From: Gammaproteobacteria bacterium TMED78
Lineage (GTDB): Bacteria; Pseudomonadota; Gammaproteobacteria; Steroidobacterales; Rariloculaceae
Assembly: GCA_002171615.1 (NCBI GenBank)
Contig: NHEF01000010.1
Coordinates: 155,017-219,016, forward strand
Reading direction: 5' to 3'
DNA: 64,000 nucleotides
The notes under the pieces were generated by a model. That model made no database searches and was not told the origin of the DNA. It saw nothing but the letters and a program-made list of their open reading frames with translations. The position numbers were made by a program, and so were the translations under genes. Of this stretch, positions 1-64,000 are shown piece after piece. Positions within the stretch are counted from its first letter, which is position 1. Each line of letters opens with the position of its first letter.

Positions 1-629
1 AAATTAAATTGCCTTAGCCTTCCATCTTCTCTTTTGGCTTTTATAAATTCCATAGCATCAGGATGACCTACATCAAAAGTACCCATCTGCGCCCCTCTTC
101 TCCCGCCAGCAGATGAAACTGTAAAGCACATTTTGTCATATATATCCATAAATGAGAGAGGTCCTGATGTGTATGCTCCAGCACCAGAAACGTATGCACC
201 TCTTGGACGAAGTGTTGAAAATTCATAGCCGATTCCGCATCCTGCTTTAAGTGTAAGACCTGCTTCCTGAACTTTTTCTAAAATTTCATGCATAGAGTCA
301 GCAATAGTTCCGGAAACAGTACAATTGATGGTTGAGGTAGCAGGCTTATGAAGTCCTGCTCCGGCATTAGACATAATTCTTCCTGCAGGAATAGCACCAT
401 TCTGTAATGCCCAAAAAAACTTTTCAAACCATATATCCTTTTTTTCTTCTGTTTCTTCAACTCCCGACAAAGCTTTTGCCACTCTCTCATATGTTGACAA
501 AACATCCTTATCTACTGGATCCGATGTTTTAGTCTTTAATCTATATTTAGTATCCCAGATACTTTGAGAGGCATCCTGAAGAGGAAGCTCAGAGAGGCTT
601 ATATGTTCTTTCTGTATAGCAGATTTCAT
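1..629 (-). CDS. nrdJ: Class II (adenosylcobalamin-dependent) ribonucleotide reductase, N-terminal ~209 codons; the rest lies beyond the left edge
   Basis: Hand translation of the minus strand from ATG (629-627): MKSAIQKEHISLSELPLQDASQSIWDTKYRLKTKTSDPVDKDVLSTYERVAKAL..FFWALQNGAIPAGRIMSNAGAGLHKPATSTINCTVSGTIADSMHEILEKVQEAGLTLKAGCGIGYEFSTLRPRGAYVSGA.. The frame stays open to position 1 and the motifs are typical of NrdJ. It is absent from the ORF track because there is no stop in the window; track ORF 278..505(-) is an out-of-frame shadow. Confidence 0.8.
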   Translation of the reverse strand, partial: MKSAIQKEHISLSELPLQDASQSIWDTKYRLKTKTSDPVDKDVLSTYERVAKALSGVEETEEKKDIWFEKFFWALQNGAIPAGRIMSNAGAGLHKPATSTINCTVSGTIADSMHEILEKVQEAGLTLKAGCGIGYEFSTLRPRGAYVSGAGAYTSGPLSFMDIYDKMCFTVSSAGGRRGAQMGTFDVGHPDAMEFIKAKREDGRLRQFN

Positions 630-745
630 GATAATAAAAAAATTCTCCAATATTTCTAAAAACAATACTCCGATTATTAAAAAAATATTATTACTGCGGA
701 CGAAAAATATATCGATCTAGAGTTTAATTTTTATTAAAACTGTAA

Positions 746-761
746 ACACAAGATCTAGTGA
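746..761. promoter_or_regulatory. NrdR-box-like palindrome ACACAAGATCTAGTGA, about 120 bp upstream of the nrdJ start
   Basis: 12/16 match to the remembered NrdR consensus ACACTATATATAGTGT, with 6/8 dyad symmetry. A weak half-box at 777-792 lies at 31-bp centre spacing. Confidence 0.35.
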
Positions 762-924
762 TTAATGCCTCTAGGTTAGGCATCTAGAGTGCTAGTGTCA
801 AGATTATTATATAAAAAATGATAAAAATAAATATATCTATATAAAACAATAACATAAGTAAGATACTTTTATAAGAAGTAGTCAGAAATATAGTATTTAT
901 ATAGTTTTCAATGAAATGGGCTAT

Positions 925-940
925 ACACTAGATATAGTAT
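925..940. promoter_or_regulatory. NrdR-box-like palindrome ACACTAGATATAGTAT
   Basis: 14/16 match to the remembered NrdR consensus. A weaker partner at 892-907 (AGTATTTATATAGTTT, 11/16) lies 33 bp away centre-to-centre. Confidence 0.35.
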
Positions 941-977
941 CCAACTATCCCCAAGTAACATACTAAAAATAAACATC

Positions 978-998
978 TTTTCCACAATGTTATCCACA
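978..998 (+). promoter_or_regulatory. Two direct DnaA-box 9-mers, TTTTCCACA (978-986) and TTATCCACA (990-998)
   Basis: Exact matches to the TTWTNCACA DnaA-box consensus, 12 bp apart, in the nrdJ/degP divergent intergenic region. Confidence 0.4.
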
Positions 999-1099
999 TA
1001 TTATTCTTTATTTTCAATTTTTTTAATTTATTAATTGTTAAGTATAAATAACGTATTTTATAATTACTTAAATAAAAACCTATTTTTGAAGGAAAAACC

Positions 1100-2488
1100 A
1101 TGCTAGTTAGAAGAAAATTTCTTATAAGAAGATCAGTTGTTACGCTATTTCTTGTTGTTAGCGCATCTATATTATTTTTAAATAATATAGCTAATTCTCA
1201 ACTAGCAAATCAGATCACAAGCCTATCACCTATAATAAAAAATGTTTCTAGTTCTGTAGTAAATATCTCTGTCAAAGGCACAGTAGAGGTTAGTAACCCC
1301 CTCACAGATGATCCATTTTTTAGGAGATTCTTTGATATGCCTCCAGATAGTAGAAGGGACTTCGAAAGCGCCGGCTCTGGAGTAATAGTAGATTCAGAGA
1401 AAGGCTATGTTATAACCAATCACCATGTAATTGAAAATGCGGATGAAATAACAATTACTCTTCTTGATAACCGAACCTTAGTCGCTGAAGTAATAGGATC
1501 AGATTCTGGATCTGATATAGCTCTACTAAAAGTTGAGCCAGATAATTTATCTGAAATGAAATTAGGAGACTCATCCAATATTGAAGTTGGAGACTTTGTT
1601 CTAGCAATTGGTAACCCTTTTGGTCTAGATCATACTGTAACTTCAGGAATAATAAGTGGTCTTGGAAGAACTGGAATTAATCCTGATGGATATGAAGATT
1701 TCATTCAAACAGATGCATCCATTAATCCGGGAAACTCCGGTGGAGCATTAGTGAACTTGAATAGTGAGCTAATAGGAATTAACTCTGCAATTCTCTCTGG
1801 GTCTGGAGGAAATATTGGTATTGGATTTGCAATACCAGTTAATATGGCTAAAAGCATAATGAATCAGTTATTAGATTTCGGAGAAGTAAAAAGAGGACTC
1901 CTAGGGGTAAGTATAGCAACTGTTACTCCAGAAATTGCTGAGACATACTCACTTACAAATGCATCTGGAGCATTTATTACTGATGTTGTTTCTGGCTCTG
2001 CAGCTGAGAAAGCCGGCTTACAGATAGGTGATGTAATACTTAAAGTAAATTCTGAAAATATTGAAGATGCTGGTGCTCTTAGAAACACAATAGGGCTTCT
2101 TAGGCCAGGGGATGAAATTTCAATAGATCTAATAAGAGATGAGAATGAAATTACTTTAGTTGCACTTCTTGATGAGCTAGGAGTAGATAACCCACAAGAC
2201 AAACAAGAAGAATTAGCCGAACTTGAGCCTTTTCTTCAAGGTGGATTCTTTATAGATAATAATGAAGATCTAGATGAGTATAACGGTGTATCAGGGATCT
2301 ATATAAGTAGTATACAAGATGGAAGTCCTGCTTCTCAAAGGGGCTTAAGGAGAGGCGATGTAATTACCCATATTAATCGTCAGAGAATTAATAATATTTC
2401 AGAAGCCAAAGAAGTGCTGGAGGATGCTAATTCTGTGATCCTTCAAGTCTTGAGAGGCAATAGAAATATATTGATACTAATTCGCTAA
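1100..2488 (+). CDS. Periplasmic HtrA-family serine endoprotease (DegP/DegQ-like) with two PDZ domains
   Basis: N-terminal signal/TM segment. Catalytic triad context TNHHVIENA, DIALLKV, GNSGGAL. Two PDZ-like repeats (GLLGV..GDVILKVN; GDVITHINRQRI). Confidence 0.92.
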   Translation: MLVRRKFLIRRSVVTLFLVVSASILFLNNIANSQLANQITSLSPIIKNVSSSVVNISVKGTVEVSNPLTDDPFFRRFFDMPPDSRRDFESAGSGVIVDSEKGYVITNHHVIENADEITITLLDNRTLVAEVIGSDSGSDIALLKVEPDNLSEMKLGDSSNIEVGDFVLAIGNPFGLDHTVTSGIISGLGRTGINPDGYEDFIQTDASINPGNSGGALVNLNSELIGINSAILSGSGGNIGIGFAIPVNMAKSIMNQLLDFGEVKRGLLGVSIATVTPEIAETYSLTNASGAFITDVVSGSAAEKAGLQIGDVILKVNSENIEDAGALRNTIGLLRPGDEISIDLIRDENEITLVALLDELGVDNPQDKQEELAELEPFLQGGFFIDNNEDLDEYNGVSGIYISSIQDGSPASQRGLRRGDVITHINRQRINNISEAKEVLEDANSVILQVLRGNRNILILIR

Positions 2489-2497
2489 ATCTAATTT

Positions 2498-3451
2498 ATG
2501 AAAATTTGTATTTTAGGAGGAACTGGCTTTATAGGTAGAAAACTTGCTATTTTTTTGGCAAATCAAGGATACTCAATAATCATCCCATCTAGAAACCCGC
2601 AGCTATTAAAAGATTTAAAAGTCCTACCAAGTGTCCAGATAATTCCCCTAGACCTTCACAAAGAAGAAGAAGTACTAAAAGTGGTTTATGGATGTGAGAT
2701 TGTCATAAATACAATAGGAATACTCAACGAAAAGAGAGGAGAAAAAAATAAATTCAAATATATCCATGTGAAATTTTTAAAGAAAATACTTTCTGCTTGC
2801 ATTCAGTCAAAAGTGCACCATTTCATTCACATTAGCGCCCTTAAAGCTAATGCAGAAAATGGCGCTAGTAAATACCTAAAAAGTAAAGGTGAGGGTGAAA
2901 AAATAATTAAACATCTCTCAAAAGATAAAATTAATTTTACTATATTGCAACCTTCTGTTGTGTTCGGGGAAAAAGATAATTTTATAAACCTTTTTACTCA
3001 ACTCATAAAAATTTTTCCAGTTATTCCTCTTGCAGGACATAAAACAAAATTTGCCCCTCTTTATGTAGAAGACTTATGTAAAATAATTCAACTATCAATC
3101 AATAACCATCGAACATTCAATAAAACACTTCAATTGTGTGGCCCAGAAGTTTTTACATTAAAAGAAATAATTATTAAAATAGCTAAAATCCATAGCATTA
3201 ATAGAAAAATAATTGGAATACCTAAAATACTTGCCTATGTTCAGGCTTTTATCTTTACTTATATCGTGCCAGGAAAGATCCTAACATTTGATAATCTTAA
3301 GTCTTTAAGTATAGATAGCGTATGCACAAAAAATGATCTCAAGCTTATCGGCTTATTAGATCTATCAGAATTAAGTCTAAAAATGAAAGAATACTTGAAT
3401 AAAGATGACCAACAAAAAAAATTTTCTAATCTCAGAAATAAAAAGGTATGA
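2498..3451 (+). CDS. NAD(P)H-binding atypical SDR (NDUFA9/epimerase-like)
   Basis: N-terminal GGTGFIGRKL Rossmann motif and 317 aa length. The stop overlaps the cca start (ATGA at 3448-3451). Confidence 0.75.
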   Translation: MKICILGGTGFIGRKLAIFLANQGYSIIIPSRNPQLLKDLKVLPSVQIIPLDLHKEEEVLKVVYGCEIVINTIGILNEKRGEKNKFKYIHVKFLKKILSACIQSKVHHFIHISALKANAENGASKYLKSKGEGEKIIKHLSKDKINFTILQPSVVFGEKDNFINLFTQLIKIFPVIPLAGHKTKFAPLYVEDLCKIIQLSINNHRTFNKTLQLCGPEVFTLKEIIIKIAKIHSINRKIIGIPKILAYVQAFIFTYIVPGKILTFDNLKSLSIDSVCTKNDLKLIGLLDLSELSLKMKEYLNKDDQQKKFSNLRNKKV

Positions 3452-4683
3452 AAATTTATGAGGTTGGTGGAGCTGTAAGAGATTCTTTACTTGGAGTTGA
3501 AATAAAAGAAAGAGACTGGGTAGTAATTGGAAGTAATGCTAAAGAACTAATTAATCTAGGATATAAAAAAATAGGTAAAGATTTTCCTGTATTCCTTCAT
3601 CCTAAAACTAAAGAAGAGTACTCTTTAGCAAGAAAAGAAAAAAAGATTGCTTCTGGCTATCATGGATTTAGCTTTGATACATCATCTACTATCTCTCTAG
3701 AAGATGACCTATTGAGAAGAGACCTAACTATAAATGCAATAGCTAGAGATAATAATAAAATAGTTGATCCTTTTAATGGGGTTAGTGATTTAAAGAAAAA
3801 ATTATTAAGGCATGTTTCTCCTGCATTTAAAGAGGATCCACTTCGAGTTATTAGAGTTGCTCGCTTTGCTGCAAAATTTAATAAACAAGGTTTTAAAATA
3901 GCACAAGAAACCTTGGAGTTAATGACAGAAATGTGTATGAATGGAGAAATAGATACACTTAGGCCAGAAAGAATTTGGCTAGAAACAGAGAAAGCATTAG
4001 CCACAGATAGACCAGATGTTTTTTTTACAACTCTAAAAGAATGTAATGCCCTCAAAATCATTTTTCCAGAAATAGATGCTCTATTTGGAGTGCCTCAGTC
4101 GAAAAAATCTCATCCTGAGATTGATACTGGTATACACATTATGATGTGTTTAAAAATAGTAGCAGAAATGACTAATGACAAAAAAATAAGATTTGCTACT
4201 CTAACTCATGACTTAGGTAAGTCATTAACAGATAAAAATATTTTACCTAAACATACGGGTCACGAAGAAAATTCAGTTCATATATTAAATAATTTTTTTA
4301 AAAAATTTCCAGTGCCAAATGACTATAAAGATATTTCTCTGGATGTAGCTAGATTTCATGGAGCTGTCCATAAGATTAATGAGCTTAATGCTGAAGAAAT
4401 TATGCAATTGATTGAAGGGATAGATGGAATTAGGAAGCCATCTAAAGTTAGCTCCCTCCTAATAGCCTGTGAAGCAGATCACAAAGGTAGAAAAGGGATG
4501 GGTAAGTCTTATTATAAGCAAAAGGATTTTTTCGAAAATATAATCAAAATAATAAAGGAAGTTAAGATTGAAAAAATATCATCTGATAAAAAAGGAAAGG
4601 ACATAGGGATATCTATTAGGAAAAAAAGAAAAGGTTTAATAGAAGAATTCCTATATAAAGAAAATAAAAATAATACCGGCTAA
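3448..4683 (+). CDS. cca: Multifunctional CCA-adding tRNA nucleotidyltransferase with HD domain
   Basis: MKIYEVGGAVRDSLLG, RDLTINA, HD-domain THDLGK; 411 aa, like E. coli Cca. Confidence 0.93.
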   Translation: MKIYEVGGAVRDSLLGVEIKERDWVVIGSNAKELINLGYKKIGKDFPVFLHPKTKEEYSLARKEKKIASGYHGFSFDTSSTISLEDDLLRRDLTINAIARDNNKIVDPFNGVSDLKKKLLRHVSPAFKEDPLRVIRVARFAAKFNKQGFKIAQETLELMTEMCMNGEIDTLRPERIWLETEKALATDRPDVFFTTLKECNALKIIFPEIDALFGVPQSKKSHPEIDTGIHIMMCLKIVAEMTNDKKIRFATLTHDLGKSLTDKNILPKHTGHEENSVHILNNFFKKFPVPNDYKDISLDVARFHGAVHKINELNAEEIMQLIEGIDGIRKPSKVSSLLIACEADHKGRKGMGKSYYKQKDFFENIIKIIKEVKIEKISSDKKGKDIGISIRKKRKGLIEEFLYKENKNNTG

Positions 4684-5433
4684 AAAAAGCCTATAAATAG
4701 CAAAAAAAACTAATCCTATTCTTTCAAAAAATTTAAGGAAAAAGTGGATCACAAAATAAGCTGTAAAAGCAGAGACCGTTAATCCAATTAAAAAACTACC
4801 CCAGGGTATGATAACCCCTTGTTTAAAAAAACTAAAAGATTGCCATATAACAGCCATACAAATTGCTGGAATAGACAATAAAAAAGAAAACTTTAAGGCG
4901 TGGATTCTATCTAAGCCAAGTAAAAGCGCAAAAGCTATTGTTATCCCGGATCTTGAAGTCCCAGGAATTAATGCTAGAGCCTGGCCTACTCCAATTAATA
5001 AAGCTATGCTTGAAGATAAATTGAGACCAGTTATGTTTTTTTTTCCTAAAATATCAGAAGCCCATAAAAATATTCCAAAAAAAGCAGTAGTAAATGCTAT
5101 CAATAGAGGAAGTCTAAAATTATTTTCAATATAATTTCCAAAAAGAAGACCCGCTAAGCCTAAAGGTATTGAAGCAATTATTATATTAATAAATAACCTT
5201 TGGCTTTCATCGTGCCTCTTAAGTAGCCCAGAAAAAATAAAAAATAAATCTTCTTTAAAATATAAAAAAACTGCAATCAATGATCCCCAATGGACTGCGA
5301 TATCAAAAGCTAAGCCTTGGTCCTCCCAGCCAAATATAGATGGTAGAATTATCAAATGGCCTGAGCTAGAAATAGGAAGAAACTCTGTTAAGCCCTGAAG
5401 AAAGGCTAAGAAAAAGATTTGTATAAACTCCAT
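4651..5433 (-). CDS. uppP: Undecaprenyl-diphosphate phosphatase
   Basis: Motifs LPISSSGHL and PGTSRSG in a polytopic membrane protein. The 3' end overlaps the cca 3' end by 33 bp on the opposite strand. Confidence 0.93.
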   Translation of the reverse strand: MEFIQIFFLAFLQGLTEFLPISSSGHLIILPSIFGWEDQGLAFDIAVHWGSLIAVFLYFKEDLFFIFSGLLKRHDESQRLFINIIIASIPLGLAGLLFGNYIENNFRLPLLIAFTTAFFGIFLWASDILGKKNITGLNLSSSIALLIGVGQALALIPGTSRSGITIAFALLLGLDRIHALKFSFLLSIPAICMAVIWQSFSFFKQGVIIPWGSFLIGLTVSAFTAYFVIHFFLKFFERIGLVFFAIYRLFLAGIIFIFFI

Positions 5434-5449
5434 ATTTATTGCCTATTAA

Positions 5450-6602
5450 TCATAGTCTCGTAATAAAAGATCGTCCTGAGATGGAGGGAGATTCTAAATT
5501 TTTTGTCAGTAACATCAATTTAAAAAATTCACCCATTTCTCCAGGCAAAATTAATTTTTTTATAGCCTGAGAAGTCAAATAATCATATGAAGAAAAGCTT
5601 TTATTGTCTAGTGAGTCTTTAGCTATATTATCAATAAGAAAATTACTTTGATTTGTATAACTACTTACTTCTAATCCTGACTCATAAGCCACTTCTGCAC
5701 AGGCTGTAAAGTTTACCCAACAGCTTATATCTTGTAAGCCAAGATAACTAAATGGATTATAATTATTTTTATGGCGATGATGACAAATCAAGGTTCCATC
5801 TTTTCTCTCAGGAGAATAATAGTCTTTTTCACTCATGCCGTAATCAATAATCAACAAAGCTCCTTTATTAATAAGCTCACTTATACTTCTTATCCATGCT
5901 GAAATATTATAAGAAATCTCGGAAGTATAATTTTCTGGTAATTGATAGCCTACACTAGACTCAATTGATTTTACCTTCATAGCTAATTCTTGGTCTTCAT
6001 CACCTACCATCCAGTCAAATCCATCGTTAACTTTACAAACACCTAGCGGCAAAACCCTATTTTTTTTTTTTCACAAATCTATTCACTGGCATAGCATCTA
6101 GTACTTCATTAGCTAATATTACGCCTTCAAAGGGTTGAGATGGTAAATTATCTAACCAACTAATCATTGATCTATATTTATTCAAATTCTTCTTCTGTCT
6201 CTCTCTAAGGACAGCACTTACTTCGAGAATTTTATACTCGATATCTAATGATTTATGTTCCAATAAATTTTTTAGTATATTTTTAGCTAAGATTCCACTA
6301 CCGGCACCAAATTCTATAATTTTTGGATTTTTCATCTCGCTTAGCATAGGAATTAGTTCGTTGGAAATTGCTTTAGCAAAAACAGGAGATAGCTCAGGAG
6401 CAGTAATAAAATCTCCTCTTATGCCAAACTTTTCAGACCTATTATTATAATAACCAAATTCTGGCTCATATAGGACATAGTTCATATAATCACTAAACGA
6501 CAGCCACCCCCCAGACATACCTATCTTATCTCTGAGTAGGTCTTCAATTGAAGCTGTTATAGCTTCTTCATCTTGACTTGCTTTAAATAATTTATCGGTC
6601 AT
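5450..6602 (-). pseudogene. MidA/NDUFAF7-like (COG1565, DUF185) SAM-dependent methyltransferase, reading frame broken at an A12 run
   Basis: The N-terminal ORF 6057..6602 has GDFITAPELSPVF, EFGAGSG and ANEVLDAMPVNRF, then ..VKKKK-stop. The C-terminal ORF 5450..6052 has ..LIIDYG..GTLICHH..QDISCWVNFT. Removing one A from the run joins them as ..RFVKKKNRVLPLGVCKVNDGFDW... Confidence 0.85.
6060..6071 (-). repeat. 12-nt homopolymer (A12 on the coding strand) at the MidA frameshift point
   Basis: Read directly: ...ccctat + ttttttttttt + cacaaatc. This is the longest homopolymer I noticed in the window, and the only one that breaks a frame. Confidence 0.95.
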
Positions 6603-6670
6603 TTAATCAAATATTTTTAACACTTATCAAAATCAAACATCTATAATATAGTAAAGACTTAGGAGAAAAA

Positions 6671-7435
6671 GTGAATACTTATATAAAAAAAGAATCTCTA
6701 GAAAGGAAGTGGTCACTTGTCACAGGAGGCAGCAAAAGGATTGGTGCAGATATAGCACGTGGCCTCCATAAAGAAGGATCAAATGTAATAATTCATTACA
6801 TGAACTCAAAAAGTGACGCTGATATACTTGTAAAATCACTAAATAAAATAAGATCAGGCTCTGCTATTTCTATTCAAGCAAATTTAAAAAAAATTCAAGA
6901 AATTGAATCTCTGATAAAAAACATCATTGATAGAGTCGGACAGCTAGATATATTAATTAATAATGCCTCAAGCTTTTATCCGACACCCTTAGAGAGTATA
7001 AATGAAGAACAATGGGAAGACCTGATATCAAGTAACTTAAAAGCTCCTTTATTTCTATCTAAAGCTGCACTACCCTACCTGATTAAAGCCAAAGGCGTAA
7101 TTATCAATATTGTCGATATTCACTCAAATAGGCCCTTAAAGAATCATCCAATTTATGGACCGGCAAAAGCTGGTTTAGCAATGCTTACAAGATCTTTGGC
7201 AAAAGATCTTGCGCCAAATATAAGAGTTAATGGTGTTTCGCCAGGGGCTATTCTCTGGCCACTAAAAGACGATATTCCAGAAAAAATAAAAAATCAAATC
7301 CTAAAGCAAACTGCGCTTAAAAGAGCTGGAGAGCCTTCTGATATAACCTCTACAGTACTTTTTTTAGTAAAAGATTCGCCTTATATAACTGGGCAAATAA
7401 TTGCAGTTGATGGAGGTAGGAGTATCGGCTGGTAA
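6671..7435 (+). CDS. folM: Short-chain dehydrogenase of the pteridine/dihydromonapterin reductase type (FolM-like)
   Basis: GTG start preceded by AGGAG. Motifs TGGSKRIGADIA, NNAS and YGPAKAG. It sits next to folB. Confidence 0.65.
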   Translation: MNTYIKKESLERKWSLVTGGSKRIGADIARGLHKEGSNVIIHYMNSKSDADILVKSLNKIRSGSAISIQANLKKIQEIESLIKNIIDRVGQLDILINNASSFYPTPLESINEEQWEDLISSNLKAPLFLSKAALPYLIKAKGVIINIVDIHSNRPLKNHPIYGPAKAGLAMLTRSLAKDLAPNIRVNGVSPGAILWPLKDDIPEKIKNQILKQTALKRAGEPSDITSTVLFLVKDSPYITGQIIAVDGGRSIGW

Positions 7436-7447
7436 AAAAAATTGAAC

Positions 7448-7807
7448 TTAATATCCTTCGGAGGTTCTTTGAATAGTAACGCCAACGAATGATGAGCTTT
7501 TCACCACTTTTATCTTGCTGACTTTTACTTTTACCCATTTTACTAAAAATTCTTCTATGATTAACTTACAAATTTTTTCTGCTAGAGTTTCTACTAAATT
7601 AAATCTAGATTCAGCTGTGAAAGAACTAACTCTCTCTGCTACTTCTTGATAATTTAGAGTAAAATCAATTGTATCTTTAATGGAGGCTGACTTTGCATCT
7701 ATAGACATCTCTATATCTAATCGTATTTTTTGTTTAGTCTTCTTCTCTCTATCCCATATACCTATAATCGCTTCAACTTCTAAATCTTCAATAAAAACTT
7801 TATCCAT
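7448..7807 (-). CDS. folB: Dihydroneopterin aldolase
   Basis: MDKVFIEDLEVEAIIGIWDREK.. resembles the E. coli FolB N-terminus. I place the start at the internal ATG (7807), which has an AAGGAA RBS. The track start at 7840 would overlap tsaD. Confidence 0.85.
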   Translation of the reverse strand: MDKVFIEDLEVEAIIGIWDREKKTKQKIRLDIEMSIDAKSASIKDTIDFTLNYQEVAERVSSFTAESRFNLVETLAEKICKLIIEEFLVKWVKVKVSKIKVVKSSSFVGVTIQRTSEGY

Positions 7808-7817
7808 ATATAATTCC

Positions 7818-8852
7818 TTAACTACTAAACCCCAATTCATCTATTTTCCACCTAGGCTTAATGAGAATAGGACTAGATGCTTTTTTACGTTGAGTGTATC
7901 GACGGTAACCGGTATAAGCAACCATAGCACCATTATCTGTACAAAAATCAGTCCTTGGATAGAATACATCTCTATCTATTTTTTCAGAAGCTAGCTTCAA
8001 ATTTAATCTTAATTTTTTATTTGCCCCTACCCCTCCTGCAATAATTATTCGCTCATGAGATTTTTCTGTTAAAGCAAAAATACATTTACTTACTAATGTA
8101 TCAACAACAGCATGTTCAAATGAAGCTGCTATATCTGACCGGATAAGCTCTATTCTCTCAACATCTTTATTTGCTTTAAATTCTTTCTCAACAGTTAATC
8201 TAACAGCAGTTTTTAATCCACTAAAACTAAAATCAAAACCTCTATTTTTTAGTGGGCGAGGAAAATTATATTTCAAGGGGTCTCCTTTTAGAGCTAACTT
8301 TTCAATATTTGGCCCTCCTGGCTGAGGAAGTGATAATAATCTCGCAACTTTATCAAAGGCTTCCCCGGCCGCATCGTCTAATGATGAGCCTAGTATTGAA
8401 TATTTTCCAAATTCTTTTACCTCTACTATCATAGTATGCCCACCAGACACTAATAAAGCTAAAAAGGGAAATCTAGGAGGATCACGCTCAAGCATTGGCG
8501 AAAGCAAATGTGCTTCCATATGATGAATAGGGATAACTGGTAGGTTTGATCCAAATGATAACGCATGTGCTATTGTGCCTCCTACCATCAAAGAACCAAT
8601 CAATCCAGGACCTGCTGTATATGCTATTCCAGATAAATCACTTAGAGAAATATTTTGGTTATCAAGAAGCTTCTTTATCATTGGCAAAAGTATAGCTATA
8701 TGATCCCTTGAAGCTAATTCGGGAACTATCCCACCAAAAGGCTCATGTATCTTAGTCTGACTATATATCGAATTCTCTAGTAGTCCTCTTTTAGAATCAA
8801 AAAGAGCAACTCCAGTTTCATCACAGCTAGATTCTATTCCCATTATTATCAA
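7818..8852 (-). CDS. tsaD: tRNA N6-adenosine threonylcarbamoyltransferase
   Basis: GIESSCDETGVAL and HHMEAHL motifs; 344 aa; conserved position divergent from rpsU. Confidence 0.95.
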   Translation of the reverse strand: MIIMGIESSCDETGVALFDSKRGLLENSIYSQTKIHEPFGGIVPELASRDHIAILLPMIKKLLDNQNISLSDLSGIAYTAGPGLIGSLMVGGTIAHALSFGSNLPVIPIHHMEAHLLSPMLERDPPRFPFLALLVSGGHTMIVEVKEFGKYSILGSSLDDAAGEAFDKVARLLSLPQPGGPNIEKLALKGDPLKYNFPRPLKNRGFDFSFSGLKTAVRLTVEKEFKANKDVERIELIRSDIAASFEHAVVDTLVSKCIFALTEKSHERIIIAGGVGANKKLRLNLKLASEKIDRDVFYPRTDFCTDNGAMVAYTGYRRYTQRKKASSPILIKPRWKIDELGFSS

Positions 8853-8933
8853 TTACTTCTCCAATCACTTTGCATATAAAGCAAATAAAAGATATTATTG
8901 ATAGTTTACAGAACTAAATAATATAAGGAAAAC

Positions 8934-9149
8934 ATGCCAAGCATAAGAGTTAAAGAAAATGAACATTTTGAAGCCGCCCTTAGGCGCTTTAAGCGCTCAT
9001 GCGAAAAAGCAGGAATACTTACCGAGCTCCGTAAAAGAGAACACTACGAAAAGCCAACTCAGGAAAGAAAAAGGAAGAAAGCTGCTGCTGTAAAAAGACA
9101 TGTCAAATCAAATAACCAACACTCTGGTAGACGTGTTCGTTTATACTAA
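8934..9149 (+). CDS. rpsU: 30S ribosomal protein S21
   Basis: [27 protein letters not shown] is near-identical to the enterobacterial S21 N-terminus. Confidence 0.97.
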
Positions 9150-9158
9150 AAAATTAAT

Positions 9159-9626
9159 ATGAACGACAGTCAAATTCCAGACTCCGCAATAAAAAAAAGA
9201 ATTCAAGAAGATGCAAATAATGCTTTAAAAGCTGGTGAAAAATTTCAACTAGGCGTTCTAAGATTAATACTCTCTTCTATAAAACAATATGAAGTGGATA
9301 ATAGAAAATTAATTAATGATAAAAATGTATTATTGGTCCTTGAAAAAATGGTGAAACAAAGAAAAGAGGCCATAATACAGTTTAAGCAAGGCAATAGAAT
9401 TGATCTTGTTGAAAAAGAAACAAAAGAAATATCAATATTAAAAGAGTATTTACCTGAACAACTTGATGAATTAACTACAGATAAGCTAATAGATCAAATA
9501 ATCATAAAATTAGATGCTAATTCATTAAAAGATATGGGGAAAGTAATGAAGGAATTGCAGGATCAAGCTCAAGGAAGAATTGATATGAAATTAGCGAGCG
9601 AGAAAATTAAAAATATTCTCCAATAA
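9159..9626 (+). CDS. GatB/YqeY domain protein
   Basis: 155 aa. The ..ALKAGEK..L..LRLILSSIK..E and KEYLPEQL pattern is typical of the YqeY family. It sits between rpsU and dnaG. Confidence 0.8.
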   Translation: MNDSQIPDSAIKKRIQEDANNALKAGEKFQLGVLRLILSSIKQYEVDNRKLINDKNVLLVLEKMVKQRKEAIIQFKQGNRIDLVEKETKEISILKEYLPEQLDELTTDKLIDQIIIKLDANSLKDMGKVMKELQDQAQGRIDMKLASEKIKNILQ

Positions 9627-9691
9627 TGATCATTGTAAAAAAATACTAAAAATTTGCTAAACTTTACTAATGTAATAATAAACTAAATTAT

Positions 9692-11425
9692 TTGGGATCA
9701 GATGTGGCTCGATATTTTCCTAAAGCTTTCGTAGCAGACCTAATAACAAGAATTGATATAGTAGAAGTTATAAGCAAGAGTATTAATTTAAAGAAAAATG
9801 GTTCTCGATATAAGGCATCCTGTCCTTTTCATGATGAAAAAACCCCTTCTTTTATAGTTACCCCAGAAAAAGGTATTTACTACTGCTTTGGCTGTAGTGA
9901 GAATGGAAATGCTATAGATTTTATAATGAAGTTTGAAAATTTAAGTTTTCCAGAAGCAGTAGAAGCTCTATCTGAAATGATAGGTTTACAACTTCCCGAG
10001 GATGATAATTACAAAGAGAATAATACCGGGGAAATTCTCCAAATTATTTCTAAAACTAAAGAAATATATAAGACAAATTTAAAGAAAAGTAAAAACGCAC
10101 TAAACTATCTTAATGATAGAAATATAAAAGAAATCTCTATAAATAGATATGAGATTGGATATTCTCCAAATTCATGGGATACACTTAAAAAAAATATCCA
10201 AAAAATTGACTACGATAAATTTAATAAAGCTGGCTTAATCGTCAAAAATGAAAAAGGCCACTATTATGATCGCTTTAGGAATAGGATAATTTTTCCAATT
10301 AAAAATATTTCAGGAAAAGTTATAGGATTTGGGGGCAGAATAATATCCAATGATCAACCTAAATACTTAAACTCTCCGGAGACCGACCTATTTCACAAAG
10401 CTAATGAACTATATGGATTATACGAAGCAAAACAAAAAAAGGGGAATATAGATCAAATAATTGTAGTAGAAGGATATTTGGATGTTATTAGCCTGACTCA
10501 GCAAGGAATAGAGTCTGTGGTAGCAACCATGGGAACAGCAATAACTAACGCTCATATTAAAAGATTAATCCGTTTATCAGAGAAAATAGTATTTTGTTTT
10601 GACGGAGATAGCGCTGGTCGAACTGCTGCATGGAGAGCGCTAGAAACCTTGTTATCAAGCGCTGGTGGTACTACAGAATTTAAATTCTTAATCTTGCCTG
10701 AAGAGTCAGATCCTGATTCCATAATTAATGAACTAGGTCAAATACATTTCGAAGAATTAGTTAATAATTCTGCACCATTAACAGACTTCCTCTTTTCTGA
10801 ACTAGAAAAAAAAGTAGAACTTAATAATACAGACAATTTATCAAAACTCGTATCTCTAGCTAAGCCCTTGTTAGAAAATATTTCCAATCCTATTTATAAA
10901 GAACTAATAATTAATAAACTCTCTCAGAAAATTGGCATCAAAGCAGAAAAGCTAGATTTCTTATTACTAGAAAAAAATACAGAAAAACAAGGGAGGGAAG
11001 TAAATAGGCCAGCTATTAGTAAAAATACACTAGTAAGAAAGGCAATAACATTAGTCCTTCATTATCCTAGTGCCGCTAGAAAACTTAAAGACATTCCTAA
11101 TCTTTCAGTAGTTGATCTACCTGGAATAAGATTATTAGAAAGCCTAATAAACGTAGCAAGAGAAAATAAAAATTTTAATACGGCAAATCTTGAAGAATAT
11201 TTTAGAAATGACAAGGAAGGAAGATTCTTATCAAAATTAATTGGATCTGAACTTTTAGATGATAAAGATGCAGCTCCGCTAGTTCTAGTTGATAATATAA
11301 ATAGGATCATCGAAAATGATCTTAGAAAAAAATTATCTAGCTTAATGAACAAAGGCTCTAAGTTAAGCTCAATAGAGAAAGAAGAAATCACAGAGTTACA
11401 AAAAAAAATTAAATCTTTTTTTTAA
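9692..11425 (+). CDS. dnaG: DNA primase
   Basis: Zinc finger CPFHDEKTPSF..CFGC and TOPRIM VVEGYLDV..DGDSAG. The likely true start is GTG at 9704 (MARYFPKAFVADL..) rather than TTG at 9692. Confidence 0.95.
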   Translation: MGSDVARYFPKAFVADLITRIDIVEVISKSINLKKNGSRYKASCPFHDEKTPSFIVTPEKGIYYCFGCSENGNAIDFIMKFENLSFPEAVEALSEMIGLQLPEDDNYKENNTGEILQIISKTKEIYKTNLKKSKNALNYLNDRNIKEISINRYEIGYSPNSWDTLKKNIQKIDYDKFNKAGLIVKNEKGHYYDRFRNRIIFPIKNISGKVIGFGGRIISNDQPKYLNSPETDLFHKANELYGLYEAKQKKGNIDQIIVVEGYLDVISLTQQGIESVVATMGTAITNAHIKRLIRLSEKIVFCFDGDSAGRTAAWRALETLLSSAGGTTEFKFLILPEESDPDSIINELGQIHFEELVNNSAPLTDFLFSELEKKVELNNTDNLSKLVSLAKPLLENISNPIYKELIINKLSQKIGIKAEKLDFLLLEKNTEKQGREVNRPAISKNTLVRKAITLVLHYPSAARKLKDIPNLSVVDLPGIRLLESLINVARENKNFNTANLEEYFRNDKEGRFLSKLIGSELLDDKDAAPLVLVDNINRIIENDLRKKLSSLMNKGSKLSSIEKEEITELQKKIKSFF

Positions 11426-11549
11426 ATTAGCAAAATATGCTTATATGGCATATTTTATGCATGTAAATATATATATAAAAAAGTGAAATTTTTTTCAAAG
11501 AAATGCATTTTTAAGATAAAATAGATCGATTATTTGCACGGAAAAACAT

Positions 11550-13397
11550 ATGGCGCTTTCATCAGAAAAAACTAAAAAAAATAATGTAGAGGATAAACAA
11601 TCCCAGCTCAAAATTCTTATCAGTAGAGGAAAGGAACAAGGCTATCTAACATTTAGTGAAATTAACGATCACTTACCAAATGACATAGTTGATCCAGAGC
11701 AGATAGAAGATATAGTTAATATGATAAATGATATGGGCATAACAGTCCATGAGAAAGCACCTGATGCAGAGTCAATAATACTCAGCGACTCAGCTGTTTC
11801 ATCTGATGACGATGCAGCTGAAGAAGCTGCTGTTGCATTAGCCTCTGTTGATAGTGAGTTTGGAAGAACAACTGACCCCGTAAGAATGTACATGAGAGAA
11901 ATGGGTACCGTTGAACTATTGACAAGAGAAGGTGAAATTGAAATTGCCCAGAGAATAGAAAAAGGTCTAGCTGATGTAAAAGCAGAACTTATACGCTTCC
12001 CAATGACAATAGGCCTCCTAATTGACCAATATGATCTTCTGAACAAAGGGTTAGGGAAAATCCAAGATATAGTAGTTGGGTTTATTGATCCATTTGAAGA
12101 AATAGCTGTGCCCTCAACAAAGAATAATAATGATGATAACAATTCTGTCGATGATGATGATGAAGAAGAACAGGATGAAGGCCCAGATCCAATAGAATTT
12201 GCAAAAAAAATGAAGCCAATCATTAGAAATTATAATGCATACATGAAAAGTCTTGAGAAAAATGGCTTCAATGATAAGACTACGATTAAAAAAGGTGAGC
12301 TAATTAAAGAACACTTCATGGAGCTTAAATTAGCACCAAAGATGCTAGAAGCTATACTGCTACAAATATCTGATACAGTAAAAGAAATCAGAACACAAGA
12401 AAGAGCTATCATATCAATTTGTGTGGATAAATCAGGAATGCCAAGAAAAGATTTTATTAATAGTTTCAAAAATAATGAGATAAATTTAGATTGGGTTAAT
12501 AAACACATTAGGGCAAAAAGAAAACACTCATCTCAATTAGCTAAGCAAAAACAAGATATAATTAGATCACAAAAACGTATAATTAAAGTAGAGGCTCTTA
12601 CTTGTTTAACAATATTAGAAATAAGAGAAATAAATAGACAAATATCTATCGGCAAAGCTAAAGCAAGAAGAGCAAAAAAAGAAATGGTTGAGGCTAACCT
12701 TAGATTAGTTATTTCTATAGCAAAAAAATACACAAATCGTGGTCTTCAATTTTTAGATCTTATACAAGAAGGCAATATAGGCTTAATGAAAGCAGTTGAT
12801 AAATTTGAATATAGAAGAGGATATAAATTTTCAACTTATGCTACATGGTGGATAAGACAAGCAATAACTCGTTCTATAGCAGATCAAGCGAGAACTATTA
12901 GAATACCTGTCCATATGATTGAAACTATCAATAAGCTTAATAGAATTTCTAGAAACATGCTTCAAGAAATGGGTCGTGAACCTACTCCCGAAGAGCTTTC
13001 TGAAAGAATGGACTTGCCCGAAGATAAGGTAAGAAAAGTGTTAAAAATTGCTAAAGAACCAATCTCAATGGAAACTCCTATAGGTGATGAGGAAGATTCG
13101 AATCTTGGTGACTTTATAGAAGATACGGAAGTTTCTTCCCCAATAGATACTGCTACGTCAGAGGGCCTGAAAGAAACTACTCATGCCGTCCTTGCAGGCT
13201 TAACTCCACGAGAAGCTAAAGTTTTAAGAATGCGGTTTGGTATAGATATGAACACAGACCATACACTAGAAGAGGTTGGTAAGCAGTTTGATGTTACAAG
13301 AGAAAGGATAAGGCAAATAGAAGCGAAGGCACTTCGTAAACTCCGACATCCATCAAGAACTGACCAGCTACGTAGTTTTCTACTTGAAGATCAATAA
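11550..13397 (+). CDS. rpoD: RNA polymerase primary sigma factor sigma-70
   Basis: Acidic non-conserved insert; region 2 [12 protein letters not shown]; region 4.2 [30 protein letters not shown]. Confidence 0.98.
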
Positions 13398-13473
13398 TTT
13401 CCTACCTACAACTGACTGTTCTCATTTAAATATTTTCTAGTTCTTTAAAAAATATTTTATCAAAAAACTAAGC

Positions 13474-14667
13474 ATGCAAAAAGATATAGATATTGCGGTT
13501 TATGGAGCGACAGGATTTACTGGTCAACTATGCGTAAAATATTTACAATCGCTAAACATAGAGGCAAAGTGGTTAATAGCTGGACGAAATAAAAACAACC
13601 TTAAAAAGGTATTTCATAATTGCCTAGATGAAATAGAGATTTTTGTTGCCGATTCAGATGATGCCCAAGCATTGGATGCCTTAACATCAAGATCAAAAGT
13701 TATTTTATCTACTGCGGGCCCCTTTCATCGATGCGGCTCAAAGATAGTTGCTTCTTGTATAAAAAATGGTACTCATTACGTAGATATAACTGGTGAGACT
13801 TTTTGGGTAAGATCCCTAATCGAAAAATATCATGAAAAAGCATCTTCTAAAGGTGTGAAAATTATACCTCTATGTGGATTTGACTCAATTCCCTCTGACC
13901 TTGGGGTATTGCATATCTCAACAGTACTAAATAAACCTATTAAAAGGATTGAGTCCTTCTACTCACTCAAAGGAAGAGCTTCAGGTGGTACTATAGAAAC
14001 TTTTTTTTCAATAAAAAATCTAGATCTTAAAACCAATTTATCTGATCCTTTTTTGTTAAATCCAAAAGATTCATACTCGGCTCAACAAAAATATTTAAGT
14101 AGCGATAAAATCAGTATCTCAAAAAAAAATGAGATTAATGCTTGGTCTGGGCCCTTTATTATGTCTGCTATCAACACAAGAGTGGTTAGACGAAGTGAGG
14201 CTCTTCTAAAATTAAGGCAGAAATCCTATGGTCCTAATTTCACCTACCAAGAGTATACTCTTCATAAGAGTTGGTTTAGTGCATTTAAATCTTCAATTAT
14301 CATAGGATTATTAAGCTTATTATTTATCTCACCACTTAAAAAATTAATAAGATCATTCTTGCCAAAGCCAGGTGAAGGCCCATCAGAAGTTATACAAGAA
14401 AATGGTTGGTTTACTTGTAAGTTTATAGTTGAAACAGAAGACAGAGAAAAATCAGTATTTGTTATGCACGGAAAGGGCGATCCAGGGTATAAGATTACAT
14501 CAAAGCTTGCCATAGAAAGTGCACTTTGCTTGATTGAGAGCTCAGATAGCTTACCTGGAGGCTCAAATTATGGTGGAATTCTTACTAGTGCCTCAGGCTT
14601 GGGCAATTCTCTAATTTATAGGTTGCAAAGAGCTGGAATAACTATTGAAGGTCCACTGAAATCCTAA
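13474..14667 (+). CDS. Saccharopine dehydrogenase-like NAD(P)-binding oxidoreductase
   Basis: The N-terminal VYGATGFTGQL Rossmann motif and overall length/pattern fit the family. Confidence 0.7.
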   Translation: MQKDIDIAVYGATGFTGQLCVKYLQSLNIEAKWLIAGRNKNNLKKVFHNCLDEIEIFVADSDDAQALDALTSRSKVILSTAGPFHRCGSKIVASCIKNGTHYVDITGETFWVRSLIEKYHEKASSKGVKIIPLCGFDSIPSDLGVLHISTVLNKPIKRIESFYSLKGRASGGTIETFFSIKNLDLKTNLSDPFLLNPKDSYSAQQKYLSSDKISISKKNEINAWSGPFIMSAINTRVVRRSEALLKLRQKSYGPNFTYQEYTLHKSWFSAFKSSIIIGLLSLLFISPLKKLIRSFLPKPGEGPSEVIQENGWFTCKFIVETEDREKSVFVMHGKGDPGYKITSKLAIESALCLIESSDSLPGGSNYGGILTSASGLGNSLIYRLQRAGITIEGPLKS

Positions 14668-14705
14668 CTTTATCAAAGATTTTATCTAGCTTAAGTTACT
14701 TTTTA

Positions 14706-15182
14706 TTAAAAAATTAATCTTGAAAACTGAAATATAATTATAGCTGCTGTTCCAGCTAAAAAATCATCCAACATAATACCTATACCACCACCTATTTTTT
14801 TGTCAACATAGTTGATTGGCCAAGGCTTCCAAATATCAAATAGGCGAAATAAAATAAAAAGTATGGCCCAGTCTAAAAGAGAAGAATCTGCAAATAGTAG
14901 GACTCCGTACATAATAGACATCTCATCCCACACAATACTAGAATGGTCATGATAATTAAGTAGCTTTGCGCTTTCTCCACAAATCCAGGACCCTAAAAAA
15001 ATTAAAGTAAAAAAAATTAAAGTCTGTAAAACATAACCAATATCTAACGTTAGATAAAAAAATAGCATGCCAAATAAAGAACCCATAGTTCCTGGTGCTA
15101 TAGGTGATAATCCTACCCCGAAGCAAGATGCTAAAAAACTAACTGGATTATGAAATACTTTTATATTATCACTGTTATTCAT
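14706..15182 (-). CDS. pgpA: Phosphatidylglycerophosphatase A
   Basis: GVGLSPIAPGTMGSLFG and DDFLAG motifs in a small membrane protein. Confidence 0.88.
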   Translation of the reverse strand: MNNSDNIKVFHNPVSFLASCFGVGLSPIAPGTMGSLFGMLFFYLTLDIGYVLQTLIFFTLIFLGSWICGESAKLLNYHDHSSIVWDEMSIMYGVLLFADSSLLDWAILFILFRLFDIWKPWPINYVDKKIGGGIGIMLDDFLAGTAAIIIFQFSRLIF

Positions 15183-15467
15183 TCGAATTATTATTCTTAC
15201 TTAAGATAAATTTCATATTTTTAATTATAATTCTCGCTATTTTCTAATAATGAATAGAATCTTAATAATTACTAGTAATAGTTAATACTATTTAAATATA
15301 ATCTATCTAGAACACCTTATAAAGAAAAACATTAATCTGATATAATGGTTGATTATTACCTATGCAAGGCATTGCTTATGTGTGCTAGGTGCGTAGTTTT
15401 TAGTTTAGTTTTGAACGCATGCGTAAGGGATTTAACGCACGAGATAAAAAAACCCTAATAAAATCAG

Positions 15468-15544
15468 GGGCCTGTAGCTCAGTTGGTTAGAGCAGTGGAC
15501 TCATAATCCATTGGTCGGAGGTTCGAGTCCTCCCGGGCCCACCA
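15468..15544 (+). tRNA. tRNA with CAU anticodon, more like tRNA-Ile2 (lysidine) than elongator tRNA-Met
   Basis: Hand-folded cloverleaf. Acceptor GGGCCTG/CGGGCCC (one G-U pair); D stem GCTC/GAGC; anticodon stem GTGGA/TCCAT; loop CTCATAA; variable TGGTC; T arm GGAGG-TTCGAGT-CCTCC; A73; encoded CCA. C4-G69, C5-G68 and G27-U43 mirror E. coli ileX. Confidence 0.93.
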
Positions 15545-15566
15545 TTTAAAAAAGATAGAATAGAAT

Positions 15567-16550
15567 TTATAAAGGCTTGGATATTATTTTATTACACAAG
15601 TCATTAAACGAAATTCCAACTGCTAGAGCAGACTTAGGGAGAAGGCTACTATCACTTAATCCTGGTAAAGTATTCGCCTCTAAGCACCAAATTCTTTCAT
15701 CGGCATCAACTCTAAAATCTACCCTACTATAATTATTAAGCCCAAGTGAATCATGAACATTTTTAGCTATTTCTTTTATCTTTACCTCTAAATTTTTACT
15801 TATATTCGCAGGAAAAACTTCCTCTGCGAATCCAGGTTGATATTTAGATTCATAATCAAAAATACTACCTCTTTTTGGTATTATTTCTCCAACTGAAAGT
15901 GGCTTATCACAAAGAATACCGACCGTAAGCTCCCTTCCTGCGATGTATTTTTCAATAATTACTTTTTTGTCAAATATCTTTGCTAAATCGATAGCATCCT
16001 TCATGGCACTTTTCTGATCTACATAACTTAATCCAACTGTTGATCCTTGAGAATCTGGCTTCACAATTACTGGAAAATCAATATCACTATGTAGATCATA
16101 GTTATCAGCAAAAACTTGCCAGCTTGGTGTCAATATCTTTTTAGATAAAAATACCTTTTTGCTTTTATCTTTGCTCATTGCTAATGAGCTACTATTAGAA
16201 TCACTACCAGTAAAGGGTAATGATTTTTTTTCTAAAATAGATTGAATAGTTCCATTTTCACCAATCCCACCATGCAATGCTATAAAAATTAAATCGAATT
16301 TTAAAAAGCTATCTCGTAAAATAAATTCATAAAAAATGCTTTCATCTTCTTTTCTAATCTTAGGTGGCTTTAATTTAATTTTTCTATCAAGGATTTGCTT
16401 TTCTTGAGCTTGACTGAGAAATCCTAAAGATAAATCCACTGTATGGACGTCGTGGCCTAAATACCTTAAAGCTGAAATAACTTGCTTTGCACTTGAAATA
16501 GAAATATCACGCTCCATACTAGAGCCTCCTAAAAGTAGTGCAATTTTCAA
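15567..16550 (-). CDS. ddl: D-alanine--D-alanine ligase
   Basis: ALHGGIGENGTIQ, ATP-grasp core and EANTLPGLS motifs; 327 aa. Confidence 0.9.
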   Translation of the reverse strand: MKIALLLGGSSMERDISISSAKQVISALRYLGHDVHTVDLSLGFLSQAQEKQILDRKIKLKPPKIRKEDESIFYEFILRDSFLKFDLIFIALHGGIGENGTIQSILEKKSLPFTGSDSNSSSLAMSKDKSKKVFLSKKILTPSWQVFADNYDLHSDIDFPVIVKPDSQGSTVGLSYVDQKSAMKDAIDLAKIFDKKVIIEKYIAGRELTVGILCDKPLSVGEIIPKRGSIFDYESKYQPGFAEEVFPANISKNLEVKIKEIAKNVHDSLGLNNYSRVDFRVDADERIWCLEANTLPGLSDSSLLPKSALAVGISFNDLCNKIISKPL

Positions 16551-16626
16551 AAACTAATCCTCCTAAATGTTAAAGTTCTCTCAAAAAAACTAGGTGATCT
16601 ATCTATTTAAAGTGATAATATTCGCA

Positions 16627-18078
16627 ATGAAATACTCTACTAGATATATTAAATTCACTCAATCAATTGCTTTGCTATTTTTTTGTTTTTCTAGCAATGC
16701 CTATTCTGAATTAATTCAACCAGGTGATCTAAGGTTAAAGCATGATATACAGCTATTATCAGATGCAGGAATTATTACTGCGCCGATTAGTGGATGGCCA
16801 ATTTTCTTATCAGGAATCTCACTAAATAGAGATGAAATTATTAAAAATAGTCCAAACCTGATTACAGCACTAGAAAGAGTATTTCCAGAGAAAGAATCAC
16901 ATGATGATATTAAAATAAATCTTGGCTTCTCTGCCTCAAATGAAACAGATAGGATAAGAGGATATCAATCTAGACCAAGAAAAAATGAAGAGCTATCTTG
17001 GCGGCTAGCAACATCGAAAGGGAGATTTTATTTTGACCTTAGGGCCAAAGTTGATAAAACCCATATTGGAAAAAATAGTGCTAGACCAACAGGCTCCTAT
17101 ATTGGAATGGCTATAGGAAACTGGTTCATCTCGGCAAATGCAGCTAGTAGATGGTGGGGCCCTGGTTGGGATGGAAGCCTAATATTCTCAAATAATATTA
17201 GGGGGATACACTCACTTTCTATCAATAGAAGAGTGGCTAAAAAATTTGATATTCCTTTTCTTAAATGGCTTGGGCCATGGACTACACAAATACTATATGG
17301 AAAATTAGAAAAGAATAGAAATATAGAGTATCCACACCTTTTCGGGTGGAGAATGGGGTTTAAGCCCTTAAATAATTTAGAGGTAGGATTATCTAGGGTC
17401 GCACAATTTTGTGGAAAAGGGAGAGAGTGTAATAGTAATACATTTACTAATATGTTGTTAGGCAATGATAATGGCGGCGATAACATATCTATTAAAGAGG
17501 AGCCTGGTAACCAATTGGCTGGTTTTGATCTTCGTTATTCACTCAAAAAGGCTAAGTTGCCTTTCGCAATATATACTCAATGGATTGGTGAAGATGAATT
17601 TCATGGTCTTCCTAGTGCCTATATGGGCCAAGTAGGAATAGAAACATGGGGATTTAACTCTTTAGGAAATAACTATAGATCTTTCTTTGAATGGAGTGAT
17701 ACTTCCTGCGATGTGATTGGGGGCTCTCCTCAATTAGGATGTGCATATGAGCACTCTATTTATAAATCTGGGTACCGATACAAATCTAGATCAATTGGCC
17801 ATACGATAGATTCAGATAGCAGAATGCTAAGTCTTGGTGGTTTAATAATCAATGATGAGGGTCACATATGGTCGGTAGTAGCAAGAAAATCTGAGATAAA
17901 TAGAAGTAATGGAAAAAATCATACAATATCAATAACAAAAGAAAAAATCAGCTCAATTGAGCTGATGCGCTCTTTATCATATAGGAAAGGTAGTATAAGA
18001 TTCACCTTTACAAGAGAATTGAGCGATATAAATCCATCAAAGAATCTTTTTTCGATCCAATGGAGCTGGAGAAATTAA
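16627..18078 (+). CDS. Capsule-assembly Wzi-like outer-membrane protein
   Basis: Signal peptide MKYSTRYIKFTQSIALLFFCFSSNAYS, from the internal ATG at 16627. The DLRLKHDIQLLSDAGII motif is remembered from the Wzi family, and the rest is beta-barrel-like and Gly/aromatic-rich. Confidence 0.55.
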   Translation: MKYSTRYIKFTQSIALLFFCFSSNAYSELIQPGDLRLKHDIQLLSDAGIITAPISGWPIFLSGISLNRDEIIKNSPNLITALERVFPEKESHDDIKINLGFSASNETDRIRGYQSRPRKNEELSWRLATSKGRFYFDLRAKVDKTHIGKNSARPTGSYIGMAIGNWFISANAASRWWGPGWDGSLIFSNNIRGIHSLSINRRVAKKFDIPFLKWLGPWTTQILYGKLEKNRNIEYPHLFGWRMGFKPLNNLEVGLSRVAQFCGKGRECNSNTFTNMLLGNDNGGDNISIKEEPGNQLAGFDLRYSLKKAKLPFAIYTQWIGEDEFHGLPSAYMGQVGIETWGFNSLGNNYRSFFEWSDTSCDVIGGSPQLGCAYEHSIYKSGYRYKSRSIGHTIDSDSRMLSLGGLIINDEGHIWSVVARKSEINRSNGKNHTISITKEKISSIELMRSLSYRKGSIRFTFTRELSDINPSKNLFSIQWSWRN

Positions 18079-18124
18079 TAGTTGAGAAAATTTAAATTGT
18101 TACCCCAACTGTTAGAATTATCAA

Positions 18125-18958
18125 ATGAGAATTAGTGCAAAAGAATTTTTAGAAAGCCCAAATAAACCTATAACTCTATTAGGCATGTCAGGCGTTGGTA
18201 AAACTACTCTAGCAAACAAGCTACCTAAATCTAAATGGTTTCACTACTCTGGTGACTATCGAATAGGCACAAAATATCTTGCGGAGCCTATTCTAGATAA
18301 TATTAAAAAACAGGCCATGGAAGTAGATTTTCTTAGGGATCTTTTAAGAAGCGATTCTATATATATAGCCAGTAACATAACTGTTGATAATCTTTCACCT
18401 GTTTCTTCATTTCTCGGAAAAATAGGGGTAGAAAAATTAGGTGGTATTAGTCTAGGGGAATTTAAACAAAGGCAGGCTCTTCATAAAGAAGCAGAGATTG
18501 GAGCTATGAAGGATGTAGTTAAATTTCTAGATAAGGCTAAAAAGATTTATGGTTATGATCATTTTATTAATGACGCAGGTGGAAGTATTTGTGAAATTGA
18601 TGAAAATACTTCAAATCTTTTAGCAAAGCACACTATCATCCTCTACCTTAAGGCTGATCAGAATATGGAAGAAAAAATTATTGAAAGGGCAAAGAAAAGT
18701 CCTAAGCCTATGTATTTCAATGATAAATTTCTTGATATTGAATTAGGTAATTATTTAAAAGAAAATAAAATAGATAGCCCAGATAAAATTATTCCTGATG
18801 AATTTTCTAGGTGGATTTTCCCAAAATTAATTAGTTATAGAAAACCTATTTATGAAAAATTTTCAGATAAATATGGTTACACTATTGATGCTCATGAGGC
18901 CTCAAAAGTAGCAACTGAAGAGCAATTTATTGAACTAATTGCCAGTGCTTTAAAATAA
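18125..18958 (+). CDS. P-loop NTPase/kinase of unknown function (shikimate-kinase-like fold suspected)
   Basis: Walker A LLGMSGVGKTTLANKL and a later NDAGGS motif; 277 aa. Confidence 0.5.
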   Translation: MRISAKEFLESPNKPITLLGMSGVGKTTLANKLPKSKWFHYSGDYRIGTKYLAEPILDNIKKQAMEVDFLRDLLRSDSIYIASNITVDNLSPVSSFLGKIGVEKLGGISLGEFKQRQALHKEAEIGAMKDVVKFLDKAKKIYGYDHFINDAGGSICEIDENTSNLLAKHTIILYLKADQNMEEKIIERAKKSPKPMYFNDKFLDIELGNYLKENKIDSPDKIIPDEFSRWIFPKLISYRKPIYEKFSDKYGYTIDAHEASKVATEEQFIELIASALK

Positions 18959-19019
18959 ATATCTAAATTTAAAATATTACATTGACTAGTTGAGCTAATC
19001 TAGATTACGATTAAATTAT

Positions 19020-19628
19020 ATGAAGATAATAAAAATATATTTATTATTTTGTTTAGTGACATTATTACTTTCCTGTTCTAATCAACAAAGCAAACCAGTT
19101 GAAAATGAAACAACCAATTCATTAGAAATAAATGTCCCTTTAGTTCCTTACCAACAGGACACCATTCTTAGAGAGGCAGAAATATTTTTTGGATCTACCG
19201 CCCAAGGAATGGCTGATGTGATAAATCAGGCTTTTTTAGATAATGGCTTACCTGACGCATATATAAAAGGAGAAGAAGCTGCTGGATCGATAGGTATTGG
19301 ACTGAAATATGGCCATGGGGATCTTTTCTTAAGTGATGGATCTACAAGCAAAATTTTCTGGAGAGGGCCAACTATTGGTTTTGACATAGGAGGTAATGCT
19401 ACTAAAGTATTTATACTCATTTATGATCTATCATCAATAGATTCTCTTTATCAGGGAAGATTTGGTGGAATAGAAGGGAGCTTATATTTTGTCGGAGGTT
19501 TTGGTCTAACATATAATCAAAAAGATCAAACTAAATTGGCCCCGGTAAGGTTTGGCTTAGGATGGAGACAGGGTCTAAATATTGGATACCTCCAACTTTC
19601 GGAAGAAAATACCTTGATGCCATTTTGA
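19020..19628 (+). CDS. Lipoprotein, DUF1134-like
   Basis: Lipobox LLLSCSNQ. The EEAAGSIGIGLKYGHGDLF..IFWRGPTIGFDIGGNATKVFILIYDL..GGIEGSLYFVGGFG pattern is remembered from DUF1134. Confidence 0.55.
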   Translation: MKIIKIYLLFCLVTLLLSCSNQQSKPVENETTNSLEINVPLVPYQQDTILREAEIFFGSTAQGMADVINQAFLDNGLPDAYIKGEEAAGSIGIGLKYGHGDLFLSDGSTSKIFWRGPTIGFDIGGNATKVFILIYDLSSIDSLYQGRFGGIEGSLYFVGGFGLTYNQKDQTKLAPVRFGLGWRQGLNIGYLQLSEENTLMPF

Positions 19629-19637
19629 ATGGTGTGC

Positions 19638-20693
19638 CTAGATAAATCGTTTTTGAATTTCTTTTAGAGCTGAACTTCCAGGGCAAAGTCTTTTAAATTC
19701 TAATTCGCTAAGTGGAGTGTCCGAAGTAGCATTAATTGTATGCATATCTGGTTCGCTTTCATCTATATAAAGTAGACCGGTCACTATCTCACCATCTCTA
19801 TGCTTTGCTCTTACATAATCCAAAGCTTGGCCTCTATTTTCAAAATTATATCCCTTGTCAAGCTTTCTAAGCACTACTCTACTACCATCATGCATTTCGA
19901 TTGGCATAGCTTCACCTTGATCATATGCAGTCTTAATTTCTTTGGCTGGAGGAATATAGTCAAGATGAACAGCAGGATGAAAGAATTCTCTAGTATGAGC
20001 ATAGCTTTTAGTAGAATCCTCGTGGTCATTAAAAGTTACACAAGGGGACAGTATGTCAATTAATCCGAATCCGTTATGCTTAATTGCAGCTTTTAATAAA
20101 GGAACAAGCTGTTTCTTATCTCCTGAAAACCCTCTAGCTACAAAAGTTGCACCTTGAGATAAAGCCATTTGTACTGGATCAATTGGAGGCTGTTCATTTA
20201 GCTCTCCTTTTTTTAATTTAGATCCTATATCTGCAGATGCAGAGAACTGCCCTTTAGTTAAGCCATAAACACCATTATTTTCAATTAAATAAGTCATATT
20301 AATATTTCTTCTCATGGCATGAGCAAATTGTCCAAGCCCTATAGAAAGTGAATCTCCATCACCAGAAACACCTATAACATTAATCTGCCTATTAGCTGCA
20401 CTTGTTCCTGTAGCAACAGAAGGCATTCTTCCATGAACAGAGTTAAAGCCATGAGACTGACCAAGAAAATAGGCAGGAGTTTTAGATGAACATCCAATAC
20501 CACTTAGCTTTGCCACTCTATGAGGTGGAATATCAAGCTCAAAAAAGGCCTGACATATTGCTGCTGTTATCGAGTCGTGTCCGCATCCAGCACATAATGT
20601 AGACATCCCTCCTTCATAATCTTGAATAGTTAAACCCAATTTATTTTTACGGAGACCTCCATGATCAATTTTTGGCTTAGAAATATAACTCAT
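19638..20693 (-). CDS. korB: 2-oxoacid:ferredoxin oxidoreductase beta subunit (TPP-binding, KorB-type)
   Basis: CAGCGHDSI, GIGCSS and VIGVSGDGDSLSIG (TPP GDG motif). The start overlaps the korA stop (20690-20693). Confidence 0.9.
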   Translation of the reverse strand: MSYISKPKIDHGGLRKNKLGLTIQDYEGGMSTLCAGCGHDSITAAICQAFFELDIPPHRVAKLSGIGCSSKTPAYFLGQSHGFNSVHGRMPSVATGTSAANRQINVIGVSGDGDSLSIGLGQFAHAMRRNINMTYLIENNGVYGLTKGQFSASADIGSKLKKGELNEQPPIDPVQMALSQGATFVARGFSGDKKQLVPLLKAAIKHNGFGLIDILSPCVTFNDHEDSTKSYAHTREFFHPAVHLDYIPPAKEIKTAYDQGEAMPIEMHDGSRVVLRKLDKGYNFENRGQALDYVRAKHRDGEIVTGLLYIDESEPDMHTINATSDTPLSELEFKRLCPGSSALKEIQKRFI

Positions 20694-22510
20694 GCTGCTT
20701 GGCCTTTATCAATAATTTTTTCTATTTCATTAACTATAGAACCACTACTAATAGGTAAACCGCTATAATTAAGAACTGAATGCATACACTTTTTAGGATA
20801 ATCTGTCTCTATAACTAACAAGCTTTTTAATTGCGCATCTCTATTTTGCTCAACAATAAATAAACTTTCATATTCATGAATAAAACTTACTACTTCTTTA
20901 CTAAAAGGAAATGCCTTTAATCTCAAATAGTCAAAATGAATACCTTTTTCTGAAAGCTCATCCATAGCCTCTAAGACTGCATAATCACAACTACCCAAAG
21001 AAATTATAGCTGATTTTGTTTTTTTCTTGCACTTTGTTATTTCTGGCTTAGGGACCTTATTAGAGGCAGTTTCGAATTTTTTAACTAACCTATCTAGAAC
21101 TTCCTGATACTCAGCAGAATCCTCCGTATAGCCTCCAAATTTATTATGCCCTGAGCCTCTTACAAAATATGCGCCTTTTGGATGAATGCCGGGATAAGTT
21201 CTATAAGTTACTCCATCGCCATCACTATCTAAATATCTATAAAATTTCTCTATTTTCTCAAGTTGACTTGCATTTAATACCTTCCCCTTATTAGGGGTAT
21301 ATTTATCATCCCAAGTTAACTCCTCACTCATCCAATCATTCATTCCTATATCTAAGTCTGTCAAAACGAAAACTGGAGTCTGGAAAAGGTCTGCTAGATC
21401 AAAAGCTTCTTTAGCCATCTCAAAGCACTCCTTTGGATTAGAGGGGAAAAGTATAATATGCTTAGTATCACCATGAGAGGCATATGCCGCTGATAAAATA
21501 TCACATTGTTGAGTTCTTGTAGGCATTCCTGTTGATGGACCGACTCTCTGAACATCAAATAGAACTGCTGGTAATTCAGCATAGTATGCCAAACCTAGAA
21601 ATTCACTCATTAGAGATATTCCTGGTCCACTTGTTGAAGTGAAGGATCTTGCACCATTCCAGTTTGCTCCTAGAACCATTCCAATAGCAGCTAACTCATC
21701 CTCTGCCTGAATCATTATGTAGTCTCTTTCACCAGTTTCATTATTCCTACGAAGCTTTTCAGAGAAAAACTTAAACGCGTCCATGAGACTTGTTGATGGC
21801 GTTATTGGATACCATGCACCAACAGTGGCGCCTGCATAAACACAACCAAGTCCAGCAGCTGTATTACCATCAATCATTATATGTCCCTTCGTTTTATTCA
21901 TTTTCTTAGTTCTAGTTTCAAGAGGGCATGAAAAATTTTCTCTAGCAAAATCATAACCAAGCTTTATAGCTTCCATATTAGAATCAATTAGATTAGCTTT
22001 TGACGCGAATGTCTCAGTTAATAAGGATTTAATTATCTCAAGATCTATTTCAAGAAGAGCAGCTAATGCCCCTACATAAGAAATATTCTTCATCAATATC
22101 CTAGCTCGGGCGTTAGAAAAGTGCTCATTACACATCCTGGCCAAGGGCACTCCAAGAATCTGTATATCTGATCTATGGTCAAAAGTATCTCTAGGCCAAC
22201 TTGAGTCGTAAATTAAAACTCCACCAGGCGATACTTCATCAAGGTCTTTCTGATATGTTTCGGCATTCATAGCAACCATAATATCAACCTCACCTGATCT
22301 AGCTAAGTACGAATCCTTAGTAACTCTTATTTCATACCAAGTAGGTAAGCCTTGAATATTACTAGGAAAGAAATTTTTTCCAGTAACAGGAATTCCCATC
22401 CTAAAAATAGACTTCATAAGCAATGTATTAGCGCTAGCAGAACCAGTGCCATTAACATTAGCAATCCTAATTACAAAGTCATTTACCCTGCTTTTCTTTT
22501 TGACTGACAA
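20690..22510 (-). CDS. korA: 2-oxoacid:ferredoxin oxidoreductase alpha subunit (fused gamma+alpha, KorA-type)
   Basis: The IANVNGTGSASAN N-terminal gamma-like domain followed by the GNTAAGLG..YPITPST alpha domain; 606 aa. Confidence 0.9.
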   Translation of the reverse strand: MSVKKKSRVNDFVIRIANVNGTGSASANTLLMKSIFRMGIPVTGKNFFPSNIQGLPTWYEIRVTKDSYLARSGEVDIMVAMNAETYQKDLDEVSPGGVLIYDSSWPRDTFDHRSDIQILGVPLARMCNEHFSNARARILMKNISYVGALAALLEIDLEIIKSLLTETFASKANLIDSNMEAIKLGYDFARENFSCPLETRTKKMNKTKGHIMIDGNTAAGLGCVYAGATVGAWYPITPSTSLMDAFKFFSEKLRRNNETGERDYIMIQAEDELAAIGMVLGANWNGARSFTSTSGPGISLMSEFLGLAYYAELPAVLFDVQRVGPSTGMPTRTQQCDILSAAYASHGDTKHIILFPSNPKECFEMAKEAFDLADLFQTPVFVLTDLDIGMNDWMSEELTWDDKYTPNKGKVLNASQLEKIEKFYRYLDSDGDGVTYRTYPGIHPKGAYFVRGSGHNKFGGYTEDSAEYQEVLDRLVKKFETASNKVPKPEITKCKKKTKSAIISLGSCDYAVLEAMDELSEKGIHFDYLRLKAFPFSKEVVSFIHEYESLFIVEQNRDAQLKSLLVIETDYPKKCMHSVLNYSGLPISSGSIVNEIEKIIDKGQAA

Positions 22511-24327
22511 TTTGCTTTTCCATTATTCATTTCATCAATAGCATAAGGTACATCTAAATTTGATTTTTGCATATCCCATGCAGCTGTTGGGCATCTTTCA
22601 GCACACAAGCCACAATGAACACAAAGATTTTCATCTTTAATCATTGCTCTACCAGTCTGCTTCAACGGCTCAGAGACAAACAAAAGCTGATCTTGATCAA
22701 GCCTGGGTGTAGTAAGATTTTTCTCAATAGCTTCTTGACCTTCATTTGGAGTAATGGTTAAGCAATCAACTGGACAAATATCAATACAAGCATCACATTC
22801 AATGCACAAATCTGGAAAAAAAACCGTCTGTAAATCACAATTTAAGCATCTCTCAACCTCTGTCACAACCTGATCAACAGTAAAACCAAGCTCAACCTCA
22901 ATGTCCAAATTGCTAAACCTCTCTTTAAGATCAACACTAGGCATTAGCCTACGAGATGAGGCATCAAAATCATTACTATAACTCCACTCATGTATACCCA
23001 TTTTTGCACTACTAAGATTAACGCCTCTTGGCAAACGCTCATCTAAAGGTTCATCATGGCAATATTTATGAATTGAAATAGCAGCTTGATGTCCATGCTC
23101 TACAGCCCAAATAATATTCTTAGGGCCAAATGCTGAGTCGCCTCCAAAAAAAACACCTGGTAGAGTCGATTGAAAAGTATTTTCATCAACAATAGGAACA
23201 TCCCATTGATCAAAATCTAAACCTAGGTCCCTCTCTATCCATGGGAAAGCATTATCTTGACCAATCGCTAATACCACATCATCGCAAGGGAAAAATTCCT
23301 CTCCTACTACCTCAGTGTTGGTAATTTTACCTTTTTCATCGGTCTCATATTGCATCTTCTCAAAAATCATTCCCTTAAGTACTCCATTCTTAATGACAAA
23401 CTCCTTTGGAGAATGATTAACAACTATTTCTACTTTTTCTTCCTCTGCATCTTCAAGTTCCCAATCAGAAGCCTTAAAAAAATCCCTAGGCTTTCTAGCC
23501 ATGACTTTCACATCGCTAGCACCTAACCGCAAGGAAGTTCTACAACAATCCATTGCCGTATTGCCAACACCGATAATCAAAACTTTCTTGCCTATTTTAT
23601 CAATATGGTCAAAAGCGACTGACTCAAGCCATTCAATACCAATATGTATATTATCACTGTCATATCTTCCTGGAATTTTTAAATCTTTTCCTTTTGGAGC
23701 GCCTGTTCCAACAAAAATAGCATCGTATCCTTCCTTCATAAGCTCTTTAAAACTATCGATTCGGGTGCCTAACCTCAGATCTACACCCATATCGATAATA
23801 TAATTCATTTCCTCATCTAGTACTTTTTCAGGTAGCCTGAATGACGGGATATTCGTTCTCATCAGCCCTCCTGGTTTTTCTAAGCCTTCAAATATAGTAC
23901 AGTCATAACCTAAAGGCATTAGATCATTTGCTACACTTAAGGAGGCGCAACCAGCGCCTATAAGAGCAATTCTTTTCCCGTTCTTTTTTTCTGGCGCCTT
24001 TGGCAACCTTGAAGTTATATCATCTCTATTATCTGATGCCACTCGTTTTAAACGACAAATAGCAACTGGTTTTTCTTCAACCCTTCCTCGTCTACATGCA
24101 GGCTCACATGGTCGATCGCAAACTCTTCCCAAAATACCTGGAAAAATATTTGATGCCCTATTAAGCATGTAAGCATCTGAGAACTCACCCTGAGCAATTA
24201 ATCTTATATATTCTGGGACATCAGTATGGGCAGGACAGCCCCACTGACAATCAACTACTTGGTGAAAGTATTCGTTCTCAGAAACTTTTGTAGGTTTCAT
24301 TGGTTTAAGACTCAAAACTAATTCCAA
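22483..24327 (-). CDS. GltD/NfnB-like NAD(P)H-dependent flavoprotein fused to a C-terminal 2x[4Fe-4S] ferredoxin domain
   Basis: N-terminal Cys cluster (CPAHTDVPEYI.., CDRPCEPACRRG). Two dinucleotide folds (IALIGAGCASLS, VLIIGVGNTAMD). C-terminal CIECDACIDICP and CVHCGLCAERCP. The 3' end overlaps the korA start by 28 nt. Confidence 0.85.
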   Translation of the reverse strand: MELVLSLKPMKPTKVSENEYFHQVVDCQWGCPAHTDVPEYIRLIAQGEFSDAYMLNRASNIFPGILGRVCDRPCEPACRRGRVEEKPVAICRLKRVASDNRDDITSRLPKAPEKKNGKRIALIGAGCASLSVANDLMPLGYDCTIFEGLEKPGGLMRTNIPSFRLPEKVLDEEMNYIIDMGVDLRLGTRIDSFKELMKEGYDAIFVGTGAPKGKDLKIPGRYDSDNIHIGIEWLESVAFDHIDKIGKKVLIIGVGNTAMDCCRTSLRLGASDVKVMARKPRDFFKASDWELEDAEEEKVEIVVNHSPKEFVIKNGVLKGMIFEKMQYETDEKGKITNTEVVGEEFFPCDDVVLAIGQDNAFPWIERDLGLDFDQWDVPIVDENTFQSTLPGVFFGGDSAFGPKNIIWAVEHGHQAAISIHKYCHDEPLDERLPRGVNLSSAKMGIHEWSYSNDFDASSRRLMPSVDLKERFSNLDIEVELGFTVDQVVTEVERCLNCDLQTVFFPDLCIECDACIDICPVDCLTITPNEGQEAIEKNLTTPRLDQDQLLFVSEPLKQTGRAMIKDENLCVHCGLCAERCPTAAWDMQKSNLDVPYAIDEMNNGKANCQSKRKAG

Positions 24328-24514
24328 ACATAAAAAATTAAAAAGTTTCTATAAAGGCTCCATTGATGGCGGTAATTATAAACTAGAGAGCCTCCTCTAC
24401 AACAATTATCGATAACAAAAAAATCTTTAGAAATATGACTAATTAAGTACTTTGTTAATTTTTTTACGTATTAATTTAACAATTTTAACCTTTTTTTATG
24501 TAAAATTGAGATAA

Positions 24515-25888
24515 ATGCTTAAGTTAAAGCCAAAATTTGTAAGTAGTTCTCTCGCAATAAAATTAATAAATTTTATCTTTATATTTACTTTTTACTTTAA
24601 TTTTTCATACTCACAAGATAATCAAGATAATCAATCGCTGATAGATTCAGAGCCGACTGCGCTAAATCAAAAAGCAATTGAAAGCTTGGCTAATTTAGCA
24701 CTATATAAAGCAGCATTAATTGAAGCAGAATTAGAACTAGTCAATCTAGTAGATAATGAGCAATTCTTGGATGCCGTTCCATTAGCTGAAAGAATTGTTT
24801 TTATCACAGAAGAAGAATTTGGAGCAAGCCAAGAGCTAGCTCAGGCTCTCAATACACTTGGTAATATAGAAAATAATGCTGGGTTATATGATGATTCTTC
24901 TGAACACTTTCTTCAATCAATAGATATCTTTAGGGATATAGAAGGTTTTTATTCTGAATCAGCCATTATTCCTCTTGTAGGCTTAGGAATTGCAAATCAA
25001 GAAAAAGGAAATTTTTATGATGCTATAAGCATCTTTAATGAAGCAAGAACTTTGAGTAGAAGAGTTTATGGCTTACTCAATGAAGAACAAATACTGATAA
25101 TGAGATATATATCAAATGTCATGGTAGAAATGGAAAATTATGATGCAGCGGATGAAATTCAGCTAGAAGCTTTCAAGCTAATGGAGAGAGTACATGGGGT
25201 TGATACAATAGCAGTTCTACCAGGAATCTATCAACATGCAGACTGGCTGAGAAGGTCTTATAGATTTGATGAAGCAAGAATTTTATACTCTAGAGCTATA
25301 GCCATAATAGAAAAAAATGAAGGGCAGAATAATAAAGGCCTAATCAAGCCATTAGTAGAGATCTCTAATAGCTATAGAGACCAAAAATTTCAAGAAGGGA
25401 GAGGTATAGGCTCTCTAAAGAAGGCTCTTCAGATTGCTGAGAATCAAGATGTTAGAGACGAATTAATTTTAGCTGATATCTTGATTGCCATGGGGGATTG
25501 GTACACTGCTTTTAATAGAATTAAAAATACTAGAGATGAGTATACCCAGGCTTGGCAAATTTTAGGTAATCTAGAAAATGCAGAAGAATTGCGTAAAAGT
25601 AGATTCAATGATCCTATCTATGTTCTTAGAGAAAATCCTACCTCAAGAGGCTTGAGCGAACCATCTGATCCTGAATCGGAATCAGGAAATGTTTTAATTA
25701 TGTTTGATGTAGACAGATTTGGAAGAACCTTAAATTTAGAATTGATTGAGTCAAAACCAGAAGGCCTAAAAGATGCTTCAAGCTTAAGGGCTATAGCTAG
25801 ATCAAGATTCAGACCAAGAATTATAGACGGAGAAATAGTAATAACAGAGAAAGTCTTAAGAAATTTCTCCTTTTATTACAAGCCATGA
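24515..25888 (+). CDS. Secreted/anchored TPR-repeat protein with a TonB-C-terminal-like domain
   Basis: Hydrophobic N-terminus and TPR-like helical repeats. The C-terminus GNVLIMFDVDRFGRTLNLELIESKP...RFRPRIIDGE resembles the TonB_C fold signature. Confidence 0.45.
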   Translation: MLKLKPKFVSSSLAIKLINFIFIFTFYFNFSYSQDNQDNQSLIDSEPTALNQKAIESLANLALYKAALIEAELELVNLVDNEQFLDAVPLAERIVFITEEEFGASQELAQALNTLGNIENNAGLYDDSSEHFLQSIDIFRDIEGFYSESAIIPLVGLGIANQEKGNFYDAISIFNEARTLSRRVYGLLNEEQILIMRYISNVMVEMENYDAADEIQLEAFKLMERVHGVDTIAVLPGIYQHADWLRRSYRFDEARILYSRAIAIIEKNEGQNNKGLIKPLVEISNSYRDQKFQEGRGIGSLKKALQIAENQDVRDELILADILIAMGDWYTAFNRIKNTRDEYTQAWQILGNLENAEELRKSRFNDPIYVLRENPTSRGLSEPSDPESESGNVLIMFDVDRFGRTLNLELIESKPEGLKDASSLRAIARSRFRPRIIDGEIVITEKVLRNFSFYYKP

Positions 25889-25893
25889 GAATA

Positions 25894-25927
25894 AAATAGC
25901 GAGATCTTCATTAAAATCTCGCTATTT
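25894..25927. terminator. Bidirectional intrinsic-terminator hairpin between convergent genes
   Basis: Perfect 12-bp stem AAATAGCGAGAT / ATCTCGCTATTT with a 10-nt loop, flanked by T/A runs on both strands. Confidence 0.6.
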
Positions 25928-25941
25928 CTAATACTTAATAA

Positions 25942-27216
25942 CTATAAATTATAACCAGCTTCCTCATGGAGCACTACATCAAGGCCCTTAGATTCCTCAT
26001 CCTCACTAACTCTAAGTGGAATAATTGAATTAACAATCTTCAAAAGAATATAGCTTAATGCCCCACACCAGACTAGCGTGACAATACTTCCAAAAACTTG
26101 AATGCTAAATTGACTAAATATACCGCCCTCATCAAGTCCTACACCTCCATATTGGGCAGAAGAAAAAATTGCTGTAAGCAAAAGACCGATCAATGCTCCA
26201 ATACCATGAACAGGAAAAACATCTAGTGAATCATCTATTTTTAGAGTTTGCTTAATGAATTGCGTAGCATAAAAACAGCCTGCGCCAGCTGATATACCAA
26301 TAACAATAGCTCCTAATGGACCTACATAGCCAGAAGCAGGTGTAATAGTAGCTAAACCAGCTACCATACCAGTAACTATTCCCAAAACACTTGGTTTACC
26401 GTACTTAAGCCATTCAATAAACATCCAAGTAAGTGAGGCTAATGATGCACTTATATGTGTCACTAGCATAGCCATACCTGCACCACCATTCGCTCCAACA
26501 GCGCTACCAGCATTAAAACCAAACCAACCTACCCAAAGCATACAAGCTCCTGTAACAGTCATGGTTAGATTATGAGGAGGGAGCGTATTACTTGGAAAAC
26601 CTGAGCGATTCCCCATAACAATTGCAGCTATCAAACCAGCGCTCCCAGCAGTAAGATGGACTACGGCGCCTCCTGCAAAATCTCTAAACCCTAAATCTCC
26701 TAGCCAGCCGCCGCCCCAAACCCAATGAGTAATTGGAGCATAGATAAGAATTAACCAAAGACTAGTAAAAAGTAGCATCGAAGAAAATCGCATTCTCTCA
26801 GCAAAAGCTCCAACCATTAATGCTGGAGTGATTATTGCAAAAGTCATTTGAAACATAACAAATACGGTTGTAGGTATTGTTCCGGACGTAGAATCGAAAG
26901 ATATACCATTTAAAAAGACCAAGGAAAGATCGCCAATATAGCCATTAACTGAATTTCCAAAAGCTAGACTATAGCCACAAATAACCCAGAGAATTGACAT
27001 TAAACAGGCAATCGAAAAACACTGCATTAGAACTGAAAGTACATTTCTTCTTCCAACTAATCCAGCATAGAAAAGTGATAACCCAGGAAGAGTCATAAAC
27101 AAGACAAGTGCTGTTGAAATTAACATCCAAGATGTATCGCCAGTGTCTAGATCCTGAGCTGAGCCAAGAATAGGAAAAAGTCCCAGTATAATTGGAACAA
27201 AAAGTATCTTTTTCAT
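25942..27216 (-). CDS. amtB: Ammonium transporter
   Basis: Signal peptide plus 11 TM segments; DFAGGAVVHLTAG and VHGIGALIG motifs; immediately downstream of glnK. Confidence 0.95.
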   Translation of the reverse strand: MKKILFVPIILGLFPILGSAQDLDTGDTSWMLISTALVLFMTLPGLSLFYAGLVGRRNVLSVLMQCFSIACLMSILWVICGYSLAFGNSVNGYIGDLSLVFLNGISFDSTSGTIPTTVFVMFQMTFAIITPALMVGAFAERMRFSSMLLFTSLWLILIYAPITHWVWGGGWLGDLGFRDFAGGAVVHLTAGSAGLIAAIVMGNRSGFPSNTLPPHNLTMTVTGACMLWVGWFGFNAGSAVGANGGAGMAMLVTHISASLASLTWMFIEWLKYGKPSVLGIVTGMVAGLATITPASGYVGPLGAIVIGISAGAGCFYATQFIKQTLKIDDSLDVFPVHGIGALIGLLLTAIFSSAQYGGVGLDEGGIFSQFSIQVFGSIVTLVWCGALSYILLKIVNSIIPLRVSEDEESKGLDVVLHEEAGYNL

Positions 27217-27256
27217 TGTTACCCCTAATTATTATTATAGTATTAATTACTATACA

Positions 27257-27272
27257 TGCAGGATCTGTGCCA
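27257..27272 (-). promoter_or_regulatory. Sigma-54 (-24/-12) promoter for amtB: TGGCACAGATCCTGCA
   Basis: Minus-strand read TGGCAC-N5-CTGCA, with GG and GC at the canonical spacing of TGGCACG-N4-TTGCW, about 40 nt upstream of the amtB ATG. Confidence 0.7.
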
Positions 27273-27341
27273 AAAAAAAATCTCTAAACTTCTATAGCCT
27301 TTAGAGGAGAAAAATAAATATGCACTATTTTGAATCAGCAA

Positions 27342-27358
27342 TGCACTAAAAAAGTGCA
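27342..27358. promoter_or_regulatory. NtrC-type enhancer site TGCACTAAAAAAGTGCA
   Basis: Perfect TGCAC-N7-GTGCA dyad, about 80 bp upstream of the sigma-54 promoter. A weaker half-site element at 27321-27337 lies 21 bp away. Confidence 0.6.
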
Positions 27359-27361
27359 AAA

Positions 27362-27847
<486 letters not shown>

Positions 27848-27896
27848 TTAAATTGTTTATTTATTGATCATAATTGTAAAAGATTAAATTTTTATT

Positions 27897-28859
27897 ATGT
27901 TGATAAATAGAAAAGAAAAAATTAGAAGCTCTGAGATAACTAAAGAATCTATATTTAGAGATAGAAGGAATTTAGTTAAAGCTGGTATTTCAATGGGCAT
28001 AATTCCTTCCATTATAACTAATATAATTTCAACTGGTCATGGTTTTCCTAACTCTGGTCAAATATCAAATATCTCAACTTGGCAAGAAAGTTCAGATGAA
28101 AAACTAACACCGTATGAGCATGTCACGAATTATAATAATTTCTATGAATTTGGAACCGGAAAAGATGATCCAGCTAAAAATGCTCATAGCCTCAAAACAA
28201 GGCCTTGGTCTATTACTATTGATGGCGAAGTAGAGAAAAAGGGTACATTTGATTTTGAAGATCTTGTTGATCTAAACGCTCTTGAGGAACGAATATATAG
28301 ATTTAGATGTGTTGAGGCTTGGTCTATGGTTATCCCATGGGTAGGATTTCCTCTAAAAAAGTTAATTGATTATTTAAATCCAAACTCAAATGCAAAATAT
28401 GTTCAATTTTTTACTTTAAATGATCCCAATCAAATGCCTGGAGTAAGATATAGATCGCTTCAATGGCCCTATAGAGAAGGATTAACAATTGAGGAGGCTA
28501 TTAATCCTCTTTCTTTTATTGCAGTAGGAGTTTATGGTGAGGTACTTCCAAATCAGAATGGAGCGCCAATTAGATTAGTTGTGCCATGGAAATATGGTTT
28601 CAAAAGTATCAAATCTATAGTCCGTATTAACTTTACAAGAGAAATGCCTCAGACTACTTGGAAAACAGCAAATTATAGAGAATATGGATTTTACTCAAAC
28701 GTTAATCCTGAGGTTTCTCACCCTCGTTGGAGTCAGGCCTATGAGAGAAAAATTGGTGAAGGGCTCTTCTCTGCAAAGGTTCCTACGCAACTATTTAATG
28801 GCTATCAAGAAGAAGTTTCATATCTTTATAAAAATTTAGATTTAAAATTGAATTATTGA
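27897..28859 (+). CDS. msrP: Periplasmic protein-methionine-sulfoxide reductase, molybdopterin subunit
   Basis: N-terminus ..ITKESIFRDRRNLVKAG.. parallels E. coli YedY/MsrP; YRFRCVEAWSMVIPWVGF core. Confidence 0.9.
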   Translation: MLINRKEKIRSSEITKESIFRDRRNLVKAGISMGIIPSIITNIISTGHGFPNSGQISNISTWQESSDEKLTPYEHVTNYNNFYEFGTGKDDPAKNAHSLKTRPWSITIDGEVEKKGTFDFEDLVDLNALEERIYRFRCVEAWSMVIPWVGFPLKKLIDYLNPNSNAKYVQFFTLNDPNQMPGVRYRSLQWPYREGLTIEEAINPLSFIAVGVYGEVLPNQNGAPIRLVVPWKYGFKSIKSIVRINFTREMPQTTWKTANYREYGFYSNVNPEVSHPRWSQAYERKIGEGLFSAKVPTQLFNGYQEEVSYLYKNLDLKLNY

Positions 28860-28879
28860 AATTCAAGCATAACTATTAA

Positions 28880-29482
28880 ATGAACAATGCTAAAATAATA
28901 ACAACAAAGTATGTTGTATTAACTCTTTGCTATCTCCCTTTCTTAATCTCTATCTTCAAAACTTTCGGTTTTGCTGGTGGCTTAGGAGCAAATCCTATAG
29001 AGACGCTATTACATAGCTTTGGGAAAAATGGTTTAAATCTAATTTTAATCACTCTAGCAATTACTCCTATAAGAAGATTAACTAAGTTAAATTTTTTGAT
29101 TAGATTAAGAAGAATATTAGGATTAGCTGCTTTTTTTTATATTCTAATGCACGCAACTGTTTATGTAATTTTAGATAGAGAGCTAATTTGGCAATCCATT
29201 ATAGAGGATGTATCTACTCGCCCTTACATCACCTTGGGATTTATAGCTTTATTACTACTAATACCCCTAGCAATTACCTCTACCAATAATATGCAAAGGC
29301 TATTAAAAAAGAAATGGGCTAAGTTACATCAACTAATTTACTTAATAGCTATTTTGGGTGTAATCCACTACTTCTGGCAAGTTAGAATTACAACTATAGA
29401 GCCTATAATTTACTCATTAATTCTATTAATACTTCTGACTTATAGAATTAACTTTTATTGGAAAAGAAGAGGGAGATTATAA
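28880..29482 (+). CDS. msrQ: Heme-b membrane subunit of the MsrPQ system
   Basis: Six-TM ferric-reductase-like protein with conserved His residues (ILMHATVY, GVIHYFW), directly after msrP. Confidence 0.88.
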   Translation: MNNAKIITTKYVVLTLCYLPFLISIFKTFGFAGGLGANPIETLLHSFGKNGLNLILITLAITPIRRLTKLNFLIRLRRILGLAAFFYILMHATVYVILDRELIWQSIIEDVSTRPYITLGFIALLLLIPLAITSTNNMQRLLKKKWAKLHQLIYLIAILGVIHYFWQVRITTIEPIIYSLILLILLTYRINFYWKRRGRL

Positions 29483-29483
29483 A

Positions 29484-29882
29484 TTAACTAGACTTTGATA
29501 AAAATTTTGGAACACTTTTTATTTCCTTTTTTACTTTTTTTACCTTTAAAGGGCCAAGTGGTTCTTTTTTCTCTAATTGATAGGAGGCAATCAAGCGGTA
29601 AATTGAAAATATTTCTTTACTATAGACACTTGCTTCCAGTGCTGACATTTTTCGAATTGTCGCTAAAACCTGATCATTACTAGAAATAGATTTTTTCTTA
29701 TGCATGATACTATGAAGATGAATGAATTTTTCTTGCAAGTCCTTGGGAAAACTAGAAACATCCAAATCTGCAATATATTCAGAATAGGCATTATAGAGAC
29801 GATCTTTTATAGATTGATCGCCCAAAAGAACCTTTAAAGCTCTTTCAATACTAAGAATCACAAATTGATAATCTTTCTTCAT
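29484..29882 (-). CDS. Hypothetical protein (132 aa, helical, Lys-rich C-terminus)
   Basis: Intact ORF that fits the tight gene packing. I recognise no motif. Confidence 0.45.
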   Translation of the reverse strand: MKKDYQFVILSIERALKVLLGDQSIKDRLYNAYSEYIADLDVSSFPKDLQEKFIHLHSIMHKKKSISSNDQVLATIRKMSALEASVYSKEIFSIYRLIASYQLEKKEPLGPLKVKKVKKEIKSVPKFLSKSS

Positions 29883-29954
29883 ATTTAAATAAACTCTAAA
29901 TTAAACTTAGGAGAGTGTTGTATTAGTTATCTTATATAATTCTAAGTTATATTG

Positions 29955-31292
29955 TCAATCATAATTAAACTCTAGTTCTCTACCCTCTGCTGTGCCTAAA
30001 ATCTTTCCATTTTGACTAACAATCTTTCCGTTAAGAACCGTCATAATGACACTTGAAGACATAGAAAGACCTTCTAATGGTGACCATCCACATTTATATC
30101 GTAAATTCTCCTTGGATATATCATGCTTTTTACTTAAATCAGCAACTACAATATCTGCATAAAAACCTTCTCTCAAAAATCCTCTCTCTTTAATGCTAAA
30201 TAACCTTGCCGGATTATGACATGCCTTAGAAACTATTTTTTCTAAACTAAATAACCCTTGATGATAATACTGTAATAACATTAGCAAAGAATGCTGAACT
30301 AATGGCAAGCCTGAAGGTGCTAATAAGTATGGCTGTTTTTTTTCTTCTAATGTATGTGGAGCATGGTCTGTTGCAATGATATCAATTATATCTTCATTCA
30401 CAGCATTAATTAATGCTTTCTTATCAATTATTGATTTAATAGAGGGATTACACTTAATTTTATTTCCCAAGCTAGCATAATCTGATTCATCAAACCAAAG
30501 ATGATGGACGCATGCCTCTGCGGTAATTTTTTTATCTATAAGATCTCCCTTAGAGAATAAGCCTAATTCCTTCTTAGTAGAAAGATGAAGAACATGTAAC
30601 CTTGAATCATATTTTTTTGCAAGACCTACAGCTAATGACGAAGACTTAAAGCATGCTTCTTCTGACCGGATACTTGGATGATGTTCGATTGACAAGTTGC
30701 TAGTATATCTTTCTTTAAAAATTTTCTCATTTTTCCAAATAGTAGGAGAGTCTTCACAATGAGTAGCAATAATCAGTGGTGAATATCTAAAAATATTTTC
30801 TAAAGCCTCATGATCATCTACAAGCATATTTCCTGTTGAGGCACCCATAAATACTTTAATACCACAAGCATCATTTTTTGATATATTTTTTATATCTTCT
30901 AAATTATCATTTGTTGCTCCCAAATAAAAACCATAGTTAGCAAAGCTATTACCATTTGCTCTATTTTTCTTATCTTCTATTGCTTTCAAAGTTATAGTAG
31001 GTGGAGAAGTATTTGGCATCTCTAAAAAACTTGTTACCCCTCCACAAATAGCAGCCTGGCTTTCAGATAATATAGTGCCCTTATGAGTCATACCAGGCTC
31101 TCTGAGATGGACCTGATCATCAATTAAGCCAGGCAAAACATAGCTGCCATTTAAATCAATCACTTTATTTACAGGTATATGAGAAAGATCTGGATCAATT
31201 CTTTCTATTCTATCGCCTCGAATCAATAAATCAGACTCAAAGACTCTACCTTCGTTAACTAAAATACCATTTAATAAAAGAATTTCATTCAC
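29955..31292 (-). CDS. pyrC: Dihydroorotase-type cyclic amidohydrolase (long, Bacteroidetes-like form)
   Basis: PGLIDDQVHLREPGMTHKG, GIKVFMGASTGNM, ATHCED, HVLHLST and ATDHAPH motifs. Confidence 0.75.
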   Translation of the reverse strand: MNEILLLNGILVNEGRVFESDLLIRGDRIERIDPDLSHIPVNKVIDLNGSYVLPGLIDDQVHLREPGMTHKGTILSESQAAICGGVTSFLEMPNTSPPTITLKAIEDKKNRANGNSFANYGFYLGATNDNLEDIKNISKNDACGIKVFMGASTGNMLVDDHEALENIFRYSPLIIATHCEDSPTIWKNEKIFKERYTSNLSIEHHPSIRSEEACFKSSSLAVGLAKKYDSRLHVLHLSTKKELGLFSKGDLIDKKITAEACVHHLWFDESDYASLGNKIKCNPSIKSIIDKKALINAVNEDIIDIIATDHAPHTLEEKKQPYLLAPSGLPLVQHSLLMLLQYYHQGLFSLEKIVSKACHNPARLFSIKERGFLREGFYADIVVADLSKKHDISKENLRYKCGWSPLEGLSMSSSVIMTVLNGKIVSQNGKILGTAEGRELEFNYD

Positions 31293-31447
31293 TGAATTAC
31301 ACCTAATTTTACAAATTTTTATTAAACTATAGTTAATCTTTTAAATCTATATAAAACTAAAATAAAATTCTTCGAAAAATAGAGACAATTGTTGGTCTAG
31401 CTTTTAGAATATACAACCTATGAATTCAATTAAACTAATACAACTGA

Positions 31448-34213
31448 ATGAAAAATAAATTTTTAATACTGATAGTAATTTTTTTTTCTGGATGTGGACA
31501 AAAAGGAGATTTTATCTTGATTCCTAGCACAAAAGAAAAAACAACCACTATCGAAAAAGAACTTGAGATTAACTATGAAGAGTTTGTCCTAGATAATGGG
31601 CTAAGAGTAGTGGTCCACGAAGACAGGAAAGCTCCAATAATTGCCTCAAATATATGGTATCACGTTGGATCAATGAATGAGGAAGAAGGCAAAACTGGCT
31701 TTGCTCACCTTTTCGAGCATTTAATGTTCAATGGTAGTGAAAATAATGACGATGAATTTTTTGGCCCACTTCAAAAAGTTGGTGCTACTAGCTATAACGG
31801 GACAACTAATACAGATAGAACAAACTACTACCAAACCGTTCCAACTACCGCAATAGATTTAATTTTATGGCTAGAATCTGATCGAATGGGTCATCTATTA
31901 GGTGCAATAGATCAGCAGAAACTTGATGAGCAAAGAGGCGTTGTTCAAAATGAAAAGAGGCAAAGAGAAGGTGAGCCTTATGGCAAGGCTTTTGATTATA
32001 TTACTACTAATGTATTTCCTAAGGGTCATCCCTATTCTTGGTCAGTAATAGGCTCGATGGAAGATTTGAATTCTGCAACCCTCGAAGATGTTCGTAATTG
32101 GTTTAATAAATTTTATGGGCCAAATAATGCAACAATTGTCCTAGCTGGAGATATAGATGCTAAAACAGCTAGGGAAAAAATAGAAAAATATTTTGGTCAC
32201 ATTCCTCCAGGCCCGCCTATTGAAAGATTTGAATCTTGGATTCCTAAATTAAGTCAAAACAGGAAAATGGTTGTAGAAGATAGAGTGCCGCAAGCTAGAG
32301 TCTATAAGACTTGGCCTACACCAGAATGGGGCAATCAAGACGCTGACTGGCTAGAAGTTGCTAGTTTAATATTAGGCGAGGGAGCAACTTCACGTTTATA
32401 TCAAAGGCTAGTCTATGAAGAACAAATTGCTACTGATGCTGGTACCTATGCTATGGCAGATGAGATTGCAGGGGGCTTTCTAATCTGGGCTACAGCTAAG
32501 CAAGGAGAAGACTTAGTAAAAATTAATTCAATTATTAATGAAGAAGTAAATTTATTTATAAAAGAAGGGCCAACTACAGATGAGCTCTTAAGAGCAAAAA
32601 CTAATATTAGAGCAGGCTTTATTAGAACTACAGAGCGTGTTACAGGAAAGGCTAGTATTTTAGCTGAGAACACAGTTTATGGAAATAGTCCAGATTCTTA
32701 TAAGGTATATCTTGAAAGAGTAGAGGGAGTTACAAAAGAAGATTTAATTAATGTAACAAGTAAATGGCTAGCAGAACCAGCATTTACTCTAGAAATCTTA
32801 CCTTACGATCAAACACTAAGTAGCAGTGATGAAAATCTAGCAGATAGGTCACAATTACCATATCCAACTAATTATCCTGAAGCAGTTTTTCCAGAATTTC
32901 AAACTAGTAAATTATCTAATGGTCTAAATCTAATCTTAGTAGAGAGAAATTCAATACCACTAATACAATTTAGTCTTCAATTGAATGCAGGATATGCTGC
33001 TGATCAATTTGGCGCTCCAGGAAGAGCTAGCCTATCTATGAATGTTCTTGACCAAGGAACTACAAGTAGAAGTGCGAATGATATTAGTCAGGAACTAGAA
33101 AGACTTGGTGCATCAATTGAAGCCGGATCAAACTTAGATTATTCATATGTCAATCTTTCTTCACTAAAAGCTAATCTTACATCATCTCTGGAAATTTATA
33201 GCGATATAATTCTTAATCCTAACTTCTCTGCCGAGGAAATAGAAAGACAAAGACAGCTAATGATTTCAAGAATTAGGCAAGAACAAGCTACTCCATCTTC
33301 AATGGCTCAAAGAGTATTTCCTAGGTTGCTATTTGGTGAGGATCACCCCTACTCTTTACCTATGACAGGATCTGGAAATGAAAGTTCTGTGATGGGGATG
33401 ACAAGGTCAGATTTAGTAGAGTTTCATAAAACATGGTTTAGACCTAATAATGCGACCTTAATAGTTGCTGGTGATACAAAAATGGAAGAAATTAAGCCTC
33501 AGCTTGAAGAGCTCTTTAAAGACTGGAGCTTTGCTGATGTTCCCGAGAAAATCATAAATGAGGTTTCTCTTCCAGAAGAAGCAAATATTTTTCTTATAGA
33601 TAAGCCTGGTGCAGATCAAAGTTATATTTTTACTGGCCATATTGTTCCACCAAAAGCAAATAATTTAGAAGAATCCTTGCAAGCAATGAATGATAGTTTA
33701 GGTGGAAGCTTCACATCTAGAATTAATATGAATTTACGTGAAGATAAGGGGTGGTCATATGGTATTCGCTCGGTAATATTAGAAACAACCAACCAGAGGC
33801 CTTTCATTACCTATGGTTCAGTCCAGACAGATAAAACTTCAGAAGCATTATCTGAAATGAATCTTGAAATCCAAGCAATACTTGGGGATAAACCAATCAC
33901 TGAAGAAGAAGTTAGCTCAAGCAAAAGTAGAAGTACACTTAGCCTTCCAAGTCGATGGGAAACAAATAGATCAATAGTTAATGACTTAGCAAGAATGATA
34001 AGATTTAATCTTCCGGATGACTATTGGAACCTATATGAAGACTTAGTCAACTCAATCAATGTTGAGTCAGTAAATGAGGCTACAGAAGAAATCCTCTCTC
34101 CTTCAAAACTCACTTGGGTTATTGTAGGTGACTTATCACTAATAGAATCAAAAATAAGGGAGCTTAATTTAGGCAATGTTAGTCTTATAGATACAGAAGG
34201 AAATGAACTCTAA
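31448..34213 (+). CDS. Tandem M16 (pitrilysin/PqqL-like) zinc metallopeptidase lipoprotein
   Basis: Lipobox FFSGCGQKG and inverted zinc motif HLFEHLMFNGS. Two M16 active/inactive module pairs in 921 aa. Confidence 0.9.
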   Translation: MKNKFLILIVIFFSGCGQKGDFILIPSTKEKTTTIEKELEINYEEFVLDNGLRVVVHEDRKAPIIASNIWYHVGSMNEEEGKTGFAHLFEHLMFNGSENNDDEFFGPLQKVGATSYNGTTNTDRTNYYQTVPTTAIDLILWLESDRMGHLLGAIDQQKLDEQRGVVQNEKRQREGEPYGKAFDYITTNVFPKGHPYSWSVIGSMEDLNSATLEDVRNWFNKFYGPNNATIVLAGDIDAKTAREKIEKYFGHIPPGPPIERFESWIPKLSQNRKMVVEDRVPQARVYKTWPTPEWGNQDADWLEVASLILGEGATSRLYQRLVYEEQIATDAGTYAMADEIAGGFLIWATAKQGEDLVKINSIINEEVNLFIKEGPTTDELLRAKTNIRAGFIRTTERVTGKASILAENTVYGNSPDSYKVYLERVEGVTKEDLINVTSKWLAEPAFTLEILPYDQTLSSSDENLADRSQLPYPTNYPEAVFPEFQTSKLSNGLNLILVERNSIPLIQFSLQLNAGYAADQFGAPGRASLSMNVLDQGTTSRSANDISQELERLGASIEAGSNLDYSYVNLSSLKANLTSSLEIYSDIILNPNFSAEEIERQRQLMISRIRQEQATPSSMAQRVFPRLLFGEDHPYSLPMTGSGNESSVMGMTRSDLVEFHKTWFRPNNATLIVAGDTKMEEIKPQLEELFKDWSFADVPEKIINEVSLPEEANIFLIDKPGADQSYIFTGHIVPPKANNLEESLQAMNDSLGGSFTSRINMNLREDKGWSYGIRSVILETTNQRPFITYGSVQTDKTSEALSEMNLEIQAILGDKPITEEEVSSSKSRSTLSLPSRWETNRSIVNDLARMIRFNLPDDYWNLYEDLVNSINVESVNEATEEILSPSKLTWVIVGDLSLIESKIRELNLGNVSLIDTEGNEL

Positions 34214-34313
34214 AATTAACTTAGTGTAATTCTTTAGCTGTTAGAGGACTAAACAAATGTATTTAAAAATGATAATATTATTGGGTAAATAACAATTTTC
34301 TATAATTTGATCT

Positions 34314-35009
34314 ATGAAATATCTTTATATTCTATTATTTTCTTTAGTATTTTCTTTTCCTGCTTTTTGTCAAGAATGGGAAATGTTTCATGATATGGAT
34401 GACTTATTTTCCATCAATTTTCCTGGTAAGCCGGAGATTGAATACATAAGCTACCCATCAGAGTATGGAGCAGTTTTTCCGGGGAAGATCTATTCGGCGT
34501 CAAGAGGTAGTAATAATTTTTCACTAACTGTAATTGACTACACTAATTATAAAGAGATTCATAGTCAGAGAACAAACAAAACAGAAGCTGATGCTCCTGC
34601 TGGCTACACATATGATATTATAGATGTTTTAGCATCTATTGCTTATGCTGCAAGTAACTATAGAAAAAAATCTAAAGAGGTTACTCTAGATATCTGGGCA
34701 CATATTGATAGAATCCCTGGACATCAACTACAATTAACAAACCATGATGGATCAAGATCTTTTATAGGAATTTTTCTACATAATAAGAAGCTGTATATAG
34801 CAGATGCAACGGTACCAGAAAACTACCCGCCTCAAGGTCATTTTCAGCAATCTCTTAGATTTATAGATTCGAATCAAAATTATGTAAGGTATGACTATGG
34901 AGAGGATCATAATACTGGCTGGAATTTAATTCAGCAGAATGCGGAAGAAAGGCAGGGTTGGCTCTTAGGTGATTTTGCTGATATAGATAGAAGAACACTA
35001 GGTGACTAA
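34314..35009 (+). CDS. Secreted hypothetical protein
   Basis: Signal peptide MKYLYILLFSLVFSFPAFC; no recognised motif. Confidence 0.5.
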   Translation: MKYLYILLFSLVFSFPAFCQEWEMFHDMDDLFSINFPGKPEIEYISYPSEYGAVFPGKIYSASRGSNNFSLTVIDYTNYKEIHSQRTNKTEADAPAGYTYDIIDVLASIAYAASNYRKKSKEVTLDIWAHIDRIPGHQLQLTNHDGSRSFIGIFLHNKKLYIADATVPENYPPQGHFQQSLRFIDSNQNYVRYDYGEDHNTGWNLIQQNAEERQGWLLGDFADIDRRTLGD

Positions 35010-35030
35010 AGATATTCTTAGGGGAATTAT

Positions 35031-35396
35031 ATGAAAAAATTTATTTTGGCCTCATTGTCTGCTTTAGCTTTATTAACTTCTGCTTTAGCCCATCACTCAC
35101 ATGGCAACTATGAAATGACTACCTATATGGAGATGGAAGGAGTAGTGGAGGATCTTCTATGGATCAATCCTCATACCTGGATCTACCTTAATGTTTCTAA
35201 TGAAGAGGGTGAAAATACCCTTTGGGCCTTAGAGGGAGGTAGCCCCAATGCCTTAGTTAGAAGAGGTTGGGCAAGAGGGGATGTCAATATTGGAGATAAT
35301 ATTTCTGTAAGATGTCATCACCTAAAAGATAAATCTAACGGCTGTCTTCTTGGTTTTGTTAAACCAGAAAATGGTGAAGAGAAAGAGTGGGATTAG
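35031..35396 (+). CDS. Secreted DUF6152-like protein
   Basis: Signal peptide ending ..SALA, followed by HHSHGNY.., then WINPHTW. Confidence 0.6.
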   Translation: MKKFILASLSALALLTSALAHHSHGNYEMTTYMEMEGVVEDLLWINPHTWIYLNVSNEEGENTLWALEGGSPNALVRRGWARGDVNIGDNISVRCHHLKDKSNGCLLGFVKPENGEEKEWD

Positions 35397-35417
35397 CTAT
35401 AAGCTCAAATTGATAAC

Positions 35418-37781
35418 TTGACAATCCAGATAGCCATTGTCTTACTTATTTTAACTAGTTCTCTGGTCCTCTTCGTAACAGAATTGATCCGAATGGATCT
35501 AATAGCTTTAATAGTTATGGGCTCTCTTGTGATTACAGGGCTAGTTTCTCCTCCAGAAGCAGTAGCCGGTTTCTCGAACGCAGCAGTAATTGCAATATGG
35601 GCAATGTTTGTTATTAGTGATGGCCTTACTAGAACAGGTATTGCCAATCTTATTGGTAATTCAATCTTAAAAATAGCTGGAGCAAAAGAAATTAATATGA
35701 TTGTTATTGTCATGTTAATAGCTAGCTTCTTCTCAGCATTTATGAATAATATTGGGGTTGCTGCTTTGATGCTACCCGTAGTGATTGATATCGCAAGAAG
35801 AACAAGAGTACCTGTTTCAAAATTATTAATGCCCCTTGCATATGGATGTTTATTGGGAGGATTAACAACGCTAATAGGAAACACTCCAAATCTCTTAATT
35901 AGCAATTCATTAACGGAGTCAGGATTTGAGGCGTTCAAACTATTTGATTTCGCTCCAATTGGCATAGTTTGCGTTTTCTCAGGTATTTTATTTATGGTAA
36001 TTTTTGGTAGACATTTTCTACCTAAGAAGGCCCTTGAAGAAGATATCCAAAAAAGAAGTCAGAGAAATTTAAGAACGCAATATGGCTTACAATCTCATAC
36101 TTTTGAAATAAAAGTACCTAAAAATTCAATACTAGAGGGAAAAACTCTTACAGAAAGTAAAATAGGTATAGCGACTGGCTTGATAGTTTTAGCAATAAAA
36201 AGAGGAATTAATACAGAATTTATGCCTCCAAGAAACAAGAAGCTCAAAGCCAATGATAGATTAATCATCCAAGGAACTCTTGATAGATTTCAAGAATTTT
36301 TAAGATGGAGTGAGCTTGTTATCGAAAGAGAAGCACCTGTCCTGCAGGGCTTAATGTCAACAAAAATGAAAATTGTTGAAGTATCCTTAGAAGATAATTC
36401 GACTTTAGTTGGAAACCTAATTCAACATCCAGAATTTAGAAAACAATACGGATCGAACATACTTGCGATTAAAAGAGGAGAGCTGATTAGGAGAAATAAT
36501 CTATCTTCAGTCCCTCTAAAAAAAGGTGATCATCTTCTATTACAGACACTCCCTGAAAACTATGAAGAGCTGAATAGATCTCTTGAGTTTAGCAGTATTA
36601 GAGAAATAGAAGAAAAAGAATTAATAGAAATATATAGTCTTGAAGATAGTCTTTTTGTTGTTAGTGTTCCAAAAGAATCTACACTTGCAGGTCAGAATTT
36701 TAGTAAAAACCGCTTTGGGGATGCTTTTGATTTTAGGTTACTAGCTATATTTAGAGAAGGAGAATTAATTATTATGCCTCCTTCTGATCAGAACCTTAAA
36801 GGAGGTGATATACTCTTAATTGAAGGTCAAGAAGAGGATTTGAATGCTCTAAGAGGGCTTCAAGAATTTGAGCTACAAGAATCATCTAAGCTTCCTCTTA
36901 ACACACTTGAATCAGATAGATTAAATATCATTGAGATAATCTTAGATCCGCGTTCAAGTTTAATTGGTCAATTGCTATCAGAATTAAATTTTAGAGATAA
37001 GTATGGTCTAGAGCCTATTGCAATTTGGAGAGAGGGAAAGGCTATAAGGTCAAATTTAAATCACGAAAAGCTTAAGCTAGGGGATGCTTTATTAACTATT
37101 GGTCCTAGAGAACAAATTAATATCTTTCAAAAAGATAACAACTTTATTGTTTTAACGCCAGACTCACAGAAATTAACTAAAACAGAAAAAGCGCCAATCG
37201 CTATATCAATAATGGTAGTAGTTTTATTTTCTGTTCTTGCTGGATGGTTTCCTATATATATATCGGCCATTATTGGAGCAACATTGATGATTCTTTTCAA
37301 GTGTATAAGCATGGAAGAAGCTTACCTTGCTATCAACTGGAGAGTTATTTTTTTAATTGCTGGTATGTTGCCACTTGGCACTGCAATGGAAAATAGTGGT
37401 GCCGCCGCTCTAATTGCTAATCAAGTTATGAACGTTTTATCTCCTTTAGGTCCTTGGTGGGTAATAGCAGGTCTTTATGTTATTACTGCTATTGCAACAA
37501 TGGCGATACCTACAGCCGCTCTAGTAGTATTGATGGCTCCGATTGTGCTCTCAGCAAGTATAAATTTAGGCATTCATCCTCAAACTGCAATGATGGCCGT
37601 AGCAATTGCAGCTTCGGCAAGTTTTGCAAGCCCAGTCTCTCATCCAGCAAATATTTTAGTTATGGGCCCTGGTGGTTATAGATTCTCTGATTATCTAAAG
37701 CTTGGCCTTCCTCTTTCAGTAATTATTTTTATAATAACAATGTATATACTTCCAATAATCTGGCCAATAGAAATAATTTAG
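35418..37781 (+). CDS. SLC13/DASS-family permease with four central TrkA-C (RCK_C) domains
   Basis: N- and C-terminal polytopic halves (..NNIGVAALMLPV.., ..SPVSHPANILV..) flank four ~70-aa repeats ending ..GDxLxxxG. TTG start, exact start uncertain. Confidence 0.85.
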   Translation: MTIQIAIVLLILTSSLVLFVTELIRMDLIALIVMGSLVITGLVSPPEAVAGFSNAAVIAIWAMFVISDGLTRTGIANLIGNSILKIAGAKEINMIVIVMLIASFFSAFMNNIGVAALMLPVVIDIARRTRVPVSKLLMPLAYGCLLGGLTTLIGNTPNLLISNSLTESGFEAFKLFDFAPIGIVCVFSGILFMVIFGRHFLPKKALEEDIQKRSQRNLRTQYGLQSHTFEIKVPKNSILEGKTLTESKIGIATGLIVLAIKRGINTEFMPPRNKKLKANDRLIIQGTLDRFQEFLRWSELVIEREAPVLQGLMSTKMKIVEVSLEDNSTLVGNLIQHPEFRKQYGSNILAIKRGELIRRNNLSSVPLKKGDHLLLQTLPENYEELNRSLEFSSIREIEEKELIEIYSLEDSLFVVSVPKESTLAGQNFSKNRFGDAFDFRLLAIFREGELIIMPPSDQNLKGGDILLIEGQEEDLNALRGLQEFELQESSKLPLNTLESDRLNIIEIILDPRSSLIGQLLSELNFRDKYGLEPIAIWREGKAIRSNLNHEKLKLGDALLTIGPREQINIFQKDNNFIVLTPDSQKLTKTEKAPIAISIMVVVLFSVLAGWFPIYISAIIGATLMILFKCISMEEAYLAINWRVIFLIAGMLPLGTAMENSGAAALIANQVMNVLSPLGPWWVIAGLYVITAIATMAIPTAALVVLMAPIVLSASINLGIHPQTAMMAVAIAASASFASPVSHPANILVMGPGGYRFSDYLKLGLPLSVIIFIITMYILPIIWPIEII

Positions 37782-37785
37782 AAAT

Positions 37786-38760
37786 CTACGGTATTAGAAT
37801 TGTTGAACCTTTAGTTTGCCTTCTCTCTAAAGCATAATGTGCATCAACTGCCCTTTCTAATGGAAAACTCTGGCCAATATTTGCAGTAATTACTTTCTCT
37901 CTTACAAGATCAAATAGCTCTCTACACCCTTGTTGAAAATCTTCTTTTTCTTTTATATAGCTCCATAAAGTTGGCCTTGTCACATATAAAGAGCCCCTTT
38001 TTAAAAGCTCTAAAACTGGAAGACAATCTATCACACCTGATGCATTGCCATAACTGACAAGCAAGCCTTTAGGGCTAAGACAATCCAAAGAATTATAAAG
38101 TGAGTCTTTACCAATAGGATCATAAACAACTGGAACTCCATAATTATTTGTTATCCGCTTAACAGACTGAACGATATTTTCCCCATACAATAAAACCTCA
38201 GAGCAGCCATTCTCCAAAGCTATTTTCTTTTTTTCTTCTGTACTAACAACACCTATGACGTTCACTCCTAAATATTTTGCCCACTGACACATTATTGAGC
38301 CTACACCGCCTGCTGCAGCATATAAAAGAATATAATCACCATCTCTGACTTCATATGTCTTTCTAAGAAGGTACCAACTAGTCAAGCCCTTTAATAAGAT
38401 AGCTGCTGCTGTTTTATAATCAACCTCTCTGGGGAGCTTAATTAGCTTACTTGAATCAATTGTGGTTGATTGTGAATACGAATCTGAGGGAGGTGGTGAA
38501 ACGTACGCAACCCTATCTCCTAATTCTAGACTATCAACCCCTGGACCTATCTCTGAAATAGCCCCTGCTGCTTCCCCTCCTAAGCCACTAGGCAAATCTA
38601 TGGGATAAAGACCTGACCTAAAATAGGTATCAATAAAATTAACACCTATAGCTTTATGGTCAATCCTAACCTGTCCATCCTTCAGACTCTCTTCATTTAC
38701 AGAAGTATATTTCATTACTTCAGGAGACCCATGTTTTTCAATCCTTATTGCATATTTCAT
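37786..38760 (-). CDS. qor: NADPH:quinone oxidoreductase (zeta-crystallin type MDR)
   Basis: AAAGGVGS dinucleotide motif and MDR layout; 324 aa. Confidence 0.85.
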   Translation of the reverse strand: MKYAIRIEKHGSPEVMKYTSVNEESLKDGQVRIDHKAIGVNFIDTYFRSGLYPIDLPSGLGGEAAGAISEIGPGVDSLELGDRVAYVSPPPSDSYSQSTTIDSSKLIKLPREVDYKTAAAILLKGLTSWYLLRKTYEVRDGDYILLYAAAGGVGSIMCQWAKYLGVNVIGVVSTEEKKKIALENGCSEVLLYGENIVQSVKRITNNYGVPVVYDPIGKDSLYNSLDCLSPKGLLVSYGNASGVIDCLPVLELLKRGSLYVTRPTLWSYIKEKEDFQQGCRELFDLVREKVITANIGQSFPLERAVDAHYALERRQTKGSTILIP

Positions 38761-38763
38761 AAT

Positions 38764-40323
38764 TTAAATCTCCTTATAGTATTTTTCCAAATAATCGTTA
38801 AAAGACAATGTTTGACTCTTCTCTAATTTTTCTGATGCTAAAATAGATTTTTCTGCCTCCTTCTTAAAAAAAATAAACTTTTCTTTCTCCAAGGAAATAT
38901 TCTTAAAATATTTAGAATGCTGCTGTGATAAATATAGAGTAAAATCTAGAAAATTCATTTTAGCCTTACTAATTTCTTCTAAAATTTTAGCTGATGGTGT
39001 CTCTCTAGAATCATAAAACGATTTTTTATATAAATTAATAGAATCAGCATAATCATCATTTTCACTTGAGCTATCTATGCATTTTCCTATATCTAAAATT
39101 TGATCCAACATACTAAGCCCAGCATTTTTCAATGACTCTTTCTTATTATTAATAATTAATTCTAAACTTGGAAATCTCCCTTTTTGTGAGACTAGAAGGT
39201 TTCTTTCATTAATTTCTTTTTTTTCACTAGAGCTAATAGGCTTACTATTAGAAAATAAACAATATAATAGAGCTGCTTCAGTAAATCGTAATTGGTGCTG
39301 ATTAACCCCTATAGGCTCCATCATATTTATATCGGCTGTTCTAATCTCTACAAAACCAACTCCTTCTTTTCTTAAATTTACCAACAAAGGCTTATCATTA
39401 ATCGCAATAGCTTTAGGGCGAACAAAGCTATAATATTCATTTTCAATTTGTAAATTATTTATATTTAATTGTTTATATTGATCATTATGCTTGAGGCCAA
39501 TCTTACTATATTCATGATTAGGTGTTTTAATTGCTTTTGATAAGTCTTCTATATAACTATCAAGAGAATTAATTGATATATCTATTTCTGACTGTCCCTT
39601 ATTAGAATACCCAATATCGCTCATCCTAAGTGAAGTACTAAATTCACCATATAAGCTTGAGGAGTCGAGCTCTTTCAAATAAGTATTTGATTTTTTATTA
39701 TAAGATTTAGGCATTATGGGAGATGCACCAAATAGATAAATAAAAATCCAAGAAATACGCGAAAAATTTCTCATAAGTGACATATATTGTATTGAGATAA
39801 AATCTCTCAAACGATCTTTACTTTTTTTATTTTCCCTATATATTGGCCAGAAATCTAAGGGCAAAGAATAGTTAAAATGCACTCCAGATATTAACTGCAT
39901 AGCTTTCCCATAACGATGGCCAAGGCCATGTCTATAAATTGACTTCATTAGACCAAGATTAGATGTTCCATAATTAGCTATAGGGAGACTTGGGATATTA
40001 CTAATATCACACGGCATACTTTGGGGCCATAATAATTCTTCATCACAAACAGAATAAAAAAAGGCGTGCATATCAGAAAGAAACTGTATCACTTCTGAAT
40101 TAGTGTTATAGGCAGGTGTTACAAATTCTAATAAAGCTTCTGAGTAATCTGTAGTTATGTAGGGGTTGCTAAGAGCTGACCCCAGCAAAGATGGGTGTGG
40201 CTTCATAGAAAGCTCTCCATTGAAGCTCACTCTAAGAGACTCTTTCTCTATCCCTCTTAGGCCTTTATTTATTAAACTTGCTTGATCCTTATCTCTTAGT
40301 AAGTTTTTATCAAAATATAGCAA
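38764..40323 (-). CDS. gshA: Glutamate--cysteine ligase
   Basis: GLRGIEKESLRV..GSALSNPYITTDYSEALLEFVTP..ISGVHFNYSLP is collinear with E. coli GshA; 519 aa. Confidence 0.93.
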   Translation of the reverse strand: MLYFDKNLLRDKDQASLINKGLRGIEKESLRVSFNGELSMKPHPSLLGSALSNPYITTDYSEALLEFVTPAYNTNSEVIQFLSDMHAFFYSVCDEELLWPQSMPCDISNIPSLPIANYGTSNLGLMKSIYRHGLGHRYGKAMQLISGVHFNYSLPLDFWPIYRENKKSKDRLRDFISIQYMSLMRNFSRISWIFIYLFGASPIMPKSYNKKSNTYLKELDSSSLYGEFSTSLRMSDIGYSNKGQSEIDISINSLDSYIEDLSKAIKTPNHEYSKIGLKHNDQYKQLNINNLQIENEYYSFVRPKAIAINDKPLLVNLRKEGVGFVEIRTADINMMEPIGVNQHQLRFTEAALLYCLFSNSKPISSSEKKEINERNLLVSQKGRFPSLELIINNKKESLKNAGLSMLDQILDIGKCIDSSSENDDYADSINLYKKSFYDSRETPSAKILEEISKAKMNFLDFTLYLSQQHSKYFKNISLEKEKFIFFKKEAEKSILASEKLEKSQTLSFNDYLEKYYKEI

Positions 40324-40458
40324 TAGTTTCCCACTTTTTCATTAAAAATTCATAAAGACGTACTATATTAAAGATTAAAAAGATAAGCTATAACAACATA
40401 AATGGAACCGATCAAAACAGTAGGGTATAGTATCAATAACTAAATAAATTCTAAAAAT

Positions 40459-40857
40459 ATGGTCAATATCATGAATGTATTGAGATTTGTTTTCTCCCTA
40501 TTAGTAATTAATACCGCAAATATTAGCTATAGCTGTGAATATCCCCCACTTGTAATAATACCAGATGGATTATCCGCAACTATGGAAGAAATGTTAATAG
40601 CCCAAGATCAGATTAAAAATTATATGGAAAATATAAGTGCCTACCTAGATTGCTTAAATGAAGAAATAACAACCACTGGTGATCAGGCCACCATAGAATA
40701 TAGATCAATTATGTTTTCTAGATACAATGCAGCTGTAGGTGAAATGGAAGCAGTAGCATCTATTTTTAATAGCCAGGTAGAGCTTCACAATGAAATAAAC
40801 CAAAATACTGATGACCCAGAAACCTCTCAAGACTCGCAACAACCTCAACTCAACTAA
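40459..40857 (+). CDS. Small secreted hypothetical protein
   Basis: Signal peptide and two Cys residues (CEYPP.., YLDCLNEE); no recognised family. Confidence 0.5.
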
Positions 40858-40871
40858 GGAAATTAAATTTA

Positions 40872-41879
40872 ATGTCTACAAAAAAAGCAGTAAGAATAGC
40901 AATTACAGGTGCAGCTGGTCAGATTGGCTATCAATTAGCATTTAGAATTGCCTCTGGCCAATTATTTGGCAAAGATCAATCTATTATTCTTCAGTTAATA
41001 GAAATTACACCAGCAATAGAAGCTCTTAAAGGCGTTGCAATGGAGCTAGATGATTGCTCCTTCGATACACTAGATAAAATTATTGTAACAGATAAGCTTG
41101 AAATAGGATTTAAAGATATAAACTATGCTTTCTTGGTTGGAGCTAAGCCAAGAACAGCTGATATAGAAAGAAAAGATTTATTACTTGGAAATGCAAAAAT
41201 ATTTTCAGAGCAAGGAAAATCTTTAAATATGTTCGCAGATAACAATGTTAAAGTCCTAGTAGTTGGAAACCCTGCTAATACTAATGCCCTAATAGCAAGA
41301 GAAAATGCTCCAAATATTGATCCAAAAAACTTTACGGCTATGACAAGGCTTGATCATAATAGAGCAAAAGCACAGATTGCAATAAAAACTAATGCCCACG
41401 TCTCGGAAATAAAAAAAATGATAATTTGGGGAAACCATTCTGCCACTCAATACCCAGATATTTCATATTGTGTCAAAAGAAAGAGAGGCCCAATATCTAT
41501 ACATGAAGAGAAAATAATAGAGCTAGTAAATCAAGAATGGTATAGAGAAAAATTTATCCCGCTAGTGCAACAAAGAGGAACAGAAATAATAAAAGCTAGG
41601 GGGGCATCGTCAGCCGCTTCTGCAGCTTCTGCTGCTATTGATCATATGAGAGACTGGGTACAAGGAACATCAGATAATGATTGGGTAAGTATGGGTGTTG
41701 CATCTGATGGAAGTTATTCAATATCTGAAGGAGTGGTTTTCTCTTATCCTGTTATCTGCAATAACGGAGAATACTCCATAATCAAGAATCTTGATATTGA
41801 TGAATTTAGTAACGATAAAATAGGTCTTACTAATAATGAATTAAGAGAAGAAAGAAGTGCAGTAGAAGAATTACTATAA
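40872..41879 (+). CDS. mdh: Malate dehydrogenase (LDH-like type 2)
   Basis: [20 protein letters not shown] and MTRLDHNRA motifs. Confidence 0.95.
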
Positions 41880-41891
41880 GGGTAAATTAGT

Positions 41892-44348
41892 ATGGTTATA
41901 TTATTATGGTTTTTAATTATTTTAGTTGTCTGTATATATCTATCATATAACCGTATTAATTATAAAACTTTCACAGCTGCGTTAGGAGCTACAATTGTTG
42001 CCTTTACTATTTTAGGCCCTAGTCTTTTTTGGTCTATCATTTTATGGATTCTATTCATCCCTATACTTTCACTCAACGTTGTAAATCTAAGAAAAGAGTA
42101 TTTAACTGCTCGTATATTTGAATCACTAAAAAACAAACTTCCTACACTATCAGAAACAGAAAGAGAGGCTTTAGAAGCAGGTGGTGTTTGGTGGGAAGGT
42201 GAATTTTTTTCTGGTATGCCTGACTGGAATAAACTACTTGATTTAAAACCAGGGAAACTTACAAAAGATGAGCAAGATTTTCTGGATGGTCCAACTGAAG
42301 AATTATGTGGGATGCTAAATGATTGGGAAATAAATCATAATCTTTTAGACCTTCCAGAAAAAGCTTGGAAATTCCTAAAACAAAAAAAATTCTTTGCACT
42401 AATAATCCCAAAAAAATATGGAGGCTTAGGTTTTTCTCCTTTAGCTGTCTCTATGATTTTATCGAAAGCATCTTCTTGTAACTCAACCCTAACTTCAATT
42501 ATGAGTGTTCCAAATTCTCTCGGGCCAGCGGAGCTACTACTCCATTATGGAACCAAACAACAGAAAGATTATTGGTTACCTAGATTAGCTAAGAGCATTG
42601 ATGTGCCATGTTTTGCCTTAACATCACCTAGGGCAGGTTCTGATGCAACAGCAATAACTGATAGTGGAGTTATATGTAAAGAAAAATATGAGGGAAAAGA
42701 AATAATTGGTATACGTTTGAACTGGGATAAAAGATATATAACGCTAGCACCAATTGCTACAGTATTAGGACTTGCAATAAAACTTTCAGATCCTGATCAT
42801 TTGATTGGTGATGAAGACGATTACGGGATAACAGCAGTTTTAGTACCCACTAATTTAAAAGGAATAACAATAGGAAGGCGGCATCTGCCTATGGGAATAC
42901 CCTTCCAAAATGGCCCAACTCAAGGAAGAAATGTCTTTATACCACTAGATGGGATAATCGGCGGGCCAAAAATGGCTGGCAAAGGATGGAGGATGCTTGT
43001 CGAGCTTCTATCAGTTGGAAGGGGAATTGCTCTTCCAAGTAATGCAGTAGGTGGTGCTCAGGCAGCAGTATATACTACCGGTGCTTATGCAAGGCTTAGG
43101 AAGCAGTTTGGTATGCAAATCGGAAAGTTTGAAGGGGTAGGGGAAGTAATTGCTAGAATGGCTGGTTATACTTACATCATTAAATCTGGATCAAAAGTCA
43201 CATGCGCTGCTATTAATCAAGGCGAAAAACCTGCAGTACCTAGTGCTATTCTAAAATACCATAATACGGAACTTAGCAGACAGGTAGCAAAAGATGCTAT
43301 AGATGTTCATGCTGGTAAACTCGTCATGATGGGCCCAAAAAATTATTTAGGTAACAGATTTGCTGGCTCAGTAGTTCCCGTTACTGTTGAGGGTGCAAAT
43401 ATACTTACTCGTAGTTTAATTATTTTTGGTCAAGGCGCTATTCGTTGTCACCCTTTTGTTTTACCTGAGCTCAATGCAATGAAAGAAAAAGATGAGAATA
43501 AAGGGCTATCCTTATTCGATCAATTATTTTTTAAGCATATCGGCTATTCTATATCTAATGCCTTTAGATCTTTAATCATGGGAATTACATTTTCTAAGTT
43601 TACATCTGCACCAAGAAAAAACTCCTTAAGTCCTTATTACCGACATATAAATAGGTATAGTGCTTCATTTGCCTTAGTAACTGATATTGCAATGCTCTTT
43701 CTAGGAGGAGATTTAAAAAGAAAAGAACTGCTATCTGCAAGACTTGGAGATATATTAAGCTATCTTTATTTTACATCAATGGTACTTAAGAATTTTGAAG
43801 ACGAGGGATCGCCAGAGGAAGATTTGCCTTTAGTTGAGTGGTCTTGTAGATTTCTACTTTATAATGCACAAGAACAGCTTCATGGCTTTCTAAGAAATTT
43901 CCCAAATAAGCTTGTATCGAGGATTCTTAGAGCTCTAGTTTTTCCTAGAGGTAGGTCTTTTTCATCTCCTTCCGATAAACTAGGTAAGGAAATTTCTGAT
44001 CTTATGATCAAGCCTTCAAAAACTAGAGAAAGGCTTTGTGAGGGAATGTATAAAGGTAAAAAAGGTCATATAGCATTTCTAAATGAAACCCTTTTATTAG
44101 CCGAAGAAATTATTCCTATAGAGAAAAAAATCTTATTAGCTAAGAAAAATAAAACTCTAACTTCAAAAACTTTCTTTGAGGAAATACAAGAAGCAGAGGC
44201 TAAGGAAATTATCACCCCAGCAGAGAAAGATAAAATTATAGATTTTGATGCTAAAATGATGGAAGTTATGGCTGTTGACGACTTTGACCCTAAAGAATTA
44301 GTTCGTGACAGAAACAAACTAAAAAGCAAAAAACTCAAGGAGAAATAA
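41892..44348 (+). CDS. fadE: Large membrane-anchored acyl-CoA dehydrogenase
   Basis: Collinear with E. coli FadE throughout (..WWEGEFFSG.PDW.., CFALTSPRAGSDA, RYITLAPIATVLGLA, GANILTRSLIIFGQGAIRCHP). Confidence 0.95.
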   Translation: MVILLWFLIILVVCIYLSYNRINYKTFTAALGATIVAFTILGPSLFWSIILWILFIPILSLNVVNLRKEYLTARIFESLKNKLPTLSETEREALEAGGVWWEGEFFSGMPDWNKLLDLKPGKLTKDEQDFLDGPTEELCGMLNDWEINHNLLDLPEKAWKFLKQKKFFALIIPKKYGGLGFSPLAVSMILSKASSCNSTLTSIMSVPNSLGPAELLLHYGTKQQKDYWLPRLAKSIDVPCFALTSPRAGSDATAITDSGVICKEKYEGKEIIGIRLNWDKRYITLAPIATVLGLAIKLSDPDHLIGDEDDYGITAVLVPTNLKGITIGRRHLPMGIPFQNGPTQGRNVFIPLDGIIGGPKMAGKGWRMLVELLSVGRGIALPSNAVGGAQAAVYTTGAYARLRKQFGMQIGKFEGVGEVIARMAGYTYIIKSGSKVTCAAINQGEKPAVPSAILKYHNTELSRQVAKDAIDVHAGKLVMMGPKNYLGNRFAGSVVPVTVEGANILTRSLIIFGQGAIRCHPFVLPELNAMKEKDENKGLSLFDQLFFKHIGYSISNAFRSLIMGITFSKFTSAPRKNSLSPYYRHINRYSASFALVTDIAMLFLGGDLKRKELLSARLGDILSYLYFTSMVLKNFEDEGSPEEDLPLVEWSCRFLLYNAQEQLHGFLRNFPNKLVSRILRALVFPRGRSFSSPSDKLGKEISDLMIKPSKTRERLCEGMYKGKKGHIAFLNETLLLAEEIIPIEKKILLAKKNKTLTSKTFFEEIQEAEAKEIITPAEKDKIIDFDAKMMEVMAVDDFDPKELVRDRNKLKSKKLKEK

Positions 44349-44828
44349 ATGTTACTCAAGAAATTCCTATATTTTTTATCTATTTTTGTGCTTTTTGGCT
44401 GTACTCAGGAAGTAGCTATTGAGTCAGACGAAAGCTCTACTTCTGAAGCTCAGCCTGCTATGGATTTGTCTAGAAGAGCTGCTCCTCCTGAAGCCTACGT
44501 CTATTTTATTGAGCCAGCTGATGGAGATCAAATTTCTAGTCCAGTAAAGATAGTGTTTGGACTCTCAGGAATAGGGATAGCTCCAGCCTTAGTCGATTCG
44601 CCTAATACTGGACATCACCACTTACTAATAGACACTAAATTAGAGAATTTTGATTTCCCTATTCCAGCCGATGAAAATCATGTTCATTTTGGCTTAGGTC
44701 AATCCGAAGCTATAATTGATCTAGCTCCTGGTGAACATAATCTTCAACTAGTGCTAGGGGACCTACTCCATAGGCCGCACAATCCACCCATAATGTCAGA
44801 TACAATTACTATTGAAATAATTGAATAA
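44349..44828 (+). CDS. DUF4399 lipoprotein
   Basis: Lipobox LFGCTQE and the GHHHLLID motif. The ATG abuts the fadE stop (TAAATG). Confidence 0.65.
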   Translation: MLLKKFLYFLSIFVLFGCTQEVAIESDESSTSEAQPAMDLSRRAAPPEAYVYFIEPADGDQISSPVKIVFGLSGIGIAPALVDSPNTGHHHLLIDTKLENFDFPIPADENHVHFGLGQSEAIIDLAPGEHNLQLVLGDLLHRPHNPPIMSDTITIEIIE

Positions 44829-44871
44829 ATTATTTTTGATAAAATAAACTAATATTTATCGGGAGCTGTTT

Positions 44872-45819
44872 GTGTATACTCAGTTTTTTGGTCTTAATGA
44901 AAAACCATTCTCAATTACGCCTGATCCTCGGTATCTTTACTTAAGTCAAAAACATACAGACGCTCTTGCTCATTTAGTTTATGGCATATCTGAGAGTGGT
45001 GGCTTTATTCAGCTAACTGGTGAAGTTGGTACAGGCAAAACAACTCTAGTAAGAAGTCTTTTAGAGCAAATTCCCGAAGAAGTAGATATAGCTTTAATAT
45101 TAAATCCGCAGGTAACTACAAAAGACTTCCTCATAACTATCTGTGAAGAATTAGATATTGAACTTTCTAAAGAAAATACAATCAAAACCTTAATTGATCA
45201 ACTAAGCTCATATCTTTTAGACTCTCATTCTAAAGGAAGAAGAACTGTACTTATAGTTGATGAAGCTCAGAATCTAAATAGAAATGTGTTAGAGCAAGTA
45301 AGGCTTCTTACTAATCTAGAGACATCAAGACAAAAATTATTACAGATAATTTTTATTGGCCAACCAGAACTAAGAGAAACTATAAATAAAAGGAATATGC
45401 GACAACTTTCTCAAAGAATAACTGGTAGATATCATTTAGACCCTTTGAGCAAGAAAGATGTTCTTCAGTATATTAAACATAGAATGAAGATAGCTGGTGC
45501 GATGGGTGAGATATTTAAATACTCATCTCTCAAAGAGATCTATCGCTTATCTCAAGGTATACCAAGAATAATTAATGTTCTTTGTGACCATGCTCTTTTA
45601 GCTGCCTATACCGAAGAAGTAAGAGTTGTGGATAAATCTTTAGTTAGAAAATCTGCTAAAGAAATTTATGGCAACAATGAAAGGCCCTCTTATACTAATA
45701 CTATTTTTTCATCTGTCGCCTTAATAGGTATATTTTTAATTATTTTTGGTTTAATTAAGGCTCTTGATCCTGATGCTATTTGGATCTTAGAGAAGTTAAG
45801 TTATTTCAATATTCTTTAA
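44872..45819 (+). CDS. ExeA/GspA/MshM-type AAA ATPase, short form with C-terminal TM anchor
   Basis: FFGLNEKPFSITPDPRYLYLSQKH.. and Walker A GEVGTGKTT. GTG start preceded by GGGAG. The C-terminal hydrophobic stretch is IFSSVALIGIFLIIFGLI. Confidence 0.8.
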   Translation: MYTQFFGLNEKPFSITPDPRYLYLSQKHTDALAHLVYGISESGGFIQLTGEVGTGKTTLVRSLLEQIPEEVDIALILNPQVTTKDFLITICEELDIELSKENTIKTLIDQLSSYLLDSHSKGRRTVLIVDEAQNLNRNVLEQVRLLTNLETSRQKLLQIIFIGQPELRETINKRNMRQLSQRITGRYHLDPLSKKDVLQYIKHRMKIAGAMGEIFKYSSLKEIYRLSQGIPRIINVLCDHALLAAYTEEVRVVDKSLVRKSAKEIYGNNERPSYTNTIFSSVALIGIFLIIFGLIKALDPDAIWILEKLSYFNIL

Positions 45820-45837
45820 TTATGAGAAATATTTAAG

Positions 45838-46443
45838 ATGTCTTTTATACTAGATGCATTAAGAAAATCAGAAAATGAGCGCTTGAAATCTGAGACTCCA
45901 AAGATAACTAATATTCCTTATGCTATCCCAACAAATAATTCTCCGATTTGGTTAAAAGTATTAATCAGTATACTTTGTCTATCATGCTTCGGCCTAATAT
46001 GGCTTTGGTTGAATAGTAAAGAAAATAATCCTCAGCAAGCCTCAATTGAAAATCTGATACCAGCCTCCCCTATTACTGATACAACTAACAATAATTCAAT
46101 ACCAATTGTAGAAATAAAGGATATAAATGAAGAAGTAGATGAATATATACCTACAGACCCTATCAATATTATTAATCTAGAATCTGAAGAACTAGATCAA
46201 ATAGATATTCCAATAATTCCTACTTATATGGAGGCAAAAGCCAAAGGCATAGCCTTGCCAGTCCTAAATCTAGAACTGCATGTATTTAGCATTGATCCAG
46301 AAAATAGCTTTGTTCGAATTAATTCTAGAAGCTTTAGAGAAGGAGAATATATGTCTCCAGAAGGTGTCTCTATTATTGAAATTAATGAGTCAGGAGTGAT
46401 CGGTGAATTTCAAAGTCAAGGTTTCCTATTAAGTTTAGATTAA
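45838..46443 (+). CDS. GspB/ExeB-like protein
   Basis: The characteristic N-terminus MSFILDALRKSENER, then a single TM segment, directly after the ExeA-like gene. Confidence 0.65.
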   Translation: MSFILDALRKSENERLKSETPKITNIPYAIPTNNSPIWLKVLISILCLSCFGLIWLWLNSKENNPQQASIENLIPASPITDTTNNNSIPIVEIKDINEEVDEYIPTDPINIINLESEELDQIDIPIIPTYMEAKAKGIALPVLNLELHVFSIDPENSFVRINSRSFREGEYMSPEGVSIIEINESGVIGEFQSQGFLLSLD

Positions 46444-46445
46444 GT

Positions 46446-47252
46446 TTAATTCCTTACCCCTGTTCCTCTTTTTAAAAGAAAAATAACAAGAGAAAATAAA
46501 AAAACTAAGGCTAAAATAATTATAGTATAGGCTTTAAGTATAGGTATATCAGAAATACCAAGCATTCCGTATCTAAAAGCATTCACCATGTATAAAATTG
46601 GATTAAACTGAGCGACACTCTGCCAGAAAGGAGAAAGTAAAGAGATAGAGAAAAACACACCACCAAGATATGTTAATGGCGCCAAAACAAATGTTGGTAT
46701 AATTGAAATCTCATCGAAATTTTTAGCAAATATCGCATTCAATAAACCAGCTAAGGAAAAAGTTACAGAAGTTAAAATAATTGTAGAAACTGTAATTAGT
46801 GGATAAGTTATCTTCAGCTCAGTAAAAAATAAAGCTACAATAGTAACTACTAAGGACACAAGAATACCTCTAAATAATCCTCCTGATACAAAACCGAAAA
46901 CTATAGTGGTTATTTCCATTGGAGATACAAGCATTTCCTCTAAATGCCTATGTAATTTTCCTGAAAAAAAAGAAGAGACTACGTTACCAAATGAATTCGT
47001 GATAATAGACATCATTATAAGACCAGGAGCTATAAATGTAGTGTAGGGCACTCCACTCATATCCCCTATCCTACTACCTATTAAGCTCCCAAAAATTATA
47101 AAATATAAAGTCATAGTTATAGCGGGTGGAAGTATAGTTTGAATCCATATTCTGACAACCCGCTTTATTTCTCTCCTTATAATTGTATAAAAGCCAACTA
47201 AGTTTATTCTGACTAGCCTATTTATTCTCATATTCTTGATAATATTATTCAT
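46446..47252 (-). CDS. yadH: ABC-2 type transporter permease (YadH-like)
   Basis: ..RIWIQTILPPAITMTLYFIIFGSLIGSRIG.. is near-collinear with E. coli YadH. Start uncertain (ATGs at 47276, 47252, 47231). Confidence 0.88.
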   Translation of the reverse strand: MNNIIKNMRINRLVRINLVGFYTIIRREIKRVVRIWIQTILPPAITMTLYFIIFGSLIGSRIGDMSGVPYTTFIAPGLIMMSIITNSFGNVVSSFFSGKLHRHLEEMLVSPMEITTIVFGFVSGGLFRGILVSLVVTIVALFFTELKITYPLITVSTIILTSVTFSLAGLLNAIFAKNFDEISIIPTFVLAPLTYLGGVFFSISLLSPFWQSVAQFNPILYMVNAFRYGMLGISDIPILKAYTIIILALVFLFSLVIFLLKRGTGVRN

Positions 47253-48171
47253 CATCATTTCTCTTCGCATCAACATAACTTATAAATAATTCTTCCAGCC
47301 TATTACTTTTAGCTCTCATACTAGAAATTTCTATACCTTGTTTAGAAAATTCTTGAAATACATCATTTAAATTTTGATGACTTGAAACACGAACTTCAAT
47401 TTCATTTTCTGATTTCATAGAAACTTTAAAGTTCTCTATATTGGGTCTTTTATTACATGAATTTGATAGATTAAATATAAATGACTGTTGAGATAGTTTT
47501 TTTACAATATTTGATATTGAATCATTTTCAATTATTTTCCCTTCATCAATAATTGCAATATTCCTACACAGGCTTTCAGCCTCCTCAAGATAATGAGTAG
47601 TAAGTATAATAGTCATTCCTATATCATTTATTTCTCTTAATAAATTCCACATTGATCTTCTAATTTCTATATCTACTCCAGCTGTAGGCTCATCTAAGAT
47701 TAATAGTCTAGGCTCATGAACTAAGGCTCTAGCTATCATAAGTCGACGTTTCATTCCTCCTGATAGAGTTCGTGCTATATCATCTTTCCTATCCCATAAT
47801 TTTACTGATTTTAAATATTTCTCAGTACGAATAATGGCCTCTTTCCTTGTTATGCCATAGTACCCAGCTTGATTAATAAGAATATTAGAGCAAGTCTCAA
47901 ACATGTTGATATTAAACTCTTGAGGAACTATTCCAATAAAAGATTTAGCTAAATTTGCTTGTAAATCAAAATCATGTCCGAACACCTTAATTGAACCATC
48001 TGTCTTATATGTTAATGATGTAATAATATTAATAATTGTAGTTTTACCAGCTCCATTTGGACCCAATAATGCAAAAAAATCACCTTCTGGTACAGCAAGG
48101 TCTACTCCTTTAAGGACATACTTGCCATTAGAGTAAGTTTTATATAAATCTTTTATTATTAGCGCTTCCAA
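47245..48171 (-). CDS. yadG: ABC transporter ATP-binding protein (YadG-like)
   Basis: Walker A GPNGAGKTT, signature LSGGMKRRL, Walker B LLILDEPT. Confidence 0.9.
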   Translation of the reverse strand: MEALIIKDLYKTYSNGKYVLKGVDLAVPEGDFFALLGPNGAGKTTIINIITSLTYKTDGSIKVFGHDFDLQANLAKSFIGIVPQEFNINMFETCSNILINQAGYYGITRKEAIIRTEKYLKSVKLWDRKDDIARTLSGGMKRRLMIARALVHEPRLLILDEPTAGVDIEIRRSMWNLLREINDIGMTIILTTHYLEEAESLCRNIAIIDEGKIIENDSISNIVKKLSQQSFIFNLSNSCNKRPNIENFKVSMKSENEIEVRVSSHQNLNDVFQEFSKQGIEISSMRAKSNRLEELFISYVDAKRNDDE

Positions 48172-48241
48172 AAAAAAATACCCATAAGAATGAAATACAT
48201 ATTTTATAGAAGAAATCGAAATTCCTTTAGAAATAAATCAT

Positions 48242-48285
48242 TGCATAATTTGTACATATAATATAATATATGCACAAATTATGCA
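48242..48285. promoter_or_regulatory. 44-bp inverted repeat (candidate ArgR operator) over the argR promoter/5' end
   Basis: Arms TGCATAATTTGTACA (48242-48256) and TGCACAAATTATGCA (48271-48285) are 14/15 complementary. The spacer TATAATATAATATA contains -10-like hexamers. Confidence 0.45.
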
Positions 48286-48757
48286 CAAAGGATCATTAAT
48301 CATGCCTACATCTTTGACAGAACAATTAGGTCGACGTAACGCAATAGCTGAAATAATAAAGGAAAACAATGTGTTACGACAAAAAGAAATAGTAAATTTA
48401 CTTCAGAATAAAGGCTATGGGGTAACTCAGTCTAGCGTTAGTCGAGACTTAAAGGAAATGGGAATTAATAAATTTAACTCAAGTTATACTTTGCCTGAAA
48501 AAAATATTACTACTAATTATGCTCTAAAAAATATAGATAGCTTTATCATTGGAGTTATAAGCGCAGGCCCAAACCTTCTTGTCTTAAAAACAGAAATAGG
48601 CGCAGCTCAAAGAGTTGCTGTAACACTAGATGAACTTAACTGGCCAGAAATAATAGCAACACTATCTGGTGATGATACTATTTATATTGCTACTAGCAGT
48701 ATTTCGCAACAGAATAAAATTAAAATAAAATTAGAAAAGGATATTAATAATGGCTAA
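48281..48757 (+). CDS. argR: Arginine repressor
   Basis: Winged-helix ..QSSVSRDLKEMG.. and C-terminal GDDTIYIA motif. The true start may be the ATG at 48302 (MPTSLTEQ..), preceded by AAAGGA. Confidence 0.88.
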   Translation: MHKGSLIMPTSLTEQLGRRNAIAEIIKENNVLRQKEIVNLLQNKGYGVTQSSVSRDLKEMGINKFNSSYTLPEKNITTNYALKNIDSFIIGVISAGPNLLVLKTEIGAAQRVAVTLDELNWPEIIATLSGDDTIYIATSSISQQNKIKIKLEKDINNG

Positions 48758-49961
48758 TAAAAATTCTCCTATCATACTTGCCTTTTCTGGTGGCCTGGAT
48801 ACATCATTCTGTGTGCCTTGGCTAAAAGAAACCTATGGAAAACCAGTTATAACTGTCACAGTAGATACAGGTGGTATTAACAAAGAAACATCAAAACACT
48901 TGAAAGAACATTCTAAAAAACTAGGAGCTAATGACCACATCCTAGTCAATGCAAAAGATGACTTCTTTAATGATGTTCTTAAATTTTTAATTATGGGTAA
49001 TATAAAAAAGGGTAACATGTATCCTCTGTGTGTAGGCTCTGAAAGAGTTATTCAGGCAAAATATTTAGCTAAAATTGCAAAAGATATGCACTCTGATACT
49101 GTAGCTCATGGATGTACAGCCGCTGGAAATGATCAAATTCGGTTCCAAATAATTCTAAAATCATTAGCGCCTGATCTTAAAATACTAGCTCCAGTTAGAG
49201 ATCAATCATGGGCAAGAGATGATCAGGTAAGCTATCTAAAAAAATTAGGACTTCCCACCCCAAAATCAGGCTCAACTTACTCTATAAATCGAGGGCTATG
49301 GGGAGTTACTATTGGAGGATCTGAAACACTTGATTCTAAAGAGACTATTCCAGAATCTTCTTGGGAGCTCAGCCCTAATGTTTTTCCTTCCTCTTCTAAA
49401 AATGAACAGAAAATTATTATTGAATTTAAAAAAGGTATTCCAATTAAGATTAATGGAGAAGACCTCAACCCAATTCAGATAATTGAAAAACTAGAAACGA
49501 CTGGAAAGGTTTTTGGAATAGGTCGTGGTATCCATTTAGGAGATACTATATTAGGCATAAAAGGACGTGTTGCATTCGAGGCACCTGCTGCTGAGATTCT
49601 AATAAATGCTCATCGAGAATTAGAAAAACTAACACTTTCCTCTTTACAGTTAAAAATTAAGGAACAATTAAGCCTTCATTACTGTGAACTTATTCATGAG
49701 GGGAAACAGCTAGATCCTGCATGTAATGATATAGAGTCTTTTTTTATGTCATCACAAAAATATGTTTCTGGAAAAGTTGACTGTGTATTGCGCCCTGGTT
49801 CAGTTTTTATTACTGGAATTAAATCGCCTTTTTCTCTCATGTCAGCAAGTAAAAGTAAATATGGAGAATCTATAGGTGAGTGGGATGCTAGAGATGCACT
49901 AGGCTTTTCAAGAATCTTATCTCTACCAGGAACTCTTCACAGCAGAGTAAAGGAGAGTTAA
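48750..49961 (+). CDS. argG: Argininosuccinate synthase
   Basis: AFSGGLDTS N-terminal PP-loop and conserved core; 403 aa. Confidence 0.93.
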   Translation: MANKNSPIILAFSGGLDTSFCVPWLKETYGKPVITVTVDTGGINKETSKHLKEHSKKLGANDHILVNAKDDFFNDVLKFLIMGNIKKGNMYPLCVGSERVIQAKYLAKIAKDMHSDTVAHGCTAAGNDQIRFQIILKSLAPDLKILAPVRDQSWARDDQVSYLKKLGLPTPKSGSTYSINRGLWGVTIGGSETLDSKETIPESSWELSPNVFPSSSKNEQKIIIEFKKGIPIKINGEDLNPIQIIEKLETTGKVFGIGRGIHLGDTILGIKGRVAFEAPAAEILINAHRELEKLTLSSLQLKIKEQLSLHYCELIHEGKQLDPACNDIESFFMSSQKYVSGKVDCVLRPGSVFITGIKSPFSLMSASKSKYGESIGEWDARDALGFSRILSLPGTLHSRVKES

Positions 49962-49962
49962 T

Positions 49963-51030
49963 ATGCAATCTTTAATTGTAGATAAAATCTCTTCCGTTGC
50001 TATAGCAAATGATATAGGGCGTGAAATAAGAATAAGTCCTGACATTCCTTGTGAAGAAGGAGTGATTGTTGCTGCAAAAGTACTAAATAATAAATCTCGG
50101 TACAACACACTAGAGCTTACAAGCGGACGAATGGCCCAAATTAAAAAAGGGGATATTATTATTGGTGCACTTGGGCATAGAAAAGCATTATTTGGTTATT
50201 CTGGTCATATACCGGAAAAGCTTTCAGCTGGTGATAAAATACAAGTCTTAAACCTTGGGGGGGTTTTAGGCATTTGTGACTCTATTAATATTAGCCAGGG
50301 TTCTCCTTTTGACTGTGAAGTACTTGGTGTAGTTTTAGAATTTCCTTTCTTAGGTGAGAGAATAGGTGTTCCTGCAAAAGTTGGAGCACCTAAAAAAAAT
50401 ATAGTTAAAAAACTTGATCTTAATCAGATACCAATTATTGCTATTGCTGGGACTTGTATGGATTCAGGAAAAACAGTTGCGGCATGCTCTATAATAAGCC
50501 AGCTTAATCATAATGGATTTACTGTTGATGCATTTAAAAGTACTGGTGTTGCTCTTCGACGAGACATACTTGCTATGGAAGATGCAGGTGCTAGAAATAC
50601 AGAAATATTCTCTGACTATGGAGTAGTAGCTACAACTTCAGAAAACTCTGCTGATATAACAAAAAAAATATGTAGCTCTTTAGCTAATAATAATCCAGAT
50701 GTAATTGTATGTGAATTTGGCGATGGTATCCTTGGTGCATACGGAGTTGAATCTATTCTGTTAGACAAAGAGCTTAAAGGTTATTTCTCTTCTATTGTGC
50801 TTTGTGCAAATGATCCTATAGGTGCATGGGGAGGAGTTAAAATATTGAAAGATAATTTTAACTTAACTCCATCAGTTGTGACTGGACCAGCAACAGATAA
50901 TCAAGTAGGTATAGATATTATCGAAAAACAAAGTAGTATAAAAGCAATAAACGCTCTTACTAACTCAACAGATTTAGGTAATTTTATTGAATCAGAAATT
51001 TTGCCTAATAACATCGGAAGCAAAAAATGA
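49963..51030 (+). CDS. Uncharacterised two-domain protein: beta-rich N-terminal domain plus a P-loop (GTxxxxGKT) SIMIBI-like domain, embedded in the arg operon
   Basis: Intact 355-aa ORF. Its start is 1 nt after the argG stop with an AAGGAG RBS, and its stop overlaps the argC ATG (ATGA, 51027-51030). The motif IAIAGTCMDSGKTVAACSII has the GT-x4-GKT spacing of BioD/CobQ/DUF1611-type proteins. Confidence 0.8.
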   Translation: MQSLIVDKISSVAIANDIGREIRISPDIPCEEGVIVAAKVLNNKSRYNTLELTSGRMAQIKKGDIIIGALGHRKALFGYSGHIPEKLSAGDKIQVLNLGGVLGICDSINISQGSPFDCEVLGVVLEFPFLGERIGVPAKVGAPKKNIVKKLDLNQIPIIAIAGTCMDSGKTVAACSIISQLNHNGFTVDAFKSTGVALRRDILAMEDAGARNTEIFSDYGVVATTSENSADITKKICSSLANNNPDVIVCEFGDGILGAYGVESILLDKELKGYFSSIVLCANDPIGAWGGVKILKDNFNLTPSVVTGPATDNQVGIDIIEKQSSIKAINALTNSTDLGNFIESEILPNNIGSKK

Positions 51031-52088
51031 GTAATAAAATACCTGTAATAATATTAGGTGGATCTGGTTATGTAGCTGGAGAGTTACTTCGGCTTCTGTC
51101 ATATCATAAATACTTTTTTCCTAAATTGATTATTTCTAGTAGTCAAAATGGGAAATTTTTATCAGAAAAATTTCCATATCTGAAAAAAATTTATCCTAAA
51201 GAAAAATTTATATCAATTGAGGCTGGGATAGAGGGGCTTCAGGGGCATGATCACTGGATGGTAATATCTGCTGCCAATCATGGAAGCTCAGCTAAAACAA
51301 TAAATAAAATCATCTCTGAATCAAAAAAATTAAATCTAAAGACTAACATAATCGATATTGCAGCTGACTTCAGGTTTGATAACAAAAATGACTTTGAAAA
51401 AACCTATGGTCAAGATCATACAGCACCTGAACTTATAAAATCGTTTATTTGTGGTATTCCTGAACAAATAAAAGAAAATAATTATAATAATATCTCTCAT
51501 CCAGGATGTTTTTCTACATCAATGCTACTATCTATTGTTCCATTAGTTGAGAACAATATTAGCGAATTTGATTTTTTTACTAGCGCAGTCACTGGAAGCA
51601 CAGGATCTGGTAGCTTACCTAAAATAAATACTCATCATCCTGTTCGTGATGGCAATTTTTTTTCATATAAGCCCCTTAAGCACCGACACTCGATAGAAGT
51701 AGAGCATATTATAAAAAAAATTACTAACAAAGGAATAAATCTAAATTTTGTACCTCATTCAGGGCCATTTACTCGTGGAATATATGCAACTACTTTTTGT
51801 AAATTAAAAAATGATTATGATGAAAAATATATTTTTAACCTGTTTAAAAATTATTACAAAGAAAAGCCTTTTGTAGATATACTGAATGCCCCCCCTAAAA
51901 TAAAGGATGTAGTTGGAACAAATGAAGCCCAGCTCTCTATATCTTTAAATAACAATAATCTAGTTATTTGTTGTGTTATTGATAATCTAGTAAAAGGTGC
52001 TGCGGGAGGTGCAATTCAATTTGCGAACAAACTACTAGGATGGCCTGAGACAGAGGGTTTAATGATCCCTCCAATAGGATGGGCATAA
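51027..52088 (+). CDS. argC: N-acetyl-gamma-glutamyl-phosphate reductase
   Basis: ILGGSGYVAGELLRLL and active-site SHPGCFST; 353 aa. Confidence 0.9.
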   Translation: MSNKIPVIILGGSGYVAGELLRLLSYHKYFFPKLIISSSQNGKFLSEKFPYLKKIYPKEKFISIEAGIEGLQGHDHWMVISAANHGSSAKTINKIISESKKLNLKTNIIDIAADFRFDNKNDFEKTYGQDHTAPELIKSFICGIPEQIKENNYNNISHPGCFSTSMLLSIVPLVENNISEFDFFTSAVTGSTGSGSLPKINTHHPVRDGNFFSYKPLKHRHSIEVEHIIKKITNKGINLNFVPHSGPFTRGIYATTFCKLKNDYDEKYIFNLFKNYYKEKPFVDILNAPPKIKDVVGTNEAQLSISLNNNNLVICCVIDNLVKGAAGGAIQFANKLLGWPETEGLMIPPIGWA

Positions 52089-53236
52089 TGTCAAAATATA
52101 ATGCACACTTACAAGAAGTATATCCTGTCTTACCCTTTGAGCCCGTAAAAGGTGACGGAGTTTTCCTCAAAGATGAGAAAAATAAAAAAGTGCTAGATTT
52201 ATATGGCGGGCATGCAGTTACGTGTCTAGGATACAATCATAAAAAATTGATAACAGCTATAACTAATCAAGCAAAAAATCTTCTTTTTCAAAGCAATGCT
52301 GTAATTATGAAGTCTAGAGATGATGCTGCTACAAAATTAGCTGAATTTTCCCCTAAAAACCTTAATAAAGTTTTTTTTGTTAATAGTGGTGCTGAAGCGA
52401 ATGAGAATGCTATTCGTATAGCACTTCAATTAACAGGAAGAAAAAAAATCATAGCTATAGAAAATGCATTCCATGGTAGAACAGCTGCTGCTGGAGCTGT
52501 AACTTGGGGATCACAAAAAAAATGGTATGGATTCCCATCAACGCCTATGAAAGTAGAATTTATACCTAGAAATGATATTGACTCGTTAAAAAAAGCTGTT
52601 GACAAAGATACTGCGGCAGTGATCATTGAGCCGATTCAGGGAGTTGCAGGTGCTTATAAATTTTCTAATGAGTTTATTAATTCTATTCAACATCAGTGCA
52701 AAAAAAATAAAACTTTATTGATCTTTGATGAGGTTCAAACAGGAATGGGTAGGTTGGGCGTACCTTTTGGAGCAGATTATTTTCAAGTAACGCCTGACTT
52801 ATTGACGGTAGCAAAATCGTTAGCAGGAGGACTCCCCTGTGGTGCAGTCATTATGAAGGAAAAAATAATAAAAAATTTAGGTGCTGGCTCTCTAGGAACA
52901 ACTTTTGGTGGAGGTCCCCTTTCATCTGTAGCCATTAGTGCAGTTATAGACACTATTATTGATGACAACCTTATGGATAATATAAATAGTGTATCAAAAT
53001 ATTTATTTAGTACCTGTAAAATAGATCCAGTTATTGATATTCAGGGAGCAGGATTTTTAATTGGGTTAAAAACAAAAATACCTGCTAATGTTTTAAGAGA
53101 TAAGTTACTGAAAAAAAATATAATGACTGGAACTAGCAGTGACCCAAATATCTTGCGTCTACTTCCACCATATATACTAGAAAAATCGCATATCGAAATA
53201 CTCTCATCAGCTCTAAAGGAAATAAATAATGAATAG
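52079..53236 (+). CDS. argD: Acetyl(succinyl)ornithine aminotransferase (class III PLP)
   Basis: NSGAEANE, DEVQTGMGR and TVAKSLAGG (PLP Lys). An alternative start at 52088 would give a TAATG overlap with argC. Confidence 0.9.
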   Translation: MGIMSKYNAHLQEVYPVLPFEPVKGDGVFLKDEKNKKVLDLYGGHAVTCLGYNHKKLITAITNQAKNLLFQSNAVIMKSRDDAATKLAEFSPKNLNKVFFVNSGAEANENAIRIALQLTGRKKIIAIENAFHGRTAAAGAVTWGSQKKWYGFPSTPMKVEFIPRNDIDSLKKAVDKDTAAVIIEPIQGVAGAYKFSNEFINSIQHQCKKNKTLLIFDEVQTGMGRLGVPFGADYFQVTPDLLTVAKSLAGGLPCGAVIMKEKIIKNLGAGSLGTTFGGGPLSSVAISAVIDTIIDDNLMDNINSVSKYLFSTCKIDPVIDIQGAGFLIGLKTKIPANVLRDKLLKKNIMTGTSSDPNILRLLPPYILEKSHIEILSSALKEINNE

Positions 53237-54230
53237 CTTTAATGACCTTACTGATTTTAGTAATGATGAAATTGATAATCTAATTGATCTAGCAAATCAA
53301 CTAGAAAAAAATCCTAGCCCTAATGTACTAAAGGGCAAGGTGCTATCATTACTTTTCCTAAGTCCATCACTTAGGACTCTTGCGTCTTTTCAGGCTGGCA
53401 TGTCTAGGTTAGGTGGGGGTTCATTTGTTATTTCTCCTGATATGTCTATTCATGGTCTAGAAACTCGACATGGAATAGTTATGGATGGCTCAGCCGCTGA
53501 ACATATTAAAGAAGCGGTTCCTGTTATAGCTTCTTATGGTGATGCAGTCGGAATAAGAGCTTTTGCTGAGAGAGAAAATATAGATGATGATTTAGAAGAT
53601 ATTAAATTTAAAAATCTATCATCTTTGGTTGATAAGCCATTAATTAATATGGAATCGGCAATACAGCACCCATGTCAGAATTTAGCAGATTGGAAAACAA
53701 TGGATAATTTAGAAATTCCAAAGAATGGTGGAAAGTTTGTGCTATCTTGGGCTTATCATCCAAATGCACTCCCTCTGGCCGTTCCTGCATCTACTTTAAT
53801 CATGGCGGCTAAACGTGGAATGGATGTGACAGTTTTAAGACCTGATGGTTTTGCATTACCAAAAAGTATTTTAGAAAAAGCAACTAATGAAGCTACAAAA
53901 TCAGGTGGGAGCGTTCTAGAATCTGATAATAGAAAAGTAGCAATGGAAGGGGCCGATGTAATCTATGCTAAATCTTGGTCTTCAACCTTACACTATGGAG
54001 ATCAAATTAAAGATAAACTATTAAGAGAAAAATTTATTGATTGGTGCATTGATGAAGAGTGGTTTAATACAGCAAAAAAACAATGTAAATTTATGCATTG
54101 TCTGCCTGTGAGAAGAGGGGTCGTAGTTTCTGATGGTATATTAGATGGGCCTCGGAGTATTGTCATAGAGGAAGCTCGTAATCGTATGTATGCTCAAATG
54201 GCCATTCTATATAAAATGATGAAAGGATAA
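53229..54230 (+). CDS. argF': N-acyl-L-ornithine carbamoyltransferase (ArgF' type, acetyl or succinyl)
   Basis: SPSLRT replaces the classical STRTR. HPCQNLAD and HCLPVRRG are present, and the OTC DxxxSMG motif is absent (KSWSS instead). This is the pattern remembered for Xanthomonas AOTCase and Bacteroides SOTCase. Confidence 0.8.
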   Translation: MNSFNDLTDFSNDEIDNLIDLANQLEKNPSPNVLKGKVLSLLFLSPSLRTLASFQAGMSRLGGGSFVISPDMSIHGLETRHGIVMDGSAAEHIKEAVPVIASYGDAVGIRAFAERENIDDDLEDIKFKNLSSLVDKPLINMESAIQHPCQNLADWKTMDNLEIPKNGGKFVLSWAYHPNALPLAVPASTLIMAAKRGMDVTVLRPDGFALPKSILEKATNEATKSGGSVLESDNRKVAMEGADVIYAKSWSSTLHYGDQIKDKLLREKFIDWCIDEEWFNTAKKQCKFMHCLPVRRGVVVSDGILDGPRSIVIEEARNRMYAQMAILYKMMKG

Positions 54231-54237
54231 AAAAAAT

Positions 54238-55167
54238 ATGAGTGAATTAAAAAAAAATGAAAGAGCAATAGTTGTCTCTGCATTAAAGAGAGCCGCTCCA
54301 TATATCAGAATGTTTAAAGGTAAGATATTCGTCTTAAAAATTGGAGGAGAAGCTCTCCTATCATCAAAAGCAACGAATTTACTTGTAGAGCAAATAGGAA
54401 TTTTGTATGACCTTGGAATTAAAGTTATTTTAGTACATGGTGGAGGTCCTCAATCAACAGAGTTAGCAAAATCATTAGGTATCGATAGTAAATTTATTGA
54501 GGGGCGACGTGTTACAGATAAAAAAGCACTTGAGATTTCTGCAATGGTACTTAATGGTCAAATTAACACTAAATTATTAGCATGCTTTAGGGATCTTGCT
54601 ATCCCTGCCGTTGGAATTAGTGGAGTGGACGCTGGCCTTATCCAAGCTATCAAAAGGCCTGTTGTGCAAGATGATAAAGGTGTAAAAATAAAAGATTATG
54701 GATTTGTCGGTGATATTCAAAGTGTTGAGGCTAATATTCTCTTTAAGCAGTTAGACAATGGCCTTATTCCTGTTGTAAGTCCATTATCTGCTGATGATAA
54801 AGGAACATTGTTAAATATAAATGCTGATACAGTTGCTGCAGCAATTGCTTCAGCGATGAAAGCAGAGAAATTAATTTTAGCCATGAGTGCGCCAGGAATT
54901 TTAGAAGATAAAAATAATCCTAAGTCTATGATCTCATATGTTGATATAAATGGTTTAAAAAAGCTTAAAGATGAAGGTAAGTTAGAAGATGGAATGCTCC
55001 CTAAAGCAAAAGCGATAGAGCTTGCCCTTACCAGTGGCGTACCTCGTGTCCATGTTATTTCCTATGATTTAGCTGATAGCTTATTATTGGAGATATTTAC
55101 TAATGATGGAACAGGAACGCTAGTAGTGAATGATATAAATATATTAAGCAAAGCTGAGAAAAAATAG
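54238..55167 (+). CDS. argB: Acetylglutamate kinase (long N-terminal helix form)
   Basis: VLKIGGEAL and VHGGGPQ motifs in an amino-acid kinase fold. At 309 aa it has no fused NAGS domain. Confidence 0.92.
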   Translation: MSELKKNERAIVVSALKRAAPYIRMFKGKIFVLKIGGEALLSSKATNLLVEQIGILYDLGIKVILVHGGGPQSTELAKSLGIDSKFIEGRRVTDKKALEISAMVLNGQINTKLLACFRDLAIPAVGISGVDAGLIQAIKRPVVQDDKGVKIKDYGFVGDIQSVEANILFKQLDNGLIPVVSPLSADDKGTLLNINADTVAAAIASAMKAEKLILAMSAPGILEDKNNPKSMISYVDINGLKKLKDEGKLEDGMLPKAKAIELALTSGVPRVHVISYDLADSLLLEIFTNDGTGTLVVNDINILSKAEKK

Positions 55168-55176
55168 GAAGTTATT

Positions 55177-56364
55177 ATGAAACGTTTATGGGATAAAGAC
55201 TTACCAGTAGATAATTTAATCTTGAAATATACTGTAGGTAATGATTTTCATTTGGACGAGCGATTAGTTGAATATGATATTCAAGCATCAATAGCCCATG
55301 CAAGTATGCTTAAAGAGAAAGGCTTAATAAAAAAAGATGATTATCATAAAATTTCTAAAGCACTTAAGAAAATTGGAAAAGATCATAAAAACGGTGAGTG
55401 GAAAATTGATCTTGAGCAAGAAGACTGTCATACAGCAATAGAAAACCATCTGACAAAATATCTTGGCTCAGCAGGAGGAAGCATTCATCTTGGGCGCTCC
55501 AGGAACGATCAAGTACTTGCTGCCTTAAGACTTTATCTTAAGGATGTAGGAGATAACGTAGCAAAGGAGCTTGAGTTACTAATTAGTAAAATCAATGTAC
55601 TTATTAAGAAGCAAGGTGAAGTTCAACTTCCTGGCTATACTCATACACAGAGGGGTATGCCTAGCTCTGTTAAGCTATGGGCTGAAGGATATACTTCTGA
55701 ATTATCAGACGATGTAATAGGAATCAAATTAGCTACTAATAGGGCTGACAAAAATCCATTAGGATCAGCTGCAGGATATGGCACTCCTGGTCTTAATATT
55801 GATAGGGAGCTAACAACAAAAAGCTTAGGATTTAAATCTACACATGAGCCAGTAACAGCTGTTCAGATAAGTCGAGGAAAAGCTGAAGCATCAGTAATAT
55901 TTGAAATTACAATTATTTTAGGTGATTTAGCTAAATTAGCATCAGATATTATTTTATTCTATAGTGATGAGTTTTCCTTTTTAGATATCAAGAAAAACAT
56001 AACTACTGGATCTTCAATAATGCCTCAGAAAAATAATCCTGATGTTTTTGAACTAGTAAGAAGTGCTGAATCTATAGGAATAGCTTCACTAGTAGAAACT
56101 TTATCAATCTCTTCAAAGTTAATCTCTGGATATCATCGAGATCTACAAAGAATAAAAATGCCACTATTCCGATCTATCGATATTGCAATTGATACTATAA
56201 AAATTATGACTCACTCAATAGAAAATATATCATTTAATGAGAAAAATATAATATTAAATCCTGATATTTATGCTACAGAACAGGCTAATAAATTAGCTTT
56301 AGAAAAAAATATATCGTTCAGGGAGGCCTATAAAATGGTTGCAAAGAAAATAGATGAAAAATAA
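55177..56364 (+). CDS. argH: Argininosuccinate lyase (short C-terminus)
   Basis: LWDK..YTVGNDFHLD.. N-terminus and the signature GSSIMPQKNNPD. At 395 aa it is shorter than the ~450-460 aa of typical enzymes. Confidence 0.88.
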   Translation: MKRLWDKDLPVDNLILKYTVGNDFHLDERLVEYDIQASIAHASMLKEKGLIKKDDYHKISKALKKIGKDHKNGEWKIDLEQEDCHTAIENHLTKYLGSAGGSIHLGRSRNDQVLAALRLYLKDVGDNVAKELELLISKINVLIKKQGEVQLPGYTHTQRGMPSSVKLWAEGYTSELSDDVIGIKLATNRADKNPLGSAAGYGTPGLNIDRELTTKSLGFKSTHEPVTAVQISRGKAEASVIFEITIILGDLAKLASDIILFYSDEFSFLDIKKNITTGSSIMPQKNNPDVFELVRSAESIGIASLVETLSISSKLISGYHRDLQRIKMPLFRSIDIAIDTIKIMTHSIENISFNEKNIILNPDIYATEQANKLALEKNISFREAYKMVAKKIDEK

Positions 56365-56482
56365 CTATCTTATATTTCTTATGCTCATTCTTTCAGGGTG
56401 CGGTCAAAAAGGAGATCTTATATTAGATTCTATGTATAAAGAAATAGATATTTCTTATAAAGATCTAAGCTCTATTATATGA
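56354..56482 (+). CDS. lptM: 42-aa LptM/YifL-like small lipoprotein (not in the ORF track)
   Basis: Hand translation: MKNNYLIFLMLILSGCGQKGDLILDSMYKEIDISYKDLSSII-stop. It has a lipobox plus the CGxKGxL motif of the YifL/LptM (LPAM-type) family. The ATG overlaps the last argH codons. Confidence 0.65.
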   Translation: MKNNYLIFLMLILSGCGQKGDLILDSMYKEIDISYKDLSSII

Positions 56483-56501
56483 AAATATTTTTCTTCTAAT
56501 T

Positions 56502-59186
56502 ATGTCATCTAAAAAGTTATTTATAGTAGTAGATGGCTCCTCTTATCTTTTCAGGGCATATCATGCTTTACCAAATCTAACTTCTAGCAAAGGAGAGCCT
56601 AGTGGAGCAATATTTGGTGTGCTAAATATGCTTAACAAACTACTAGATGAATATCAGCCGCAAAAGATAGCAGTGGTTTTTGATACGCCTGGCAAAACAT
56701 TTAGAAACGATATTTACGCCAAATATAAAGCTAATAGACCGCCCATGCCTGAAGACCTTAGGCCTCAAATTGAACCTTTATTTAGATCAATAAAAGCCCT
56801 TGGTCTCCCCTTAATAAGAATAAAAGGTGTAGAAGCAGATGATGTTATAGGAACCTTAGCTTCGATCGCCGAAAAAAATAATATCCAAACTGTAATTTCA
56901 ACTTCAGATAAAGATATGGCACAACTAGTAACTGAAAGAGTAACGTTAGTTGATACAATGAGTAATAAAACCTATGACTCAGAAGGAGTAATCAATAAAT
57001 TTGGAGTGGAGCCCTCACAAATTATAGATTACTTAGCTCTTGTAGGCGATTCTGCAGACAACATACCTGGTGTTCCTAGCGTAGGTCCTAAGACTGCTAC
57101 AAAATGGCTATCTAAATATAAAAGCTTAGATGAAATTATTAAAAATGCTAATGATATTGAAGGTAAAGTTGGTGAGAAGTTAAGAAATTCATTGGATAAA
57201 ATACCGCTATATAAAAAACTAACGACAATAAAGAGAGATGTAGAAGTTGGTATTGAATTTGATGAATTAAAAAAAACAGCTCCTGACAAAAAAGAACTGA
57301 GAAAGCTTCATGATAGATTTGAAATAAATAGCTTATTAAGAGGGTTAAAAGAAGTTAAGATAAATTCTACTAAAAATACAAATGCTTCATATAAAACGAT
57401 ACTTACTAAAGCTGATTTTCTTGAAGAAATAAATAATATAGAAAAAGCATCTATCGTAGCTATTGATACAGAAACTACTAGTCTTGATTACATGAAAGCA
57501 ACACTAGTTGGACTATCGATATCTTACAAGCCAAATAAAGGATCCTACATACCACTAAATCACGACTATCCAACAGCTCAGAACCAGCTAGATACTGATT
57601 ACGTTCTTTCAAAATTAAAACCATGGCTAGAAAGTAATAATAAAAAAGTTGGTCAAAATATAAAATATGATATGCATATTTTTGAAAATTATAAAATTAA
57701 GATGAATGGTATTTTTTATGATTCTATGATGGAATCTTTCGTGCTTAACTCAACAGCTAGCCGTCATGATATGGATTCCTTAGCGAAAAAATATCTAAAT
57801 TACAATACTACTAAATATGAAGACATAGTAGGAAAAGGTGCTAAACAAATTGGATTCAATAAAGTGCATATAGATGAAGCATCAAGCTATGCATCAGAGG
57901 ATGCTGACATAGCTCTAAGGCTGCATTATAACCTATGGAAAAAACTAGAATCTATCCCTGAATTACAAAAAATATACACGGAAATTGAAAGACCTATAAT
58001 AAAAATCCTTCAAGAAATGGAACATACTGGAGTACTTATAGACTCGGAAATTCTAAAGTTACAAAGTAAAGATTTAGCTAAAAATATGAATGATCTTGAA
58101 GACAAAATATATAATATTTCTGGAGGTTCATTTAATATTTCCTCTCCAAAACAACTTCAAGAAATACTTTATGATAAATTACGGCTTCCTATATTAGGTA
58201 AGACCCCTAAAGGACAGCCCTCTACTGCCGAAAATGTATTACAAGATTTAGCCCAAGATTATGAGTTACCTAAATTAATTTTAGATTATAGAGCCTTAGC
58301 AAAACTAAAGACTACCTATACAGATAAGCTACCCTTAGAAATTAATAAAAAAACAAACCGTATACATACTTCTTATCACCAAGCCGTAGCAGCTACAGGA
58401 AGGCTCTCTTCCTCGAGCCCAAATTTACAAAATATCCCTATACGAAGAGAGGAAGGAAGAAAGATTAGACAAGCTTTTATCGCTCCAGAAAAATATCTTT
58501 TGCTAGCAGCGGACTACTCTCAAATTGAACTAAGAATTATGGCCCATCTATCAGAAGATCAAGGTTTAATATCAGCATTTAATAATGATGATGATATTCA
58601 TAGGCTAACAGCAGCCGAAGTTAATAATAAAAGTATCGATGAAGTAACTGAAGAACAAAGAAGGTCAGCCAAAGCTATAAACTTTGGACTAATTTATGGT
58701 ATGTCTGCTTTTGGACTTGCGCGTCAGCTGGGTATAACTCGATCAAATGCCCAAGAATACGTGAATCTATATTTTGAAAAATATCCTAAGGTAAAAGAAT
58801 ATATGAATAAAATAAAAGATTTTGCAAAAAATAATGGGTTCGTCACTACCATTAATGGAAGGAGGCTGTATTTACCAGAAATAAACTCTAAAAATCATCA
58901 AAGACGGATGTACGCTGAAAGAAGTGCTATAAATGCACCTATGCAAGGCTCAGCTGCAGATATAATTAAATTAGCAATGATCAATGTTGATACATGGCTA
59001 AAAGATTCTTGTATAGATGCAAAAATAATAATGCAAGTTCATGACGAATTAGTTTTAGAAGTAAATAAGGATAAGGTAGACACTATAGCAATAAAAGTAA
59101 AAAAAATTATGGAAGACACTACAAAGATATCAGTTCCTCTAAAAGTAGAATTTGGCACTGGTAATAATTGGGATGAAGCCCATTAA
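56502..59186 (+). CDS. polA: DNA polymerase I
   Basis: 5'-nuclease N-terminus, 3'-5' exonuclease DTETTSL, polymerase motifs DYSQIELRI and QVHDELV; 894 aa. Confidence 0.98.
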   Translation: MSSKKLFIVVDGSSYLFRAYHALPNLTSSKGEPSGAIFGVLNMLNKLLDEYQPQKIAVVFDTPGKTFRNDIYAKYKANRPPMPEDLRPQIEPLFRSIKALGLPLIRIKGVEADDVIGTLASIAEKNNIQTVISTSDKDMAQLVTERVTLVDTMSNKTYDSEGVINKFGVEPSQIIDYLALVGDSADNIPGVPSVGPKTATKWLSKYKSLDEIIKNANDIEGKVGEKLRNSLDKIPLYKKLTTIKRDVEVGIEFDELKKTAPDKKELRKLHDRFEINSLLRGLKEVKINSTKNTNASYKTILTKADFLEEINNIEKASIVAIDTETTSLDYMKATLVGLSISYKPNKGSYIPLNHDYPTAQNQLDTDYVLSKLKPWLESNNKKVGQNIKYDMHIFENYKIKMNGIFYDSMMESFVLNSTASRHDMDSLAKKYLNYNTTKYEDIVGKGAKQIGFNKVHIDEASSYASEDADIALRLHYNLWKKLESIPELQKIYTEIERPIIKILQEMEHTGVLIDSEILKLQSKDLAKNMNDLEDKIYNISGGSFNISSPKQLQEILYDKLRLPILGKTPKGQPSTAENVLQDLAQDYELPKLILDYRALAKLKTTYTDKLPLEINKKTNRIHTSYHQAVAATGRLSSSSPNLQNIPIRREEGRKIRQAFIAPEKYLLLAADYSQIELRIMAHLSEDQGLISAFNNDDDIHRLTAAEVNNKSIDEVTEEQRRSAKAINFGLIYGMSAFGLARQLGITRSNAQEYVNLYFEKYPKVKEYMNKIKDFAKNNGFVTTINGRRLYLPEINSKNHQRRMYAERSAINAPMQGSAADIIKLAMINVDTWLKDSCIDAKIIMQVHDELVLEVNKDKVDTIAIKVKKIMEDTTKISVPLKVEFGTGNNWDEAH

Positions 59187-59780
59187 TTAATCTTTTAATG
59201 AAAGCCAATTAGATAATTGTAACTGTGATTCTTCTATACCCTCACCAGAAGTTGAAGAAAAAAGTAAGGAATTACAGGCTATAGGCAAAGTCTTATCAAA
59301 ATTATTTTTTAGATTTTTATGTGTATTCTTAGAAATCTTATCTATTTTAGTAAGTAAAATAACTATAGGTTTATTTGCTGAATCAGCCCATATTATCATT
59401 GTCCTATCTAAATCATTAAGACCCCTCCTTGCATCTATAGTTATAAAAAATCCAGCTAAAGAATTTCTAGAAAAAAGATATGATTCAATCATTTTTGTCC
59501 AACTATCTCTTATCTCAATTGACACTTTAGCAAATCCATATCCTGGTAAATCAACAATCCGGTGGTTAGAATCACTTACTGAAAAAAAATTAATTAATTG
59601 GGTCCTACCTGGCGTTTTGCTAGTCTTAGCTAAATTTTTTCTATGTAATATTGCATTTATCGCACTAGACTTACCTGAATTTGACCTACCAACAAAAGCA
59701 ACTTCTAAACCAGAATCTTGAGGAAACTGTTTAGAAGTTTTAGCACTTATCATAAAATCAGAAGCTTGAGAAAATATCAT
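59187..59780 (-). CDS. engB: Ribosome-biogenesis GTPase EngB/YihA
   Basis: GRSNSGKSSAINAI (G1), DLPGYG (G3), TKIDK (G4). Its stop codon directly abuts the polA stop. Confidence 0.93.
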   Translation of the reverse strand: MIFSQASDFMISAKTSKQFPQDSGLEVAFVGRSNSGKSSAINAILHRKNLAKTSKTPGRTQLINFFSVSDSNHRIVDLPGYGFAKVSIEIRDSWTKMIESYLFSRNSLAGFFITIDARRGLNDLDRTMIIWADSANKPIVILLTKIDKISKNTHKNLKNNFDKTLPIACNSLLFSSTSGEGIEESQLQLSNWLSLKD

Positions 59781-59872
59781 AATCCAATATAATTCAATTA
59801 ATATTGTTCATTACTATATTAGTGTACAATTAATATATTAACTACTAATTAATAAAAGGCTCGACGAAAGTA

Positions 59873-60517
59873 ATGGCAAATAAGTTATTTTCAAGTATTA
59901 AATTTCTGTTTTATGGACTATTAGTCTGCTCTAGTCAGTGGTTATTCTTACTTTACAGTGATATAGCATTTCCTCAAGGATCTATAGAGAATGGAAAAAC
60001 AAAGGCAGCTGTTTGCGTTGCTTGTCATGGTGTTGATGGCAATAGTATAAACCCTGAATGGCCTAGCCTAGCTGGTCAACATCCATTATATACGGCTAAA
60101 CAATTGAAGTCTTTTCAGGATGGACAAAGGCAGAATATACTAATGAATGCTTTTGCCATCTCTCTAACCGAGCAAGATATGATTGACTTAGCAGCTTATT
60201 ATGGCTCTTTACCAAATATTCAAAGAGGTGCGGATCCAGAATTAGTAGATCTAGGTCAAAAAATCTATCGGGGGGGTATCTTTGAAAAAAATGTTCCCGC
60301 ATGTATTGCTTGTCATGGGCCATCTGGTAAAGGAAATCCTTTTTCACTTTATCCAAAAGTTAAAGGGCAGCACTCAATATACACAATAAATACTTTAAAT
60401 GCATATGCCATAGGAACAAGGTACTCAGACTCTAATGAAGTAATGAGAACAATTGCTAAATTATTATCTCAAGAAGAGATAGAGGCAGTAGCGAGCTATA
60501 TCCAAGGATTAAAATAG
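59873..60517 (+). CDS. Dihaem cytochrome c4
   Basis: Signal peptide and two CxxCH motifs (CVACHG, CIACHG), each with a downstream Met-containing half. Confidence 0.9.
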   Translation: MANKLFSSIKFLFYGLLVCSSQWLFLLYSDIAFPQGSIENGKTKAAVCVACHGVDGNSINPEWPSLAGQHPLYTAKQLKSFQDGQRQNILMNAFAISLTEQDMIDLAAYYGSLPNIQRGADPELVDLGQKIYRGGIFEKNVPACIACHGPSGKGNPFSLYPKVKGQHSIYTINTLNAYAIGTRYSDSNEVMRTIAKLLSQEEIEAVASYIQGLK

Positions 60518-60528
60518 AGGAGATCTTA

Positions 60529-61173
60529 ATGTCTTATTTTAAAAATATAAGTTTAATAGTTCTGTTTGCATATTTTATTATTAATACTGCCCAATCACAG
60601 AATACTGTTCCTCAATTTAACGAGGGTACTCATTATTCAATACTCTCACCCACACAACCCACAAGCTCTAGTCCCGATGTAATAGAAGTAGCAGAGGTCT
60701 TCTGGTATGGGTGTCCGCATTGCTTCACTCTTGATCCTTATTTAGAAAACTGGAGAGAGAGCCTATCTGAGGACGTTAATTTCATTAGAATTCCTGCTGT
60801 ATGGAATAGTACTCTTCAAACTCACGCAAGGGCTTTTTATGCAGCTGAAGCTCTTGGAATTGCAGATGAAATTCATGTACCAATATTTAGAGAAATTCAT
60901 ATAAATAGAAATTTTTTAGATACTAATGATTCTTTAGTTAGTTTTTTTTCCAACCAAGGTATAGATGATCAAGAATTTATGAGAACTTTAGAATCTTTTT
61001 CAGTTCATACTAAATTACAACGTGCTGATGAGCTATCAAGAAGATACAGAATAGCTAGTGTGCCAACTATAATTATTAATGGTAAATATACAACTGATGC
61101 TGGCCAGGCTGGTGGATATGACTTATTAATTGATCTAATAAATTATTTAGTATCTATGGAAAGAGACCAGTAG
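60529..61173 (+). CDS. dsbA: Thiol:disulfide interchange protein DsbA
   Basis: Signal peptide, FWYGCPHCF active site, VPTIIINGKY cis-Pro loop. Confidence 0.93.
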   Translation: MSYFKNISLIVLFAYFIINTAQSQNTVPQFNEGTHYSILSPTQPTSSSPDVIEVAEVFWYGCPHCFTLDPYLENWRESLSEDVNFIRIPAVWNSTLQTHARAFYAAEALGIADEIHVPIFREIHINRNFLDTNDSLVSFFSNQGIDDQEFMRTLESFSVHTKLQRADELSRRYRIASVPTIIINGKYTTDAGQAGGYDLLIDLINYLVSMERDQ

Positions 61174-61175
61174 AA

Positions 61176-61928
61176 TTATTTTTCTTTATCTTGTTTATCT
61201 ATCTTTAAAAATCTAAGTAAAAATAAACCACTTTCATATAACAAATAAACTGGAACAGCTAATAAAGTTTGTGAAATGGCATCAGGAGGAGTCAAAAGCA
61301 TTCCCATTATAAAAGCGCCCAAAAAAACATAAGGGCGCCAAGAAGCAAGTTTTTCCCTAGAAGCTAAACCACTCCATACTAAAATTACCGTAGCTATTGG
61401 TACTTCAAAAGCTAACCCGAAAGCAAAAAAAAGTGTAATTATAAAATCAAGATAAGCACTAATATCTGTCATCATGGTAACTCCCTCAGGAGCAACAGCT
61501 GCGAAAAAAGCAAACATTATTGGGAAGACTACAAAGTAAGAAAAGGCAACTCCTAAATAAAATAGAAGTATGCTTGATATTAAGAGAGGGAAAGCAAATC
61601 TTTTCTCTTTTCTATATAAACCTGGAACTACAAATTGCCATAATTGATATAAAATTACCGGCATAGCTAGAAAAAGTGCTACAAATAAAGTCATCTTAAA
61701 TGGAGTTAAAAATGGTGAGGCTACTTGTGTTGCAATCATTGTCGCATTACTAGGTAGTTGATTCATAAGCGGAGTAGCTACGCTAGTGAATATATTTTCG
61801 GCAAAAGGTACCAAGCAAATAAAAATAATAAGAATAGAAAGTATTGACCTAAGTAACCTAGTCCTCAATTCTACTAGATGAGAAATTAATGAGCCTTCTT
61901 GTAATTTTTCCTTATCGGTCGAGCTCAT
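61176..61928 (-). CDS. tatC: Sec-independent translocase subunit TatC
   Basis: LISHLVELRTRLL N-terminus, six TM segments, 250 aa. Confidence 0.95.
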   Translation of the reverse strand: MSSTDKEKLQEGSLISHLVELRTRLLRSILSILIIFICLVPFAENIFTSVATPLMNQLPSNATMIATQVASPFLTPFKMTLFVALFLAMPVILYQLWQFVVPGLYRKEKRFAFPLLISSILLFYLGVAFSYFVVFPIMFAFFAAVAPEGVTMMTDISAYLDFIITLFFAFGLAFEVPIATVILVWSGLASREKLASWRPYVFLGAFIMGMLLTPPDAISQTLLAVPVYLLYESGLFLLRFLKIDKQDKEK

Positions 61929-61971
61929 GAGTATTAAGCCTTTTTAAAATTTAATTAAATATAAAGCTAAA

Positions 61972-62262
61972 TTATGATTCTTTATCAAGAACTTTAGATT
62001 TAATATTGTTAAGATCTTTAGCCTTATTGATGGGGGTAACAAGATGAGTTTTTGACTTACCCAAATTAGAATCAATAGGTTGAGATAAATCTGCAGAAAC
62101 GATCTCTTCCTCTAACTGCCTTCTTAGAAAATTAGCTGTCCTTCTGGCCTTACTTACCCACCTTCCAAACTTAGAAACTATTGCAGGTAATCTTTCAGGG
62201 CCCAATATTAAGAGCCCCATGCCTAAAATTAGAGCTAGTTCCCAAAATCCAATATCAAACAT
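61972..62262 (-). CDS. tatB: Sec-independent translocase subunit TatB
   Basis: MFDIGFWELALILGMGLLILGPERLP followed by an amphipathic helix. Confidence 0.88.
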   Translation of the reverse strand: MFDIGFWELALILGMGLLILGPERLPAIVSKFGRWVSKARRTANFLRRQLEEEIVSADLSQPIDSNLGKSKTHLVTPINKAKDLNNIKSKVLDKES

Positions 62263-62267
62263 TGAGA

Positions 62268-62498
62268 TTAACTTCCCTTTGAATCTTCCTTCTGTTCAGT
62301 AAATTCAGCATCTTGCTTATCATCTCCTAATCTTTCTGGCTTCACTTCTTTTTCATCACTATCCATAGCTTTTCTAAAGCTTTTCATGGCTCCACCTAGA
62401 TCTCCTCCCAAAGTTTTAAGCCTTTTAGTACCAAATATAAGCACTACAATAAGCAAAATAATTAGCAACTGCCACATACTTATTCCACCAATACCCAT
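62268..62498 (-). CDS. tatA: Sec-independent translocase subunit TatA
   Basis: [37 protein letters not shown]. Confidence 0.92.
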
Positions 62499-62579
62499 AA
62501 CTAGCTATCTCCAATTCAAGAAAATATATATCTTATGATACTATTAAATTTAACTTTTGTTTAATTTTAAAGCTACAAA

Positions 62580-63017
62580 TTAAATATTTAACCAAAACGT
62601 TGCTGGTCCTTGGTTAATCAAACTAATTTCCATATCTTCACCAAACACCCCAGAACCACCATATACATCATTTTTTTCTATCTCCGCAATAACCTTATTA
62701 TAAATATCCCTGCTGTAAGAATTACTAGGAACTTTAGAAAAACTTGGTCTGTTACCAGAAAAATGGTCTGCCAATAATGTAAACTGAGGTGCAAATAAAA
62801 TTTGGCCTTTTACCTGTTCAATATTCAAATTCATTTTTTCATATTTATCGTTAAATACTCTGAATTTCAATAACTTATCAATAAGCTTTTTAATTACATT
62901 AGAATTGTCATCCTTTTCTACCCCAACCAAAACTAAGAGGCCATTACTAATTTCTGCAATTTTAGTACCTCTTATAGCTATTTTTGCCTTACTTACTCTC
63001 TGAATTAAAAATACCAT
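62580..63017 (-). CDS. dtd: D-aminoacyl-tRNA deacylase
   Basis: MVFLIQRVSKA.. N-terminus, SQFTL-like QFTLLAD, C-terminal NQGPATFWL; 145 aa. Confidence 0.92.
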   Translation of the reverse strand: MVFLIQRVSKAKIAIRGTKIAEISNGLLVLVGVEKDDNSNVIKKLIDKLLKFRVFNDKYEKMNLNIEQVKGQILFAPQFTLLADHFSGNRPSFSKVPSNSYSRDIYNKVIAEIEKNDVYGGSGVFGEDMEISLINQGPATFWLNI

Positions 63018-63079
63018 ATAAAATCCATTTAAATAAATCTAATTATAATTAAAAAGAAAATTTATTGTATAGTATATAA

Positions 63080-63195
63080 TTTCCCACTAATTATTAATAA
63101 TATGACTATTTTTTAATTATCTTTCCCACTTTATTATTTATAAGTTAATAGTGGTTTTTTATATATGCTTAATTCCTAGATATAATCATTAGTGG
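63080..63195. promoter_or_regulatory. Array of four CCCACT(A/T)(A/T) / (A/T)TAGTGG motifs upstream of the TRAP binding-protein gene
   Basis: TTTCCCACT at 63080-63088 and 63122-63130 (42 bp apart). Inverted AATAGTGG at 63147-63154 and ATTAGTGG at 63188-63195 (41 bp apart). Confidence 0.35.
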
Positions 63196-63265
63196 CGATA
63201 GGTATAATATGATTGACTTAGTCTGTGAGTCTGGTATTTATACTTATAAATTTAAGGATATAAGC

Positions 63266-64000
63266 ATGAAGAGAAGAGAATTTGTATATGGAGCCGCTGG
63301 TATTGCTGCATTAGCAGCTTGCCAAGAAAAAGAACAAAATAACAGTTCAAATGACCAACAATCCTTTTCTTGGAAGATGGTTACAACTTGGCCTCCTAAT
63401 TTTCCAGGCTTAGGTACTGGTGCAAATAATGTAGCAAAATATATCGAATCCTTAAGTGGAGGTAGAATTAAGATCCAAGTATACGCAGGGGGAGAATTAA
63501 TCCCTCCTCTTGAAGTATTTGATGCTGTATCAAGTGGAACCGCAGAACTAGGTCATGGTGGTTCATATTATTGGAGAAGTAAATCTGAAGCAATGCAATT
63601 TTTTACATGCGTTCCGTTTGGTCTAAATACTCATGAGATGAATGCGTGGCTCTACTATGGGGGAGGATTAGAGCTCTGGCAAGAAGCTTATAGGCCATTT
63701 AATCTTGAGCCTTTTCCAGCAGGAAATACTGGCGTCCAAATGGGGGGATGGTTTAATAAAAAAATCAACAATATGGAAGACTTTCGCGGCTTAAAAATTA
63801 GGATGCCTGGACTAGGAGGAGAAGTCGTCAGGATGGCAGGAGGCATATCCGTTGCCTTACCAGGATCTGAAATCTTTACTGCTCTTCAAACTGGAGTAAT
63901 AGATGCAACTGAATGGGTTGGGCCTTACAATGATTTATCGTTTGGTCTAGATAAAGTAGCAAAATATTACTACTATCCTGGTTGGCATGAGCCTGGTCCT
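63266..64000 (+). CDS. TRAP transporter DctP-family substrate-binding protein, N-terminal 245 codons (runs off the right edge)
   Basis: Hand translation: MKRREFVYGAAGIAALAACQEKE..SFSWKMVTTWPPNFPGLGTGANNVAKYIESLSGGRIKIQVYAGGELIP... It has a Tat/lipoprotein-like signal and the DctP-family pattern. Open to the window end. Confidence 0.85.
   Translation, partial: MKRREFVYGAAGIAALAACQEKEQNNSSNDQQSFSWKMVTTWPPNFPGLGTGANNVAKYIESLSGGRIKIQVYAGGELIPPLEVFDAVSSGTAELGHGGSYYWRSKSEAMQFFTCVPFGLNTHEMNAWLYYGGGLELWQEAYRPFNLEPFPAGNTGVQMGGWFNKKINNMEDFRGLKIRMPGLGGEVVRMAGGISVALPGSEIFTALQTGVIDATEWVGPYNDLSFGLDKVAKYYYYPGWHEPGP

Follow-up and report, generated by a model that had tools for sequence, protein, structure and literature searches.

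A P-loop protein encoded in a gammaproteobacterial arginine operon is a predicted N-succinyl-L-glutamate synthase

The third gene of the arginine operon of Gammaproteobacteria bacterium TMED78 (Rariloculaceae), designated X in this work, encodes a P-loop protein that is a real component of the arginine pathway, its homologues being arg-linked down to ~30% identity. X is probably the N-acylglutamate synthase that carries out the first step, and its predicted product is most likely N-succinyl-L-glutamate, the entry compound of a succinylated arginine pathway. The assignment as N-succinyl-L-glutamate synthase is favoured because X shares operons with deacylase genes, is found fused to ArgB and is accompanied by ArgF′ transcarbamylases devoid of Glu92. 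The operon was analysed in a DNA stretch of 64,000 nucleotides (contig NHEF01000010.1, positions 155,017 to 219,016), the whole of which is called the window. The proposed function is not new, since the family of Steroidobacter protein ACG33_RS14135 has already been predicted to be the missing N-succinylglutamate synthase (bioRxiv 10.1101/2024.10.14.618325; GapMind 2026; prediction). A preliminary description of the window had put X forward as a possible new arginine-pathway component: the gene is real and conserved in arg operons, but its novelty is weakened by this preprint and what remains of value is therefore experimental proof and mechanism.

The genes are arranged in the order argR-argG-X-argC-argD-argF′-argB-argH on the + strand (48281–56364). 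The operon and its upstream region have the following features:

48242–48285, unstranded: palindrome of 44 nt that overlaps the argR start codon and is a candidate ArgR operator (two arms of 22 nt with 91% complementarity)
48281–48757, + strand: argR, arginine repressor (Arg_repressor and Arg_repressor_C domains)
48750–49961, + strand: argG, argininosuccinate synthase (TIGR00032, 293 bits against a cut-off of 268)
49963–51030, + strand: X, 355 aa, predicted N-succinyl-L-glutamate synthase (alternative ArgA; from synteny and the family prediction of the preprint)
51027–52088, + strand: argC (TIGR01850, 285 bits against a cut-off of 234)
52079–53236, + strand: argD, N-acylornithine aminotransferase (Aminotran_3, 301 bits; TIGR00707 family)
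53229–54230, + strand: argF′, N-acylornithine carbamoyltransferase, probably succinyl-specific (NF003384, 327 bits against a cut-off of 288)
53496–53498, + strand: Ala90 codon of argF′, at the position of Glu92 in the Xanthomonas campestris AOTCase (alignment to 3l02, 3m4n and 3l05)
54238–55167, + strand: argB, N-acylglutamate kinase, 309 aa, without a GNAT domain (TIGR00761, 211 bits)
55177–56364, + strand: argH, argininosuccinate lyase, short form, 395 aa (TIGR00838, 290 bits, model positions 20–390 of 455)

The seven arg assignments are all backed by Pfam and NCBIfam. Successive junctions from argR to argH measure −8, +1, −4, −10, −8, +7 and +9 nt, in agreement with the tight packing first described for these ORFs. 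The Shine-Dalgarno sequence of X (AAGGAG) sits within the 3′ end of argG while its stop codon overlaps the argC start (ATGA). The start of argD is placed 9 nt further downstream in gene calls elsewhere. The short ArgH C-terminus is common to 59 of 60 close loci. No GNAT, ArgJ or M20 enzyme was found among the window ORFs of at least 90 aa that were scanned (ORFs lying wholly within the window) and ArgB carries no GNAT extension, so that the lack of these enzymes and of a fused ArgA-ArgB, remarked on in the preliminary description, holds for this set. The genome has a GC content of 33% and the closest homologues of X come from Pseudomonadota and Gammaproteobacteria MAGs.

The palindrome preceding the operon is a candidate ArgR operator, judged from its sequence and position, and comparable palindromes occur at the equivalent position in loci L001 and L004. 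A scan for E. coli-type ARG boxes returned 90 matches for 94 expected and is uninformative, the match count being near expectation in AT-rich DNA. A TGCA-N7-TGCA operator motif was discarded, as it lies upstream of argR in just 9 of 72 loci. Candidates for a deacylase in or near such operons were likewise dismissed: the Amidohydro_1 ORF of the window (29955–31292) is a dihydroorotase (674 bits), the amidohydrolase encoded upstream of argR in locus L090 belongs to the TRZ/ATZ-type hydrolases and has no relationship to this ORF, and a tblastn search of the window with the AstE-like domain of locus L091 gave no match. A LysW/LysX-type carrier pathway was also rejected, as a small carrier gene would find no space and LysW-bound ornithine is reasoned not to be a substrate of ArgF′.

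The X family comprises more than 6,600 protein clusters at 90% identity and is present in at least 592 species genomes. Arg genes flank X on both sides at each of the 80 species-level genome loci. Among 80 distant metagenome loci, 71 have the same synteny and the remaining nine are contigs shorter than 2 kb; an arrangement kept to this extent is not due to chance. The neighbourhood survey that had been suggested at the outset thus reveals homologues that are firmly arg-linked, and arg genes also surround homologues of 31–46% identity in Gemmatimonadota and unassigned metagenome contigs. The homologue from a Steroidobacteraceae MAG (L060) occupies the same operon slot and is 60% identical to X over 346 residues without gaps (453 bits). 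Sequences labelled Gammaproteobacteria and Rhodospirillaceae have a mean column identity of 80%, and by this measure of sequence conservation X is under strong purifying selection. Some members, one of them archaeal, adjoin RimK-type ligases and not arg genes, showing that the family is not functionally uniform. Clustering of the flanks of loci L001–L080 yielded just the shared synteny (ABC transporter, polA) and no further pathway gene.

Gene content around distant members locates X in the pathway. Locus L091 (carA-carB-argG-argF′-X-argC-argB-[AstE-like::ArgH]-argD) has a gene for every step but N-acylglutamate synthesis, and X is the sole unassigned gene within the operon. The deacylase fused there to ArgH belongs to the succinylglutamate desuccinylase/aspartoacylase family. 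M20 genes of the ArgE type are found in the X operons of loci L105, L115 and L173, the first of which reads argG-X-argC-argF′-argB-M20-argH, with no argD on the contig. In one lineage, represented by protein P0230 and seen in four contigs from four samples, full-length X is fused to ArgB; the fusion bears on the first step, as the substrate of ArgB is the product of step 1. A second composite protein, the X-ArgC-like P0172 (687 aa), probably results from read-through between neighbouring genes. None of the ArgB proteins encoded beside X has a GNAT or other C-terminal extension (0 of 67 close and 0 of 24 distant loci), and a GNAT gene immediately 3′ of X was encountered at one locus (L126).

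The nature of the acyl group is suggested by the transcarbamylase. The best PDB match of the window ArgF′ is the E92A mutant of X. campestris AOTCase (3l02), and the protein scores 221 bits against the X. campestris enzyme versus 161 bits against that of Bacteroides fragilis. Position 92 is occupied by alanine in 72 of the 74 close X loci, the window included, and by valine and proline in one each; in distant loci it is threonine (15), alanine (11), valine (4), serine (2) or proline (1). Glutamate was found in none of the 107 aligned ArgF′ neighbours of X. A mutagenesis summary lists Ala, Pro, Ser and Val as residues that switch specificity at this position (bioRxiv 10.1101/2024.10.14.618325); Thr, frequent in distant ArgF′, falls outside that list. 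The argF′ of the window is thus probably of the succinyl type by its sequence, despite the NCBIfam name N-acetylornithine carbamoyltransferase. With Ala90 standing where the acetyl-specific enzyme has Glu92, the transcarbamylase points to succinyl rather than acetyl as the probable acyl group; granted a first-step role for X, we regard succinyl as very probable.

X itself was assigned to no family by sequence searches: nothing exceeded the Pfam or NCBIfam cut-offs, the sole match being MobB (19 bits), and a PDB search retrieved no match above threshold. GNAT and ArgJ were not matched in Pfam or NCBIfam either, as anticipated from the lack of GNAT motifs noted before. Across the family the weak Pfam matches include MobB and CbiA. 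A first AF2 model built from 28 close homologues had a weak N-domain (pLDDT 71.5) and was superseded by a final model from a 68-sequence alignment including distant representatives (pLDDT 95.4). The model and the family alignments (A2 and A3) define these features of the protein:

49963–50412, + strand: N-terminal all-beta domain, residues 1–150 (AF2 model, pLDDT >90; 12 strands and one short helix)
50425–51009, + strand: C-terminal BioD-like (SIMIBI) P-loop domain, residues 155–349 (Foldseek and family profile)
50449–50475, + strand: P-loop GTCMDSGKT, G163–T171 (read directly from the sequence; G169, K170 and T171 at least 90% conserved in the family)
50536–50538, + strand: codon of Lys192, invariant in the family (A2 and A3; aligned with the CKP lysine downstream of the Mycobacterium tuberculosis BioD P-loop)
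50701–50727, + strand: Walker-B-like strand VIVCEFGDG (E251 and G253 at least 90% conserved)

The beta-rich region of ~150 aa previously proposed from the sequence is borne out by the model. Its conserved positions are E51, G71-x-R73-x-A75, P84 and LNLGGVxG (96–103), and it is covered by no structure among the top 50 Foldseek matches listed (query-normalised TM-score ~0.4). The P-loop with BioD/CobQ/DUF1611-type spacing was also found as announced, in the motif IAIAGTCMDSGKT at residues 159–171, in which G163-x5-G169-K170-T171 has the BioD-type spacing. Foldseek comparison of the model, one of the checks envisaged beforehand, gave BioD as best match of the C-domain (3of5, 1dbs and 1dts; E ~1e-6; target-normalised TM-score up to 0.62), followed in the ranking by HypB and SRP GTPases. 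The family profile matches M. tuberculosis BioD (3fgn, E 6e-4) in an alignment that spans the P-loop and the CKP lysine; the BioD lysine aligned with K192 is, we assume, the catalytic Lys37. The VIVCEFGDG strand presumably corresponds to the VEGAGG motif of BioD. A catalytic cysteine conserved in the family was considered and discarded, for Cys165 of the P-loop is missing from distant arg-linked members.

In the pathway we propose, X would N-acylate L-glutamate, probably to N-succinyl-L-glutamate, which ArgB would then phosphorylate. ArgC and ArgD would lead to N-succinylornithine, ArgF′ (Ala90, succinyl type) would produce N-succinylcitrulline, a desuccinylase encoded outside the window would release citrulline, and ArgG and ArgH would convert the latter to arginine. 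Within X, the BioD-like domain (G163-x5-GKT171, K192, E251) may hold the phosphates of the acyl donor while the all-beta domain (E51, R73, LNLGGVxG) may contribute to the glutamate site. DgcN uses acetyl-CoA, and succinyl-CoA is our tentative choice of donor by analogy with this enzyme, a possibility that we place somewhat below an even chance. The acyl-CoA binding mode of DgcN is not simply transferable to X, whose N-domain has no PF17396 match. The P-loop NTPase fold, which differs from known acyltransferase folds, counts against a first-step role, and so do the GNAT gene beside X in L126, the confinement of the ArgB fusion to one lineage and the RimK-associated members. The preliminary description had included N-acyl-glutamate synthase among its readings of X, and it is this function that fits the data best, with the acyl group adjusted to a probable succinyl on account of Ala90 of ArgF′.

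A first-step role leaves room for another chemistry, whose likelihood is comprised within that given to the role as a whole. X could be an ATP-dependent succinate:L-glutamate ligase working by BioD-type acyl-phosphate chemistry without acyl-CoA: the carboxylate of free succinate would be phosphorylated and the glutamate alpha-amine would attack the acyl phosphate, yielding N-succinylglutamate, ADP and phosphate. We consider this rather unlikely. In its favour, structure and profile comparisons both give BioD, and not DUF1611, as the best match, the BioD-type ATP-site motifs are conserved (GxxxxxGKT, invariant K192 and acidic E251 on the Walker-B-like strand), and X has no match to PF17396, the model of the DUF1611 N-terminal domain. 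Carboxylates are phosphorylated in the manner of BioD also by CobB/CobQ and formate-tetrahydrofolate ligase; moreover, the desuccinylase would free succinate, and its re-ligation would cost about as much as the use of succinyl-CoA. Against the ligase, we know of no ATP-dependent N-acylglutamate synthase, no nucleotide-base recognition motif is assignable in X, and conservation of the P-loop is equally expected if the loop holds the ADP part of CoA. In addition, DgcN is the sole relative for which acylation of glutamate has been characterised, and it is reported to be an acetyltransferase (bioRxiv 10.1101/2024.10.14.618325). If the ligase were nevertheless confirmed, a textbook step would gain a new enzyme class, arginine biosynthesis would be started without acyl-CoA, released succinate would be re-ligated at one ATP per cycle, and the RimK-associated members, including the archaeal one, would be related N-acyl-amino-acid ligases of other pathways.

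Readings that depart from a synthase fare less well. An accessory NTPase (metallochaperone, assembly factor or regulator of an arg enzyme) that is not itself a pathway enzyme would explain the HypB and SRP/FtsY GTPases among the best Foldseek matches and the weak MobB and CbiA matches, and such proteins commonly share operons with their clients. It is improbable: the P-loop reads GxxxxxGKT, like that of the BioD match, and not the usual GxxxxGK[ST], no NKxD/TKxD guanine motif was seen by eye in X, and the first step would be left without a gene in the otherwise complete operons L091 and L105. An enzyme better accounts for the ArgB fusion and for the mutual exclusion that has been reported with ArgA, and the highly conserved N-domain of 150 residues suggests a substrate site. 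An ArgJ-like transacylase moving succinyl from N-succinylcitrulline (or N-succinylornithine) to glutamate would cover the synthase and deacylase steps at once, both of which lack a gene in the window operon, where one gene is unassigned; S. denitrificans, too, is reported to have neither ArgA nor ArgE (bioRxiv 10.1101/2024.10.14.618325). Its chances are slightly poorer still. A recycling enzyme would make dedicated deacylases unnecessary, so the candidates sharing X operons (M20 or AstE-like::ArgH) speak against it; it is not obvious what a conserved phosphate-binding P-loop would do in acyl exchange, none of the residues that might serve as nucleophile (Cys, Ser or Thr) is kept in all members, and a priming synthase would still be required. 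As to the missing N-acylcitrulline or N-acylornithine deacylase, the ArgE surrogate that had been the other initial proposal, no M20 enzyme or other deacylase was indeed found among the scanned ORFs of the window. This reading is not supported and is the most improbable of all: the model and Foldseek matches reveal no hydrolase fold or metal-binding motif, and the fusion partner of X is ArgB and no late-pathway enzyme. The coexistence of X with M20 or AstE-like::ArgH proteins, its fusion to ArgB and the 107 ArgF′ without Glu92 are the reasons why the first step is favoured over deacylation.

Should X be the first enzyme, widespread bacteria make arginine with a protein unrelated to all known N-acetylglutamate synthases. 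Among the carriers are Woeseiaceae, Steroidobacteraceae and Rariloculaceae; related proteins occur in MAGs labelled Gemmatimonadota, Myxococcota, Acidobacteriota and Planctomycetota. At present X is annotated as hypothetical and the transcarbamylase is named, probably wrongly, as acetyl-specific; consequently, these lineages, which are abundant in sediment and soil, would be mis-scored as arginine auxotrophs in metabolic reconstructions. The family, with its P-loop and an unmatched beta domain, offers a clean biochemical target.

Among known systems the nearest is that of Steroidobacter denitrificans, which grows on minimal medium in spite of having no ArgA and whose ACG33_RS14135 homologues never occur in one genome with ArgA homologues (bioRxiv 10.1101/2024.10.14.618325). 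X and ACG33_RS14135 apparently belong to the same family, as compared through the Steroidobacteraceae proxy L060; they share the arg-operon context and neighbouring ArgF′ without Glu at position 92, and the window operon, like the reported genome, has neither ArgA nor ArgE. The window differs in its organism (33% GC) and in its short ArgH. The predicted structure of ACG33_RS14135 weakly resembles DgcN (PDB 7XRJ; bioRxiv 10.1101/2024.10.14.618325). DgcN and other DUF1611 proteins (PF07755 plus PF17396; 7XRJ, 2obn) have, like X, a BioD-type P-loop C-terminal domain, and DgcN, a D-glutamate N-acetyltransferase, N-acylates glutamate as predicted for X. X is predicted to act on L- and not D-glutamate, probably with a succinyl group, and to serve biosynthesis instead of catabolism. 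The DgcN/DUF1611 resemblance first noted for X stands for the P-loop domain; it is limited to that domain and no stronger than the likeness to BioD. In the Foldseek ranking 2obn_B comes 32nd (E 4.9e-5, TM 0.41) with the C-domain alone aligned, 7XRJ is absent among the top 50 matches listed, and PDB sequence searches started from X alone, from the family profile or from a DUF1611-matching member returned no DgcN or DUF1611 entry. PF07755 (DUF1611_C) is weakly matched by 28 of 57 family members (best E 1.3e-5; P0246, 20.9 bits against a cut-off of 25) and not by the window X at E up to 0.1. PF17396 (DUF1611_N), a Rossmann-like domain, matches no family member, and the N-domain of X is all-beta.

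BioD is the best structural match of the C-domain of X, and the two align in the GxxxxxGKT loop and the lysine after it. BioD-like P-loop ligases, among them the N-domains of CobB/CobQ and CTP synthase, activate an oxyanion by phosphorylation before coupling it to an amine. BioD proper is a single domain of ~225 aa with no counterpart of the added 150-residue beta domain of X; identity is 12–16% and the genomic context of X is arginine, not biotin. Pfam AAA_26 gave no match above threshold and PF13500 is weakly matched by just 9 of 57 members. HypB, UreG, Ffh and FtsY, of the G3E/SRP GTPases, have the GxxxxGK[ST] loop whereas that of X has five intervening residues, and the HypB and SRP structural matches are explained by the shared SIMIBI fold. 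The classical synthases (ArgA with its amino-acid-kinase and GNAT domains, bifunctional ArgJ, short GNAT NAGS and the Xanthomonas NAGS/K fusion) have the reaction type and pathway position proposed for X but an unrelated fold, so that X would be a non-homologous replacement; the rare X-ArgB fusion parallels the kinase-synthase fusions ArgA and NAGS/K. X presumably fills the operon slot of the GNAT gene in Bacteroidetes arg clusters. The succinyl pathway of Bacteroides (N-succinylornithine transcarbamylase, 2fg6 and 1js1) follows the same logic, and the window ArgF′ likewise lacks Glu92; the window differs from it by an ArgF′ that is closer to the X. campestris AOTCase and by a predicted first enzyme that is X instead of a GNAT protein.

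The arginine operon of the window comprises eight tightly packed genes on the + strand, argR-argG-X-argC-argD-argF'-argB-argH, where argF' codes for an N-acylornithine carbamoyltransferase and X for a 355-aa P-loop protein:

48281-48757, +, argR (Pfam/NCBIfam)
48750-49961, +, argG (Pfam/NCBIfam)
49963-51030, +, X (MobB at 19 bits only, sub-threshold)
51027-52088, +, argC (Pfam/NCBIfam)
52079-53236, +, argD (Pfam/NCBIfam)
53229-54230, +, argF' (Pfam/NCBIfam)
54238-55167, +, argB (Pfam/NCBIfam)
55177-56364, +, argH (Pfam/NCBIfam)

The gene junctions, from argR through argH, are −8, +1, −4, −10, −8, +7 and +9 nt, which bears out the packed operon holding X of the preliminary description. The AAGGAG ribosome-binding site of X sits in the final argG codons, and X and argC overlap in an ATGA that holds the stop codon of X and the start of argC. 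Pfam and NCBIfam upheld the seven arg assignments; X had nothing above cut-off in these databases, MobB being its best match, and no match in a PDB sequence search. ArgB has 309 residues and carries no acetyltransferase domain. No GNAT, ArgJ or M20 protein was found among the scanned window ORFs of at least 90 residues (all except two running off the window ends), and the reported lack of these proteins and of a GNAT-extended ArgB nearby holds for this ORF set. A desuccinylase for the arginine pathway was not found within the 64-kb window, the part of the genome covered here, whose sole amidohydrolase was rejected as deacylase because it is a dihydroorotase; DapE would be a candidate for the desuccinylase of the organism.

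A palindrome of 44 nt at 48242-48285, with two 22-nt arms that are 91% complementary, extends over the argR start codon and may be an ArgR operator autoregulating the whole operon. A related palindrome is found at the matching position in L001 and L004, two genome loci with an X homologue. The window ArgH is only 395 aa long, matching positions 20-390 of the 455 of the standard model, whose ~60 C-terminal residues are absent. This short form is common to 59 of 60 close loci, and ArgH beside distant X homologues is 61-119 aa longer. Elsewhere in the window, a Methyltransf_28 protein is split over two adjacent ORFs in different frames (5450-6602, −; 181 aa covering profile positions 2-114 and 200 aa covering 132-248), which may be a pseudogene or result from a frameshift or from an error in sequencing. 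Three adjacent genes (19638-24327, −) code for a 2-oxoacid:ferredoxin oxidoreductase (POR/POR_N, TPP_enzyme_C) and a large Fer4/Pyr_redox_2 protein, a combination unusual in a marine gammaproteobacterium that appears to be aerobic.

X is a genuine protein, conserved and widely distributed. More than 6,600 homologues were retrieved from 5.8 billion protein clusters (90% identity), those carrying any name being all called hypothetical, and mean column identity is 80% among 28 sequences labelled Gammaproteobacteria or Rhodospirillaceae. Scanning one genome per species identified a homologue in at least 592 species, which include Woeseiaceae, Steroidobacteraceae, Rariloculaceae and many unclassified Gammaproteobacteria. 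The slot is the same in all 80 genome loci kept, argR-argG-X-argC-(argD)-argF'-argB-argH. An exhaustive profile search (E ≤0.001) yielded 1,584 clusters at 50% identity, with one protein each from Gemmatimonadota, Aenigmatarchaeota and Aspergillus among the members; labels of later matches include Myxococcota, Acidobacteriota, Planctomycetota and Alphaproteobacteria. Even homologues of low identity keep their place beside arginine genes:

P0124, 46% identity to X: argR-X-argC-argD-argF'-argB
P0150 (Gemmatimonadota), 40%: argR-X-argC-argD-argB-argG
P0182, 34%: argG-X-argC-argB-argF'-argH
P0191, 33%: argG-X-argF'-argH
P0257, 31%: carA-carB-argG-argF'-X-argC-argB-[AstE-like::ArgH]-argD

In a metagenome scan with a distant alignment, arg genes lie beside X in 71 of 80 loci, the remaining nine being contigs shorter than 2 kb, too short to hold neighbours. 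Together with the 80/80 genome loci, this neighbourhood survey supports the conserved place of X in arg operons.

Some family members have other surroundings. P0165 (39% identical to X; L082 267-1202, −) and P0214 (Aenigmatarchaeota MAG, 32%; L093 9044-10878) adjoin a RimK-family alpha-L-glutamate ligase and not arg genes, which suggests that part of the family has a second role linked to glutamate. An Aspergillus avenaceus protein, P0237 (KAE8149165.1), is a full-length member with 27% identity and could result from horizontal transfer or contamination. A small glyoxalase/VOC-superfamily gene is found directly after or near X in four distant arg operons (L112 9084-9494; L117 8959-9450; L126 2662-3075; L130 971-1366), and in three loci a tRNA_bind-domain gene separates argC from argD.

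X had been proposed to be either an N-acyl-glutamate synthase or a surrogate for the missing deacylase. The deacylase part is not supported: such a function is unlikely because X shares operons with a standard M20 ArgE-type gene (loci L105, L115 and L173) and, in metagenome locus L091, with a domain of the succinylglutamate desuccinylase/aspartoacylase family fused to ArgH. This AstE-like::ArgH fusion (735 aa; L091 10869-13076), found in an otherwise complete arg operon whose ArgF' has Pro at position 92, retains HGNE and DIHST, the zinc-binding motifs of that family, and is a candidate N-succinylcitrulline desuccinylase. All steps in L091 are assigned except N-acylglutamate synthesis, and X is the sole unassigned gene inside the operon; the same elimination applies to L105, save that argD is absent from the contig. 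A full-length X homologue is also found fused to ArgB, an amino-acid kinase (P0230; L095 8001-9881, with the true start near 7860, and L096-L098). Four contigs from as many samples carry the identical fusion protein, whose reading frame runs upstream to an ATG that restores a complete N-domain. The product of step 1 is the substrate of ArgB, and fusions with kinase domains also occur among known synthases; being confined to one lineage, the fusion has modest weight. In this GC-rich lineage an arginase-family gene is divergently transcribed beside it. No ArgB beside X bears a GNAT extension (0/67 close and 0/24 distant loci), and a GNAT adjoins X only in L126 among ~150 informative loci, where, accompanied by genes for an APH phosphotransferase and a glyoxalase-family protein, it resembles an insertion. 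Deacylase co-occurrence, elimination, fusion and the lack of a competing synthase point to step 1, not deacylation. The best-supported reading is that X is probably the first-step N-succinylglutamate synthase; roles as a succinyl-recycling transacylase or as an accessory NTPase are unlikely.

The succinyl group is suggested by ArgF'. The window protein passes the NCBIfam N-acetylornithine carbamoyltransferase model (327 bits; cut-off 288). Its best PDB match is 3l02, the X. campestris enzyme with the E92A mutation, and its Ala90 aligns to the Glu92 position. Specificity shifts to N-succinylornithine when Glu92 is replaced by Ala, Pro, Ser or Val (mutagenesis summarised in bioRxiv 10.1101/2024.10.14.618325). 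The N-acetylornithine carbamoyltransferase name is therefore probably too specific and wrong, and the residue suggests a succinylornithine enzyme. This position holds Ala (72), Val (1) or Pro (1) in the 74 sequences of the close set (the window's own and related loci), Thr (15), Ala (11), Val (4), Ser (2) or Pro (1) in 33 from distant loci, and Glu in none of either set. Lineages with Thr are less certain as succinyl because Thr lies outside the tested substitutions. The AstE-like deacylase of L091 also fits succinyl chemistry.

X was put forward as a new arginine-pathway component. The arginine link stands; novelty is weakened, as the role was predicted in the GapMind 2026 preprint (bioRxiv 10.1101/2024.10.14.618325). 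According to that work, Steroidobacter denitrificans grows in minimal medium without ArgA and ArgE; ACG33_RS14135 lies in its arg cluster and has homologues "virtually always" in arg operons, never in the same genome as ArgA homologues and in some cases near argE candidates; position 92 is A, P, S or V in 90% of the neighbouring ArgF'; the predicted structure has a weak likeness to DgcN, the DUF1611 D-glutamate N-acetyltransferase (7XRJ); and the function is presented as a prediction (bioRxiv 10.1101/2024.10.14.618325). The window X is 60% identical, without gaps, to a Steroidobacteraceae homologue in the same slot. It is apparently a new member of a family with an already predicted role, and a real and biologically interesting feature. 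Synteny, argE co-occurrence and the ArgF' residue pattern were independently reproduced here. The X-ArgB and AstE-like::ArgH fusions, a two-domain model of high confidence and the greater closeness of BioD than of DUF1611 are additions to that work.

The AlphaFold2 model of X (pLDDT 95.4, pTM 0.92; 68 diverse sequences) has an all-beta domain (residues 1-150), covered by no listed PDB structural match, and a SIMIBI-class P-loop domain (residues 155-349). Query-normalised TM-scores of the listed matches stay at ~0.4, with aligned lengths corresponding to the C-domain. The structure search called for earlier gave BioD as best match of the P-loop domain (E ~1e-6, target-normalised TM-score up to 0.62), followed by HypB and SRP GTPases; DUF1611 2obn_B ranks 32 (E 4.9e-5) and 7XRJ is not among the top 50. 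The family profile matches M. tuberculosis BioD (E 6e-4), pairing the GxxxxxGKT loop and the lysine after it, which in X (K192) is invariant in the family. At least 90% conserved are E51, R73, G169, K170, T171, D201, D218, D246, E251 and D284. Weak Pfam matches among 57 members are to CbiA (32), MobB (31), DUF1611_C (28) and AAA_26 (9), and none of the 57 matches DUF1611_N. The structural, profile and Pfam results therefore define X as a P-loop protein that is BioD-like but has an N-domain of its own.

X would N-succinylate glutamate with succinyl-CoA, whose nucleotide moiety would be bound by the P-loop. This donor is tentatively favoured by analogy with DgcN. Less likely is an ATP-dependent succinate-glutamate ligase acting via succinyl phosphate, a reading favoured by the closer resemblance to BioD than to DUF1611, the conservation of BioD-type ATP-site motifs and the lack of the DUF1611 N-domain; if true, it would be new chemistry for the first step. 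A recent survey reported dgcN in Woeseiales (PMC12363236); these may be true DUF1611 genes or weak matches to the X family. The P-loop of X was first likened to those of BioD, CobQ/CobB and DUF1611. The relation to DgcN is real, yet it is remote and does not extend beyond the P-loop domain, and BioD is a closer structural match to X than DUF1611.
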